Positions 1-64,000 of a DNA stretch of 64,000 nt are shown piece after piece. Origin of the DNA: Sarea resinae (taxonomy: Eukaryota). The DNA is taken from assembly GCA_026026165.1 (NCBI GenBank), contig JAPEUD010000067.1:62001-126000 (forward strand), read 5' to 3'. Below the pieces are notes generated by a model. The model ran no database searches. It was given only the letters and a program-made list of their open reading frames with translations, and had not been told where the DNA came from. The first letter of the stretch is position 1. Each line of letters opens with the position of its first letter. The translations under genes and the position numbers were made by a program.

Positions 1-1333
1 TGGCTTGCGAAGTTTCTGTGACTGATGTGATCTAGGTTGCTCAATGGGCGTTGTGAGTACTACATCTACAGTTGCATCGCTCTCCATGCCATTTCTACCG
101 CTAATTTACACACCCCGAGTAGCGCCTTTGGCGGCATGATTGCGTTTTGCATTATCGTTGGTGATAGCATACCACATGTCATGGCAGCATTGTTCCCTTC
201 ATTAGAGAATACCCCTTTCCTTTGGCTTCTAACCGACCGTCGAGCTGTCATTGTCATTTTCATACTCGGTATCTCGTACCCTCTCTCCCTGTATCGGGAT
301 ATTGCAAAGGTGAGCTTGGCGTACACCGTCCTTCTTCGCTCCAGTGACTAATGTGACACAGCTTGCCAAGGCGAGTACGCTAGCCTTGATGAGCATGATC
401 GTTATCGTTGTCACCGTGATAACTCAAGGCGTACGAATGCCATCTGAGCTTCGGGGACAGCTGAGAGGCTCTCTTTTCATTAATAGCGGCATATTTCAGG
501 CCATCGGCGTTATATCTTTTGGTAAGGACTATCCTTTGCCAATAACTAAGGAGACTATACTAACCGAGATAGCATTTGTTTGCCGTACGTCAGAGCTGTC
601 CCATGTGTTGAAAGGTTTGACAATTGACTCTCAACCAGACCACAATAGTTTACTCATCTATGGCTCGCTCAAAAAGCCAACATTAGACCGTTTCTCCAAG
701 GTGACACATTACTCGACAGCCATCTCTATGGTCGCCTGCATGACCATGGCCTTAGCAGGCTTCCTCACGTTTGGAGATAGGACACTCGGTAACGTCTTGA
801 ACAATTTTCCTACCGACAACATCATGGTCAACATTGCTCGTTTGTATGTGCCTCTCTCCTGTAGGGCGCGAATCTAGCTAATGGCAGGGTAGCTGTTTCG
901 GGCTCAACATGTTGACTACTCTTCCCCTCGAAGCATTCGTCTGCCGCGAAGTCATGACCAATTACTGGTTTCTGGATGAGCCATGGAATCCTAATCGCCA
1001 TCTACTCTTTAGCACTTCGCTAGTGGTGTCTGCTATGGCGCTTTCTTTGCTGACGTGTGACCTGGGAGCCGTATTTGAGCTCATCGGGGCGACGAGCGCA
1101 TGCGCTTTAGCATATATCCTACCACCACTTTGCTATATCAAACTAAGTACTAGGAGTTGGAGAACGATTCCCGCATGGATGTGTGTCATATTTGGATTCG
1201 TGGTCATGTGCATCAGCCTGGTTCAGGCGGTTGCCAAGGTCATCCGAAGTATGTCCCTGAAATTATTCTATATACTTCTCTGTCTTTGCTTACGTATCAT
1301 GCAGACGAAGGAGGGGCCCAGGTTTGCCGATGA
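1..1333 (+). CDS. AVT2: Vacuolar amino-acid transporter (Aa_trans family, AVT2-like), 5' end outside window
   Basis: Exons 36-52, 123-309, 362-521, 573-584, 639-843, 893-1248 and 1305-1333 are joined by GT-AG introns. Motifs include AIGVISFAFVCHHNSLLIYGSL, GNVLNNFP and LAYILPPLCY. Confidence 0.85.
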
Positions 1334-3566
1334 TATCAAATCGCGGAGCGAAGCGGCCTGAGAGGTTGCTCTCAATTTAAGTCTATCATCAATAGCTTGG
1401 AGTTAACGTCGTCAAATTCACCCAATTGTCTTCTTCTTTTCTACATGAGATTTCCCATGTTCAATTGATTACAGAAGCCCGCCTTCTGCTCCTAAGGTCT
1501 TCGGTATTTAGCCGAGATCACTCCAGCTGACAGACAGCACACTTGACTCCCTTGTTGATCTAGGCTTGTTGATTGTCAATCCAATACCGTGAATTTTAGT
1601 TATAGCCGAAGTTGTATTCTACTAATCCTATCCAAGACTTTATCTCTTCACGCACTTCTTCATGTTCAACTTTGCACGCTGCTTTGATAATACTCTCCCT
1701 TCAAGCCCACCGTCGATTGCACACCTGAGATGGGCTCAGTGCTTAAAGCCTCTCTTATGTCATCGCAGTCCTCGAAAATCCAGATTCGGGCATATTTTCC
1801 TGGTACGAACGAACAGTCTGATACTTAAAGTCAAAAAAATACGGGCTTGTCTGCGCCCATCAAGGAGCTCCTTTTCTGCTGACCCACAGCTGCTTTCGAG
1901 TAAACCAAACTTTACGCCAAAGGCTCCTTTGGCTCCTGAATTCCGATGCCAACGTCCCTGCATCATCCTGAGCTTTGCAGAAGAGCAGTCAGTATATAAG
2001 GCCTCGCAAAGTCCGTTTCCTGGGAACCGCATGAACATGTCGACATCATAGAGATATGTCAATCGGGATTGCCTGCACTTTCGGCGATAGAAGGAGCCGA
2101 GCGGTAAAGACAAGTTGGCGCGACGCCCTCTATGCTGTGCCGCTTTGTTGGCCATCAATATCCACCGGTGGAGGTCGGCAGAAGAATGTAAGGTACCAGT
2201 CAAGCTGTCCTCGTCGAGCACTATATATTTACAGACACTAATCAGTAATATAGCCGCAAAAGAACTTTATTTGTCGACCTTTGACCCAAGTCTCGTAACT
2301 CCTTCAACTCTGTGGAGAGACAGAGCCTACACTTGGAATATTTGACGACTACAACCTTACAGCGAGCATTACTCTTATAGTACGGCAACTTTACAATATC
2401 TGTCTCGAAAACAGTAAGGCGCACATAAAAAGCGAGCTAACAATTGTCCGAGGAAAGGCTTCGGTAATTGTTCATGGGTCACCCTTATGAGCTTTTGCTT
2501 CTCTCTGATCGACCTTTCCTATAGCTTCTATCTTATCATCTTTAAAGATGATTAGACGTGGATGGCCCGCGGCAACTGGATCTTCATCATCTCTCACGAG
2601 CGTGCATGAAACAGGCTGTCTAAGATTTCCTTCATGCTAGAGTCTGACAAAAGAAGAAAACCGGGACTCGGGCCGGATAGTACGCTTGATCATTACACAA
2701 GCTAGCCCCAAGCTTTCCGCCTGTGGGCCCTTTCTCTCAGCCTTGCAACGCTTTCCTACTTGTGTTTGAAGTGGAATCATTTCTGGAGGCAATATATTAA
2801 GACCAAAGTTGAAAGAGCCAGAGGAACAATTGATACCGATTGGCTCGTAACGATGTTTTTCGACTGTGTGCTCGTGGCATGGATACCTTATGAATGATGG
2901 GCTTTCTCAGCTCGCTAGACTCGAGTTATCCTACCTGTCTCGTGCACGGCAGGATTCCATTTGGGAGTCTCGTCCATTCACTTTCCTACAGTGTAACTTG
3001 TCTGGATAGAAGAGGACACTCTGAGTAGGTAGCAAGGAAGACTTCCAATTGTATCAAGGTTGAAACTTTGGAAGTCGTCTGCAAACCTCTTGAGTGGATT
3101 TTGCGCAAAAACTTGAACGCTGATGAGATCTGAGAGCATGACCCTTCTGACATTTCCAATACTCCTTCCGACTGACGACCATCGGACGGGAAGGATCAAA
3201 AGTTCTCGCATGAAACTCTGAAGGTTATAGCACCGCTCGAACTGCACAATCTCTGCACGATCCTGCCCCCGCTCGGCGTCTCGGCGTCTTGACGTGCATG
3301 CTTTGCTATTCACGATCACTACTTCTTCCCACCTTCTTCATCCTTCTATCTCTTCCTCACAACCTCAACAATCGTCTTTTCTTACAACCTTTCCACCAGC
3401 ATCATCATCAGCATTGTCCTCCTCATCGTCCTCCTCCCACTTCTACTTACTCAGCGACTTTCTCATCCACATTTCCTATCACATCTCGTACTAGATTATC
3501 ACTTTTCCCTTCCACCTCTACCAGCAAATTCCATCGGTCCAGACACGACACCATTTACCGCCCAAA

Positions 3567-6500
3567 ATGTCTGCCCCGCCTTCAGAAAGCGAGCAAGCGG
3601 CGAAACTTCGCGTCATGCAACAGCTGCAAGAAGTGAGTAAAACACTTCTATGAAGATACAGCCATCTTATACATCTGTAATTTGCTTGAATCGAGCCCGG
3701 CTCTTGGAGGCCAATACGTTCGGCTGTGCATTGTGGAGCGCCAACACACTTCTGCACTGTTTGCTTCTGCCACATCTATCTGCTTCCAGAAATATCTGGT
3801 CTCCTCACTGGCTGCTTTCATCGTCGCTCTGAACATGGCTGACATTCTCGACAGGAGGCGCTTGGCCCAGCTCGTAGAGATCGCATCTCAACAGACGAGA
3901 TTGGTGGTCAAAATCGTGTCAAGATAGATCTGGATGCGCTCGACACACTAAAGCGTTCAGCGAAACCAGGAACCGCCGAATACAAATTAGCTCAGAAATA
4001 CAAGAGTTCCATTGCTCTGTGGAAAAGTAAGCACACTTGTGATTCTTGATTGACTGACTTGATTCAACATGGCTGATGAATGTCGTGTGCCAAAAAGATG
4101 CCAGATTGGAGGGTCTCGTCGAGGCAGATGAGGATGCCCTCGAACTGGATAGCATGAACTCAGGGCAAACCCATCGCCTGGCGCTTAATGCCAAACTCAC
4201 TACGAACACCAATTGCGGATCGTCCAATCCCCCGGTCAAATACTCTACAAGTCGAGGTGGTCTTCGTGGGTCTGGCCGCGGAGGCGGATTTGCTGGCGCT
4301 CGAGGGAGGGGGAGAGGTGGACATCAAACGGCAATGTAAGTTCATCTAGCCCTCCAACCTATCATAAAAACTTTGGATAGAAGGCAGCTAAGCAATCGAG
4401 TTGATGAGGCACAGGTCTGGGAATGAGCTCTCGAATTTTCAAGAAGCATTACGTCTAAAAGGCCTTTCAATTACCACGAATACTTCATCCAACAATTCTC
4501 CTTCTATCAGCCGCGGAGGGATTCCGTTCAACTCTCGCCCTGTCAGAGCCGGTGCGGCAATATATTCGCCAGGAGAGATGTTGCAGCTGAGGGGTGCTCA
4601 CACCTCCACGGCACCAGGCACTCCTCGCCGTCGCCCTGGCGAATCTCCTGCGGGGTAAGTTTCCCTGTCCAAGTCTCTCCTGAATTCTTTCGCTGATAGC
4701 ATTACGAAGAAGTAGATGGAGCAAGAACTTGTCATCTGACCCAAGCTCCTTCATCTCAGCAGTAGAAGGTAATTGGGTGAAGAGTAGCAAATCGGCAGTC
4801 CCAGCGCCAAAGCTATCGCATCCCCAACTGATCGTCAAATCTTCAAATTCTAACGCTGAGCCATCCCCAAAGCTTTTAGAGCCGATCTCTATGAAAGCGA
4901 CACCAGTCATCCCTACTGCATCAAAGGCAATGACTGTTAGAGCGACGGCTGCTGAGGAAGTGACATCTGCTCACTCTCAGAGTGGTGTTCAACTCTCTGA
5001 AGCTCCTGCTGAGCATTTGCACGCTGCTTCTAAGCACGTAGGAGGCTCTGCCAAGTTCTCGATTGAGGTTCCGAATGTCTCTCAACCACCAGCGAGTGCG
5101 GTTCAAATTGAAGAGACATCTGCTATGCCTCAATCAGATAATACTGTTCCGCCGCCTGAGACTGAGCAGACCTTCGCTCAAACCAGAGCTCCATTCGAGC
5201 CCGCCATTGAGGAGGGCCAGCAGGTTGAGATTATTGACCAGCCTAGCGCACAAGATGCTACGTTGTTCTCATTGAATGAACATAATCTGTCTCGAAGTCA
5301 AGACTCTTCCTCCGTCGTCGAGCCAGACGAAGCATTAATACTCCAGTCGGCTAATTTGATCGACCTCGAGGGGCTCGACTTCGAACCAGATACTACAGGC
5401 ACTAAAACCAGCGAGCCTCTAGAGAATGTTGATGCTATGGACAATCATACCTCAAAGGTGGGCGAGTTGATCTCGGCTCTAGGTCGCTTCTCTCCAGAGG
5501 ATCTGGAAGATATTTTCGGTCAAATACTTGAATCTCGTCGAAAGGCAATATTCACTGAGCCTTCTCAGGACCTACCGACTGCGGTCCAAGATAAGTTGGA
5601 GAGTAAAGAGATACGTGTGAATCAGGATGAGGATATGGCAAAGGAGGTAGAACAGGTCACGGGAAGAATTGCTGCGATGCGTCTAACTCCCGAGGGGAAA
5701 GGAAGCGTGCGTACTGATCAGCACATGCCAGGTGATAAGCTCTCCCAAGGAGCCGGAGCTAAATCCGATGATGTACTTAAAGACATGCCTATAGCGGCGG
5801 CTGATGACCCCTCTCTGGCTGGGACAGATACTTCGCCGAAAGCTTCTATCAACACTGGGCTTACGAAAGCTCATCAGACTGTGTTGAAGGTGGGCGACAA
5901 GGGGGTCGTTGGTTCGAAGTGGGCGACTTCTTCGTCATCTCCTCAAGTACCAGGTGCTCCACAGCCGGAAGCAGAGCAAGTTATAGTCCATCATCAAGCC
6001 ACGGAATCGGCATCAAGAGTTGGCGCCAACGACGTCTTTACATTCAGAGGGGCCAGTAAAGCTCCAGGCTCTGAAGCCTTAATTCCTCGGTCCACAAAAG
6101 AATATGTTGGAACAAACAATTTGCCGAGTACAGCAGCAGTAGTAAAGGTCGGCAGCAAGGATTTCCTCACTTCGAAATGGGCGAATATGAATGGCCCCGA
6201 AGAGACCAGTCTCCCACACCCTACAAAGGAGCCAGTTCGTGTTGACGATCTTCCATTGGGAACCTCAGCAAGCAGCGGCATCAAGAGTAGTGTGAAGGGA
6301 ACGACAGAGCTTGCCAAGACTATTTCTCAAGTGTCAAATGATGAGCAGCTAACATCTCCCACCTCGCCTCGTTCAAGTGCTTCGTCAAAGATGTTTTCTC
6401 TTGGTCCCCTTCAAGGCACTCTTACCGAGTCTATACATGCTCGCCAAAGCAAGCCTAATTCAGGTCAATCAGCTCTTGCTAGTAAGTATGCCGAGCGACT

Positions 6501-6853
6501 GAAACAGTGTATGTATCAGCGAGCTAATTACGCTCCAGGTTATGAAAAACAGGCACCAGCACCATCCGCGTTTGCCGGTAATCTTGCGAATACCAAAGAG
6601 GGACAACAGCCACTGTCACACCGCTCCCCAAATAAGCCCCATCTTCAGGGTAAGCGCCTGCCGTCATGGCAAGCATAGAAGTAGTTAGGTCCTGATTTGG
6701 CACATAGAGTCGGCTTCCAATGAGCAGCGGCCCATGTTAGCCGCACGCTATCTAGCCAATCTACGGAGCGACCTTCGCAAGGAGAACGTTGTAAGAATTG
6801 AAGACTTCGTCAAGAGAACACAGGCTGCAAGCAGACGGCAGGCTCAACGGTAA
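3567..6853 (+). CDS. Large low-complexity hypothetical protein with RGG tract and repeated SKWA motifs
   Basis: Exons 3567-3632, 3855-4026, 4098-4335, 4415-4654, 4716-6649 and 6708-6853 splice in frame with canonical donors and branch sites. It includes the 649-aa ORF. No family recognised. Confidence 0.7.
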
Positions 6854-8012
6854 ATGTGTGAACGGATGAATGGAAAATGCATGTCTAAATCTGGGATGTG
6901 TCATACCTTCTTTATTCTGAATGCATTCCAGAATTCTAGACTTGCAGCTGTCAGCTTTTGTCTCGTGTCTTTCTTATCCCATCTGTCATGTTATGACTGA
7001 TTCTGTGGATTGAAAAGTCCTGTACTTCTTGTCCTCCCACCCAACCCTCTTCGAAAGCCAAAATAAAAGCCTGATATGATTTCCTTTTGTCTCCTTCCTC
7101 TCTTTCTTGCTTTGTTTCTTTCTTGATTCAACCTGTCTCACCAATACGAGGATCACAGGAAGACAGCACGACAGTGTATCCTCCATTTCTCTTTGTATGC
7201 AGCAAAAACAATGAAAATAATACAATGGAAGCATGTCCTGACATGTTTTCTTCCCCGACTGAACACATGTACTATTACGGCCCTACTCGCGCCCGCCTAG
7301 GAAAGCAAGTGTCCAACCTTACGGCCAGTGCTGGGTTGCCTGTGGGCAAGGCGTTATAGATAGCGATTTGATATAAGCCACTTAACATCCAGTTAGGCTT
7401 CGGTAAAAGTAAATCAGCAATATAGGCATTGCCTCCACTTGAGGGTTGAAGAGATGCCATGGAGAAATCTTCGAAAGTCTTCTGGTTGACGTATCACTAA
7501 TCATAGAATTTGATAACGATGAGTGAAAAGGGAGTGAGGTATCACCGTAAAGAAGAGGACGCTTAGGCGAATGGGAAAGAATACTACAGTATCCAGTAAA
7601 ACATTCTATTTCATCAAAAGATGAATCTCAGACATTTTCTTAGGCAAACAGCTCAAGCATCTCGCTCTGTATGCAAGCTACTTTAGTTACGGCTATCATG
7701 TAACAAGACTTCCTTCCAAGGAATTGATATCAACCTGAAACAGAACAGAAACGACAAGAATGATATGTTCCAACACCTCAAAGTGTGAGAAAAGAAAAGG
7801 GCCAGAGCACGAAGTTTCTGACGGATGTCGCTGCTCGACCTGAAAAACGCCTTGATCTGAGACCCACAGCAAATTCACGCCATGCGACAAAACAATTTCT
7901 GCTACTCCTTGCTTAATTAAGTCAATGTTCAAGCTCTCTTGCTTCACAAAAGGCCATTCCCTATCATCGTTGGGTTCTATTCCGAATTGGAAGAGCTGTT
8001 GCGTAATACGTC

Positions 8013-10107
8013 TCATGCTTCGCCGATGCGCTGACGCTTCGAATCACCACCACCCCCTCTGTCCGTAGGGACATTGACATGTCCTGTCGTCACGTCTCCC
8101 AGAGGTGGTCGTTGAGCCCTAAGATCCAAATTAGCCAAACTAAGCAATATATCTTGAGAGAAGCATGAAGATGAGAAATGGGAACTATACGGAATTACAC
8201 TATTCTCAAACGGACGTTTCGGCCCTGCTGGGCCAGGGGGTCTATAAGAGCTTCGATTTTGTAGCGGACTGGCCGTAGCCGCCGGCATGCCAATACGCCG
8301 TCCCGGCTCTGCTTGTGGATTAGCAAAGCTTGGCCTGGGCATCGCGTTTGAGTTTGCCGTCTGATTGGATATACCCAGCGCCTCCCGGCTAACAGGTCTC
8401 GTTTTACTGTGATCCACGCCGCTAGTCTTACGTATTGAAGGGCTCTCCGAATGGGGATTGAATAATGGCGCGTTGAGAGACATAGATTTTGGATCTTGTA
8501 ACGCCTCCGCTGCTCGCGCTGTGAAGAAGCCAACGGGCGCATCGCGTCCTGGGGCTGCACTTTGCCCCGAAGCTACTTTCTGTTGCCAATTCTTCGACGC
8601 CTGCTGTTGTGCCAGGTACTGGTCAGGAGCGCTGGCAGCAGATGTTGTATTTCCTGTGAGATTTGGAGCTTGCGGAAGTGTTGTCTGTGGCGCAGTAAGA
8701 GCTTGCTGCGGTCTCTGAGCAGACATCATAGTAACATTAGAAGAGTTTGCAGTGGCGCGGCTCTGAGGCGTCGTTCCGCTCGGAGCATGGCTGTTTGTTG
8801 GGGTACCTGGATTTCGTGCCTGGGTTTGGGGTTTTGGGAGCTGGCCACTTTGAGGTGTTCGTGACGCGTTTTGGAGAGAGAGCGGTGTCGGCATTAGATG
8901 AGGCCGTGCTAAGGGGTTTTTTGCATTTGGTGTAATGTTAGTCTGAGGTGCCTCGCTGCGGGTCGACAATTCTATTGGCCGAGCCTTAGATTGCTCTGAA
9001 GGAGTACAGTCAAGGGCCTCTTCATCGAAGTTCCTCGTAGTAGCTCCATAGCTCTCACTGAAGTTGACTTCGTCAAACTCATCACCCGCTAGCATTCATT
9101 CAGTCATTACGCTGGACAGTCTAGAGTTCTTTGCTAGACAACATACCGCCAAACTCGTCGTCAGCATCTGCATCTATAGCTAGAAATCATCAGCACGTCT
9201 CAGATCTCAGAGCGCAAATCGCTGCTACCCACAAAGGTCCCCTGTTTGGTTCTGCCTCCGGTCTGATCCTTCGTCCGAACTAGGCTCTTTCTTTGCTGGC
9301 GCAAAGTCTGGATGTCTATGTAGATTATCGATATCCCACTTGCACTGCTTGAAACTCAGTAAATACTCTCCTGTCGATTCAGGCTGCTTACTGGTGCCAC
9401 CTTCACTTTCGTAATCTTTGCAAGATACTCTTTGTCGTATATGCAATTGCCCAGAACTTTGCCAAAGTTCCGGAGAGCCCTCTTAAGGGCGTCGGTGGTT
9501 CCCTCCTTTTTAGCTTTCTCGAATGCCGCCGCCTTTCCCTTGCAATTCTCAATATGACCGTACCCTATATCCTATGTCATGTCAGCGATTCCTGGGGCTG
9601 GGCATTCTCCAGTATCTGACCTCGTGAAATGTTCCATCTTTCAACGTCACTCGGACGATCACGGATAATCCTAGGCTAATCTTCCCTTGTGCGACTTCAT
9701 CCACCTGATCCAAGGTATGAGCTAGGTTAACGATCTGAAGACGGCGGCATGAAACCCAATATCTCACAAAATCTATTTGAACGGTCTGTATGGCGGATGA
9801 CCATCCATTGAAACCGAAGACCTCGTTGGCCAGATTGATGCATTTCTCTGCAGTTATGTAGTGCACCTTCTGTCCTGCCGCACCCGGTCTAGATGAGATG
9901 TACTCAGGACCCAGTTGCTTGTCCAATCGACTCTGCAAGGTTGCAATTTCCTGGGCTGTATATCCACTAACGTGGGCTGTGGCCTCCTCAAATGGATTCA
10001 CCGCCGTCGAAGTCATCCGATGCTGGTCTCCTGGACTTGATGGGCGTTAGAACGGCATGACAGGAGGACCTCAAGCAGAGATAGGCGACCAGAACTCACG
10101 CCGGCAT
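8013..10107 (-). CDS. RAD52: DNA repair and recombination protein Rad52
   Basis: The Rad52/22 domain motifs [23 protein letters not shown] and [17 protein letters not shown] are present. ATG at 10107 (8-nt first coding exon), multiple introns, disordered C-terminus. Confidence 0.95.
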
Positions 10108-10731
10108 GGTCGAATCACTTCCTGAGCAATGATTTTAAGAATGCACCATGCACGAGCAACGTTGAGTCGCGAAGGTACTCTGCTCTAGAAGTAGGCGTCA
10201 TTTGTCTAACAGGGACTGTTCCCTCATAGGTGACGCGCCGCTCGCGCCAGGTAAGCCCGCCTCCAGCATGTCAGACACGTCCAGGAGATGCGCATTCACG
10301 TGACAGATACCTCGTACAAAGTACTTTACATCCTTCGTACTAAAAGGCATTGGATGGGACCTCGAGTCATCAAATACCCGCGCATGAAGCAAACTACTGA
10401 CTACCTTAGGTTCCATAAGGCAGGTAGTACTACATGGATAGTAATTCATCACGATAATAAAGGAACCATACTTCAGCGAGGTTTGGGAAGCTTCACGATT
10501 GATTTCGTACTGGACATGATATATCATTTGAACGCAGTCCACTGGGGCCACTTCAGAGATTTCTCATGGGTTCAGAGATGAACACATCTTCTCCGCTGTA
10601 CAGACGGTAAAAAGGGACGTTAGCCATTGATCATGGATATCTGTATTTAGGCTTCCTTATGGATCTCGTTAGTTCGTCCCTAGTCATTGATAGCCAACTG
10701 ATAAATAATCCTCAGGCGACCTGGAAGCACA

Positions 10732-11887
10732 TCATCTAACTATCAGTGCTGCGCTGGGGACCAAGCCGGCCTCTTTTAATGTTTGGCCAAATTCTGTCTG
10801 CTCAAAGACCTTCCTCGGAAAATTCTGTGCAAAGCTTTGAACCGCCACGCCGCTTTCTTGTTTTAAAGCAGCTGCGACCTCGAAGAGTGTGGTGTCAACT
10901 GGGAAAGTCTTCTGGATGTTGCCGCTTGGCATCTGCAGCCTGAGTCTAGCTTCCGTGTAAGCCGAAGCCGGTTTGGACGCAACCAAAGCTGACGGTTCAG
11001 GCACTGAAGCTGGAGTTTGCTCTGGTTGGGGGACGCGGCCTTGGCGTTGTGCCTTCTCTTTCTCGGCTTTCAGGCGCCGCTCCTCTTTATCTGCGGCGAT
11101 TTTCGCTCGTATACGTTCTTTCGCAGCAATTTCGTCTTGCTTCTCTCGCCGCTTGGCGGCTGCTTCTTTCAGTTGTTCCTTTTTCATGAGATCTTCTTTA
11201 ATGTCCTGGGTCTCTTTCGTGGCCTTACGACGAATTGCCTGTTCCAGTGAAAGTCAGCATGGATGCCTACAAAGAGAAACGTACAGCTAATCACCTCATT
11301 CCTCTTCTTCTCCTCCTTATCCTCTACTGACATCTCCGCTTTTCTTTCCGCGGCTTTACGTCTCAACTCCTCCAACTTTGCCTTTTTCTCCTCGGCCGTA
11401 AGCTCGGGAATCACTTCCGTACTCTCGGAGAAATCAACATGCTCGCTAAGTCAAAAGTGTCGTTAGCAAAAGCGCGGTAGTACCAGAAGGAAGTTATTCC
11501 ATAGATCGAGTAGGCATACGTTTTGGAGGCGTGAAATTCGGCCTGAGCATGGCTCCGGAATCGCTTCTGGCATATATTGCAGACGAGACTATGCGCTTCC
11601 TCCCCTGGCTTAAGGGCTGGAGGTTCCGCGGATGGATCGTCCTCGTCGTCCTGCTGTGCAGTAGAATCAAGCTCGTGCAGAGCTTTGTCTTGATTGGCTT
11701 CGAGCCATTCCAGCGCGCCCTGTACTATGCACTACTTAGAAAGGCCCAAAGACACTCGTTGCCTACTGGCTTTGATGCAGTGAGAAGAAGAGGATCACTT
11801 ACGGCCACCTGACTTTCGAACAGCTAATTCCGCTCTTTCCTTTTCGAAGCCCATGTCTAGGAGAACCGCAAGATCCGTAGAAGCCAT
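10732..11887 (-). CDS. UBA + C2H2 + coiled-coil + UBX domain protein (UBXN1-like Cdc48 adaptor)
   Basis: N-terminal LLDMGFEKERAELA/QGALEWLE (UBA), CNICQKRFRSHAQAEFHASKTEH (C2H2) and C-terminal ARLRLQ..FPRKVF..GLVPSAALIV (UBX). Confidence 0.9.
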
Positions 11888-13039
11888 GACGGATGGGTAT
11901 TCTGTAAGATGAGGATCAAGATTAGGAGATCAGATGCGCAGCATAAGCCTTCCCACAAAAGGAGTAGGCGGTGAGACGGCGAACGAACGGGTTAGATTAT
12001 TGGAGTAGTAGTAGTAGACCCAAGTGAATTGGTCTGGTGGTGAGCGAAGTGGTGGTTGACGGGCGTATATTGCACTTCGTCATACCTTAGGTAACCAACT
12101 GCGCCGTACCATACCCACTCTACCTACCTACGGTAGGTAGGTAGGTAGGTAGGTAAGTACCAAGATACCTTCAATTATTGGTACTGATCCTGCGACCGGC
12201 ACAAGATAGACTCTAGCTATTTCCCATGCTATGGAAGTTGAGCGCAAAAGACAAAAGCGTACGGAGTAGTATCTAGTGCTTCATAACGTATTCAATGTTC
12301 CTTGGCAGTCCTGGAGGAATAACCCTCCGGTACTGGAATGGAACAGAACGATGATGGAGTAGCTCATGTCCTTCTGTTTATCTTGGTACCTTAGTTACTG
12401 CACAGTACTTACGACTTCTCCTCACTGCATGTTAGAAAGGCCCAACATTTCCACAGCGATACGGCAGTAGAGTAGCTTGGTACGTCGGTCTATGAGTAGT
12501 AATCATTGAGCATTGGCCGAAGATGTTTCCTATTCAAGTAGTATCTACAAATCCATACCTCAGTACAGTAGGTATACTCCGGAGTAAGTCTAGTCGGTAC
12601 TCTGTATCCATATGGCATTTCACCCCCAAGTTAGGTGTACAAAGTACACACGATTGCGTAGAATTATTACAAATTTGCTGATAATGATAATAATAACAAT
12701 AGCCTTGTGTATGAAATATCATTCAATTACTGCCTCAGGCAGATGGATGTGAAGTCGGCCATCCCCATTCATCTGCATACTTCGTACTTCCCTGTCCACA
12801 CTGTCACCCACAGTCACGATCGGTCATCATTTACCGCTGTTCGTCGTTCAAGCAGGTGTCACGCGTCATCGGCTCAGTGCCAACTACTTACCTACCTACC
12901 TCCTACGCAGTAAAGGTACCTACTTACCTACCAGGAGAGCCCCAGCCCAGCCCACCACCTTCATTCAACTTTGTTGCAAAGCACGCCTGTTGCTTCAACT
13001 TCGTCTCCATCTATTATCGATCGTGTTGCGACTATCATC

Positions 13040-14281
13040 ATGTCGGTCGAACTCGATCCGCCCGAATTGGGCTTCCGCCGTACGTTCGCACCGAGTACCT
13101 CACTACCACGCGCAGACATGGAATTGATGCGCTGAATCTAGGTCCTTTTACCCACGAGGTAACTCAGATACTACGTCTCCGCAATACCAACAGTGATCCT
13201 GTCGCGTTCAAGGTAGCTGGCTCTTCGAATCTGTTGTCCTTGAATCAGCAAATTAAAGGCTGACATTTCTTCACTGAACGCAGGTCAAGACGACTGCTCC
13301 AAAGCAGTAGGTCTCCTGCCACCTCTGATAGCATGCCCCTGCCGAGTGCTAACTTCGATGCAGATACTGCGTCAGACCAAACTCCGGAAGGATCGAGGCA
13401 GGACGAGATGTGGAAGTACAAGGTATTCAAGTAGCATTGATGCTCTCCATTCAGCTACTAAGAAAACCAAATTAGTCCTACTTCAAGCCATGAAGGAAGA
13501 TCCTCCGCCAGATGCGCGGTGTCGAGACAAATTCCTCGTCCAATCTGTGGCTGTCACAGCGGATAAGGAATTTTCAAATGTTAATTCCATCGCAAGTCAT
13601 CCATAGTAAGCCTCATATGAGGCACGTGGCTTACCGTTTGAGCAGTGGCAACACGTCGAAAAGAACTCTAAATCTGCCATTCAGGAGAAAAAGATTCGCG
13701 TCGCTTTCTTGCCGGCTGATGATTCTTCGGCAAGCCCCAACAACGACGGCACGGTTAGTTGGATACTTTGTCAGCATTCTGGATAGTCTTACTGACCGCT
13801 GCATTAGTCCAGTCATGACCTCTCCACGGACGAGCCTCCAGCATACGCCTCACCATCTCCTGATGCTGTAACACCATCTAATCGGGCCTCCGGAACTCCT
13901 GTTGGTCCGACATCGAAACCCGAATCGCGCCCGGTTGACAGCAAGCATCTTGGCGACGCCGTAAGCTCTGCTCGAAATTCTGCTACTGGCCAGAACGGCC
14001 AGCAATCTGCCAGCTTCGCCAACTCCATGCCCACGACGTCAGATGACTTGAAGGCGCAACTCGCAGACGCTAAAGCTACAATCTCCAAGTTGAGACAGCA
14101 ATCGGAAGAGCAAGGACTGAGACAGAGAAAGAGTAATGCGGTTAATCAGGATTCGAGGGAGCGTATCGCGGCGGGAACGACAGGCATGGGCATCCAATCG
14201 CATTCGGCAGATGGTGTCCCAGTACAGATTGTTGCTGCACTTTGTCTACTGAGCTTCCTCTTAGCCTACTTCTTCTTCTAG
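13040..14281 (+). CDS. SCS2: VAMP-associated ER protein (MSP domain, VAP/Scs2)
   Basis: MSP motifs AFKVKTTAPKQYCVRPNSG and CRDKFLVQS, a coiled coil and a C-terminal TM anchor. Six introns, one of them GC-AG (13592-13645). Confidence 0.93.
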
Positions 14282-14914
14282 TCGATTCACCATGCCCGAC
14301 AGGGCGGTAAACGCAGCGCCGGGGTGGAACTGAGAGTGATGTCGATCTTCCGTGTGGAGGGACGCCCTCAGAGAGGCCAGTACGTTGAGAAGTGAAGAAT
14401 AAGTCAATGCCTCTTACAAAGCCCACATTGAGCATGACCTATTCTGTTCTAAGCTGCTTGGGAGAGTCTTGGTGGACGTGCCGGACAATATTAAGAAGGT
14501 AACATTATTCTCTTAGAATCCTTAGTATGCTTTGTCTCTTCAAGTTGGATTGCTGGTCTTTGGCATAATTGGCGCAAGGAGTGCGCTCTTACTGCTGGAT
14601 GAACATTAGCCGCGAAGAGTGGGCATTGATATCTTCTACCTATGCCTTGTATGAACATAATCCACCGCTAAATCGATATGGCTTCTAAGGAGTTGTCCTA
14701 CGCTATAGCAATATTTGAAAACCAAGTTCGTGGAGCGAAAACCATCTCAATTTTATATCACGTCTCCCGCCATAGTCTAAAATCTCATTCTAATTTCAAA
14801 TGCAGGCGCGGCTTATCATTCCGCAAAAAGAAGCCATCACATGATTGTAAACGCCGATGCTAGCCCAATGTGATATCCCACTATTTGCCGGGCAATGAAG
14901 TCGATCCAGCACCG

Positions 14915-16224
14915 TCATTTCACGCCCGATATCGGTTTTCCCTTCTCCTCATTGGCACCAAGTTCTTCTTCCTTCCACGTACCGCCTCCTCCGACCTTGC
15001 GCCCGCCTTCCCTTCTCTTCACCCGGCAATACATGCCAACATCCTTGTCCCATATAAATTGCCAGAGCACATAGGTCCAGCTGGCGTGCTGCGGCAGATC
15101 GTCGTAGAATTCCTTGGCCATGCGGTTCAACACTGGTAGCTTCGTCCAAGGTACAGCGGGAAAATCGTGATGTTCGTTGTGTAAACCAACGTTGTAAGTA
15201 AAGAAGTTCAGTGGCCCGTAATAAGAATAGGTCTCAGGTACAGATGTTAGAGTTTGTGGATCCCGAGCTGAGTCGGGTAGCTTCTCGAAAACATAGTGCT
15301 CAGCAATGAAATGGCCTGCGCAAGGATGTAGGGAGCCGGCCAGGAAAGAGCTCATAATCAAGTAAGCCAGCGCATTCCAGCCGGCGAATCGGACGAGTAT
15401 GTAGTCAAAGAGTACTTGAGTAATGATATTCAAAAGATGGATCTTAGTGAGAGGGAGCTGGTACACCATCATCGGGCGCAGCGCATAGAAGAGGATCTGA
15501 AAGGTGCAAAAGAAAGCCTTTCCGAGGACAGAGTCAAGGAAAATGGCCTCGAGGGAGGTGGGAAGATCGGTATCTAGACCCTCAACGCCCAATGATTTAT
15601 GATGGGTCAAATGATAAGGCTGTACGATCTGTCAGCATCCAGGCCGCTTTTCATGTTAAGCTCGCACTCACTCTGAAGGCTGCGCTATATGGGACACCAA
15701 TAGGTAGGTTGGCAAACATAGCAAATAACCGATTTGCTAGGGGCGATCGGAAGGCAAGATTGTGAGAGATTTCGTGGATAGCAAGGAACAGATTCTGATT
15801 GGCAGTTGCTCCAATGATATAGGCTGTAAGGAAGAATGGCCATGATAGCACGGCAGTCCGCCTTAGGACATATGCACACACAATCTGGAGAACGACAACT
15901 CCAAACACGACATACTTTGTCAGAGGTTCATGACCGCAAAGCTTCGTGACCTAGTTTAAGGGAGATCATAAGAACGGGAGGGAATCGAGGCGAAATGGCC
16001 ATAGATAGATCGGTGAATCTTACCTCTGGATAGGCTTTGATAATAGCTTGCCTGCGCGTCCGATGAGGCTCTTCTGTATACGTCCAAAAGAAACGATCAG
16101 AACCCTTTTCGTGAGGCACCGGCTCCTGGCTTTCCTTCGCTGCCCTGATGGAAAGAGTGCTGCCTCGGGCACCATTATCTGGGCGAGGCTCCGCAGCCGT
16201 CGTAAGAGATGAAAATTGATGCAT
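14915..16224 (-). CDS. DES1: Sphingolipid delta(4)-desaturase
   Basis: FFWTYTEEPHRTRR N-terminal motif and three His boxes (HEISHN, HLTHH, HNEHH); two introns. Confidence 0.95.
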
Positions 16225-17194
16225 TGTGCCGTGGTTCTAGGTTCGAAAGAGTGACTTTGAATGGCAGTAGGGAACGAATTGGCCTCCTTTCTGAACGAAA
16301 CGACGAGCAAGTCCCAATTGGAAGGAGTAGAGTTGATATTCGTGACAACTCTCCAACTCTTAAGATTATCAGGAGTTGGACGACATCTACAGCAAGTACA
16401 GTATCCGCACTCAAGTAATATACATAAATAAACCTTACTAGAGAAGAGTCCTAGAAAGTCGTACCTCTTACATCGCGAATTCGCCAGTCCTCTCTCAATA
16501 GCGCGACAACCCAGCCGTTATGAAAGAATATCAGGGTGTCGTTCAAGTTCTTTCTACTTCTTGGCTACGCGAGGCGAAGGATGAACTGATGGTGGTCTGT
16601 GGATAGTACAGTCGTTGGGAGACCACGAATCATGTGTTTATAAGCAACTAGCCCATCGGGTGTTTGAGGGCCAAGTACTCGGAGTACTCCATAGGTACGG
16701 TACGGCACTGAGGTATGGACTCTTTACTCCGAGTACTCCGAAGTACAGACTTGAAGTTCGATTTGTGTTGTTTTATAGAGACGAGTTCTAAGACACGCAA
16801 AGTGTCTCTGTATAGTAGTAGAGTGCGGAGTACTTTACTATGTGTGCAATCTTCGATGATAGCCAACTCAAAATTTCGGTAATAACTTTTCCCCTTGCCC
16901 ATCCATGAAAGGAGCTAGGAAGGTCTCATCCGACTTCGGGACCCTGTCTATTGGGAAACCCAAACAACGCACGTACATAGTAGAGTAGGGAATGCGTTTG
17001 AAAGATAACAAGGAAGGGGATACTCCAAAATACATTTCTCCGATAATCTCATCACCGTTGAGTCAACGTTCAGGCAAATTTGCTAATGCGGAACTTTTAA
17101 ATGGTGTGTTGGCCGTTAACAAGGGGAGCATTGAACGAGGGCCTGGCGTGCAATTTTCGTTGGCACCTTGTGCCTACACACACAGCAAGGTTGA

Positions 17195-18878
<1,684 letters not shown>

Positions 18879-19431
18879 TTTGCAAATGTTTTGGAACCTT
18901 CGCAGGTATTGAAACACTCTTCTATTGAGAACTACTGAGAGGGGCGCAAAGGTTGAGTAGCTGGTGCCTGTGAAACAATCCGAGGGCCGAGCGATGTGTT
19001 GAGCGTGAATTTGAGGTGCGGAGGATTTTGGCGGGGCCGGGGCGACCGAGGGGACTGGCAAAGATACTCGAACCAGGTGATACTCACAGTACGATACAGC
19101 ATCCATGTTATCGTGTAGGTTCGGCCTTAGAGATACATCTCAGCTAGTATCCCTATAGGAGGTAGGTACCAGTAGGTAATCTTGATACCTAAGGTACCTC
19201 CTAGGGTGGAATCTACACACGTCATGGTAGTGCCAACCAGCTCCCCAAGGGTAGACAATCTCACTTTACTGTAATCATTATTCATACGCACTTGTAGTCT
19301 CAAATACTTACTTCCCAGAAACAATTCGACAGAAAACAAGACTTGTACCTAGCAAGTGGGGGGCCTCTACTTCTTATTGCAGAACGTCCGGTCTCAAAGC
19401 ATTATTCGAGGAGCGTCAATCGGAATGAGGG

Positions 19432-20309
19432 ATGCGACGCCGCTCAGTATATCCCTTCTTGTCCTCCGGCCTTCTACGGCCAGTACCACTTCTACCCATA
19501 CTTCTTCCATTTCGGTCCCTATTCAGTTCACCTTTACTTCGGTATCCCGATGAGCTCAATCACTATGAAACGTTGGGTGTGCCACCAACTGCATCTGGAG
19601 CCGAGATTAAAAAGTATGATTCATCAAAGAGGCGATGAAATACCGAGATGCTTATGGCCTTTGGGACAGGAAATTCTATTTGCTCTCGAAATCGCACCAC
19701 CCTGATCGCAATCTCAATGATCCCGAAGCAGCCTCCCGGTTTGTGAAGGTCTCTGAAGCTTACGCCGTACTTGGCAGTCCTAAGAAACGTGAGAGGTACG
19801 ACAGTGAAAGACACCATACTTCAAGCTCATCTGGAAGCCGTCAAGGATCGCATTCGTCAACCTCTGGTCCGGCTGGAGCCCGACCAGCTAGTGGATTGAG
19901 CAAACGTCGTACACATTTTCGGGGCCCACCACCCAGCTTTTACCGAAGTGGAGGATGGGGTTCGCAAGGAGAGAAGAGACGCACTCAGGCGCAGGCCTCA
20001 GCGACAGCAACGGCAGCTTCTGCTTCGGGTTCGGGGGCAGGTTTCGGACCGGGTGGTACACAAACTGGTCGAGAAGACGATGTTCCTCACTTCAATCGTA
20101 CGGCGCATTTGAGAACTCAGGAGCAAACCGAAGAGCGAAGGCGAAAACGCATGGTCGATGACTCCACATTTCTACAGAGTGAGGGCAGCGTTTTGTTCAA
20201 TGTCGTTCTGATAGGCGGTATTATCACCCTTGCGGTATTCTTGCCCTCTATGTTTGAAAAGGGTGCGATGCGCGAGAAAAAGGCTACGAAAGATGCAACG
20301 TCACGGTAA
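19432..20309 (+). CDS. DnaJ-domain protein, probably mitochondrial, with C-terminal TM segment
   Basis: Arg-rich amphipathic presequence, J domain NHYETLGV..HHPD..SEAYAVL, one intron (~19614-19669) and a hydrophobic segment near the C-terminus. Confidence 0.85.
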
Positions 20310-20558
20310 TTGTTTGGGGGTTGGCAGTGCATCTACTTCGTCCACTTGCACCACAGTATCATCCTCCTGGCAAAGCTGGAAAGACGGCAGCATAAAGTGA
20401 ACGGCGGAAAGCACGCCAACAGAATTGTGGAGTGTAGTTCTAAATATCATTTTCTAAGCAATGCGATATGATCGGAATACTACACGGGAATCCGGAAAGA
20501 TGTAGATGCTATCCCGAGATAGCTACTCGAGGTTCCGCACGTCTAGCACCGACTTTAA

Positions 20559-21865
20559 TCAAGCCTCGAAAGTGAAGCTCGCGCCGACCTGAAGTGAAGT
20601 AAGTAAAATCCATAGACAAATACGGTATACTATTCATACCTTATGCGCAGCTTCATTCAAGTTCTGGGTGTCAAATGATGCGCCCAGTCCAAGTGTAACG
20701 CCAGGACGAAGAAGGACGTTGTATGCCAGAGCGGCGATGCCACGGTCGTTAATTTTGGCCTGAATCAAACCCATTAGCAACCCGTGTATGATTCATTACG
20801 AAAGGAGTAAGTCTTAGAGAAAGATACCTTAGCAAAGGACGTAGGATCGAGTCGATACTTGCTAGCGACCTCAAGCCCCACATTGTTGCTGCCGTTCGAA
20901 TCCCAGGTAGCCTTCGCGCCAGCCTCGACCTGGGAATTGACACGGTGGTAGTAGGAGGCAGAGAAGACGCTGAGGTTGTTTGTGGCCGTTATTCCAGCTG
21001 TATATTCGGGCGCGGTGTAGCCAATGGCGGCTGAGTACTTGGTGATGGCCGCTTTTTGCACATTATATCCGGCCTCTGCGCCGACAAGGAAGCCGTCATG
21101 TCCCAAAACAGCGTCAACGTTGGCAGTAGGACCTTTGAGCAGATCAAAGAAAGCACGAGCGTTGAAGTTGGGCTGCTTAAAGTAGAGGTTCACTTTCGCG
21201 CCCTTGGACTGAGTACTTGGGAGGAATTGGGTGAGGACCTCAGTCTTCAGTCCCTTAGCAATGGTGTTGTCAAGCTCGACCTTCGTATCGAGAGCGTTGA
21301 GCGTCGTCCATGCCTGGGTAAGGGTCAAGCCTGCGCGACGATAAAACATCAGTAATGTTGATTGAGCACGAGATATGATGATATGATGTCCGCATTGTTT
21401 GCGAGTATTAGGCGGGCTGTGTATGATAAAATGCAGATAGTTGAAATATGTACCAGTCGGAGCATCTGAGTATTTCGCTTCAATCTATGTTCCCAGACAA
21501 TAGGTTAGAATATTCGGGCAGGACATGATCCACGATCCACCAAAAGCCTCGAGGGGAGCCATACCTGGCCAGTAGTGGCACCCTCATGGGCCGATTTGCC
21601 TTTGACGTTGAAGCTCACACCATTTGGTGCCTTCGACTTGACCTCGAGCGTAGCTGATACAAAATTAGCCCAGCTTGATCTGAAGCGAATATCGGAACAA
21701 GTAATTGTGCAATGCGCTCCATACCAGCCGCAGTGTGGTAAAAGTCTTTGTTCAAAAGCTATACAAGAGAGTCAGTCGCAACACTCATAGCAACTGTAGC
21801 ATAGATGAGAAACAACCCACATCATTAGACGGCTTAGAGATGTCAGAGAAGGCTGGGACAGACAT
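20559..21865 (-). CDS. POR1: Mitochondrial outer-membrane porin (VDAC)
   Basis: MSVPAFSDISKPSND LLNKDFYH start, GLTLTQAW, SASYYHRVN, AKINDRG and end HKVGASFTFEA; six introns. Confidence 0.96.
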
Positions 21866-22727
21866 GATGAAAGCTCGAGGAAGAGATTGGCCGGCTTGAT
21901 CGGAGGCAATTGATGGTTTGATTGAGTGAAGATGTATAGACACAAGTGGAGATCCTTTGAATAGATGGAACTGAAGTTCTACCGATGCACAGGAAGGAAG
22001 TCTTCTCCAGCTCGTCCCAACTATTGATGATACCTTAGGTAGGTGAATTAGGTACCTACCCAGCAGGCTATATCTACCTAGAACAGAGGTATCTTAAGTA
22101 CTTCGTACCGGTAAATTAGCCGGCTCACAGATTCGTAGAAGATTCACGTGTATGCTTTAGCCAATGGATGGCCATCCTCTCACGCGAGCTGTCGTTTCGT
22201 TGTCATGCAGGCGGGCGTATCGGCCACCCTCGGCTGTACTCCGTAGAGGTCTCCGAGATTGCCCTGCATTGCTACCTACCTTAGGTACCTAGGTATTGAA
22301 ATGGCAGTATTCATACTACTATGCGAAGGACCGAGGACGAGTACAGAGTAATGGATTCGTAAATGCAGTATGCATGGATACGTACGAAGTTACACACTCA
22401 ACCTTGCTGAAGTGAAGGAGCAACGAAAGAATATTATCATATTTTTTTTATATAGACAAGTATGCATAGAACTTCGGACAATTAGGAAAGGAGCGGGGCC
22501 GGGTGTTATTCATGCTGAGCTTCCATAGCACGCCCGCAATATTGATGCAGCCATTGATGTGTTCTTCTATAGGGCTGAGCCATAAGCAAGCAATATGTTC
22601 ACGACCAGTCAAAGCGCTCAGCATTGAATACTTTATAATAAAGATCAAGGGCTCAGTATCGCGAAAGTCTCGGGTTTACGTCTAGTAGGTGATTTTATAA
22701 TTCTATAGTCTGAGCTATGCTACTCAA

Positions 22728-24948
22728 TCATTGAGCTTCGTATTTCGCAAGGTGCGTAGCAATCGCCCTGGAAAATATTAGCAAAATAAGCCTCAAAAGC
22801 AGAAGGATCCGACTTACCGTCCACTCGGATCACTCTGCTTGGACCATGTCGGAGTCCAGCGCATGACCGTTGACGCACAGTATGGCGGGAAATGTTCATC
22901 GAACATGGTTCGATACCAGTAGCTGGGTTTTCACGTCAACTTCAACAGATGAAGATTCCGATAGAGAGAGGCTTACGCTTCCTTGGAGTCCGGAACATCA
23001 TCGCCCCATTCTGGTTTGGGGTTTTTCAGTTGCTCGTCACTAACGTGTAGCTCAGCATTGTCTTTCAGCGCGTCGATCCAGCCATATCCAACACCGTCGC
23101 TAAACTGCTCCTTCTGTCTCCAGAGGATATGGTCTGGTAGATAAGGCGCTGCATTCGGCTCATCGGTCGTATCAAAGGCCTTGCGGAGAATATATTTCTC
23201 TATCCGCTCCTTTGTAATCAGTTTCTCGGAAGGATCTATGCTCATTGCAACCTCTAAAAACTACGAAAGGGTCAGCTTAGTCCCTCGTTCGCCCAGGGAT
23301 ATTCACCTCCTTATCCAGGAATGGAACCCGAGCTTCAACTCCCCATGCACATGTGGACTTGTTAGCCCTTAGACAGTCCGACAAATGGAGATTCTTGATT
23401 CGACGGACTGTTTCCTCGTGGAACGCTTTTTTATCGGGTGCTGCGTGGAAGTAAAGGTAGCCTCCAAATATTTCGTCACTACCTTCTCCGCTCAGGACCA
23501 TTTTCACCCCAAGGGCCTTGATCTTTCGGCTAAGTAGAAACATTGGAGTTGATGCTCGAATCGTCGTAACGTCGTAAGTTTCCAAATGGTATATGACGTC
23601 AGAAAGAGCGTTGAGCCCATCTTCGATAGTAAAAGTAAAAGCATGGTGCTTCGTCCCTAGAAACTTTGCCACTTCGAGGGCTGCTTTTGTATCAGGAGCG
23701 TCGGGCAGACCAATCGAAAAGGAATTCAGCTGAGGAAGTGAAGTGACAGTTGACAGCTCGTCGTCATCATTAATGCCAACAAGCCCAGACTCAGTGTGCT
23801 GCATGTCATGGCCATCAACCTTGCCGTTCTTCAGCGCTTGTACTCGAAGTGTTTCTCTCTGAGCAATAGCGGCTACAAGACTTGAGTCCAGCCCACCAGA
23901 CAAAAGAACACCATATGGTACCTCGGCCATTAGACGCTTGCGTACTGAGGTCTCTAACGTCTTGCGAAGCAGCCGGTAATCGATTGGAGTCGATGGGACA
24001 TTTTTTGGATCCCACCAGGACGGCTGGAAATATCGCGTGGTAGTATTTGTTGCTGAATCGTAAATATGACCTGGCGGGAATGAGATTATCTTGTCACATA
24101 CAGGATGCAAGGACTTGAGCTCTGATGCGAAGTAAACTGCTCCAGGTGTTTGACTGGACCATCCCTGATAGAAACTCGTCACTCCGATAGGATCGCGCGC
24201 AGCAATCGTCCGATCTTGGACCTTATCGTACAGAACCCAGGAGAACATTCCATCCAAGTATTTCGGAGCATCTAGGCCATGTTCAATGTACTGAATGATC
24301 GTCAACTTCATGGCACGTGATATTTCTTGGTATCAATAGTCCGCCATACCAATGGAATGATAACCTCGCAATCGGAATGCGTCTTGAAGTGATATTCTTT
24401 CTTCAATTGCTTGCGAATCAGTCTGTGGTTGTAGATTTCGCCGTTCACAGCCAGAGCTAGAGAGCCGTCATCGTTCACAAGGGGTTGTGCACCGCTGTCT
24501 GGATGCAGTCAGCATCAAGTAATTTGAGTAGAGCCCTAAAAGCGCTCACCAATTCCAACGATACTCAGTCGCTCATGCGCAAGGACTGGGCACGCAATGT
24601 CAGCTTTTAGCACATTAATCAGAAGGAACAGGGCACAAACTCGTGTCATTGGCCATGTAATTTCCACCTAACACAATCAGCGCTTTAATTCAGTAGCTCC
24701 TCATCTCCCAACTCACTCCAATCGGGGCCTCTATGCCGGATACTATAGAAATTCGTCAATGTCAAAAAGTGATACTAGCTGGGACGAATACGTACGCTTT
24801 AGCCATGCGCAGAGCCGTGGGCTTAAATTTCAGCACATCGGGATGGCTAAAAGCGATCAGCAACTTCTTCGGAGCCCGCGGGGTTACAGAACCCCACTAT
24901 GGCAGTGGAATTCGGATCCTACCAGTGACAAGCAAAGATACCGCACAT
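22728..24948 (-). CDS. ASN1: Glutamine-dependent asparagine synthetase
   Basis: N-terminal MCGIF (Ntn amidotransferase), [34 protein letters not shown] and DPSGR. Confidence 0.97.
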
Positions 24949-25143
24949 CTTGCGTTGATCTCAATGGATCGCTTTTGAGACAAGTCTAAGAGAAGAAGGG
25001 ATTAATTGAGCTCAGATACGCTTATAGTCCAGATGCTGAGACTCTTCGGGCGACTATGATTTTTTTGATCGGAGGGTGCTGAGTGGCATCTAAGCAGATG
25101 CGGTACTTTTAAAAGGTACGACATTGAACGAGTAACGGGGCGT

Positions 25144-25317
25144 TGAGTCATCGCCGGGACCGGACGCGGTGAGTAAGGTAAGATTCTTCGTGTATAAAGT
25201 ACTCCGGAGTACTGCGTACTTCGCACTTTACTCCGTACTTCGTACATCGGGGTCCATGGAATATTCTGTTTCTCGTCTCCGGGTCTTTGGTAATTCTAAA
25301 TCAATATCCCTGACTCA
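25144..25317 (-). promoter_or_regulatory. Two CpcA/Cpc-1/Gcn4 response elements upstream of asparagine synthetase
   Basis: TGAGTCA at 25144-25150 and TGACTCA at 25311-25317, about 200 and 365 bp upstream of the ATG. ASN genes are canonical general-amino-acid-control targets. Confidence 0.75.
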
Positions 25318-25860
25318 CGAGCATCGGATAACCCGTATTTGACGCAACTTACCAGGGCCACATTACTATGTACTACCTGATTCGTACTGTACGGAGTACG
25401 GAGCAAAATCTAGCTATTATTATCACAATCATTGCAATAAAGTTGAATTTGCCCTGGATATACGACTCTAACGCAGCATAGGTAGGATATAACAACAGAA
25501 TAGTATCTATATACCTGTTGTAAGACTATGAATTTTCAGCCGGTTGCTGGTAAATTTACCTTTTCGACGTTCAACAGTAAAGCTTTTGATCAAGAAGATT
25601 CTGATGACTTAACAACCTGTTAGAGACATTATAGATCAATGCCTAGGCATCTTATGATAGAACCAATTCAAAGAATATAGAGGCTAACCTAGAACATACA
25701 AACCAGTTCTTAAGTGAGCCACAAGGCTACCATAACTAGTACTGCCTGGTCATACCCCCTGGCCAACTATGGCAGCGCGCCTCCCACGAACTCAGAGCAA
25801 TCCTCTATTTAATCCTGCGATATAGGAATGTGCTGTTTGTTCTCAGTAGGAGAGGCAAGC

Positions 25861-25912
25861 GTAGCTTTATTGAGTAGCTTTACTGAGTAGTCTTACTGAG
25901 TAGCTTTATTGA
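25861..25912. repeat. Tandem 13-bp repeat x4 (GTAGCTTTAYTGA)
   Basis: Units start at 25861, 25874, 25887 and 25900. Confidence 0.85.
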
Positions 25913-26498
25913 GTCCGCGTTGTTACGTTTTCTACTTTTCGGACTTCAGATCCGGGGATGAGTTGAGCGCACACAATAAGCCCTTCTACTTCAAGCGGAA
26001 AAGCCAGACTAATTTTAGGTAGCCTTCGACACCTGCTAGAAGAAGACTGGTTCCAGATGAGATAAGCATAAAGCGAGAATCTAGACACTTCCCTCCCTCT
26101 CAAGACTAAACCGTGATAGAGGACGGAGACAAGCGGCCCCAGAAGACAAAAAGGTCAGCGAAACCCGACTATTGATAAGTTCGTCGCTGCACAAAACACT
26201 AGAAAAGAGCTGTCCACGATATTCATTCTGAATATCCTCTAAGCGGCCATGAAAGTCAACTTCCATAGTTTCGCAATTTTCTTTTTCTATCTAGTAGACG
26301 AAAAGGTTTGTGGTCATCGACTTACATCCAAATGAAGGGCCACTCGCCATAAACGCCGACTTCATGCTATTTCACCTTGAGGAGTTTCATGCGAGGACGG
26401 GCAATAAGGAACGCAGTGCCAATCCCCAGTGAAAAGATGCTTGTGTCCTAGCAATCATCCCTACCTCGTCAAAGCGAAGGTAAACACAACAGCAGTGC

Positions 26499-27149
26499 TT
26501 AAATAGCCTGGTTCTCCTTCACGATTTGCTTGATCTTCTTCTCGTATGCTTGCTTGTCCTTCTTAAACAGATTGTAAGCCTCTGCTTGAGCCGGAGAGTC
26601 TGGATTAGGATCATCTAGTAGGTCTTGAATTCCCAGAAGAATCTGCTTGATGGTTATAGCCGGCTTCCATCCTTCTTCTTCGTTCAAGATTGAGAGGCAG
26701 ACTGTGCCAGAAGGATAGACGTTCGGGTGGAAGAGCGGAGGTGTAAATTTGCCTAAATTGATTAGCAATGACCTTATACCAGGGTAGTTGATAGATTCAC
26801 ATTTTGGAGGCTTTGTCGGATACTCTACGAGCCATTCGAATTAGCACCAAATCATAGTGATGGGAGCGTCCCGTAGATACCGTCTGGAAACATGACATCG
26901 AGTTTGAACAGACCGCCTTCCCACATCGTCTTATCCTTTCCTGGGACGCCACATTGCCACTTCTTAAGGTCCAAGATACCCCCAACACTCTGAGGCTTTG
27001 CGAAAAACCCGAAAGGGTGGTCTTTGCGCCACTGCTTCCTATTAGATGAGCAACGAAGTGAGTCAGATCTCAAATTCATGAGAACAAGGGTATAGAGGTA
27101 AGGGCTCGACTGACCGTTCCTCTTGAAGACGATTTTGACAGAGCGACAT
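26499..27149 (-). CDS. UBC9: SUMO-conjugating enzyme E2
   Basis: [23 protein letters not shown] and [16 protein letters not shown]; three introns. Confidence 0.97.
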
Positions 27150-27623
27150 CTTGAGATCAGTCTTAATCCAGCTTGGTCTTTCCGATCGTGGGTTCAGACC
27201 ACGAACGAGCTCTAGGGCCAAAGCGTACTTGATTGATATGAATCAATCACTTCCCGACAGGTGCAGATAATTCGTGACCACAAGCCACCATGAACGATGG
27301 CTCTAAGAGTGACAGCTGGAGTTGGCACGGTTTACCAAGGCAATCATATGGCCGTTCATCGGATTAGCTACGTAGGTAAAGTACGTGGAAGTGCCGTACA
27401 TATCTAAGGTACCTAGGTACCTTACGCAGCGAGATTTACGGGAATGGCCGTATCGGATGCAAATTCACTTTACTTAGTAGGTAGTAGGTACCTGAGAGTC
27501 AGGTAAGTACAAGACCTACTACGCTATCAGGCATAAATAATCATAGTACGGTACAAAGCAGGCCTACAAAGTGGATCTACATAGCCTAAACGAACCAATC
27601 ATTGCTTCTATTACTACGCTGCT

Positions 27624-28649
27624 TTAATACTTTGTGAACCACCTGTTTGCATCAACAACTGCCTAGCATTAAGCAGGCATAGATTCTACAAGATCCTCTA
27701 GGACCTCCTTAGATATCTGATTCTAGGCATCCTGCACAGCTTCTCACAGCCTACTGTAATTCATTCTTAAAGGATAGGCCCTCTTAAGATAGTCCTTTAT
27801 CTTATTCTATACTGCTTTAATTAGATTTAAATCAGGAGAGAAGGAAGGCTAAGAAATAAGCTTACAGCCTTAAGACCTTAAATCCCTTTAAGTTATCCCT
27901 ATAGCGTGGCTAGGAGCTCTATCTTGCATTAAGATTAATTCAGGATGTAGCTGTATCTAACTATTAATTAGTAGAACAATCTTTGCATAGTACTGCTCTT
28001 TGTTAACTGTTCTCTAATCCTTTTCCTAAAAAAGACAAGGACCTTTCTGCTTGCCTGCAAAAGAACCCTAGAACATCTAGCTAATTCCTTAAGATACATA
28101 GCGTTATACAATGCAAGAAGGTTCTAACTCCTCTCTACGTCTGCGCGTCACATAGGTCCTTGTATGTCTTCTACTAGTAATCTAGGTCTTATTAGTCTAT
28201 AAGATATTATTCCATTGTTCTTAAGTCTAGTTAAGATGCTCTTATGCCTATTAAAGTCAGGTTGCTGCTTGTTTGTCGTTCAAAGAGAGCTTTCTGCGTG
28301 CCACATAGCGAGCAAATCCTGCTCTCCTTAGTGCGCACCTCACAACGTATTCTAAGCAGTCCTAACCCATTTCTCTCAGAAGATCACAGTATTGCAAGCA
28401 CTGAGCGAAGTGGGAAGAGCAGACGTATGCGATCAGATCCTCTACTTGCTGTGTAGTCAGACTGCTAGGTCTTCCCCTCCTCTTTGTCGGTGTAGAATGC
28501 TTGTGGGAGCAGGCGTACTAGACCATGTTGATTGTGACTCTAAGAAGCTTTGATATCTCATTGTATGTGTGTCCCGCGGCGCGAAGTGTCTTAATCTGAA
28601 GGCGTTAATCTCAAGTGCTTTGGCGATAAGGTGTAGAAGGCCGTTCCAT
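27624..28649 (-). pseudogene. Tc1-family transposase pseudogene (HTH + DDE)
   Basis: Reads MERPSTP..RLQIKTLR..GRP..VARRK..EHLN*T*EQWNNIL*TNKT* (= WTDETW) ..ESMPA*C*AVVDANRWFTKY. The stops are consistent with C>T/G>A changes. Confidence 0.88.
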
Positions 28650-28654
28650 CTCGC

Positions 28655-29165
28655 TCGTAGGATCGCTAGAATAGGCAGTCAAATGGCGAGGTGAATTGCT
28701 CGTAGGATCGCTGAATTGCTCGCTCGTGGGATCGCTGAATGGCTAGCTAGCTAAGCAGTCGAATTGCTTGCTGAATGGCTAGCTAGCTAGGCAGTCGAAT
28801 TGCTTGCTGAACGGCTAGCTAGCTAGGCAGTCGAATTGCTTGCTGAATGGCTAGCTAGCTAGGCAGTCGAATTGCTTGCTGAACGGCTAGCTAGCTAGGC
28901 AGTCGAATTGCTTGCTGAACGGCTAGCTAGCTAGGCAGTCGAATTGCTCGCTGAATATGCAGTCGAATGGATCGCTGGAATAGGCAGTCGAATGGCGAGG
29001 TGAATTGCTCGATGAATTGCTTGCTGAGTGCCTAGTTGAACGGCTTGCTGAGTGCCTAGCTGAATTGCTTGCTGAGTGCCTAGTTGAACGGCTTGCTGAG
29101 TGCCTAGTTGAGTGGCTTGCTGAGTGCCTAGTTGAGTGGCTGCTTGCTGAATTGCTCGATGAATT
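28655..29165. repeat. Composite tandem array inside the Tc1 5' region
   Basis: Six 36-bp units GGCTAGCTAGCTAGGCAGTCGAATTGCTTGCTGAAY (28741-28956) and five 24-bp units GCTTGCTGAGTGCCTAGYTGA.. (29019-29138). Confidence 0.9.
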
Positions 29166-29741
29166 GCCATGGAGGTGAGCGATCGAAAAAGCAGCGTGGA
29201 GGCTGCAGACCCTGGTTAGCGAGCTTTGTACCGTACTATGATTATTTATGCCTGATAGCGTAGTACATCGTACTTCGTCCATTTCTGTCACCTTGGAGAC
29301 CTGAACACGTACCTTAGTATTGCTAGTACCTTACTGCGCAGTACTACACCGCAGTATCCATGGAGTTTCCTCAGTACCCACGTAAGTTACCTTAGGTAAG
29401 GCATGCATGGAACAGAAATGATAGAAGACTGCCTCTCTTTGAATACGAAGTCAGAGCAGTAGTACTCCTGACCTGTTGTCAGTACTTCGTAGATCTTCTA
29501 GTGCATCAAGGGGTGTCCATAGCATGTCATGTAGACCCCATACTCCGGAGTATCTACCGAGAGGCCTAGGCATGGAATCCTTCCTCGGCTTGGTCTGGGG
29601 TAGGGAAATGGATTCCCTTTCGTAAGACAACCTGGAATTCACATACTTCCTCGATTGAGTCCCTACGTCAATTTAGAGTGTCGCAACACTTTTTCATACG
29701 CACAAAACATTACAAAGTTATTGAAAATCGTATTAAGTGCG

Positions 29742-30795
29742 ATGGACAAGGAAAAGTCTGGTCCTCCACGTGTCCAACAAGCTGATGACCTAGAAGATGA
29801 GGCCGGTCAAGTTATAGCAAATGCGCCGGATCCAGACGAAGATGATCTGGACGATCTGGATGGTCAGGACCCAAGTTGCTTCCCTCACTGTACATAACTC
29901 TTACTTGTCTACTAGATCTCCTCGATGAATTTTCTTCCGCGAAATCAGGTCCCCAGCACGGAAGGCGTCCATCCTCGGATCAGGGTCGATCGAATCTCCC
30001 CGCAGATCTCCAGGCCGATCCAGCTCTAGATGGCGATGATGAGTTCTCGAAAGAATTACAGGCTGGTATGGCTGATCTACTTGGCGAAATTGAGAACTCG
30101 CCAGAGATGCAGCAGCAATTCGAGAAGCTTGTGAAGGATTTCGAAGGAGCGCGCGGTTCGGCTCGAACAGATACAGGTGCAGCACCTTCGGAGGGCCCTT
30201 CGAGCAAAATAAAACGGGCAAAGCCGGCCGAGGACACATTCCAGGAAACGATAAAGAAGACCATGGAAAGAATGCAGCAATCCGGAGAGCAAGCCAGTGC
30301 TGCTGCGGCAGAAGGCGATCCCGATGACATACTGGCGCAACTGCTGAATGAGCTACAAAAGGAAGGCGGCGAGGGTGCAGGAAACGAAGAGGATTTTTCC
30401 AAGCTCCTTGCTGGCATGATGGAAGAGTTGACCAACAAAGACATCATATACGAGCCCATGAAGGAGCTTCACGAGAAATTTCCTGCTTGGATGGAGAACA
30501 ACGATGCTACTGTACCTAGCGAAGATTTGATACGATACAAGGAGCAACAACTTTTGGTTGGGGAAATTGTAAGAAAATTTGAGGATGAGGACTATTCAGA
30601 CTCTAAAGCCGCTGATCGAGAATTTATCGTCGAAAGAATCCAGAAGGTATGTTTCGCATTGGTGGGTCCCAAGAGTAATAACTGCTAAGTTTCAAGTAGA
30701 TGCAAGCCGCTGGCTCCCCACCCGCTGACTTGGTAGGTCCTATGAATCCACAGGAAGCTTTGGTGGATTTCGCTTCCGGATGTCCCCAGCAATGA
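29742..30795 (+). CDS. PEX19: Peroxin 19
   Basis: DPDEDDLDDLDDLLDEF (Pex3-binding), TFQETIKKTMERM, LTNKDIIYEPMKEL, MQAAGSPP and C-terminal CaaX CPQQ. Confidence 0.95.
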
Positions 30796-31059
30796 AACAG
30801 AAGAAGTATGTAACAACACCTATACACACGATGTCTTGACTCATTCCTTTCAGTACGAATACAATTGCTGACTGAATCCTATGATTTGATGTGGTAAAGT
30901 CAACCGTGTTTAAATGCCAAGTCGCCAAACGCCTAACAGTCAAATGCATTTCGATGCAAGTGAGCTGGAGATGAACTTTCGAGGGTAAGCTTGAGTGGGT
31001 GAAGAGTACCATCTCATTTGCTTCGACAGAGAATGGTGGCCGAGGTACATTTCAGTGGA

Positions 31060-31877
31060 CTAGCCATTTGACGTATCCATCTTGTGGTCGTCCCCCTGTC
31101 CTAGTGCGCCACTGGTTGAACAGAGATCATCATATCCGGAGTGGCCTTCACTTCGCTCCCCGAGGACTTCCAGAAACAGGTGATCATAGTCTTCTTCGTC
31201 AGATCCATAGTTGGTTGACGTGTTATCATCATGTTCACTATTGTTAGTATCGTTTTCCATGGACGAGCACTGGGCAGCTATTTCGGCATCTTGCTGTTGT
31301 AAGAGAATATCTATGTTCTCGACATCTGCAAGTGTCCGGTCTCAGAAAAATTCACAGAAATCCGCAGAAACATTAAGCGTACCTTGTGGCTGGTGAAATG
31401 AATCAGTCCCAATTTCCATCTCGTCTTGTTCCAGCTCTATGGGTAATTCCCTCGCAACGCGCGCCTGCTCAATTTCCCATCGGCGTAATCTAGACATATA
31501 GTCCAGTTTTAGAAACTAATTTGATGGAATCATATCAGGAGGTAATTCATTTATTGCTAATGGGTTAAGGATTCTCTTTCTCGTACCTGCTCTTCCCGCG
31601 TCTCCCATTTCCTGGTCTCTCTGTCCTCTGCGACTCCCTTCAGGAACAGATTGCGCCGTCTTTCCCGACTCGAATTTGCATCCGGTGAGAAAGGTGTCGA
31701 TTTGATGCATCTCCTTGAAAAAGGAATCGCCGCTTTGGGGGACGAGCGTGGTCGCATGGGTGGTGGTGCTGTGAGGGCAGCGGTCGAATCCGCGGGTTGA
31801 CGTTGCTGATACGATGAACACGATCGCTGTGAAAGACTCTCAGAGGAGCATTGAAAGGGTAGTGTAGCCACAGACAT
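31060..31877 (-). CDS. Hypothetical protein (RRNLFLK motif, acidic C-terminus)
   Basis: Three exons splice in frame: ..RERRRNLFLKGVAEDRETRKWETREEQ|FLKLDY..|..YGSDEEDYDHLFLEVL. Start codon uncertain. Confidence 0.65.
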
Positions 31878-32634
31878 TTGGTAATTCTCCCGTGGTCCTG
31901 ACATCCAAAGAAGACGTATGCACAATGGATGAAGAGGGCATGAATTGTATATGATCGAAGGAGACGCGCGCTGTGAACGCGTTACATCGTGTGAGTGACG
32001 TGCTTGCCAGGGAAAGTGGATTTTTCGTGGTTGTCCCGTGATCTGCTATCTCAGCTTATCGGCACCAGTTGAAGATAGGTAGGTACCAAGGAGTAATATG
32101 TACATGTGCTTGAGGCGCAAGTACTTCGTACGATGGAAGTGTACGGAATATGTTTCCATACCTACCTCAAGTATAAAGCTACCTTTACCTAGGTACCTTA
32201 CCTAGTAGCTTCGGTCCAAGGGTAAACACCTAGTCGTACAGATCATCCACGTACAATAATTTACGTCCAGTCTTCTCATATTATAATCCTTATAATCTCC
32301 GATTTGCAGCCAGTAGATCATGTTGTATTATGAAGTCTCGTTCTATTCCTCGCTATGCTATGCTATACCCAACTCCACTATCACAATTGAGATGCAAATT
32401 TAGATCCTCAAAACACAAGACATTTGTATGTTCTCACCGCTGTTGCACAGACGGTCATTGATCTGACAAAAGAAATTCATTTCAAAAGATGGATGCTCGG
32501 AGATTAATGCACGCCATGCATGACGCTAGAATTATCAGAACAAGACCAATTATGCCCAAAGTACAGTCCACGTAAACAATATGCCGCGGACCATGCCAAA
32601 CCTACTCAGTCGCAGATGCTTTGCCATACGCAGA

Positions 32635-33624
32635 CTAAAAGTTGGACGCGGTATTCACAGGACCAGGCGGATTATGGTACTGGTCGAGAGTCGACTTGAA
32701 CGGACTGCTCCCCCCAACGCTGCTGGTCTTCTCGTGGCCGGAAGGTTGCCCGGATTGCATCAAATCATCGTCCTCCTCTGCGTGTTGCCTTCGTCGACCA
32801 CGGATTCTCCAAGCCACCAAGGCTAAGCCACCTATGATGATCGCGCCTCCAACACCCACCACAACACCGATAATGACTTTCTTCGACTCCGAGCTCAAAC
32901 CGGAACTGTTGGAGCCACCTTTGCTGGAATCCAAGCTGGGTGCATTTGTACCTGTAGCCTTGGAAGAGCCGGTAGTAACAGCCATAAGAGCGCTCGTGGT
33001 GAGTACGTGAGTCATTGTCTTACTACCGCTTGTAGTGACTACTGTAGTGACTACTCGCTGGCTCTCACTGGAGACAGGTGCTGATGTGACTGAAGAACTC
33101 TTTTTCCCATCAGACGATGAAGCTGCATATGAAGAGGTTTGTCGAGACGATGCGGAAGATGCAGCAGCGGATGAGCCGGACTGAGATGTTGCAGCAGCGG
33201 ATGGAGATCGGGAACTGGCGGACGAGGAACCTTGAGATGAAGCAGAGGAAGTGGAAGCAATCATGGATGTAGATGGCGCTGCGGTTGAAGAGCTTGGTAG
33301 AGAGATGCTGGATGAATGTGTGATTGTTGAGGATACTGGTGTGGTTGAGGAAGATGAATGAGTTGAAACGACGGTTGAGCTAGCAGCCTTCGTGCTAACA
33401 GTTGCTGTAGACCGAGCAGACGTTGAGCTTGCAGATGAAGAATCCGCAGCGGAGGAAGAACCTGAATCGGACGTTGACGATGGCGTCTGGCTTGCCGATG
33501 CTCCAGTCCCGACAGCCGCATTCTGACGGCGATGTAAAGCCTCGTCGACATCCGCAGCCGCAACGAGAGACATTCCTATCAAAGCCAGAAAGAGCAAGCC
33601 AGCCAATCTCGAGCTTCGACGCAT
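32635..33624 (-). CDS. Mid2/Mtl1-like cell-wall stress sensor
   Basis: Signal peptide, long Ser/Thr tract, TM KKVIIGVVVGVGGAIIIGGLALVAWR and short tail ending VNTASNF. Confidence 0.85.
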   Translation of the reverse strand: MRRSSRLAGLLFLALIGMSLVAAADVDEALHRRQNAAVGTGASASQTPSSTSDSGSSSAADSSSASSTSARSTATVSTKAASSTVVSTHSSSSTTPVSSTITHSSSISLPSSSTAAPSTSMIASTSSASSQGSSSASSRSPSAAATSQSGSSAAASSASSRQTSSYAASSSDGKKSSSVTSAPVSSESQRVVTTVVTTSGSKTMTHVLTTSALMAVTTGSSKATGTNAPSLDSSKGGSNSSGLSSESKKVIIGVVVGVGGAIIIGGLALVAWRIRGRRRQHAEEDDDLMQSGQPSGHEKTSSVGGSSPFKSTLDQYHNPPGPVNTASNF

Positions 33625-34665
33625 CGTGAATATCATAAGGTCCACGCTTCGATAGCTAGGTATGCTAAGTGGGTGAGGTGATGTATATCAACCGAAGAAA
33701 ATTTTCGGACTTCGCTGATTACCGGTCAGGAACGATCGCTGAGGTGGGTAGGCAGAGGCAAGTGAGTGTATCTCTATCCTCAAACGATAGACAACTTTGA
33801 GAGAATGAGGAAGAGGAAGATAGGTAGGTACGAAAGATTAGTTGTTCTTGAACGAAGGACTATTGACTTGCATGATGAAGAGAGAAGGAAGGGGTGGGAG
33901 AGATCGAGAGCGAGATGGAAGGAGACTGAGGTGGTATTATGAATAGGTGTGCGATGTACGTACCCGGAATACTGCACGAACCCTACTGGCGCAAAACCGT
34001 ATGTACACCTACTATGTACCTAGGCCGTGAAGGTAGCCCTGAAGGTTACAACGCCCCCTTCGTTGCAAATCCGTATGGGAGGTGTCCGAGCAGGGAAGCG
34101 GCCTCTCTAGCTCACCGCACCACCACCCATCTATTTCTTCAAGGTCATTCACAGGTGATGATCCTTGTAGGACGGAGAGACTAAGCAGGCACCTGAGCTG
34201 GAAAGACGGGTGGGCTTGTGCCGAACAAACCACAACACGCCGTTCCAGGAAGGCAGCGACTCTGGCGTCGAGACAGGCACCATGAACCGAGGACCAGAGG
34301 GGCCGAAGGGCACAAATCATTGAACGGCAGATGAGCATGGGTACACATTTACGTTCTAATAATAGCATCTAACGCTTGATTTCCAGCTCGAGGTAGCACG
34401 TACGACTCTATGGTAAAGCAGTATCACATACGAGTAGTACTGTGTACCTACCTAGGTAGTGGAGTGCTCGTAAACGCTCAGCATCAGCAGCCAGTAACGA
34501 TAATAAAAGCCCGGCCTACACTCTTCTTACCTTACTAATATCTAGCTACCTTTAAGACTGCCTTTTTATACCAACTAGATTAAAGAAATAGAAGGAAACT
34601 TATATCCTAAGCTAATAATACTCTAAGCTGCTCTATAAGAAGCAGGTATGTAAGGTGTCTAGGTA

Positions 34666-34833
34666 TCCCCTAACCTGGCAGTGCTGCTTGGTGAGAGACT
34701 CAAAGAGGAAACTTTTATAAGGATAGACCAATAGAATCAGCTGAAGTCCGTCGCTAAATCTCGGTAAGATCTCTCAGTGGCTCGCTGAATTCGGGTTACA
34801 CACAGCAAGCAGCACTCCTGCCAGGTTAGGGGA
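34666..34833. mobile_element. MITE (Tc1/mariner-type, 168 bp)
   Basis: Inverted ends TCCCCTAACCTGGCAGTGCTGCTTG / CAAGCAGCACTCCTGCCAGGTTAGGGGA (3-nt indel), flanked by TA on both sides; no coding capacity. Confidence 0.75.
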
Positions 34834-35323
34834 TACAGAATGGAAATATCTACACGTCTTAATTGAAGCGCAAGATTAGGTAGGCTGTTCTTGAACTCTT
34901 ATGTTTAGTAGTACGTTGGATGCTTCTATAAGGTACCTACTTGACTCTGGAGTAAATACCTTATGCAGCAGTGCAAGTACTCTGGACCTTGAGTTGTTAC
35001 CTGTAGGTACCTGAGGTACTGTACAAATACTAGGCCTTTTCGTACCTGTCGGCTCCTCACTCATGTCGCCTAATCTAACGGAAGTACTTCTACGAGTACA
35101 GAATACCTAGGTACTTTGGCCGGACTCTGTACGCAGAATATACTATGTAGAGCGGTACAGAATACTTTCCTCTCTTATCTCTGATTCCTAATCTTATCAG
35201 CCTTGTTTTTACGGCCCATGGCAATAACTCAGACCGGCGTTTTTTCTTCGGATCTCGCTCCATGTAGGAGTAGATTGTTCTCGCCCCGTGCTCTACGATC
35301 TCCTCAATTGATACGAGAACAAA

Positions 35324-36642
35324 ATGGGTGGATCATCCCATTTGACTTCTCTGATCGCAGTCCTTGAGATCATCAGCTGGGAGGAAGCGCTCTCTGGTAT
35401 TTTCGGATCAATCTCATTGGCGGCGTGGGTGTTTTTGCTGGTACGAGGTCGCAATTTTCCATAAGTAGGAAATGAAGCTCAAGATGAACGCAGGTTCCCC
35501 AACTCGTCGAAAATTACAAGCAAGGAAGTGCGGAGGGTATTTCCTTGGCATTTCTTGTTGTGTGGTTTATTGGAGACATTGCGAACTTTTTTGGGGCCTT
35601 GTGGGCCGGCTTAGGTATGATATTGCGTTCCTATTCTGAGGTAAAAATTTGCTGACCATTCGCACTTTGAGTAGTCCCTACCGTGGTGAGTCTTATAGAT
35701 TATCATCTTTAATGCCTATTGGCGGCTAACAGGAGCTCTGCGCAGACCGCTTTAGCAGTCTACTTCTGCATTGCTGATCTCGTGCTCATCACCCAATGCC
35801 TTTACTACAACTCCAGGAATTCTCGCAAAGCGGAACGGGCATCCTCTAACGCATCGACTAGCCTGCCTCCAAACGATCCTCATCGTCCACTTTTAGAAAG
35901 CATCAGACGAAGCAGTGATGATATCGGAATTGGATCTCGGCGCCGCTCCTCGGCATCTCACTGTCATCGGGATAGTCATGGTTCAAGCCTTCGGAGGGAT
36001 TCACTTTCAAAACTTCTCGAGGAAGAAAGTCCAAGGGCTTCTTGGATAAAGAAGATCGTAACCATCTTCCTTATATGTGCTGCTGGGACTGGAGGGTGGT
36101 TCGTGGCCTGGAAATCAGGTGTCTGGACCCCTACCGAAGATGGTGGTAGGTCAGCCGATGTTGCCTTCGGCGCCCAGATTCTAGGCTATCTGAGTGCTAT
36201 CTGTTATTTAGGGTATGGATCGTCCATCAAGCCTCAATTGCCACATTTCAAGCTGATACTGCCCATCTTATAGGGCTAGAGTTCCTCAGATCATAAAGAA
36301 TCATCGCGAGCGATCTTGTGAAGGTTAGTGATTCTGCAGCGACTATACTATGTGTGCAGTGTTTTCGCTGACTAGATCAGGACTATCTATATTGTTCTTT
36401 ATCTTGTCGCTCATGGGCAACGCGACCTATGGTGCAGGGGTAAGTGTCTGTTGAAAAACTAAGTGAAAACATGCTCACCAGACTAGATCTTATTCCATTC
36501 CACCGCCAAGGATTATGTTGTTACCAATCTTCCTTGGCTGATTGGATCCCTAGGCACCATGGTCGAGGACGTGGTGATATTCATCCAGTTCCATATCTAC
36601 ACCAGTGATTCATCACATGGGAACACTTCGGCCATCGAATGA
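35324..36642 (+). CDS. PQ-loop vacuolar cationic amino-acid transporter (Ypq/PQLC2-like)
   Basis: Two PQ motifs (LLVPQLVENYK, ARVPQIIKN), WFIGDIANF and NLPWLIGSLGT; six introns including an 11-nt exon 35675-35685. Confidence 0.9.
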
Positions 36643-37152
36643 CGCACCATAGAAAGGACCAGTCTGCTCGCAGAAGTGGTAACCGCAGAAGCGCGGCCGT
36701 GGCTTTGTTTACATATCTTTCATTCCTTCGTCTTAGGAAGCCTAAATCAAGATTCAATTGAAAGGGACTTTTTCGGCGTAATACTTGGCCATGCGGCTTT
36801 TACTCGGAATACATCAAATTGATGATTGCCCATCCTTACATCCAGCATGGTCTGAAAAGGCTTGTTAGACTGATTGTTATTAGGCCACTCTGCGAGGTAT
36901 TTGAGACGGCAAGCAATGGCCAGGCTTAATTTTCACAATCGTGTAGCAGACTCTCAAACGAGCTGTATCACTAGGCAAGACCAAATTTACTATCACAATA
37001 TCACCGAATAGGAGCTGGAAAATCCATTGCAGACTTGAAAAAGTTTTGTTTCAGCATGATCCTGAGAAAGTAGCCGAGTGCCATCTGACCGAGGAATAAT
37101 GGTCGGCCCGAGAAGAAAAGCTGGAAATGAATATAGACATATGCGTGACCCT

Positions 37153-37693
37153 CTAGTCGAAAAGTCCGAAGCCCATGTCCTCATCTGACTCCTCCTTCTC
37201 TGTGACGTCGAAGCAAATGTTAATAAATGTCTCTTTAACAGATCGCATGTCGAAATTGTTTCGAAAGGCTCTTCGAAGTATGACGTACCCTCTTCCTTCT
37301 TCTCCTCCGCAGCAGCCTCAGGGGTAGCCTCTACAGCAGCGCCACCGGCAGCAGCGGGTGCAGCAGCGGCACCCCCACCTGATCCAACATTCAGCAGAAG
37401 ATCCTTGACATCCTTGCCCTCCAGAGCCTAAAACTTGAATGTCAGCCCTCGTCGGTCAAATACTGGGTAGGCTCGTTCGGGCGCCACCGTACCTTGGCGA
37501 ACAGAGTTGTCCATATTGGCTCGACATCGACGTTTGCGGCCTTGATGAGGGATTGGAGTTTGTCGGCCTGCCTCGAACTGTCAGTGCGCCGGTCCCTAAA
37601 GCCGAAAAACATGATAGCACATACGGTGATCTCGACGCCGTCATCGGCAAGGATGAGCGCGGCATATGAGGTTGCAAGCTCAGCGGTCGACAT
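37153..37693 (-). CDS. RPP1: 60S acidic ribosomal protein P1
   Basis: [38 protein letters not shown] and C-terminal [13 protein letters not shown]. Confidence 0.97.
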
Positions 37694-38225
37694 TTTGCTG
37701 GCGGTTGATCCTGCAAAGACGTGGGAAGTGGTATTTCGTGATGCTTGGTCGAATATTAGAGATGAACAGGGTTCCACTGGGAGGGCACAATCAATATTGA
37801 GAGATTCGCTTCTGATTGTGCGAGCCCTAGCAGTCCTCTTTGCCGATGCGCAACTTCTCGCTTAATTATCCTTTTGAGTGTACTTCACACAGCCCTAGTA
37901 CCGATTGAGGCTCCAATGGAAACTGTACCTTACGTTGGTCGGAGTAGTGATGTTAGGCTTTCGCTGACATGAGACGTTACTTTTGCCTTTCTGCTTACTA
38001 AAGATTCCGATAAGATCCAGAGTGGAGATACCTACCTACTATTTACCATTGATGTGCCTCGAGCCTTATCTTCGCGCATACTGAAGTACTTCCGAGAGGG
38101 GCTGTACCGGGTAGTCCGTACCTCACATCACATCATAGCACTTGACGATCTCCAATTCCTACCTACTATCTAATTGTCCCTCAATTCGAACCTCACAATC
38201 GATATCTTCAGCCTCTTTCTACAGC

Positions 38226-39982
38226 ATGACCGACTCTCCCGCAGTGCAAGCCCCTGTGGATCCAAGGGAGCAGCCTATCCTCGACCAGACCCTCCGTATC
38301 AGAGACAGTCTCTACCTCCTTAAACAGGACAGGTCGACATATATCAAATCACGAGATGTTATCTCATTGTACGATCAACTCACGGAACAAGTTCAGTCGC
38401 TCAACAGCCTGCGAGCTGATAAGCGATTGCAACAGAGCAGAGGTTCGTAGTCCCAAACTTGAGCATTAAACACCTATCCGTACTTGCATTTCGCCTTCGG
38501 AAGTGGGATGCTGATCTTGGCGCGTCTTCTAGTCGACACTGTTCTGGATGATTGCTTCCAACTCATCTCGCTCTTTTTCCTGACAATCGGGAGAACTCAC
38601 GAAGCTCCTGCTCTGTAGGTCTTTCCAGCTATGAGCAAGCCGATGATAAAAATCGAATTAATGAGTCCACATAGTTACGCGATGACATCAACTATCAGAG
38701 TTCGTGCCTCCGTCCAGCAAGGATGCCATCGTGTATTCGCTAACCTCTCGTAGCGGCTTCTTGATCATCTCAAGGAGGCTGAGGTTTACTCTGCAAAGGA
38801 TCTTGAGTCTATCAGCAGAACATGCGACCACATGGGAGACACTCTACAGCGTTCGAGAGAAACCTATTCACCCGCGCTCCTGACTCTCCTGGAGGCCAGG
38901 CTAGAGGCATGTCAAGCTTTACTCTCGGAACTGTTTCAGTACCTCTCACGTTTGCCGGTGGAATTAATACCTGTGCACGAGAAATTGGTCTCCATCTTGA
39001 GATCAGTGTCCGCGGCAAATACGCGGCAAAAGGTAGTTCAATATCTCATCGGCACCCATGTACTTACAGTCTTTGCTGATTCCGCTATAGTTTCCGGTAT
39101 CAGAAGTGCGTGGTTTTCAGGAGCAACTAAAGGAAATGCAGAACAGCCTTGTCAATGGCAAATTTCGGGCCGAGAATGGCACGCTTCCTGATGAACAGGT
39201 TATCGTGATGAGCCTTCTGGAGAGATGTCTCTTATGGTCGGATATTGTCTTAGAAAGGTTTCAATACGGTGTCCCATATCTTCAGCTTTACATTGACTAA
39301 GGTCATTACAGACAAGGGACGATCGATGACCGGTTCCGAGACACCTATGACAAGTTGATAGATATCCGGAACCAGCTGGAGAAACTTTCACTGACGCAGG
39401 CTTGGTCTTTGCGCGAGACTGATCTCTATAGCTACCAACGCCAACTCGATAGGATTGACGAGTCGCGAGTCAATGGTGATTTCCTTGATGTCGAAGGGAA
39501 ACCGGCAGATCTTCATGCGCAGCGTGTAAGTGCTGAAAGTCTTGATACCAGCAACGTCGCTGATTGATCCAGACGATGTTGTATCTGTTGCGCCGAAGTT
39601 ATTCGTATATCTACGGTCTTTTGATATCTTCCGAGCCAGTCTCCGAAGCGTTGTTGCCTGTGTTCAATCAGCTACAAACCCTTCGAAGATGCCTATACGA
39701 AGTAAAGAAATCGGGTGGTATATCTTCACCGCGGGAATTATATCCGTACAGTATGAAGGTCAGTACCGATGAAACCTGACTTGACTTTTTGATTTTGCTG
39801 TCGCTAAAGTGTCGAAGCTTGCTTCCATCGATAATATGCGCGTGGATGGGAAGTTTTTAGTCGGCTCTGATATTCCCGAGGGACAAGGGAGTATCAATGC
39901 TCTATTGGCAGAATGTTTCGACATTGTCTACGATCTAAGGCTGGCAACTGATACAGAGGAGCATACAGAGCAAGACTCCTAG
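38226..39982 (+). CDS. CUB1: UPF0662 / YPL260W-like conserved fungal protein
   Basis: LLKQDRSTYIKS, LISLFFLTIG, LTQAWSLRETDL, SSEPVSEALLP, RELYPYSMKLASID and IPEGQG; multi-exon. Confidence 0.8.
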
Positions 39983-39989
39983 GCCGGGA

Positions 39990-40770
39990 TCGGGTCTAGG
40001 ATCTTAAGACTTAAGCTCTTCTTCACTGGAGTCCTAGCCGTTTGCTTTGCTGCTATAAGGTTTACTACTGTGTAATGTAATCACCCTTAGAGCTAAATCT
40101 ATACTGTCTATATAATATTTAAATTGATTATAGAGTTATAAGATTTCGTGTAGCTACACTAGTGCGTGTCTTTATACTTGATTACCTTAGTATCTTTACC
40201 TTTTAACATTTAATAGTAAAGAAGTAAAAGCAATTAGTGAGAGATACTAAGAGCAATTAATACTAGTATATATAGAGAACTAGTAGAGAGGTAGTAAATC
40301 CCTCTAGGTAGCACTAGTAGCAGATAGAATTAGAGCTCTAAGTAAAAGTTGCTTGTTTAATTCTATTTACTTACCTAAAGTAGATAGTAAGGTTAGTACT
40401 CTACCTTACCTTAAGGTGTATAAGCTGTACTACTACTAGCTTAGGAGATATCTAGAGCTCTAGCTGTAATAGTTAGAGTATATACTCTAGTGACTAGCTT
40501 GTCTTAGTAGTATAAATTATATAGACACACTATAAATTATACTAACTTTTATACTACCTAAGGTACCTACCTAGGTACCTTAGTATATATTTATAAGGCA
40601 AGCTTAAGACAAATAAGCTGTTAAAGGCATTATATATATCTTAGAATTTAATTAGAAATTTCTACTAGGTAACTTCTTTCTAAGCTTTATTATTACTGTG
40701 TTACTTATCTCTCTTCTCTTTCCTCTTAGATTACGCTCTTAATTCACTCTTAGTAGCCTTTAGGCTAACA
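39990..40770. repeat. Short AT-rich RIP-mutated relic of unknown origin
   Basis: Abrupt drop in GC, TpA excess and CpA/TpG depletion, starting right after the UPF0662 stop. Confidence 0.7.
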
Positions 40771-40941
40771 AATCGGTCACGTGGCCAAGACGTTAGCCGG
40801 ATAGTCAGACTCTTAAATGTGAAGGTATAAACAGACAGCAGGCAAACTCCTTTAACTAGTCGCTAGCCCCTAGTCTTCTGCCACATATTTCATAAGACAG
40901 CGTATCCGACTGCTCCTTTTGCTCTCTAGTCAAAGGAAACC

Positions 40942-42334
40942 ATGGCCAGAGATGTGCCGCGATTTTCAACTTGCTCGGTCGCGAATTGCAAACGGCCTGG
41001 CGTCCGAGGTTCGAGCTGTGGCATCTGCAAGCGACATCTTTGCAAAAAGCATCTGGCACCTTCATTTCATACTTGCAACTTAGATGTATGTCACACCTAA
41101 CATATGTGACAGGACGAAATTGACGGTTGCTATAAAGATATCTGATGCAGCCTGGAAGAAGCAAATTGAAGACGAAGTCGAAGATCTTCTCGCTCAGATT
41201 AATATTCACGAATTGGTCAGTAGAGCTTCGACTCTAAGGGACAACATAGGTTGCAAATTCCAGCCCGGAAAATATATTGGCAATGGAGCCATTATGGGAT
41301 GTGCAAACTACCATGCATGGCTTCATTTTGAGGACGGCGAAAAGTGGCTCGTCAGAATCCCAAGGAAAGGGCTAGGTGACGTTCCAGATGACCTGATTGA
41401 ATATTTCGTTACCAGCGAGTATTCAACTCTCAAATATCTTGGATCCACTCAAGTGCCCGCCCCCAAGGTGTTCGGCTATGGCCTGACTTCCGATCCGTCT
41501 AACCGCGTGGGCGTAAGCTATCTGCTCATGCAAGCTCTACCCGGAAATCCATTTGACCCATATGATGCGACGGCCGAGCAGAAGGACACTGTTTTTAAAC
41601 AGCTAGCCGAGATATTGATTGAGATTCACAAACATCCGGTTCGGAGAGCTGGCTCTCTAGTCTATCGTAATGGACGTTTCGAAGTCATGGCTGCTGCAAG
41701 CAATCGTTTCGTCGCACTAGGCCAGTATGGTCCTTTCGATAATGCGGTTGACTATCTCGTTGGCATCACCGAGAATTATCTGGATCTGATTGCGGATGGC
41801 CAGCTGTACCATGAGTATCCGGAAGATGCTTTTCTCTTCTATGTGACTCTCCGTGACAATGCCTACAAGCTTGTTGGGGACGAGACTCCCGCCAAGTTCT
41901 TCCTGAAACACGTCGATGATAAGGGCGACCATCTCCTCGTGGACGAGAAAGGCAATATAACAGGAATCATCGATTGGCAATTTGCACGATGCGTTCCGGC
42001 GTGCGAAGCTTTTGGCCCTTCATACTTCACTGCCGACTTGAATTGTCTCTACTCGGGCAAGCCTGGAATTACAGGCGATGATAGGCGGCTCGCTCGGGAG
42101 TTGAGGTTGCGAGGCGCAGACCAGCTGGCTGAACATATGGAACGAAACGAGCTTGCTAGGAGGTTTCATCACGGTTTGGCAAGTGGCTTGGCTAAGGATG
42201 AGGCATGCGAGTTGATAAAGGGTGCCTTAGTGGCATTCGGAAGAAACGACACCGTGGACTTGGACATTTGGCGGGAGCAAACACGGAAAAGGTGCGAAAA
42301 CGATCCGCGATGGCAAAGAATCAAGACCCTCTAG
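40942..42334 (+). CDS. AN1-type zinc finger + APH/choline-kinase-like phosphotransferase (copy 1)
   Basis: Exon 40942-41085 encodes C-x4-C-x9-C-x2-C-x4-C-x2-H-x5-H-x-C, followed by intron 41086-41137. Kinase motifs MGCANYH, WLVRIP, FFLKHVDDKGDH and GIIDW. Confidence 0.88.
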
Positions 42335-42791
42335 ACATTGAGCCCCAGCGAATGTGACATGGGTCATAGTATGCGAATATGATCAACTATAAGGTTTGAA
42401 AAGCAGCGACGCAATTACAATGCCAGAATTCTCTTTCTCTCATTTACGTGATATGATACAACGCACTTTTCTCGGATACGTCACAACTTTGGTCCGATGA
42501 TATCAGAGATTCCCGACTGACATGTTTCTTTCTAGATACATTTGAGCACCCCGGATAGCCATCAAAATTGGACAAGTGCGGATTCATGGAACCGAGCGGT
42601 GTGCACAAACAGCTCGTTCAGCGCAGTGTCTAACCCTCCATTGGAGTCGGATGACCCCAAAGCTTATACATCCCGCAAATACCCTGCGTCTGTAAGCTTT
42701 AACTCACATCCACCTCGTCGCGTTTGACAGAGACGACTTGGATCACAGTACCTATGTCAAGGGCCTTCGATGGGATTTGAGGGGGAACGAT

Positions 42792-43049
42792 CTATTTCTG
42801 GTCTGTACGGATATTCACGTCAGCACTTTCGTTCCGAGGATGTCAAAGTCGACCTTGTATTGATGGAAGGGATCTTTCTATAAGGGCGAAAAGAAACCTA
42901 CGGTAACTGCAATAGCGAGATCCAGCAACAGCCCATCTATCGCAGCCAGGCTGGACGCATCTTTGGCTACTAGCAATTTCGTTCACCGGTGGAAGGGTGC
43001 TTTCGATAGCGCCGTTAGCAGGTAGAGGGATGCTGTTGGTCTTGCACAT
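42792..43049 (-). CDS. Putative 52-aa zinc-finger microprotein (C-x4-C-x10-C-x2-H)
   Basis: ACC-ATG at 43049, exon 43049-42902, intron 42901-42803 (GTAGGT..GCTGAC..CAG), exon 42802-42792. Splicing creates the terminal His: ..RCVQPGCDRWAVAGSRYCSYHQK*. Confidence 0.6.
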
Positions 43050-44046
43050 GGTCACAGCTGAAGCTTGCAGGCAGAATAAAAGATCCAAGGACGGTCTCGA
43101 GCAGTGGTTCTGGGAAGCAAATTGATTATGATGTTCAAGGTCGATTGGAAAATGACCGTAAGCTGTCTTCGGATTACACTTCATTTGTGACCTCTATTCA
43201 TCCCTTATATGCTCTCCTTTGACCAGCGTACCCTTTTCTTAGCCATGCCCCCACCTCCAGGGAATCGAGCGCGTATAGTACACAGTACTTTCCGACTGTA
43301 ACGCTGCTGCCTAGTCCTGTTGCCGCTGATCAATTCCTGCGTAAGGGGAGGCGCTTTTCGATTGACACTGTTATTAGTCGATAAGTCTGCAAATGTGATA
43401 GCTAACATATTTGGACCCTTGGCTTCATTCATCTCACAACAAGGCTCCCAGAGGCATCTGCCCGGGTACTTGACCTCAGGTGTCCTGATTGATAAGCCGT
43501 TAGCAGGCAGCAGCTTACCATTGTTGATCTCAAAACTCAAAATTGTCCTATCAAGATCTCAAGTGCTGTGGAATGAGTGGGCTACGGTGGGGACAGAGCA
43601 GTAGGCAACAAGACGGCACGGACTACTCCGGAGTAGAACCGCCGATCGTTGCTTCCACCAGGTTAGCGAGTTTTAATATTACTCTTAGGATCTGGTCTTC
43701 TGCCTGAAAGACTAAAAAGGCGACGTATTCCATGTTTCAGCTTGGGACCCCTCCCTCTACTTCCTCACCTGTAGCGGTATAGATGATGACGCTAGCATCG
43801 TATGAGATCTACCGGAGTATCTGGTCCGTCCTCGATAGATTGTCTACAACCTTTCAATACAGGTAGCTCCAGGCGGACTCTAGTACTGAGCATGCGCTTC
43901 AGCTTCATTTTCGGCCTTTCTGTTATGCTCACGTGGTGACAACAAAGCTTTCAGTAGCCCAAGATATCGCTGCTATAATTGGGGGCTCTCGAAACCTCAA
44001 CAAGTGTGATTGGGTTTACCAGTGCGTTCCAAGCCCTAGGAGAGAG

Positions 44047-45511
44047 ATGTTTGACAGCACTTCAGTTTTTCGTTTCTGGACGTGTAGTATCAAAGATTGC
44101 TCTCGAGCCAGTGCGATAGACGTTGGCCATTGTGAGCACTGCCTTAAACACTACTGCGCCATTCACTGGCGCTCTCCATCCCACACCTGTGAGGTAATAG
44201 GCTGTTTACTATATAGCAGCTCGACCACTAATGCCTTTGCAGAGACAACCTTTGGATGATGACACCTGGACAGAGAACCGAAACAAGGAGCTACATGCTC
44301 TCAGAAACAGTATCAACGACGAAGCTCTCCTCCTTCGCGCCTCCAAACTCAACCATGGCATTGAGTGTCGACTCGACGAAAGAAGTCCAATTGAGCACCG
44401 CATGGTTGGTGGGATGCACATGCATCTCCGAATCCAGTTTGCCAATAGCTCTCATACTTGGCTCGCGCGAATTTTGCGTGTGAACTCGACGTCGTTCTCG
44501 GATGAATTCACCAATTACATCCTACTTAGCGAATGCGCGACCATGCAGTGGTTACAGGCCCTGGCTCCAAAGGTGCCCAGTCCTAGGCTTTATGGCTTTG
44601 GTCTACGCAATGATCCCTCTAACCATGTAGGCGTGGCTTATATGCTTGTGGACGAGCTCCCTGGCACGCCTTTGAGCTCGATGAACCTCTCAGCCGATGG
44701 GACACGAAAGGTATACCAGGATTTAGCCGACAGCTTGTTTGCTCTATGGGCTCATCCATTTGATCGAATTGGATCTCTATTTCTTGGAGTCAATGGCAAA
44801 GTTTGTATTAGCGCGACAGCAGGAGACCGGACAGGTACTCTTCCTAGGCTTGGGCCATTCAAAGACGCCAAGGAATACTACGTAGCCTGGTGCGAGGCTT
44901 ACCTGGACCTGATTGCTTCGCAGCAATTGTTTGTTCGATTTCCAGTAAACGCCTATTTGATCTTCCATTTCCTCCGCGAGCAAGCCAGACAAGGAAAATG
45001 GAGCGACTTCGAAGAGAACATCGACAGAGGGCCCTTCTATTTGAAGCACATGGACGACAAGGGCGACCATATCCTCGTAGATGAGGACACGCTCCGGATT
45101 ACCGGCATCATTGACTGGACCTTTGCACGTATTGTGCCTGCGTATGAAGCATTCGGTCCCTCGCTTGTCACGGCGGACATGACCGATATGTACTCTGCAG
45201 TCGTGAAACGGACAGTGCAGGACGAGATACTCGCTGCTGCACTTAGAGAAAAGAACGAAACTTTGGCACAATATGCTGGAGCCTCTGACAAAATCCGCCG
45301 CTTCACCTTCGCGCTCAGTATGGGCGTCGACATCTCATGGGACGAGGCACTAAAGCTATTCGAAGGCCTCATTGTGACTGCTAGCGGCCTCCAATGCGCT
45401 GAGACCTTCGATTGGAACCAGTGGCGCGCTGAGTATTTGGCTAGATTAGGCGACAGCGACGAGAGGCTGATAGCGCTTATGAATGTTCTAGATAGTGATC
45501 TTTTAGATTAG
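44047..45511 (+). CDS. AN1-type zinc finger + APH/choline-kinase-like phosphotransferase (copy 2)
   Basis: Exon 44047-44193 encodes C-x4-C-x10-C-x2-C-x4-C-x2-H-x5-H-x-C, followed by intron 44194-44242. Kinase motifs GGMHMH, WLARI, FYLKHMDDKGDH and GIIDW. Confidence 0.88.
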
Positions 45512-45689
45512 CAGCGAAGATTACAATGACTTCACTTTAGAGAGTATATATTTTTTTTATCAAAGCTACTATATATAAAGATTATACGCTTTATTTATAG
45601 GCACTCTACTACTATTTAACAATGCTTGCAATAGGATTATAGTGTTTAAATCTATTTTTTACTTTTAAGACTGTTATTATAGTCTTAAT

Positions 45690-47319
45690 ACCTTCTATAG
45701 GTGTTATAAATGTTCTATAAGATTCTACAGGGTTCTACTACTTTCTATAGGGTTCTACCACATTCTATCAGCTTCTATAGGTGTGTAGGAGCTTCTAGAT
45801 GTATCTATACTGTCTTGTAACAGTCTGTAACAGTCTAGGTACTTAAGAGTGACTAGAATTAAGGTTATAATTCTAACACACCCCCTTAAGCTTAATTCTA
45901 TAGGATAGGTATGCAATTTAGAACACCTATAGAACTTGGCTTTTTGTAACAGTTGCTATAGGTACGCAGTTTTATGCACCTATAGAACTTGCACCTATAG
46001 AACTTGTTTGTTCTTTAGGTGTAGGCTGTATCTGAATAGCCTTTAGGACTTCTAGCCACCTTTGAGTGCTAAGTGCATCAGCAAAAAGGGAGGTGTGCTA
46101 CAGGTGACTACAGGTGCGCTGTGTAACCCACGTTACCTATGTTACAAACAGTCAACGCTGTAGCGCTACATGTACAGTAGTTTAGGTAGCAGCTACTGTA
46201 GTACTACATAGAATACACTGACTTTGTATATCTTCTACACAATATATTAGTGTCAACTACATGACTATTCTTTTACCTACTAGTAGACTACAGTAGATTC
46301 TAGTAGTTATACTTACTAATCTCTAGAGATTAGATAAAATACATGTAGACACCTACTGTATTACTAATGAATATAGAATACACATGTATTTTAGTAGCTA
46401 CTATATAGCACAGATAACTTATTATATAGAGTCTATACAGTGCGAAAAATAGTGTTAATTATACAGTGAATCTACTAACTAGGAGAATAGGTTAGTTAGT
46501 TAATAATAATGTAAACTATTAATATACTACCTAGTATCTGCTCTAGCTAATTAGGTTTGTAATTTAACTTGTTCTTTAGGTAATAGGCTTAGATCCTCTA
46601 GATCCTCTTCTCTATTATTATAGAACCCTTCTATTAGAACATAGACTTTTCTAGGAGTTAAAGTATTGCTATTAGGGTAGCTGCTCTAACTAGATTTGTT
46701 AATCTAATAGTTCTGCAGATAAGGCTTACAGACTAGATAAGGCTAGTCTAGTAACCTATTAACTAATAGTGTGTTAGTAGAACAATAGTCAACCTAACCT
46801 GTTAGAAGGTAGCACAAAGATATAAGTAGAGGAAGGTGCTAAAGAAGTATAGTATAGAATGATTGTGTATTTTAAACTTAGAGATTCTAGCTATAGAGGT
46901 GTAAGGCAGTTAATATATAGACTTAACTGACTTACTAGAAACTTCTAGTGATAACTAATTACATAAGTGATTTGTAAGCAATAGGCTGACAATGACATAG
47001 GCTTTGTAAGAAAGTTAGGAGATAGTTGTGTAACCCTTATATTATAGAGTTCTATAGATATCTAAGAAATTCTATAGACTTCTAGATAGTTCTAGAACAT
47101 TCTAAGAGGTTCTAGAAGGTTCTAGATGCTTAGTCAGCATGTAGTGATGCTTAGTCAGCATAGCTATAGAATCTTCTAGAATGTTCTATAAGGTTCTATA
47201 GAGTTCTATTAGCTTCTATAGGTTTGTAGAAGCTTCTAGATGTATCTATACTATTATATAACATTTTATAACAGTCTAGATACTTAAGAGTGACTAGAAT
47301 TAAGGTTATAATTCTAACA
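45690..47319 (-). mobile_element. Internally deleted copia-like LTR retroelement (RIP-mutated)
   Basis: LTR 46800-47319 is bounded by TGTTAGAA..TTCTAACA and followed on the minus strand by GGTTA. A second, partial LTR copy ends at 45878 and is preceded on the minus strand by a polypurine tract AAGGGGGTG. Only ~0.9 kb lies between them. Confidence 0.65.
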
Positions 47320-47899
47320 TAACCTAAGTAATCTATTATAATCTAACACATAACTAGAGGTCTATAGATACTAATTAAATAATACATAGTTATAGCACCT
47401 TAGGTAATAATAAAAGGTAATAATAAAAGTACAAGCAATATAAGAAAATAGAAGCAATAGTAATAACGTTACTTTTCTACTATATAGTAGATAGTGCATT
47501 CTAATAGAATTATAGATACAATCTTAATAGTAGCTAGATCTAAATTATATAAGAGGCCTACTTAACTAGAATAAGTGTCTTATCTACTTATATCTAGTGT
47601 AGTCTTCTAACTACTTAAGAACCTAATTTATCCTCTAATAAGCTTAGGTTATATAAGGAGTTATAAGTCCTAGAGATAGAAGCACTATATTAGATATAAT
47701 GTAGCGTTCCTTGCCTTAATGTTTTTTAAGTAGGCTTAGGCTGCCCTTACCTACTACTATCTTTCTCTTTACTAATATAGCAACTCTTAGCAACTTTACT
47801 ATTATAATTTTTACTATTAAAGGTATTCCTTATCTTATTAGCACTTGTATCCTTAGTTAGACTCTGTTATAAGAAGATATAGCGTTTATAGTAGCGAAT

Positions 47900-50400
47900 T
47901 ATTATTAGGCTCTAAATTGTATTAGGGTTTAGGTTGCTTTAGTAATAGTAAACAATATTGCATGCAATATTAAAGCATTGCTTAACTCTAACTGTTAAGA
48001 CTAGGGCTGCTAGAATGTCTCTTACTACTTGCTTAATTGTTAGGAGTTTAACTATAGAGTGTTGCTAGGACTAATTATAAGTTAGTAAGTTTAAAGCGTT
48101 ACAATATTTTGTTACTTACTTTAAGTAGTGTTTAATAAGTAGTAGAGGAGATAGGTATAGAAAGGTATCTTATAGCCTTAATAAGTCTTCTATTCTACAA
48201 TATAGACTTCTGCTAATTTGTAAAAGCAAGTGAATTAAGGGTTAGATAAAGAGGTGTTAGTGTTAGAGTAATATATAGAGTGCTACTCTTAAATTTCTAG
48301 TAGTTAGCTTTATAATACTATAGAAACTGTTGCTAATACTTCTTTATATAAGTTGCGCCTTAGTCTAGACTCTAGAAGAGTAGAAGAGAGAAGTTAGTAA
48401 TATCTCTATAAGCGTTATAAGATAGCGTTACCTTATATGTATTAAGTTTTTACTTTAGGTCTAGAATGCAAGTAAGACTATATAGCTCCTTACTACTATC
48501 TGCTGTTGCACTATAGTATTTGCTTAGGTAAGATAGTAAAGCCTTAATTGCTTTACTAAGGCCTTATTTCTATAGAATATCCTTCTCTAGAAGCTAAGCC
48601 TTTTAGGACTTAAGGTAATTAAAGAGTTTTCTATATGCAAACTAGGTGAGATAAATTGTAACCCTACTAGTTGTAGAAAGGGCTTTAGTCTACACCTTAA
48701 ATAGTTGTAGAATAGCAATTAGATACTCTACTTACTTCTACTTAGTGTTATTTAATTAAAGCTTTTTAGTGATCTAAGATAATTCTTCGCTTTAAACTAG
48801 CTTATTAATTGCATATTGTAGTACTAAGGCATAGGCAAGCATATTAAATGTTAAGTTCTATTAGGTGCAAACATCTTAAATAGGATGTAAGGCTTTGCTA
48901 CCTTAGATATTAAGAAACCTTTTAAGGCGCTAAGGTAATACCTAGATAGCAACAGTGATTTAGCAGACCTAAGGATATATATAAGCAAGAGCATTACTAT
49001 CTGCAGTTACTATAGAGGTACCTTCTAGAGTGTATTGCTAAATATAATAACACTATTAGTTATATCCTTAAGCTCTATTTCTTTCTACATTGTTACAGCT
49101 GTATTGTTTGTTGCAATCGCTAAGAGTGACTTAAGAAGTGCAGTTATAACAAGTTAAATAACATGTGCTATATATAGAACAGCAGAGATAGCTAGGTTCT
49201 AGTTAAAATCCTCTCTTTTAAAGAGGATATTATAAAAGGCTGTTTTTAATGTGCTATTATTTGCAGTATTATCTGTAGTAAGGCTAAGCAAACGCCTTTA
49301 AGATAATATAAGCACTGTTCTTTAATAGGGCACTAGAACTTACCTAAAGTTTATATCGCTATAGAACACTATAGACTGTCTCTATAAGGCGTTGCCCTAT
49401 ATACTACCTAGTTATATACTTAAAGCTAAGTAGCACTTTATAGTAGGACTAGTTAGAAGAGATATAGTATCCTATTATTACTATAAACAAAAGATTATTT
49501 AGTGATGTCTAGCAATCTAAAGCAATAGAAACCTTTGTTATTAGACTAAGGTCTTTTAGAAGAGCTGCCTTAATATTGCAAACATAATTAGAGATATGTG
49601 CTTAAATTATAGACTGCCTTTAGATGTAGAGAGTAGGACAAAGCATGTGTAATGTTCTTTAGAACTAAGCATTCTCTACAGTATAGAACAGTAGATTTAG
49701 ATTAATAACTATATTTAGAAGTTGTTTCTCCTATCGCTCTTAAGTGAATATAGGAAGATTATCCTAAGTAGAAGTCTTTTACTGTTTCTAGAAAAAGCGC
49801 GTTACTATTTGTCGTTATAATATTAGAGACAATACATACCTAGAGACTTGTCTTAAGCGTTATCTATACACTTAACTGCTTTTTCTTAATGTATTGCTAT
49901 GTTATTAGGTAGTTCTTTAGTACTAATGTTCTAGTGTTCTTTATTAATAGATGCTTTAGGATAAAGCTATATAGTCTGCAGCAGACAGCTAGTTATCTAT
50001 TGTTGCTTTTTATATATTAGTCGAAATATTCCTAGTATTTACTATATCTTTGTATTAAATCCTATAGTAGATTCCTAAATTGTGTAAAATTAGCACTATA
50101 TTTTGTATTAGTCTACTAGGTAAGAAACATAGCTGACTTGTTGCTATTAAAGATAATATAGCGATAATAAGAAGTGTAACTAAGTGTAATAGAGGCCTTA
50201 ACTCTCTTAGAGAGTAGAGACTCTAATTCGCGTTACTAATTGTTGTTACTTAAATAGGATTAGGAGTATATACCTAATTGTAGGTCTAACTCCTAGCTAA
50301 TTGTATAAGAGGTAGAGGAAGCTAAGCTCTCCTAGCTTAAAGTTGTAGTTGCTATTGTATAACCTAGGTGTAGAGGCTAGTATAACAATATATAGACACT
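47900..50400 (-). pseudogene. hAT-family transposase, RIP-inactivated
   Basis: VSIALDC*TS (~49503-49532), SLTTDN (~49270), PI*DVCT**N (= PIQDVCTRWN, ~48856-48884), KYY..CILD (~48460-48522) and a dimerisation-domain pattern RDILAA..TV.V..CFNIA (~47905-48045). The 5' end is approximate. Confidence 0.85.
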
Positions 50401-50599
50401 ATAGTAAAGAGACTGCATTATAAGTATATATAGAGGAGTAAAAACACAAACATAACACGTTAAAACTGTGTAGCTAGCTGTAATTAGCTCTATAACAACG
50501 TGTAAAAAGAAGGCTAGTATAGGAGTTAAGTAAAGTAATAATAATTAGTAACAGCAAATATAAAGCATAAGTAGCACAATACTAATATTAGGCTATTAG

Positions 50600-52057
50600 A
50601 ACAGACCTACTAGCTAAGAAAAAGACTAAACTACAGATAGTGCTAGTTGTAACAAGGGATATATTATTAGTGTTTTACTACTTCTACCTAGTGCTTATTT
50701 TAGTATAGTAAAAAGTCACTAAAGAAAGTAAGGCGACTTAGTATGCACACACTGCTTAGGATTAGAGAGGTATATTAACAATAAGAGTTTATAATCTATT
50801 CTCTAAATATGTAGTAAAGAAGCTACAAAATCTACTAATGTTTGTCTTAGACTAGTAATGCATTTTAGTAACTCCTAAGCCCTTATTACTAATAAAAGCT
50901 ACTACTAATTATCTAAGAAAGGTAACGCAATTTAGTAACTCTCTAATTATCTATAGCTATATTAGATAAGCTACTAGCTAGTCTCTCTTTATCTCCTTTA
51001 TTAATATTGTCTAGTTTGTTATTATCCTCTATATCTAACTTATTAATAAACTTGTTATTACTTTCTTCTCTAAGAGTAACCTTATTATTGCTAATCACTA
51101 CCTTAATATTATCGCTGCTAACTAATAAGGCCTTACTCTTAGAATCTATTATGTCTCTAGGGTTTAGAAGAGCCTTAGGATATTCGCAATTAGCTAGAAA
51201 GCGCTAAAGCTCTATTCCTATATCTTTAGAGCTAGCTATTAAGATTCTAGTCTAGAAGGTAGTGTAGATCTCTTGCTCTTATCTGCAGATAAAAGAGGCT
51301 ATACACTTATATAAAGCATCTGCTATTCCTCCTTTGTTATTAGTCTTTAGAGAGAGTGTCTGTAATTTTATTAGCGTTATGTAATTAAAAAAGCGTTACT
51401 AAAATCAGTTACCTTTTAGCTTAGCTCTAAGACTTTGTCAGCTAGCCTAGCCTTAGCTATTTCGTTAAATTTCTCTTTAGCTTTCTACTTCTCTTTGTTT
51501 AATCTAGCTATAATCTTAGACTTAATCTACGCTAAAGATCTCTTCTCTTTCTATCTCTTCTCTTCTAACAGCTTAAAGCGCTTAACTAGTATCTAAGCCT
51601 TCTTATCTTTACTAGCCTCTTAATAGGCAGCTGTTTTAAGTAGAGCAACCTTAGCATTGTGTTTAGCTTTTTAGTCTGCCGCTCTAGCCCTTATTAGTGT
51701 TAGCTTATCTAGAGTTATCTAAGACTTTGTATTCTAAGTATAAGAAGTAAAGGCCTTAGTAGAGTACTAGCTGTAGTCTTTTTACACCTTAATTTTATCT
51801 TCACTACTCTTCTTATATAGCCTATGTTGTTTCTAAGACAGGTTAGTTATATAGTTAAAAGCGTTATTAAAGACTGTTACCTTTTGCATAGAGAACCTAG
51901 CATTATATTCAGCTAATGCTGTAGCAGTCTCCTTATCTATTTTAGTGTCTATAATTATATCTATTATATTGTTATCCTATTAGAGTTAGTAAGTGCTCTA
52001 TATAAAGATATTACTAATAAGCGTTACCTTTTCTATCTTAATCTTCTTCCTAGACAT
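50600..52057 (-). pseudogene. RIP-mutated spliced gene with charged coiled-coil character
   Basis: ATG at 52057 (MSRKKIKIEK), intron GTAACG..CTAAC..TAG, then a K/E/A-rich helical reading. The 3' end is approximate. Confidence 0.45.
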
Positions 52058-53139
52058 CTTAAGTCTTATTAGATTAAGACTATTAGATTAGATTAAGATT
52101 ATTAGATTAGATTAAGATTATTAAATCAGATTAATATTATTAAATCAGATTAATAACCTTTGTTAGATTAGGAATCTATATCTGAATTTCTTTTAACTTA
52201 AGTGTTAGTTACTATCTGTAGTTACTATTATATAATATAATAGTAGAACTTACTAAGGTGATAAAAGTATGCTCTTCTAAGAAGTTTTAGTAGAGAAATT
52301 AGGTATCCTTTTTCTAAATTTAGATTTTCAGCTAATATAGTATAGACTTTTGTTCTTAGTTACTATATACTGTTACTATTATATAGTGCAATGTCTAGAG
52401 AGAATAGAAATTAAGTTTGTAGACAATTAGTGAAAAAATTAATAGTAGAGGAGATAGAAGAAGTTGTAAGTAGTGAGTAATTAGTTAAGGAAAGAAGTAA
52501 GAAGAGTTAAGGAAGAAAAAGGTTAAAAGCTGCAAGTATTATGCTTTAAAAGTCATATAACTCTATAGTATATGCTGCATTCACTGTTTTTTGCATTCAC
52601 TATATTTAAGATGTTTAATGATTTTTGTGCTAAAACTTAATCCTTATATAGAGTTATACTACTAGCACACGCGGCATACTATACTGCTACACTTCTACTT
52701 ACCTATATATCTAAGTGCTAAATCTTCCTCTTACTACCTACACACCTCTACCTTACTACCTCTCTTCTCTAGCTATTATACCTCTATAGATTTCCTTTAG
52801 ATTATTATACTTCTTTAATATCCTAGCTAGTAACTTAGAAAGGTAACTAGCATATGTATGCCTGCTTAATTAGAGCTATTAATTCTACTTTACCTTACTA
52901 TTCTCTAAAGTTAGGTGAGTTATAATCTAAGATTATAAGGTAACAGCATCTAGTAACGCTAATCTGTTTTATAGATCTTACACTATTATTAAGTCTTATT
53001 ATTATTATTATTAAGTCTTATTATTATCCTTAAGTCTTATTATTATCACTAAATCTTATTATTATTATTAAGTCTACTCTATATAAGTCTTTTTAATAGT
53101 AACAGAATATAGTAACTAACTCTTACTTAAACAGCAATT

Positions 53140-53760
53140 ATAGGGCGCACTAAGCAACATGCAAAGTGCTTTGACTTTAACTATCCTACTCTCTCTAAGG
53201 TTATAAAGTCATATTAGAGTAGATAAGACAAATACTATAAGAGCTTTAATAAGCGCTATAAGAAATAGGATAAGCAGCGTTGCAATGCCTTAGCTAGGAA
53301 TAAAGCTTTTACTATAGCTAAGCTAGTAATAAATAATGTCTATAGGAAGACTAAACTAGGCAGTAAGTTCTTTATCTACTGTTCTATAGTAACGCATATT
53401 AGTAACGCAATGTCTTCTAGCAAGCGCGCTTTGTCAGATAAAATACTATTAAAAAGGTAGCTAACTCTTATTGCTAAAGACAGCATTCTACTGCTTAGTC
53501 TAAGAAGTAGTAACTAATCTGCATCTATCTAAGTCCTTTTATTTCTAAGGCTCTGCTATTAATACTATTTAGGAAGCGATAGAACTTTATATATCTAGCT
53601 TCTTTAATAGTAAGTCAAGCTTAATGTTCTAAAGTAACAGCATATAGTAACGCTCTTTTCAGACTCTAACAACATAGCTATCTATGCTAATAGGGTTACA
53701 ATCTAGCAGAAAGACATGCAATTAGTAAAGAAGACAATAGAGAATTTAGCAGTCTACTCT
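53140..53760 (+). pseudogene. RIP-mutated small spliced gene with H3-tail-like N-terminus
   Basis: ATA(ATG) GGG CGC ACT AAG CAA CAT GCA AAG TGC reads (M)GRTKQHAK(C/R). Basic exon to ~53362, then GTAAGT intron to ~53420. The 3' end is approximate. Confidence 0.45.
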
Positions 53761-56700
53761 AAATAGTTATATAGTGTTTACTAGGTAGTTATAGCGCTTA
53801 ATAAGCATATTTTTCTCAGGGGTTTAGGGGTAAAAGAGGTATAAAGGCAATAGGTTTACAGATCTTTTCTTTACAATAAGTGTTACTATTAGTTGTTACC
53901 TTTAACAATAAATTAATAGAGGTAAACCCTAGTAAATCATTTTAATTATAATCTAAGGAACATTGTGACATGTAAATTCTATAACACTAACTTATATATA
54001 TTTCTATTAACTGTAAGCTATTTTAAGATTATATGTAGTAGTGCTAAGGAAAAACTAACCTGATTTACTACTAGATTAGATTTTATATCTATAATCTGTT
54101 CACTCTAGAAACCTATATAGGGTTAGTAAATACAGCCTTTAATCTGTTTAACCTAACCTATATGCTAGCCTAATTGCTATTATTAATAGCTTTCTTTATT
54201 AGTAGAAGGATAGCCTTTTACTACTAACTGCTTAGAAAATTCTATGTAGCTACCTAGCGCTAGTAGACCTCTAGGTGTTTATTAGCTATTATATTATCTA
54301 TTAGCTGTTATATCTAGCTAGTTACTTACTACTTACACTATCTCTAGTAAAATCTTAAGAAGTAAAGCTCTTTTCTTTCTATTTAGAGAGAGTGTAATAG
54401 AGTGTAGTAGACACAATATATATTAGCTAATAGGTGATTTGTTTAAAAGCATCTAATGTATAACTAATATTTGCTAGTTTCTAGACTCTGTTAAAGAACT
54501 CTTTAAGTATAACACATATAATTGCTAGGTAGAATAATCTCTTTTTCTTTCTCTAAAAACTATTAGATAACTAAAATAAGTAGAGAGATTTATATATAGA
54601 CAGATATATCTTAATAGTTAAAACTATCTTAATCTAGTAGTTAACTTACTTTCCTCTTAAGTTGTTCTAGTTTAGTAAGAGGCAGATTATATAGGTCTAC
54701 TACTAGTTAATAACACTATAATATAATATATCCTTATTACTAGCTTATTCTAATTAATAGCTAATAAGATTTAATTATTTAGAGTTAGTAAGTAGATAGT
54801 AGAAATATTACTTAATAGTCTTACTTACTATAGGTTTAATATATATAGGTAGCTCTATTTTATATTATCTAGAGTCTTTAATAAGATAAGGAAATTAATG
54901 CTCTATCTTAATTGCCTTTGCCTTTATATAAGCCTAGTTCTATATATTAGCACAGATAGTAGCTATACTATTGCTTTTTAAGAAAGAGTTCTAAGTAATA
55001 ACATATATTTTTATTATTACCTTAGCTATTAGATAAATATCCTAATACCTATAGTGTAGATAGCACTCTTTTAAATGCATTTAAACCTTTATATATACTC
55101 TTATATCTAGTGTAGGAAGCTGACTTAAACCTGCACTCTAATTATTTATAAATATCTATAGAGTGCTAGATAATTAGTGTAGTGTTCTTAGTGTATCTAT
55201 CTTATTAAAAACATATATAGAGGTAGAGTCTAAGTTAATACTAACTGCTCTAGAATAGAGACTAGAGAATAAGAGTCCTTTATTATTGCTTAGAACCTAT
55301 TATCTATAAGTAAAATTAAAAACAAGTACTCTAAGAGTAAGACTTACTAATAAGAGTAGAGGTAGTATTAACAATTTATTCTAGAAGGTGTTTATTAACA
55401 GATCTTATATATAAAGCTCTCTTAGTAGTTGTCTGTTAAAAAGGTTAGGCTTCTAAAGAATATCTCTTTAGTTAGTTTATTTTACTGCCTTCTAACTAGT
55501 AGTAGACCTATATATAGAATGTCTATCTATTAGAAGATCTTAGAATCTTATAGGTAATTCTCTTACAGTTTAATTTGCCTTACTACTTATTTATTGCTGT
55601 TCTACTAAGTATAAAGTAGCCTAAGTGTTATTAGATATATATTATCTGCTTATTAGTATACTCTCTTTACAATTAACTAAGTTCACTTTAATATGATTTA
55701 GCCTAAGGCTTATTATTTATCTTCTTATTATATAAAGACACTCTTATTTATTTAGATTCTTTCTAGACAGACAATTGCACTTAGATACTTCTTTATCTAT
55801 TAGTGTACTTATCTAGCTATTAAGAGTTGCTAGTATAAGTTGACTTTCTAGACCCTTAGTGCTATCTAACTAATATCTCTTTCTCTAAGTAGGTGTATTC
55901 TATATTATTAGATTAAGTGAATTATTACTATCTTCTATGTTTTTAGCAGCAGATATAGCGCTAACATTAGATAACTAACTAAGTAGGCTTTGTATTAGAG
56001 ATATTATAGCTTGCTTATAATTCTCTTTATTACTATCTAATAACATTAGCTATAGTTGCTTTTAGACTAGAGAAGTAGTAGTAGTAATCACTAGATCTAA
56101 ACTATATTTAGTCCTTTAGTAGTAGTCTTTTATTAAGTGTAAGTATTATAGAAGGCAACTACTTTGTTTAGTATAGATTAGATAAGTAGAGATAGAAACA
56201 AGTGTTATTATTAGTAAAGTAGTTAAGTTTTTATTCCTTAGTAGACTAAATATCTTGCTAAGAATAAGTCTAGAGTTATTTAAGAGGTATTGTAAAAGTT
56301 ACTAGCTTCTCTATATAGAGCAGATTTAGATAGCTAGGAGTTTAGTGTGTAGAAGACATTAGTATTAAATAGGAATTTAAAGAGAGAGAGAATTATTAGT
56401 CTAAGTAGAGATAAGTATTATCACTTAAATTATATCTTTACAAATTAACAGATAATTATATCGCTATTAGAATAACTTATATAATTAATTTAGATTTATA
56501 TATACTTAGACTAATTAAAATAACACTAAACAAAATAAAAGAGACTAACTTAAAGTAGATTAGCAGATATTAGCTTCTATACCTTATTAAAGTTATCTAA
56601 AAGACACTTATAGTTTAGAACTAACTATTGCTACAATCTCTACTAGGCTGCTAGAATAGAGTATAGTAGAAGAGTAGGTAATAACAGTCTTAAGAGTAGT

Positions 56701-56818
56701 AGATATATATATCTACTGCTCTTAGTATTATAAAGTCGCCTATAATTAAATAAAAACTTATATTAGCTGTGTTTATTACATGTCCTATTTGTCTTTATCT
56801 CTTTTATATATTGTAGAG

Positions 56819-59800
56819 TTAATAATAGAGGTTGTTATCTTTAGTATCTATATTATCTTTACTGCTAATCTTAACTTTAACTTGTAGCAGAACTAGCAGA
56901 TTGTTCTTCTTTAAGGCTGTGTTATTTAGGATACCTCTTAACCTCTAGGTAGCTATAAGTGTATTCTTAATTATAGACTTAGTGTTAATAAATTAATATA
57001 AAGTCACCTTATTATACTAGCTAATACAGTAAACTCTATTAAGTGCTTATTACTTAGAGGTGTCTATATAATTAGGTTTAAAGACAACTACTAGATTCGC
57101 GCGAATTAAGGTTAAGCCTAGTAATATTATACCTATTGTCTTAACTAAGTAAAAAGGTTCTAAGCTAGAGAACATATCTATAATGCCTTAGAATTATTCT
57201 ACTAACCTTAAGCGCTTTGCTATAGAGATTCTGCTATAGAATAGAGCAACTAGCTTATATCTAATATATTTTATCTACTATATATCTGCTATTAGCCTAA
57301 GTATATTATCTAGTAGATAAATACTACTTACTATTACAATAATAAAGGCTATAATTAGGAATACAGTAAAGATAACTATCTTTTCACTCTCTATCCTTAA
57401 ATTCACTCCTATATTATTAATAAGATTATCTAGTGCTTTTAATTTAGAGAATAACTAGCTAAGTATTTCTAGATTGTTATACAACAGATATAATTCCTAA
57501 TCCTTAGTAGCTATAGACCTAACGCTTAATAAGCTCTAGTCTAACCTAGCTAGATTAGAGTAGGTAAGGCCTAGGAATAAAGAGATAATTTGTAGTCGCT
57601 ATATATATTAGAAATATATTATTAAAGTAATACATTATCCTTTATTTAACTCTAGAATTTAGTTTGTTCTTACTACTATAACAGCTTGCTATTGTTTATA
57701 TACTGTCTTCTAGTAGTTATTGCTAAACTAGACTAATAATTTATATCTGCAGAACAGTAAGAGGTTAATTAGTAGGTAGCTGTCTAAGTCGACTGCATTT
57801 TTATCCTATTAGATTATTAGCACGCTAAGGAAGCTAATAAAATTCTAGGCATATTAATTAAAGTCTTTATTAGTAGAAGGTAGTTGCAGTCTGTTAGGTT
57901 TTGCTATGCAATTAAATAGATTTTTATACTAACTTTTAATAAAGTCTAACTTTTTAGGCAAGCATTTTTATCTAATGCAAGAGAGATTAGTTGTCTATTA
58001 GGTATATATAAGAATGTTTACCTTCTCTCTTAAGTCTCTAGGTATAATAAATAGAGTGCTAGAGAGGAACTATATTATAAGCTAGTGTTCCTTATAGCTT
58101 TATCTTAAGGTAGTTAGGTCTTAAATTAGGTTAGTGTTCTTTAATTTAATAATGTGCGCCTTATCTACTACTATCTACTAAAATTAAGTTTCTGCCTACA
58201 AATTGCAGCAAAGTTGCAAACACTTAAACAATGTTACTAGGATAACATTTAATCTTATATGTTTGCTACTAGAGTCTGTTTCTATTAAGTCTGCAAACTT
58301 ATATTCCTATTAACTATACTTAAGAACTATTAGGTTCTTAGTAATCTATTATACAATAAACGACTTTTAGTATTCTATTACCTATATATAGGTAAGATAT
58401 GCTAGGTATATAACTATATTTGCTTCTTTATCTACAGTGATTTAAGAGGTTATAGATCCTAGTTAATATAGGCATTATATCTTATAGAGGTTATTACTAG
58501 GACACTTAACGCTATATTTAGTATTGTTATCTATATTGTCTAATAAATATAAGTGTAAGTAAAATGTTATATAATATTTAAAGTCTTATACAGATAATAC
58601 CTACTACTAGCCCTTAGATATCTTCTGTTATAGATTTGCTAACTCTTTATTATATCTAAGTGATTATAGTATAAGGTCTATAAAGTAGTAATAAGAGCTA
58701 ATGTTATTAGTATCTGCTAGTAGATTAAGCGTTAGCTATTAATTTAAGTACATATTAAAGAGACACTATAGTAGACACACACCTTTCTAAACCCTATCCT
58801 ATCTGCTAAAAACCCCTCTCTAATTCTGTTGCTTTTATTGCGTAATATAAATATAATAGCTATAGCTTAATATAGTAGTAGTTAAATAGGTGCTTAAAGA
58901 AACAGTAGCTTTATAGGTATTTAGGTTATTAATGCAGTGTGTTTAGGAATAAAGAATATAGCTACTATATCCTTCTATATTTAGAGTGTGTCGTGTTAAA
59001 TTACTAGACTATTTTAAATAACTGTTTAGCGTTTTACTATCACTAGGTTTATTCTCTTAATTAGGTTATCTACTCTCTCTAATTTGTTATACTATTTGCT
59101 AGCAAAAGCACTAAGGTCTTAGAGGCCTATAAAGTAAGGATAAAAGTTAGTAGAGGTTGTTACTTATAATCCTAGTACTTACTAAGCAGATAATGTTCTG
59201 TGCTATATAGATAATTATTAGGTAGCAGATTATTATATAGAGTATTATTAGGTGGCAGATTATTATATAGAGTATTATTAGGTAGTAGATTGTTATTTAG
59301 AGGATTATTAGGTAGTAGATTGTTATTTAAAGGATTATTAGGTGGCGGATTATTATTTAGAGGATTATTAGGTAGTAGATTGTTATTTAAAGGATTATTA
59401 GGTGGCGGATTATTATTTAGAGGATTATTAGGTAGCAGATCATTGTTTTTAACAAGTAGATAATCCTTATTATTAATGTTATCTTTGTTGCTATTATTAT
59501 TATTAATGTTATCTTTGTTGTTATCTTTATCCTTAACATTCTCTTTATTAGTATCCTTGCTATTAATGTCTTCTTTATTAGCCTTATCTCTTATTAGGTT
59601 ATATATAAGCTTATTAGAAATATTATCTTTAATTTGCAGTGATAGGTCTATAAAGAGTTAGCTTTATAGTAATAAGGAATAGTACTGCGTTTAAGTCTAG
59701 CAGCTTACACTTAACGTTATAGCAACCTAGCTTAGGAACTAGTAATAGACATTGTGTTTCCTTTAGCTAATATAGTAATAACTTAGGTGTGCTACTAGAC

Positions 59801-60000
59801 TAACTAACGCTTGTTGCAAGGCCTAGCAACTAACTCTTTAGTAGGTGTTAGCTAGTCTTAGTAGTAGAGAGTAAGGTAGTATTTAGTGTTATTACATTTA
59901 GGTTTGTATAATATGTCTCTAGTTAGATAATTAAACAGTCTGTTGCACTAGACAGTTAACAACTATATTAAGACTAGATATAATACCTTATAGCAGACAG
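56819..60000 (-). pseudogene. SNF2-family ATPase/helicase gene, RIP-inactivated
   Basis: Motif I GFLADRIGFRK (= GFLADGMGFGK, ~58784-58820, followed by an intron), motif II IVVDKAH (= DEAH, ~58150-58175), motif III *FLSSTLF (= WFLSGTPF, ~58050-58075), motifs V-VI GLTLIRANLVVVFKP..**ALNRVYCIS* (= EP..QALDRVHRIGQ, ~57015-57125). The 5' end is approximate. Confidence 0.82.
59213..59440. repeat. 30-bp tandem repeat (7-8 copies) in the N-terminal part of the SNF2 relic
   Basis: Units GGTRGYRGATTRTTATWTARAGKATTATTA. The de-RIP minus-strand reading is approximately SATQQSSKQQ. Confidence 0.85.
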
Positions 60001-62068
60001 TGTATATACCTAGTCTAGGTCTTATCTATATAGAAACTAAGTTGTCACTAGCTTGCTTAAGGTTTCTGCGTTTTACATCCTATATAAGGTTAACAACTAG
60101 AAATCAATGTACTCCTATAAAGAGACACTTATAATATAGAATACAATTAGTTATAGGCCTAACTTAAGTACTAGTACAACCTCTTTATTATGTTCTAATC
60201 TAATTCTCTCTCTCTCTATATCTGTCTTAATCTTATTAATAATTGCTGCTTATAGGATAAACCTAGCAATAATATTACAAATACTATCTATAGTTAGAGA
60301 TAATAGTAGGAAAAGTTAAGTGCTTATCTTATTATCTATTGTTATATACTATTTAGCTAGTTAGTTGTCTATTAACTATTAGTAAATGTTAGTTAATAGA
60401 TAAATATATATACCTCTTACTTATTAGTAGTCTTATAAGAGAAGGTGCTATGTAGATAGTTAGTAGATAAGAAGGTATTAGTGTATAAAGAGTAGTAAGG
60501 CTACTAGGTAGAAGGGTATTAGAGTTAGATTAATTGTTTATTAGCTATTAGCAAGTGCTATTTAATTAATATAATTAGATGTCTTCTACTTATAGATGTC
60601 TTTATAAGCTGCTAAACAGTCTAGTTAGTAGCTTTATACTAAGAAGAAGCTAGTGTATAGATAGTAACTACTAGAGAACTACTAAGTAGAAAGGTATTAG
60701 AGTTATATTAAATGTCTATTAGTTGTTAGCAAGTGCTATTTAATTGATATAATTATATATCTCTTACTTATAGATATCTCTATAAGCTACTACAATGTTT
60801 GTTTAGTAGCTTTCTACTAAAAGAGAGCTAGCTAGCAAGGGGTAGCTAAAGTACTAAAGGTATTAGATAAGAGCAACAGCAAGGTTCTACTTTTAGATTG
60901 TAGTTCTTTCTTTATATTGTCTTATAGCTTCTTACAGATATCTTATACAATAATAAATAGGTGTTTCTAATTGTAGCTCTATCTAGCAGCTTATCTTCTA
61001 ATTTAGTCTGCAAATAGTATTAGAAAGTTAGCAGACTATATTATATCCTCTATTATAGTGTTAACTGTATAATTTCCTGCTGCTTAAAGGTTAGTGCAGC
61101 TGTAGTCAGATAATACTTACTAGATAGCCCCTTATAATCTAGTCTTAGCTTTATTTAATGTGACACTTAGATTTAAGTACACTTCTAATAGCCTCTTTTT
61201 TATAAGTTCTTATACTTAAGAATTAGGTCTTATAACTGTCTCTTATTCTAGTTGACAAACTATATCCTATTATATCTCTTATTAGTTATATCTATTGTAT
61301 AATAAGAGAGTAGCTTACTTAGCTAGATTGTTATAATATATTAAGAGGTAGAGAGATAACTAGTAAAGAGAATAAGTAGAAAGTAATTAAGGCTAAGAGT
61401 ATAGCACTAAACTTAAGTTTAGTATAATAAGAATAATTAGGCTGCTAGGCTAAGAGAGATATAACAAGCTAAAAGATAAAACATAAGAGAATATAAGTAG
61501 AGAGCTAATAAGGCTAGAGATAAAGTTAATATCTTAATAGAACAATTATCTAAATTAGTAACAAAGTAAGGTTATATCTAGTAGGAATTCTTAATTAGGC
61601 TAGACTAGGTAGTAAGGGTTTTATAGCTTTAATATTAGATAAATAATGTGTTAGCGCAGTGTAAGGTGAATAAGAGTAGTAGCAGCAAACAAGAGTAGTA
61701 GAAGTAAATAGAGATATAAGGTAAATAGAGATCTAACTAAATAAAACAAAGAATAATAACATTATAACATGTAAGAAAGAAGATAAAGAAATGTTGCTAT
61801 TATTAACTGTTTCTAGCTATTAGCACTTAATACTATTAGTATATCTAGTGTGTAATATTGCACCTCTAACTAATATTATATCTAATATGCAATATATTAT
61901 ATAGATAATAGTTTGCTTGTGTTTTAGACAGCTATTAGTGTAGGAGTAAGGTTAAAGCAATATAAATAGCAGCACTACTTATATAGTGTCTACTTAGTGA
62001 TAAAAGTCTAATAGTTAGTCTACTACTTAAGTGAACTATCTGCTAATATAATGTTAAGATAGAGTCTT

Positions 62069-64000
62069 TGTTATCGGCACTGGTGCATCCATGGTGGTAC
62101 CAGGCCCCTGTAGCTTAGCGAGCCAGCATATTAGCGCTTGCAGGCTCTTAGCAGTTTAGAAACTAATCCACTTATCATCATCATACGGACCGTCCATGGT
62201 CAGCCCGTGCCAAATGGTATCGACGGCGCGTTCTTTGCTTTTGCTTTGAAATTGTCTTCTCGAGATCCATTATATCTCACGGAGACCCCAGGTTGTCATC
62301 AAACAACCTACACGTTAGAAACGGTCTCACACCTAGAGCCAGCCGTTTGTTTACTACGGACTTTCCATAGTCCCTCCCACGATGCGATAGCCCTATGGCT
62401 CGAGACTCAGCTTTGCAGCCTGACCAAGTTCTCCAACTCGCTGATCAGCTCCTCGCATTACAGAGGCATCATCCAGATCTCCTACCACCGGAGACATCAA
62501 TATTACTTGACCAGCTAAGCACGCACCGCCGACCGAACACACGCCCAACGTCACGACCCCCCTCAAGTGGGAACTCAAACGGAGAATCCGACGGATTTCC
62601 TGGCATTTGGACCACTGATTCAGCCCGCCGAAACACCGCTATTGCCAATTTCGAGAACGGTGCCTTTCAACTTCAACAGTCACGACGCACCGGTGGATTA
62701 CGTCATTCGCTAGTCCCACCTTCAGTTGGCAGCATCGCTGGACCTAGCATTGGTCATTCTACAACTTCACCCGACGAGCCTTCCAACTCAGAAGACATCC
62801 CAACAGACACGGGGTCATCGTCACCCGAACAATCAGCAGCAGCATCGGGAGTTACCGAAGACGTCATCGATCCGGCAAGAATCACACCAGCCCGACCGAA
62901 CGACAACGCCCACACACGTTTGGAACCACCACGACGTGACCGTGCCCAATCAAACGAGCCCATCATGTCTCAATTATCCCCCCAAGCCCTTGAACAAATT
63001 CAAGCCATGATTACTGCTGCAGTACGAGCAGGCGGAAATCACAACGGTCCCCCCGGTCCCCCTGGCCCTCCTGGCCCACCAGGAGAACCCGGAGAACCCG
63101 GAGAACCCGGCGAGAACCGCTATACCGGACAATGGAAAGCCGCCGAGATCGGCCTCTTCTACCCCAACCTCCCCGGAGGAGACACCGACGCTCATACCGA
63201 CGTCGTCGACAAAGATAATAAAACTTTCTATCGCGATGTGTACGCTTTCACCAATCGAGTCCGAGTCGCTGCCCTAACGCGGGATCCCACAAAAATACGC
63301 CAGAATCTGGACTCTTGCCTGCGAGGAGAAGCCGAGCAGTGGTGGAATACCGAATTGTCTGAGGTCACTAGACTAGGCCTTGTCGCCCACCCGAACGGAG
63401 TCGAAGAATGGTGCAAAGCTTTAGAGAAAAGATTCAAGCCTACCCCAAGTGCTTCCTGGAATAAATACCAGAACACCCGATACACTGTGGAGGATGCGAG
63501 GAGTCACCGCAGCCTCGGAGAATATGTGAGCACCTTGGTAGCAGCGGCAAAGGGTTGTGGACAAGGTGACTCCGAATTCGGTCTTGTTACCCAAGCCTGG
63601 ATGCATTTGGCCCAGCCGTTACGCAAGTACATTGACGAACCTACCGAAGACACAACGCTAGAGGGTTTTGCAGAGATACTCCGAAGGAAGCAGACAAACT
63701 GGTTCGACGAGTTTAGACGTCAACCTGCACAACCTACAGGCCGACAAGGTAATAATAATCGCAGTCAACAGCAGCAATCCAACCTACAATCACAGTCCAA
63801 TGCTCAGTTCAACCCGCCTCAGTACAATAACGCTTACAATTTCCGAAATCAGGGCTACCAACCGAACTGGCAACAGTCATATCGTTCCCCGTGGCAACAA
63901 ACTCCGTGGCAAAACCGGCCTTCTTGGCGTCCAGGGTCGGCACGAGGAAGAGGACAGCTGCCTTTCCGTCCTCAACCACGCCAAATAACGTCGGGCGGAG
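62069..64000 (+). mobile_element. Intact (non-RIP) LTR retrotransposon 5' end, probably Ty3/gypsy; continues beyond window
   Basis: Abrupt switch to balanced base composition at TGTTAT (62069). Tentative short LTR to ..GTGCCA 62212, followed by AA-TGGTATCGACGG (PBS-like), then a long gag-like ORF. Confidence 0.75.
62395..64000 (+). CDS. Gag-like protein, open at the window end (missing from the ORF track)
   Basis: Uninterrupted frame from ATG 62395 (alternative ATG 62965). Capsid-like segments include EIGLFYP, YRDVYAFTNRV, CLRGEAEQWWNTELS and WCKALEKRFK. Confidence 0.8.
   Translation, partial: MARDSALQPDQVLQLADQLLALQRHHPDLLPPETSILLDQLSTHRRPNTRPTSRPPSSGNSNGESDGFPGIWTTDSARRNTAIANFENGAFQLQQSRRTGGLRHSLVPPSVGSIAGPSIGHSTTSPDEPSNSEDIPTDTGSSSPEQSAAASGVTEDVIDPARITPARPNDNAHTRLEPPRRDRAQSNEPIMSQLSPQALEQIQAMITAAVRAGGNHNGPPGPPGPPGPPGEPGEPGEPGENRYTGQWKAAEIGLFYPNLPGGDTDAHTDVVDKDNKTFYRDVYAFTNRVRVAALTRDPTKIRQNLDSCLRGEAEQWWNTELSEVTRLGLVAHPNGVEEWCKALEKRFKPTPSASWNKYQNTRYTVEDARSHRSLGEYVSTLVAAAKGCGQGDSEFGLVTQAWMHLAQPLRKYIDEPTEDTTLEGFAEILRRKQTNWFDEFRRQPAQPTGRQGNNNRSQQQQSNLQSQSNAQFNPPQYNNAYNFRNQGYQPNWQQSYRSPWQQTPWQNRPSWRPGSARGRGQLPFRPQPRQITSGG

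Follow-up and report, generated by a model that had tools for sequence, protein, structure and literature searches.

A RIP-inactivated hAT transposase relic in a fungal repeat island and the rigid GTAAC pair in its putative introns and spacers

Does the hAT transposase relic in this stretch of the Sarea resinae genome represent a single-gene transposon, or the remains of a larger element that carried additional genes and a signal of its own? A first-pass annotation had joined the relic, two spliced neighbouring genes (here genes A and B), a histone H3K4-tail mimic and a recurrent GTAACGC motif into one element with a candidate anti-silencing system, likened to the VANC system of the Arabidopsis VANDAL transposons. 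We followed up these proposals in a window of 64 kb, by which we mean the whole stretch of DNA that was analysed. The features are collected in Table 1.

The minus-strand relic was translated with X at its stops, and the stretch 48300-49799 was used as phmmer query. It matched 494 proteins at E<=1e-3, including 43 at <=1e-10, with a best E of 2.1e-40. Relatives in Penicillium, Talaromyces, Aspergillus and Coccidioides are annotated as 'HAT C-terminal dimerisation domain-containing' or 'BED-type domain-containing' proteins. Ten of 12 long relatives scanned carried hAT Pfam domains (Dimer_Tnp_hAT in eight, hAT-like_RNase-H only in two) and two carried no domain; the Pfam scan of the X-read relic itself matched none. 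The tblastn HSPs of one relative, P0004, run collinear with the relic from 49962 to 47876, and a profile of 30 full-length relatives (830-890 aa) aligns collinearly from position 58 to 729 with 50175-47870. When 150 relatives were searched at E<1, all 188 HSPs in the region were on the minus strand within 47789-49787; the remaining 53 were scattered elsewhere, with a best E of 0.011. Identity to the best intact relative is 33-39% per aligned block by tblastn and 34% by phmmer. Judged by this homology, the relic is a hAT-superfamily transposase gene, as had been proposed, and its family suggests that the enzyme was once cut-and-paste active.

The gene likely started at an ATG at 50417, was probably split by several short introns, and ended at an uncertain point between about 47750 and 47570. 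Since profile homology reaches 47870, and the coding frame continues to about 47750-47570, the gene runs left of the interval first assigned to the relic, whose start lay too far in. At the C-terminal end, 47870-48043 aligns with P0004 residues 561-614 (E 0.001), in the region that Pfam assigns to Dimer_Tnp_hAT (residues 533-608), and with profile positions 672-729 (i-E 2.5e-5). This weak, indirect match suggests a remnant of the dimerisation region. At the other end, profile positions 58-154 match 50175-49870 weakly (i-E 0.034) and P0004 residues 9-37 align with 49962-49876 as part of the collinear set; zf-BED was found by Pfam in just two of the 12 scanned relatives.

Table 1. Positions of the features in the 64-kb window.
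Feature	Positions	Strand	Basis
hAT transposase gene relic, RIP-inactivated	47750..50417	-	phmmer, Pfam of relatives, collinear HSPs, profile
C-terminal hAT dimerisation region, putative remnant	47870..48043	-	P0004 alignment and profile
Transposase N-terminal region, probably BED-finger part, weak match	49870..50175	-	profile and P0004 HSP
Spacer, gene A stop to transposase ATG	50418..50942	.	pair positions, repeat family D8
Gene A relic	50943..52057	-	direct sequence reading, translation, stop statistics
Gene A exons	52057-52028, 51976-51881, 51832-51413, 51359-50946; stop TAG 50945-50943	-	
Divergent spacer, mirrored architecture	52058..53139	.	tandem arrays, pairs, inverted repeats
Gene B candidate, weak	53140..53760	+	translation, exon 1 stop count
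Domain of 19 GTAAC-N8-GTAAC pairs	48098..53899	both	first-G positions
Minus-strand pairs (first G)	48115, 48431, 49010, 49818, 50249, 51412, 51880, 52027, 52225, 52376, 53899	-	
Plus-strand pairs (first G)	50535, 50855, 50922, 52830, 52940, 53099, 53389, 53634	+	

The relic sits inside a RIP-mutated repeat island of a filamentous fungus. Its stops stand opposite W (8), Q (6) or R (5) of P0004 in 19 of 31 cases; for example, A-L-D-C-stop-T-S is found opposite ALDCWTS and T-stop-stop-N opposite TRWN. The gene interval is RIP-like in composition (GC 0.26-0.33, TpA/ApT 1.6-2.2, (CpA+TpG)/(ApC+GpT) 0.47-0.79), which confirms the RIP signature first described for the three genes. It does not set them apart, however, because the whole 16.5-kb block from 45.5 to 62.0 kb, a patchwork of repeats, is equally mutated, and the flanks at 45600-47749 and 54401-62000 have the same indices. 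Equal RIP thus does not single out the interval. Nor did the ends of an element: a RIP-tolerant search for terminal inverted repeats with 8-bp target duplications, one of the checks suggested with the original proposal, gave best matches of 11-15 nt versus 12-17 nt in control regions, and we found no second copy of the element within the window.

Gene A, upstream of the transposase gene, is a credible dead gene. It had been annotated as a spliced minus-strand gene with its ATG at 52057, and as a frame this holds up: four exons of 30, 96, 420 and 414 nt are separated by three phase-0 introns, and the frame contains 14 TAA/TAG stops in 320 codons. None of 14,568 320-codon windows elsewhere in the RIP block comes down to 14 stops (minimum 17), in a test that is post hoc and was made on the spliced model. 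The frame is charged and helical, with a predicted long helix in exon 3 (mean pLDDT 77) and no confident fold in exon 4 (pLDDT 38). Pfam (exons 3 and 4), PDB and word searches returned no domain or relative, at the low sensitivity that RIP-damaged sequence allows.

Gene B, head to head with gene A, is doubtful as a gene. In the divergent spliced gene proposed at 53140, exon 1 has 3 stops in 83 codons, which takes it no further than the 3% tail; the frame opens with ATA, not ATG, and the later exons are full of stops. A Pfam scan of exon 1 and PDB and word searches for relatives were negative, with the same low sensitivity on RIP-damaged sequence. The proposed H3K4-tail mimic, at the N-terminus of this frame, found no support. 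The frame starts G-R-T-K-Q, with glycine where the H3 tail has alanine, so that only the four residues RTKQ match. The six-frame translation of the window contains RTKQ at two places, 53146 (+) and 9253 (-), and shuffled sequences contain it 0.79 times on average and at least once in 55 of 100 cases, i.e., the match is at chance level.

The recurrent GTAACGC motif, on the contrary, was borne out and could be sharpened. It occurs 15 times in the window versus 4.7 expected, a number reached by none of 100 shuffles, and 11 of the 15 copies lie within 48096-53653. The actual unit consists of two GTAAC words at a fixed spacing of 13 nt (GTAAC-N8-GTAAC), with the consensus A-A/T-A/G GTAAC N3 AT N TAGTAAC GC. 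Of the 19 pairs, 12 are perfect and 7 carry one RIP-type change; all lie in 48115-53899. They fall within 6.65 kb, and the remaining RIP DNA (9.75 kb) and the normal DNA (47.6 kb) hold none. Spacings of 10-12 and 14-16 nt give 0-1 pairs each. One further pair, at 54325, has a spacing of 14 nt. In shuffled sequence the count of pairs averaged 2.5 and never exceeded 7, versus 20 observed.

The fixed spacing around a variable spacer suggests a constraint on two half-sites, which would fit pairs that were DNA sites for the transposase, like the short repeated words that transposases bind in other hAT elements (the subterminal hexamers of Ac). We consider this explanation very unlikely: the pairs are spread over 5.8 kb and not clustered at ends, the 600 nt to the left of 48098, which must contain the element's 3' end, are free of them, and their strand follows the genes.

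The pairs sit in non-coding parts, outside coding sequence, an observation that is partly circular beyond the transposase gene because the motif was used in part to draw the models of the other two genes. In the transposase gene, homology blocks run collinearly, and the gaps between them take up the pairs at 49818, 49010, 48431 and 48115; the extra DNA there, about 55, 53 and 112 nt, has the size of introns. The pair at 48431 lies exactly at AAG|GT, its first G directly following the last base (48432) of a P0004 block. Each gene A intron starts with a pair. Pair orientation is sense in all ten intragenic cases (transposase 5/5, gene A 3/3, gene B 2/2, the latter at 53389 and 53634), and 7 of the 19 pairs directly follow AAG, as a splice donor would. 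Being non-coding, gene-stranded, placed between homology blocks and joined to AAG, the pairs look like the 5' parts of introns rather than free binding sites. Furthermore, the intron regions resemble each other over their whole length of 42-48 nt, both within gene A (51376-51417 and 51846-51885, 81%) and between transposase and gene A (48387-48434 and 51836-51883, 75%); what the units share is mainly their 20-nt 5' part. Strand coupling and the AAG junction favour a function in RNA or splicing over a chromatin-binding array.

We therefore favour, with confidence somewhat above even, a RIP-killed hAT transposon in which the transposase gene and gene A, perhaps also gene B, formed one candidate ancestral unit and the GTAAC pair was an RNA element at the 5' side of introns. 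On this reading, short introns and leader introns would form a small related family whose conserved 5' part is the pair, acting near the splice donor and not as a set of chromatin-binding sites; as an element-specific signal the pair would tie the three genes together. On the basis of the pair, the stretch from 48.1 to 53.9 kb is likely of common descent; the simplest model is an ancestral composite unit of at least 6 kb, inactivated by RIP inside the 16.5-kb island. Several details fit this reading less well. Four pairs run antisense to the gene models next to them, three in the spacer (50535, 50855 and 50922) and one beyond gene B (53899), and the intron reading needs additional, unseen transcripts to account for them. 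Nor does the pair always form the donor: intron 49838-49787 has an ordinary GTATGT donor, and the pair follows it towards the 3' side. The frame change across pair 49010 misfits a simple 42-nt intron. The usual fungal splice donor also differs from GTAAC at position +5.

A less probable but serious explanation is that a single-gene hAT at about 47.5-50.9 kb has unrelated relics as neighbours, be they other elements or host genes caught up in RIP, and that the motif reflects the intron style of a donor lineage or an introner-like family. Such a 3.4-kb layout is usual for hAT elements, which consist of a transposase gene and inverted repeats as far as the available part of PMC5751038 describes them; none of 316 HSPs (E<=0.1) of full-length relatives falls in 50000-54400, and the patchwork nature of the block fits juxtaposition. 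Multiplying intron families are known from fungi: the accessible text of PMC3609843 and PMC4457414 describes introner-like elements of Dothideomycetes as families of related spliceosomal introns in several genes, with hundreds of copies, longer than regular introns and of stable structure. Here, however, 19 short units are confined to 5.8 kb and the introns measure about 26-60 nt, which is at odds with the length in the definition (PMC3609843, as far as excerpted). Against mere neighbourhood stand the lack of the pair from the other RIP DNA and the host DNA, the likeness of transposase and gene A introns over their whole length, and the lack of a detectable hAT terminus between 50420 and 50960.

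Compared with fungal hAT transposons in general, the relic shares the transposase core, the presumed dimerisation remnant, collinear domain order, short introns and inactivation by RIP. It differs in its low identity per block, in termini that were not found, and in its ORF neighbours with the GTAAC pair. A literature search for fungal hAT transposons with a 'second open reading frame' found no such element, and we know of no described hAT element with neighbouring ORF relics and such a pair.

Could the neighbours have served against silencing, as originally suggested? In that scenario a multi-gene hAT would encode gene A and B products that bind the motif or mimic the H3 tail and shield the element's chromatin, as VANC does for VANDAL21. 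Some features agree. VANDAL21, a DNA transposon with several genes, has a short motif of its own that is concentrated in introns, spacers and leaders, and the sites of VANC21, often tandemly repeated, occur in introns, in intergenic stretches and in terminal non-coding regions (PMC5735166, in the parts available); location in introns and spacers thus does not by itself exclude the analogy. The GTAAC pair is likewise short and dense only in non-coding regions of the element, two ORF-like relics adjoin the transposase gene, four pairs lie outside any sense intron, and both divergent leaders contain 19-bp tandem arrays. However, VANDAL21 is Mutator-like, the searches of genes A and B returned no VANC homologue (weak negatives), and the H3 resemblance is at chance. 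The pair is strand-coupled to transcription and flips with gene direction, abutting AAG at splice-donor positions, whereas VANC21 motifs have one orientation in the portion of PMC5735166 at hand. Finally, silencing here is RIP, a mutational process and not methylation that such a protein could reverse. We regard this scenario as the least probable of those considered. The first interpretation is thus backed in its claim of shared origin, by 19 pairs and alike introns, and gained no positive evidence for anti-silencing.

A dead transposon in a RIP island would alone be ordinary. What is unusual is that a rigid pair recurs in each non-coding segment over about 6 kb and is found nowhere else in the 64 kb. 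Plant DNA transposons such as MuDR and En/Spm carry more than one gene between their ends and non-coding repeats bound by element products, a comparable layout in superfamilies different from hAT. It is conceivable, albeit improbable, that the hAT element, when alive, measured at least 6 kb, carried extra genes and used the strand-coupled pair in its introns, leaders and spacers as a self-recognition signal. The rigid spacing, kept in 19 copies while the spacer varies freely, would speak for selection acting on the pair. An element-encoded splicing regulator could then have gated transposase production, by analogy to P-element splicing with its pseudo-donor control, or a VANC-like protein could have marked the element's own chromatin. 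If intact relatives share the pair and the neighbour genes, this would be the first fungal hAT known to us with accessory genes and an element-wide cis signal, and would give access to the way in which a transposon regulates its own splicing or recognition. Should the pair be just the intron style of a donor lineage, its use would be limited to that of a marker of horizontal origin.

The spacers themselves are repetitive. Two of the three plus-strand pairs between gene A and the transposase gene lie inside a 67-bp tandem duplication. Between genes A and B, each divergent leader has one 19-bp tandem array (52068-52153 and 52984-53075), with minus-strand pairs at 52376 and 52225 on one side and plus-strand pairs at 52830, 52940 and 53099 on the other. 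Inverted repeats join the two halves, matching 52185-52230 with 53094-53139 and 52356-52386 with 53089-53119.

The G+C content of the window is about 48% up to 45.5 kb, drops to 26-33% across 45.5-62.0 kb and rises to 51-54% beyond. In every 2-kb window of this A+T-rich block TpA/ApT amounts to 1.6-2.0, compared to 0.5-1.2 outside, and (CpA+TpG)/(ApC+GpT) to 0.45-0.63, compared to 1.0-1.5 outside. Such values are characteristic of repeat-induced point mutation (RIP). General background supplies the thresholds for these indices, and the contrast between the block and its surroundings was measured in the window itself. Since the A+T-rich block with this signature extends over 45.5-62.0 kb, the interval 47900-53760, which the first-pass annotation had proposed as one multi-gene hAT element with a possible anti-silencing function, takes up the central third of a RIP island of 16.5 kb. 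The three genes of the interval had been called equally RIP-mutated. This is true of all three, but the indices are similar, segment by segment, in the transposase region, in gene A (a minus-strand spliced relic), in gene B (a plus-strand candidate relic), in the spacers and in both flanks, so that they do not separate the genes from their surroundings. An Rfam search of 45000-62500 gave no matches at E<=0.1.

The interval holds a genuine RIP-killed hAT transposon relic. A Pfam search of the three minus-strand frames of 47600-51300, with X at stops, returned no families, a PDB sequence search with the X-read minus-strand frame of the transposase region gave no matches, and a word-indexed protein search with a 500-aa X-read of the transposase scored none of 2465 candidates. 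Exhaustive scanning with HMMER, using 500 residues of one frame (48300-49799), recovered 494 proteins at E<=1e-3, 43 of them at <=1e-10. Negative word searches with RIP-damaged queries count little, because the same query yielded no match in the word search and 494 with HMMER. The top HMMER match, the intact relative P0004 (E 2.1e-40), aligns to the minus strand of the window between 49962 and 47876, in five blocks that are collinear. Its named relatives are Penicillium, Talaromyces, Aspergillus and Coccidioides proteins (30-42% identical) labelled as HAT dimerisation or BED-type domain proteins. Among 12 longer HMMER matches, Pfam assigned Dimer_Tnp_hAT to 8, hAT-like_RNase-H alone to 2 more and nothing to 2. 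The 150 relatives listed gave 188 blocks (E<1) near the transposase, all on the minus strand and within 47789-49787, and their remaining 53 blocks are scattered noise (best E 0.011). A profile built from 30 full-length relatives has 830 positions, of which 58-729 were placed on 50175-47870 in five collinear pieces. The minus-strand hAT transposase relic proposed earlier is confirmed by the HMMER match, the hAT domains of its relatives and this collinear profile. By extrapolation, the gene would start near ATG 50417 and end between 47750 and 47570. Profile and extrapolated end both reach beyond 47900, so the gene extends past the left boundary given earlier. The conserved words of the intact relative are still legible in the relic, and stops stand opposite tryptophan, glutamine or arginine in 19 of 31 cases. 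RIP converts TGG, CAA/CAG and CGA to stops, and the observed positions fit this action. Stop density, plotted in the six frames, proved too noisy for gene mapping. When contigs of bacterial and archaeal genomes were scanned for transposase relatives, 33 pattern matches appeared and none was confirmed.

Gene A is a credible neighbouring gene relic, gene B a doubtful one. Gene A contains 14 TAA/TAG stops in 320 codons, and the proven transposase blocks contain 33 in 453. None of 14,568 windows of 320 codons elsewhere in the RIP block had fewer than 17 stops, a comparison made post hoc and with a spliced model. Exon 3 is predicted to form an almost continuous helix (pLDDT 77, >90 at residues 80-140), in agreement with the earlier description of gene A as coiled-coil, although RIP accounts for part of the lysine richness. 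AlphaFold2 gave no fold for exon 4 (pLDDT 38), and a word-indexed protein search with this exon scored none of 746 candidates. Pfam and PDB searches with gene A exons 3 and 4 and gene B exon 1 returned nothing below E 0.06. This failure to detect families or relatives carries little weight, because the word search also missed the transposase found by HMMER. Gene B had been described as a divergent spliced gene. It begins at an ATA, perhaps an ATG altered by RIP, stays open for just 83 codons with 3 stops (3% tail) and degenerates thereafter. Both genes are not parts of the known transposases of this clade, since none of the 316 blocks (E<=0.1) from 115 further hAT relatives fell into 50000-54400.

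Features of the hAT interval and its surroundings (window coordinates)
Feature	Coordinates	Strand	Description
Gene A	ATG 52057, stop 50945-50943	-	exons 30, 96, 420 and 414 nt
Gene B	from 53140	+	candidate relic
19-bp tandem arrays	52068-52153 and 52984-53075		4.5-4.7 copies; one per side of the divergent spacer
Central inverted repeat	52556-52567 / 52647-52658		perfect, 12 nt
Left-flank repeat family	45704-45890, 47043-47126, 47130-47330		direct copies 45733-45883 and 47174-47324
30-bp tandem repeat	59214-59448		7.8 copies, 87% match
178-bp tandem duplication	60501-60831		1.9 copies, 84%
APH family frames	41084-42334 and 44201-45511		Pfam E 5e-13 and 3e-12
543-codon frame	62371-63999		stop-free, P/Q/G-rich, runs past window end

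The word GTAACGC, noted earlier as a recurrent motif, occurs 15 times in the window, compared to 4.7 expected, and 11 of the 15 copies lie within 48096-53653. Its enrichment in the interval is real, and the actual unit is larger: two GTAAC words with first bases exactly 13 nt apart (GTAAC pair; consensus A-A/T-A/G GTAAC N3 AT N TAGTAAC GC; positions give the first G). Permitting at most one RIP-type change, we counted 19 pairs, 12 of them perfect, all in 48115-53899; the remaining RIP DNA (9.75 kb) and the normal DNA (47.6 kb) contain none. At spacings of 10-12 or 14-16 nt the count was 0-1. The GTAAC word still stands out because it lacks CpA and TpG and is hence immune to RIP, but this immunity alone cannot account for the lack of pairs elsewhere in the RIP block. 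Between copies, the eight intervening bases vary, transversions included, and the spacing is constant, which suggests a constraint on the pair itself. The signal is statistically striking and present in all non-coding parts of the relic and its neighbours.

The pairs at 49818, 49010, 48431 and 48115 in the transposase gene all lie in gaps between homology blocks, and the surplus DNA in those gaps (~55, 53 and 112 nt) corresponds in length to one or two short introns. At 48432 the P0004 block finishes with AAG, and the pair opens at 48431 with GT; AAG directly precedes 7 of the 19 pairs. Gene A has three introns of 51, 48 and 53 nt, all in phase 0, each opening with a GTAAC pair, containing an unremarkable branch-like word (CTAAC/CTAAT) and ending in AG at the 3' side. 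All ten pairs within gene models (transposase 5, gene A 3, gene B 2) are in sense orientation, and five pairs in the divergent spacer (52058-53139, between genes A and B) are oriented towards the nearer gene. In some introns the likeness continues past the pair: two stretches within gene A agree at 81% over 42 nt, and one of the transposase gene agrees with one of gene A at 75% over 48 nt. Placement, strand coupling and intron likeness are compatible with a short-intron family and a role at the RNA level, and the GTAAC pairs may be the conserved 5' part of such related introns, acting in RNA. Three observations count against a pure donor role. In intron 49838-49787 a normal GTATGT donor precedes the pair; pair 53899 and the three pairs of spacer 50418-50942 (between the gene A stop and the transposase ATG) are antisense to the adjacent gene models; and the frame change across pair 49010 is inconsistent with the simplest intron. 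A literature search found no work on TAGTAAC as an intron branch word. We also noted a frame change between two transposase homology blocks at 49295-49361. With ~46 nt in excess, this gap contains the word GTAAGT and no GTAAC pair, so some interruptions of the transposase gene lack the pair.

The motif and the neighbouring genes had been read as a possible anti-silencing system similar to VANC of VANDAL elements. VANC21 is described as occupying introns as well as non-coding sequence between genes and at the termini; high density of the 9-base motif is confined to VANDAL21, and the motifs form arrays in single orientation that grow as tandem repeats (PMC5735166). Compared with VANC21, the GTAAC pair is similar in density, specificity and non-coding placement, whereas orientation rule, superfamily and protein are unmatched in the Sarea resinae interval. 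We rank the VANC-like reading below an RNA role, as a minority possibility, because strand coupling and donor position favour the latter; no test that was run supported an anti-silencing system.

Genes A and B diverge across their spacer with a mirrored layout, in which GTAAC pairs are followed by a 19-bp array and then by the start codon. The spacer also has inverted repeats of 31-46 nt. The perfect inverted repeat at its centre is flanked by purine-rich DNA on the left and pyrimidine-rich DNA on the right, making the spacer roughly palindromic overall. Homology of the two leaders was considered and set aside: their transition-tolerant alignment scored 194.5 compared to a null of 129 +/- 16 (maximum 170), a score that we disregard because the base shuffle loses the local purine/pyrimidine skew.

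A RIP-tolerant search for inverted termini and 8-bp duplications, with control regions for comparison, considered right ends at 50420-50960 (short), 52060-53140 (medium) and 53700-55000 (long), and found none above controls. There was no second copy of 47300-54400 within the window, and a literature search found no fungal hAT with a second open reading frame. Because the GTAAC pair is shared and the introns are alike, common descent of 48.1-53.9 kb appears likely from the sequence, which is not proof of joint mobility. A multi-gene element is a plausible reading.

The H3K4-tail mimic proposed earlier did not hold up. The predicted N-terminus of gene B is G-R-T-K-Q, and the match to the H3 tail is limited to R-T-K-Q, a word found a second time at 9253, in a frame that is non-coding. 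It occurs on average 0.79 times per shuffled window and at least once in 55 of 100 of them, and we treat the match as chance. In the literature, no transposon-encoded H3K4 histone mimic was among the matches listed.

Several further features were observed around the interval (see table). The direct copies of the left-flank repeat are ~150-190 nt each, 85% alike and composed of TTCTATAG-type subrepeats of 10/20 bp; immediately before the second copy lies a partial one in inverted orientation. These repeats may represent the termini of another small element. The 30-bp tandem repeat and the 178-bp duplication fall within the RIP block and bear no relation to the hAT interval. The 543-codon frame begins ~400 nt past the abrupt edge of the block near 62.0 kb; it gave no Pfam family above cut-off and, by tblastn, no RIP-mutated copy within the block. 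The two APH phosphotransferase frames are paralogous and intron-less, and the second stops ~30 nt short of RIP-mutated DNA and has no RIP signature. A lone dip in G+C to 35% at 40001-41000 lies amid normal DNA, with a TpA/ApT of 1.24 in the 40001-42000 window.

Follow-up and report, generated by a model that had tools for sequence, protein, structure and literature searches.

DNA transposons of the PlavakaB group (Kojima 2025, PMC12730594) are described with the ends CATCA..TGATG, with consensus entries listed at about 6-22 kb and with TET/JBP as cargo. Among 28 PlavakaB heads given there, 27 begin with CATCA and 7 with CATCAGCAAAA, one of them a Tuber family; 13 further heads (-101 to -104) do not begin with CATCA and look incomplete. 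Giant Plavakas with chromatin-related accessory genes have also been described from red algae (bioRxiv 10.1101/2025.02.11.637652). Those of Bostrychia are 17-19 kb long and contain several such genes together with internal tandem arrays, the accessories being an adenine methylase/SET protein, a 2OG-oxygenase protein and one unknown; the term 'snf2' occurs once in that paper. The repeat X3X3R8 of Parastagonospora nodorum (Hane and Oliver 2010, PMC3017866) is multicopy, RIP-affected and carries SNF2-like helicase genes, and is reported there as an endogenous Rad5/Rad6-like cluster without termini. A precedent for an SNF2 helicase encoded by a DNA transposon is found in Inton and Enton, which belong to other element lineages (PMC3627910) and are compared here by description alone.

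The outer unit described below lies in a window of 64,000 nucleotides of Sarea resinae DNA, by which the whole analysed stretch is meant. It shares the terminus CATCAGCAAAA with PlavakaB, including the ascomycete family from Tuber, and its size is compatible with the listed entries. It differs in its cargo, an SNF2 gene and a DUF6532-like gene, and in its host, a RIP-active filamentous ascomycete. Unlike X3X3R8, the unit has one SNF2 gene, a transposon-type end and no detected ubiquitin-conjugating gene. The main text of PMC12730594 never mentions 'SNF2', and its supplement contains consensus sequences that may still encode SNF2. The pairing of Plavaka with SNF2 was not found among the literature matches listed, a scope that leaves out Repbase reports and most subscription papers. 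The unit is probably a dead PlavakaB-type DNA transposon (CACTA/EnSpm-related) of at least 8.5 kb, with the SNF2 and DUF6532-like genes as its accessory genes. An earlier sequence-only reading of this DNA is partly confirmed in its observation and partly supported in its interpretation.

The left terminus and the nested insertions

The left flank of the unit is a RIP-damaged Copia-type remnant on the minus strand (45520..46075), recognised by LTR identity and a loose contig end, which comprises part of a 3' LTR, a polypurine tract and the RNase H end. The LTR part ends at 45878 on the plus strand, is followed by the polypurine tract at about 45879-45887, and is identical to the solo LTR described below at 125 of 146 nucleotides. 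In two contigs the loose end behind 46075 encodes QLADGFTK in frame with the flank, a motif which we take to be that of Copia RNase H. The reading frame is unbroken across the empty site and the left flank has lost no target bases. The outer unit is inserted into the Copia RNase H gene and breaks it at 46076.

This junction is set by the contigs, independently of any motif, and the 5' terminus CATCA of PlavakaB is found exactly there, within the opening CATCAGCAAAA common to several published PlavakaB families. The terminal 11-mer occurs once in the 64-kb window against 0.04 expected. The left terminus (CATCAGCAAAAAGGG) and the subterminal region occupy 46076..46672 on the plus strand, as defined by the contig junction and the match to PlavakaB starts. 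Six GTAG..CTAC inverted motifs lie there where 0.6 would be expected, a number that none of 100 shuffles reached; the enrichment is limited to this region, and no palindrome marking the whole unit was found. The same interval also contains the 3' tail of a gene on the minus strand, here called gene A. A search with the terminus pattern returned 0 viral contigs.

A hAT element of 7.5 kb (46673..54172, minus strand; termini TAGGGTAGC / TAGGCTAGC) jumped into the unit later and interrupts gene A, which adjoins the SNF2 gene. The same 8-bp sequence, ATTGCTAT, stands on either side of it (46665-46672 and 54173-54180) as a perfect target duplication, and three contigs continue across the empty site. 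The relic of its transposase lies at about 48.1-49.7 kb on the minus strand, where motifs that are presumably those of hAT match in order at 49526, 49279 and 48866 and the coding frame was equalled in 0 of 300 shuffles; a Pfam search of the relic gave no match. Nested in the hAT is a solo LTR of 520 bp (46800..47319) with a 5-bp duplication, TAACC, defined by three joints that skip 525 letters. At the other side, a young, un-RIPed LTR retrotransposon (62069..64000, plus strand; GC 0.51-0.54, beginning TGTTA) is inserted in the outer unit and hides its remainder; two contigs continue beyond 62068 with other AT-rich letters. Four insertions are resolved in this heavily nested block.

The SNF2 relic and its neighbours

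By composition, every kilobase of 46-62 kb has a GC content of 0.26-0.33, a TpA/ApT ratio of 1.6-2.0 and a composite index above 0.9. The host DNA of the window has a GC content of 0.43-0.54, with a patch at 40-41 kb as the single exception. The claim that this DNA is RIP-mutated is borne out throughout. A search of the window found no tRNA gene.

The divergent SNF2-family ATPase pseudogene occupies 56822..59752 on the minus strand. Motif I at 58818, motif II at 58174 and motif VI at 57049 each occur once in 16.5 kb, and a motif III-like stretch at 58066 and motif V at 57118 take their places in the expected order, with the V-VI spacing characteristic of SNF2 ATPases. A motif was counted where C>T/G>A changes alone could have turned it into the letters now read; the matches are RIP-compatible rather than literal. 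Motif I was reproduced in 0 of 60 shuffles, as was the V and VI pair at SNF2 spacing; motif III alone is uninformative, with 24 expected per shuffle. Splicing out four introns (59182-59127, 58782-58717, 58604-58531 and 57331-57278) keeps the frame and yields a single one of 858 codons with 56 stops (30 TAA, 26 TAG). Its rate of 6.5 stops in every 100 codons compares with 13.1 and 17.2 for the two remaining frames. There is a candidate fifth intron at 59708-59648, and the place where translation began is uncertain. SNF2 proteins make up 15 of 24 weak PDB matches, with Rad54 at the top (E 0.026). Pfam gave no SNF2-rel_dom or Helicase_C match, having missed the hAT relic as well. The SNF2 relic is real, and the motif scan, the shuffles and the spliced frame agree with the ordered motifs and introns first read from the letters. 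The N-terminal 30-bp repeat was also rightly seen: tandem repeats coding a low-complexity tract occupy 59214..59546 (minus strand), with 7.8 copies at 59214-59448. The tracts that had been proposed as acidic would be so only on the assumption of RIP; as read today the tract is N/K-rich, with 67 N+K and 12 D+E in 145 residues.

No relative of this SNF2 was found among 1.84 billion representatives searched with the stop-read-through translation, and the host part of the window has no paralogue. After simulated RIP, housekeeping SNF2 genes still score 298-402 bits against a 52%-identical fungal orthologue, and in a separate simulation 63-94 bits were left against a 37.6%-identical paralogue. The missing housekeeping orthologue is informative because the simulation shows that one would be detected. 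The relic scores 3-12 bits against 12 SNF2 proteins used as controls, drawn from the 36 metagenome loci of a degenerate motif scan, and 12-15 bits against each of the PDB fungal ISWI, Rad26, Fft3 and Chd1 proteins; pairwise scores of 3-18 bits suggest a place outside the housekeeping orthogroups (Rad54, Rad26, ISWI, Chd1, Fun30 and Rad5/16 type). Those 36 metagenome loci include no family member (best tblastn E 0.035), nor do 35 phage loci from the same kind of scan (phage profile E 0.08). A metagenome search for related loci gave 594 pattern matches, 0 of them confirmed, and the SNF2, gene A and metagenome-locus searches found no intact relative.

Gene A (54181..56100, minus strand) is RIP-dead and interrupted by the hAT. 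Its coding frame, tested over 54.4-56.1 kb, was equalled in 0 of 300 shuffles, which upholds the gene-like region earlier placed at about 54.1-56.2 kb. One frame continues across the hAT site, the tail alone being not significant (182 of 300 shuffles). A weak DUF6532-like stretch lies at about 54525-54328. The best family for this piece is PF20149, over profile positions 119-182 of 194, with E 0.0099 in a blind Pfam scan and E 0.00067 on the isolated exon, where 20 bits from RIP-damaged DNA fall below the gathering cut-off of 24. A single-sequence structure prediction has a mean pLDDT of 37.4, and a homologue search with the stop-read-through translation returned nothing.

The second gene-like region that the sequence-only reading had placed at 60.2-61.3 kb was not confirmed, its frame score being reached by 93 and 233 of 300 shuffles. 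A 178-bp tandem repeat is found at 60361..60831 (1.9 copies at 60501-60831 and a partial third). It is probably non-coding; its unit is not a multiple of three, and over 153 nucleotides the copies differ by transitions at 18 sites and by transversions at 8. The depth stays high from 60832 to 62068, marking this stretch too as repeated DNA that belongs to the outer unit; frame tests there were not significant and Pfam gave no credible match.

Copy number, mobility and alternative readings

In one sequencing run, perhaps the source of the window itself, the depth over 54.3-61.7 kb is level at 5,264-10,496 against 339-504 for comparison; these are summed depths, which differ from copy numbers, and all copy evidence comes from this run. 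The host DNA adjoining the unit is single-copy (depth 339). Among unit copies, 1,023 of 1,117 differences are transitions, and each listed variant site is covered by 3-8 contigs. Runs X2 and X3 gave short matches only (6 and 20 records). The SNF2-bearing unit is multicopy in the run that contains it, as had been claimed, and neither of the two outcomes named beforehand as refuting the claim, a single-copy segment or a housekeeping orthologue, was obtained. Among the 18 loose ends listed of 172, none joins the 46076 end to a different flank in another copy, and no read-through from terminus to SNF2 was seen in another copy, the contigs being short. The idea of a mobile element with its own SNF2, continuing beyond the LTR insertion, is supported by the depth, the contigs and the PlavakaB-type left end. 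Its proposed extent of 54100..62068 needs revision: the unit does reach beyond 62068, and it starts as early as 46076. The visible 8.5 kb are a minimum size, as the unit leaves the window past the young LTR insertion, and its right end and target duplication, for PlavakaB an inverted terminus ending in TGATG and 2-3 bp, fall outside the window.

These observations suggest the following history. A large cut-and-paste PlavakaB-type element would have carried the divergent SNF2 ATPase and the DUF6532-like accessory gene, and a Plavaka DDE transposase together with a matching right end (inverted TTTTGCTGATG), both presumed to lie beyond the young LTR, would have mobilised the whole unit. The unit has inserted cleanly into the Copia RNase H gene and exists in many RIP-diverged copies, the hAT, the solo LTR and the young LTR element entered it later, and RIP has destroyed all of its genes. 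Neither Pfam nor a motif scan revealed a Plavaka transposase (PF18759) in the visible 8.5 kb, and the Pfam blank is weak because Pfam missed the hAT and SNF2 relics too. Two viral loci matching a Plavaka motif were both unrelated. The SNF2 protein may have been a nucleosome remodeller. With ATP as its energy source, it might have shifted nucleosomes or silencing proteins of element or target DNA, aiding expression or transposition, a role whose chances, given the history above, appear evenly balanced.

A block so heavily nested could also be made of distinct repeats: a Plavaka-type element with gene A and the CATCA end, and, inside or beside it, a different, X3-like multicopy unit to which the SNF2 gene belongs. 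X3X3R8 (PMC3017866) is a published case of RIP-affected SNF2 repeat clusters for which no transposase is known. This arrangement is unlikely, however, as no boundary between gene A and SNF2 appears among the joints and loose ends listed, the depth crosses 55.5-57.3 kb without a step (7,042, 7,527, 6,917), and the two genes lie 700 bp apart in the same orientation. A non-autonomous element or a large one of another superfamily, for example a Starship or a tyrosine-recombinase block, might have gained a Plavaka-like left end by chance or capture, and would fit a mobilising enzyme unseen in the visible part with the right arm outside the window. That is improbable given the 11-letter PlavakaB match exactly at the junction; a recombinase motif, which is a weak test, occurs 3 times in the unit against 7.5 expected. 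Starships are marked by a tyrosine-recombinase captain (DUF3435) as the first gene at one end. Pfam and motif searches found none at the left end of the unit, and the earlier guess of a Starship is without support, this end matching PlavakaB termini instead.

RIP acts on any duplicated DNA, and it would also have struck a host SNF2 gene amplified segmentally or subtelomerically. Hane and Oliver indeed took X3X3R8 as an endogenous gene cluster (PMC3017866). Such an origin is nevertheless highly improbable here: the adjoining host DNA is single-copy, 45-64 kb of the window contain no telomere-type repeat, and the relic's 3-12 bits against SNF2 proteins and 12-15 bits against the PDB fungal ones contrast with the 298-402 bits that RIP-simulated housekeeping genes retain to an orthologue. 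The suggestion that the neighbouring hAT carried SNF2 as its cargo, for which adjacency alone speaks, is refuted. The hAT is closed at 54172 by its own terminus and duplication, its empty site is seen in three contigs, and it interrupts gene A beside SNF2, which lies outside it.

Implications for fungal transposons

The present copy is dead and incomplete, and for this reason a PlavakaB-type element with accessory genes is supported as an architecture and not as a function. Tentatively, a giant PlavakaB lineage may exist in RIP-active filamentous ascomycetes, with a transposon-specific SNF2 subfamily and DUF6532 as an anti-silencing or chromatin-opening module, taking the role of TET/JBP in the elements of mushrooms and rusts. 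In that case DUF6532 would be a family of transposon accessory proteins. Intact relatives can be sought simply by means of the left terminus.

SNF2 cargo is unreported for Plavaka in the literature searched. If the PlavakaB-type reading is true, DUF6532 gains a context, and the 'orphan' multicopy SNF2 repeats of fungal genomes would be transposon interiors. A fungal cut-and-paste transposon lineage would bring its own ATP-driven chromatin motor.

RIP-mutated, repeated DNA and its SNF2 relic

The first 45.5 kb of the window hold ordinary filamentous-ascomycete genes, and GC drops to 0.26-0.33 across about 45.52-62.07 kb. Relative to the host level, TpA in 54.1-62.1 kb is 4.5-fold higher and CpA/TpG is at 0.38. 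This shift in composition is a RIP signature, as the sequence-only reading had recognized. CpG (0.06) and CpC (0.25 of the host level) are both below CpA/TpG (0.38) in 54100-62060, and the mutation there was thus not CpA-only. A lone 0.7-kb RIP-like patch lies amid the host genes at 40050-40750 and has no blastn match in 45.4-64 kb. An intact pair of paralogous genes (41084-42334 and 44201-45511, 37.6% identical), presumably phosphotransferase-like, adjoins the repeat block.

The copy data come from one sequencing run, X1, perhaps the window's own source; 57% of sampled words are present in it, and it shows zero differences from the unique flank. The summed depth of its contigs, which is not equal to copy number, is 339 where the DNA is unique and 480-504 across the young LTR element, and it reaches 5,264-10,496 over 54.3-61.7 kb; each of the variant sites listed for that interval is covered by three to eight contigs. 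Transitions account for 1,023 of the 1,117 variant places. The SNF2 DNA is repeated, as had been supposed, and these figures are read as roughly 10-20 copies, several at minimum.

The SNF2 relic is a minus-strand pseudogene at 56822-59752. Counting a motif as matched if it can be derived by C>T and G>A changes alone, and taking classes I, II, III, V and VI to be SNF2 motifs, all five lie in order on the minus strand: I (58818), II (58174), III (58066), V (57118) and VI (57049). Of these, I, II and VI are each unique within 16.5 kb. In 60 shuffles, neither motif I nor a V and VI pair at SNF2 spacing appears even once. A frame of 858 codons over four canonical introns joins the N-terminal repeat tract to every motif; its 56 stops are TAA or TAG only. 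SNF2 proteins make up 15 of the 24 matches in a PDB search, all weak, and a Pfam scan of the relic gives no SNF2 match. The ordered motifs and introns described earlier are therefore borne out. Every catalytic motif is RIP-compatible, which makes an active DNA translocase the probable ancestor. The two gene-like regions proposed to flank the relic fared differently: the frame at 54.4-56.1 kb (gene A, RIP-dead, minus strand) is real (0/300 shuffles), and that at 60.2-61.3 kb is unconfirmed, its score being matched by 93 and 233 of 300 shuffles and part of it being a 178-bp tandem repeat.

Order of insertion

Three boundaries are placed from the loose ends of X1 contigs: that of the outer unit, that of the hAT and that of a solo LTR within the hAT. 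After 46075, the sequence of two contigs stays in the reading frame of the flank and gives QLADGFTK, which we take to be the end of a Copia RNase H, followed by a polypurine tract and then an LTR. The outer unit, the repeated element bearing gene A and the SNF2 relic, therefore begins at 46076 as a clean insertion. Behind 46674, three contigs carry on with letters located at about 54182. The 7.5 kb between (46673-54172) have termini TAGGGTAGC and TAGGCTAGC, a perfect 8-bp duplication and ordered motifs that are presumably those of a hAT. The termini, the duplication and the empty-site contigs indicate that the hAT landed within the outer unit and cut gene A, one frame of which continues across the site. 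The earlier option that SNF2 was cargo of the hAT is rejected, as SNF2 lies outside the hAT termini and the duplication. At 62068, two contigs extend with AT-rich letters; thus, the outer unit goes on beyond the young LTR element, where it had been suggested that its remainder might lie. The Copia element came first, then the outer unit, then the hAT and the young LTR element. A solo LTR inside the hAT (520 bp, 5-bp duplication) joined it either before or after the hAT's arrival.

The hAT contains a second gene relic on the minus strand (50900-52060), with a clear frame (0/300 shuffles for 51400-52060) and no match in a Pfam scan. One 5.5-kb contig of single-copy depth, differing from 51280-51759 by 84 differences and 13 gaps, is perhaps a more diverged relative. 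A possible third relic lies at 53100-53750 on the plus strand (11/300 shuffles). Next to each of two 19-bp tandem arrays in the hAT (52068-52153 and 52984-53075) is an arm (52185-52230, 53094-53139) of a 46-nt inverted repeat. The LTR family at 45617-46233 and 46851-47467 reaches summed depths of 35,000-129,000 and therefore has very many copies; its joints in other copies lie next to 46799, 54047 and 58843. The young LTR element (62069-64000) is free of RIP and has a gag-like frame with a collagen-like GPP/GEP repeat, for which the Pfam scan gives no gag match. It shows zero differences from one X1 contig (depth 480), whose preceding 1,352 letters are absent from the window.

Identity of the outer unit

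A duplicated housekeeping gene would be expected to find its orthologue. When 1.84 billion representatives were searched without filtering, the SNF2 query had no match. As controls, RIP was simulated down to the GC of this region, a simulation not being equal to history: a window gene so treated recovers its 37.6%-identical paralogue at 63-94 bits, and a fungal SNF2 recovers a 52%-identical orthologue at 298-402 bits. By contrast, the real query, in which about 65 residues are out of frame and one intron is left in, reaches 3-12 bits on the same set of 12 SNF2 proteins. As far as tested, a standard housekeeping SNF2 thus appears to be excluded.

The left end of the outer unit reads CATCAGCAAAAAGGG; its 11-mer occurs once in the window versus 0.04 expected, and the 600 bp after it are rich in short inverted motifs. 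According to PMC12730594, PlavakaB elements have CATCA..TGATG termini and 2-3 bp duplications; among 28 heads in its supplement, 27 start with CATCA and 7, one of them from Tuber, with CATCAGCAAAA, and 13 more start otherwise and look incomplete (overall 27/41 and 7/41). The best Pfam family for gene A in a blind scan is DUF6532 (E 0.0099; isolated exon E 0.00067, below cut-off), and PMC8955403 has DUF6532, Plavaka and KDZ among domains co-occurring in some Ganoderma genomes. The outer unit is thus quite probably a dead PlavakaB-type DNA transposon with SNF2 as an accessory gene. Confidence is held at this level because the window shows neither a transposase nor a right end nor a target duplication, the loose ends listed include no left end with another flank, the searches made found no intact relative, and the copies come from one run.

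Plavaka itself, cargo-bearing giant Plavakas, DNA transposons with SNF2 and RIP-hit SNF2 repeats are each already known singly; PMC3627910 describes Inton and Enton, two such transposons, and PMC3017866 describes X3X3R8, one such repeat. The pairing of Plavaka with SNF2 was not found in the literature searched, including the parts covered of PMC5751038, PMC12581995 and PMC10799480; the supplements of PMC12730594 and of the Bostrychia preprint (bioRxiv 10.1101/2025.02.11.637652) could alter that.

Putative transposition and role of SNF2

A Plavaka DDE transposase, encoded in the arm beyond the window, would have cut and pasted the whole unit. SNF2 might have travelled with it as a passive passenger. 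Fungal transposons carry TET/JBP as cargo (PMC12730594), and red-algal giant Plavakas bear chromatin-related accessory genes (Bostrychia preprint). By analogy with these, the likeliest job of SNF2 in the PlavakaB-type element would be to hold the chromatin of the element open or to clear the target DNA.
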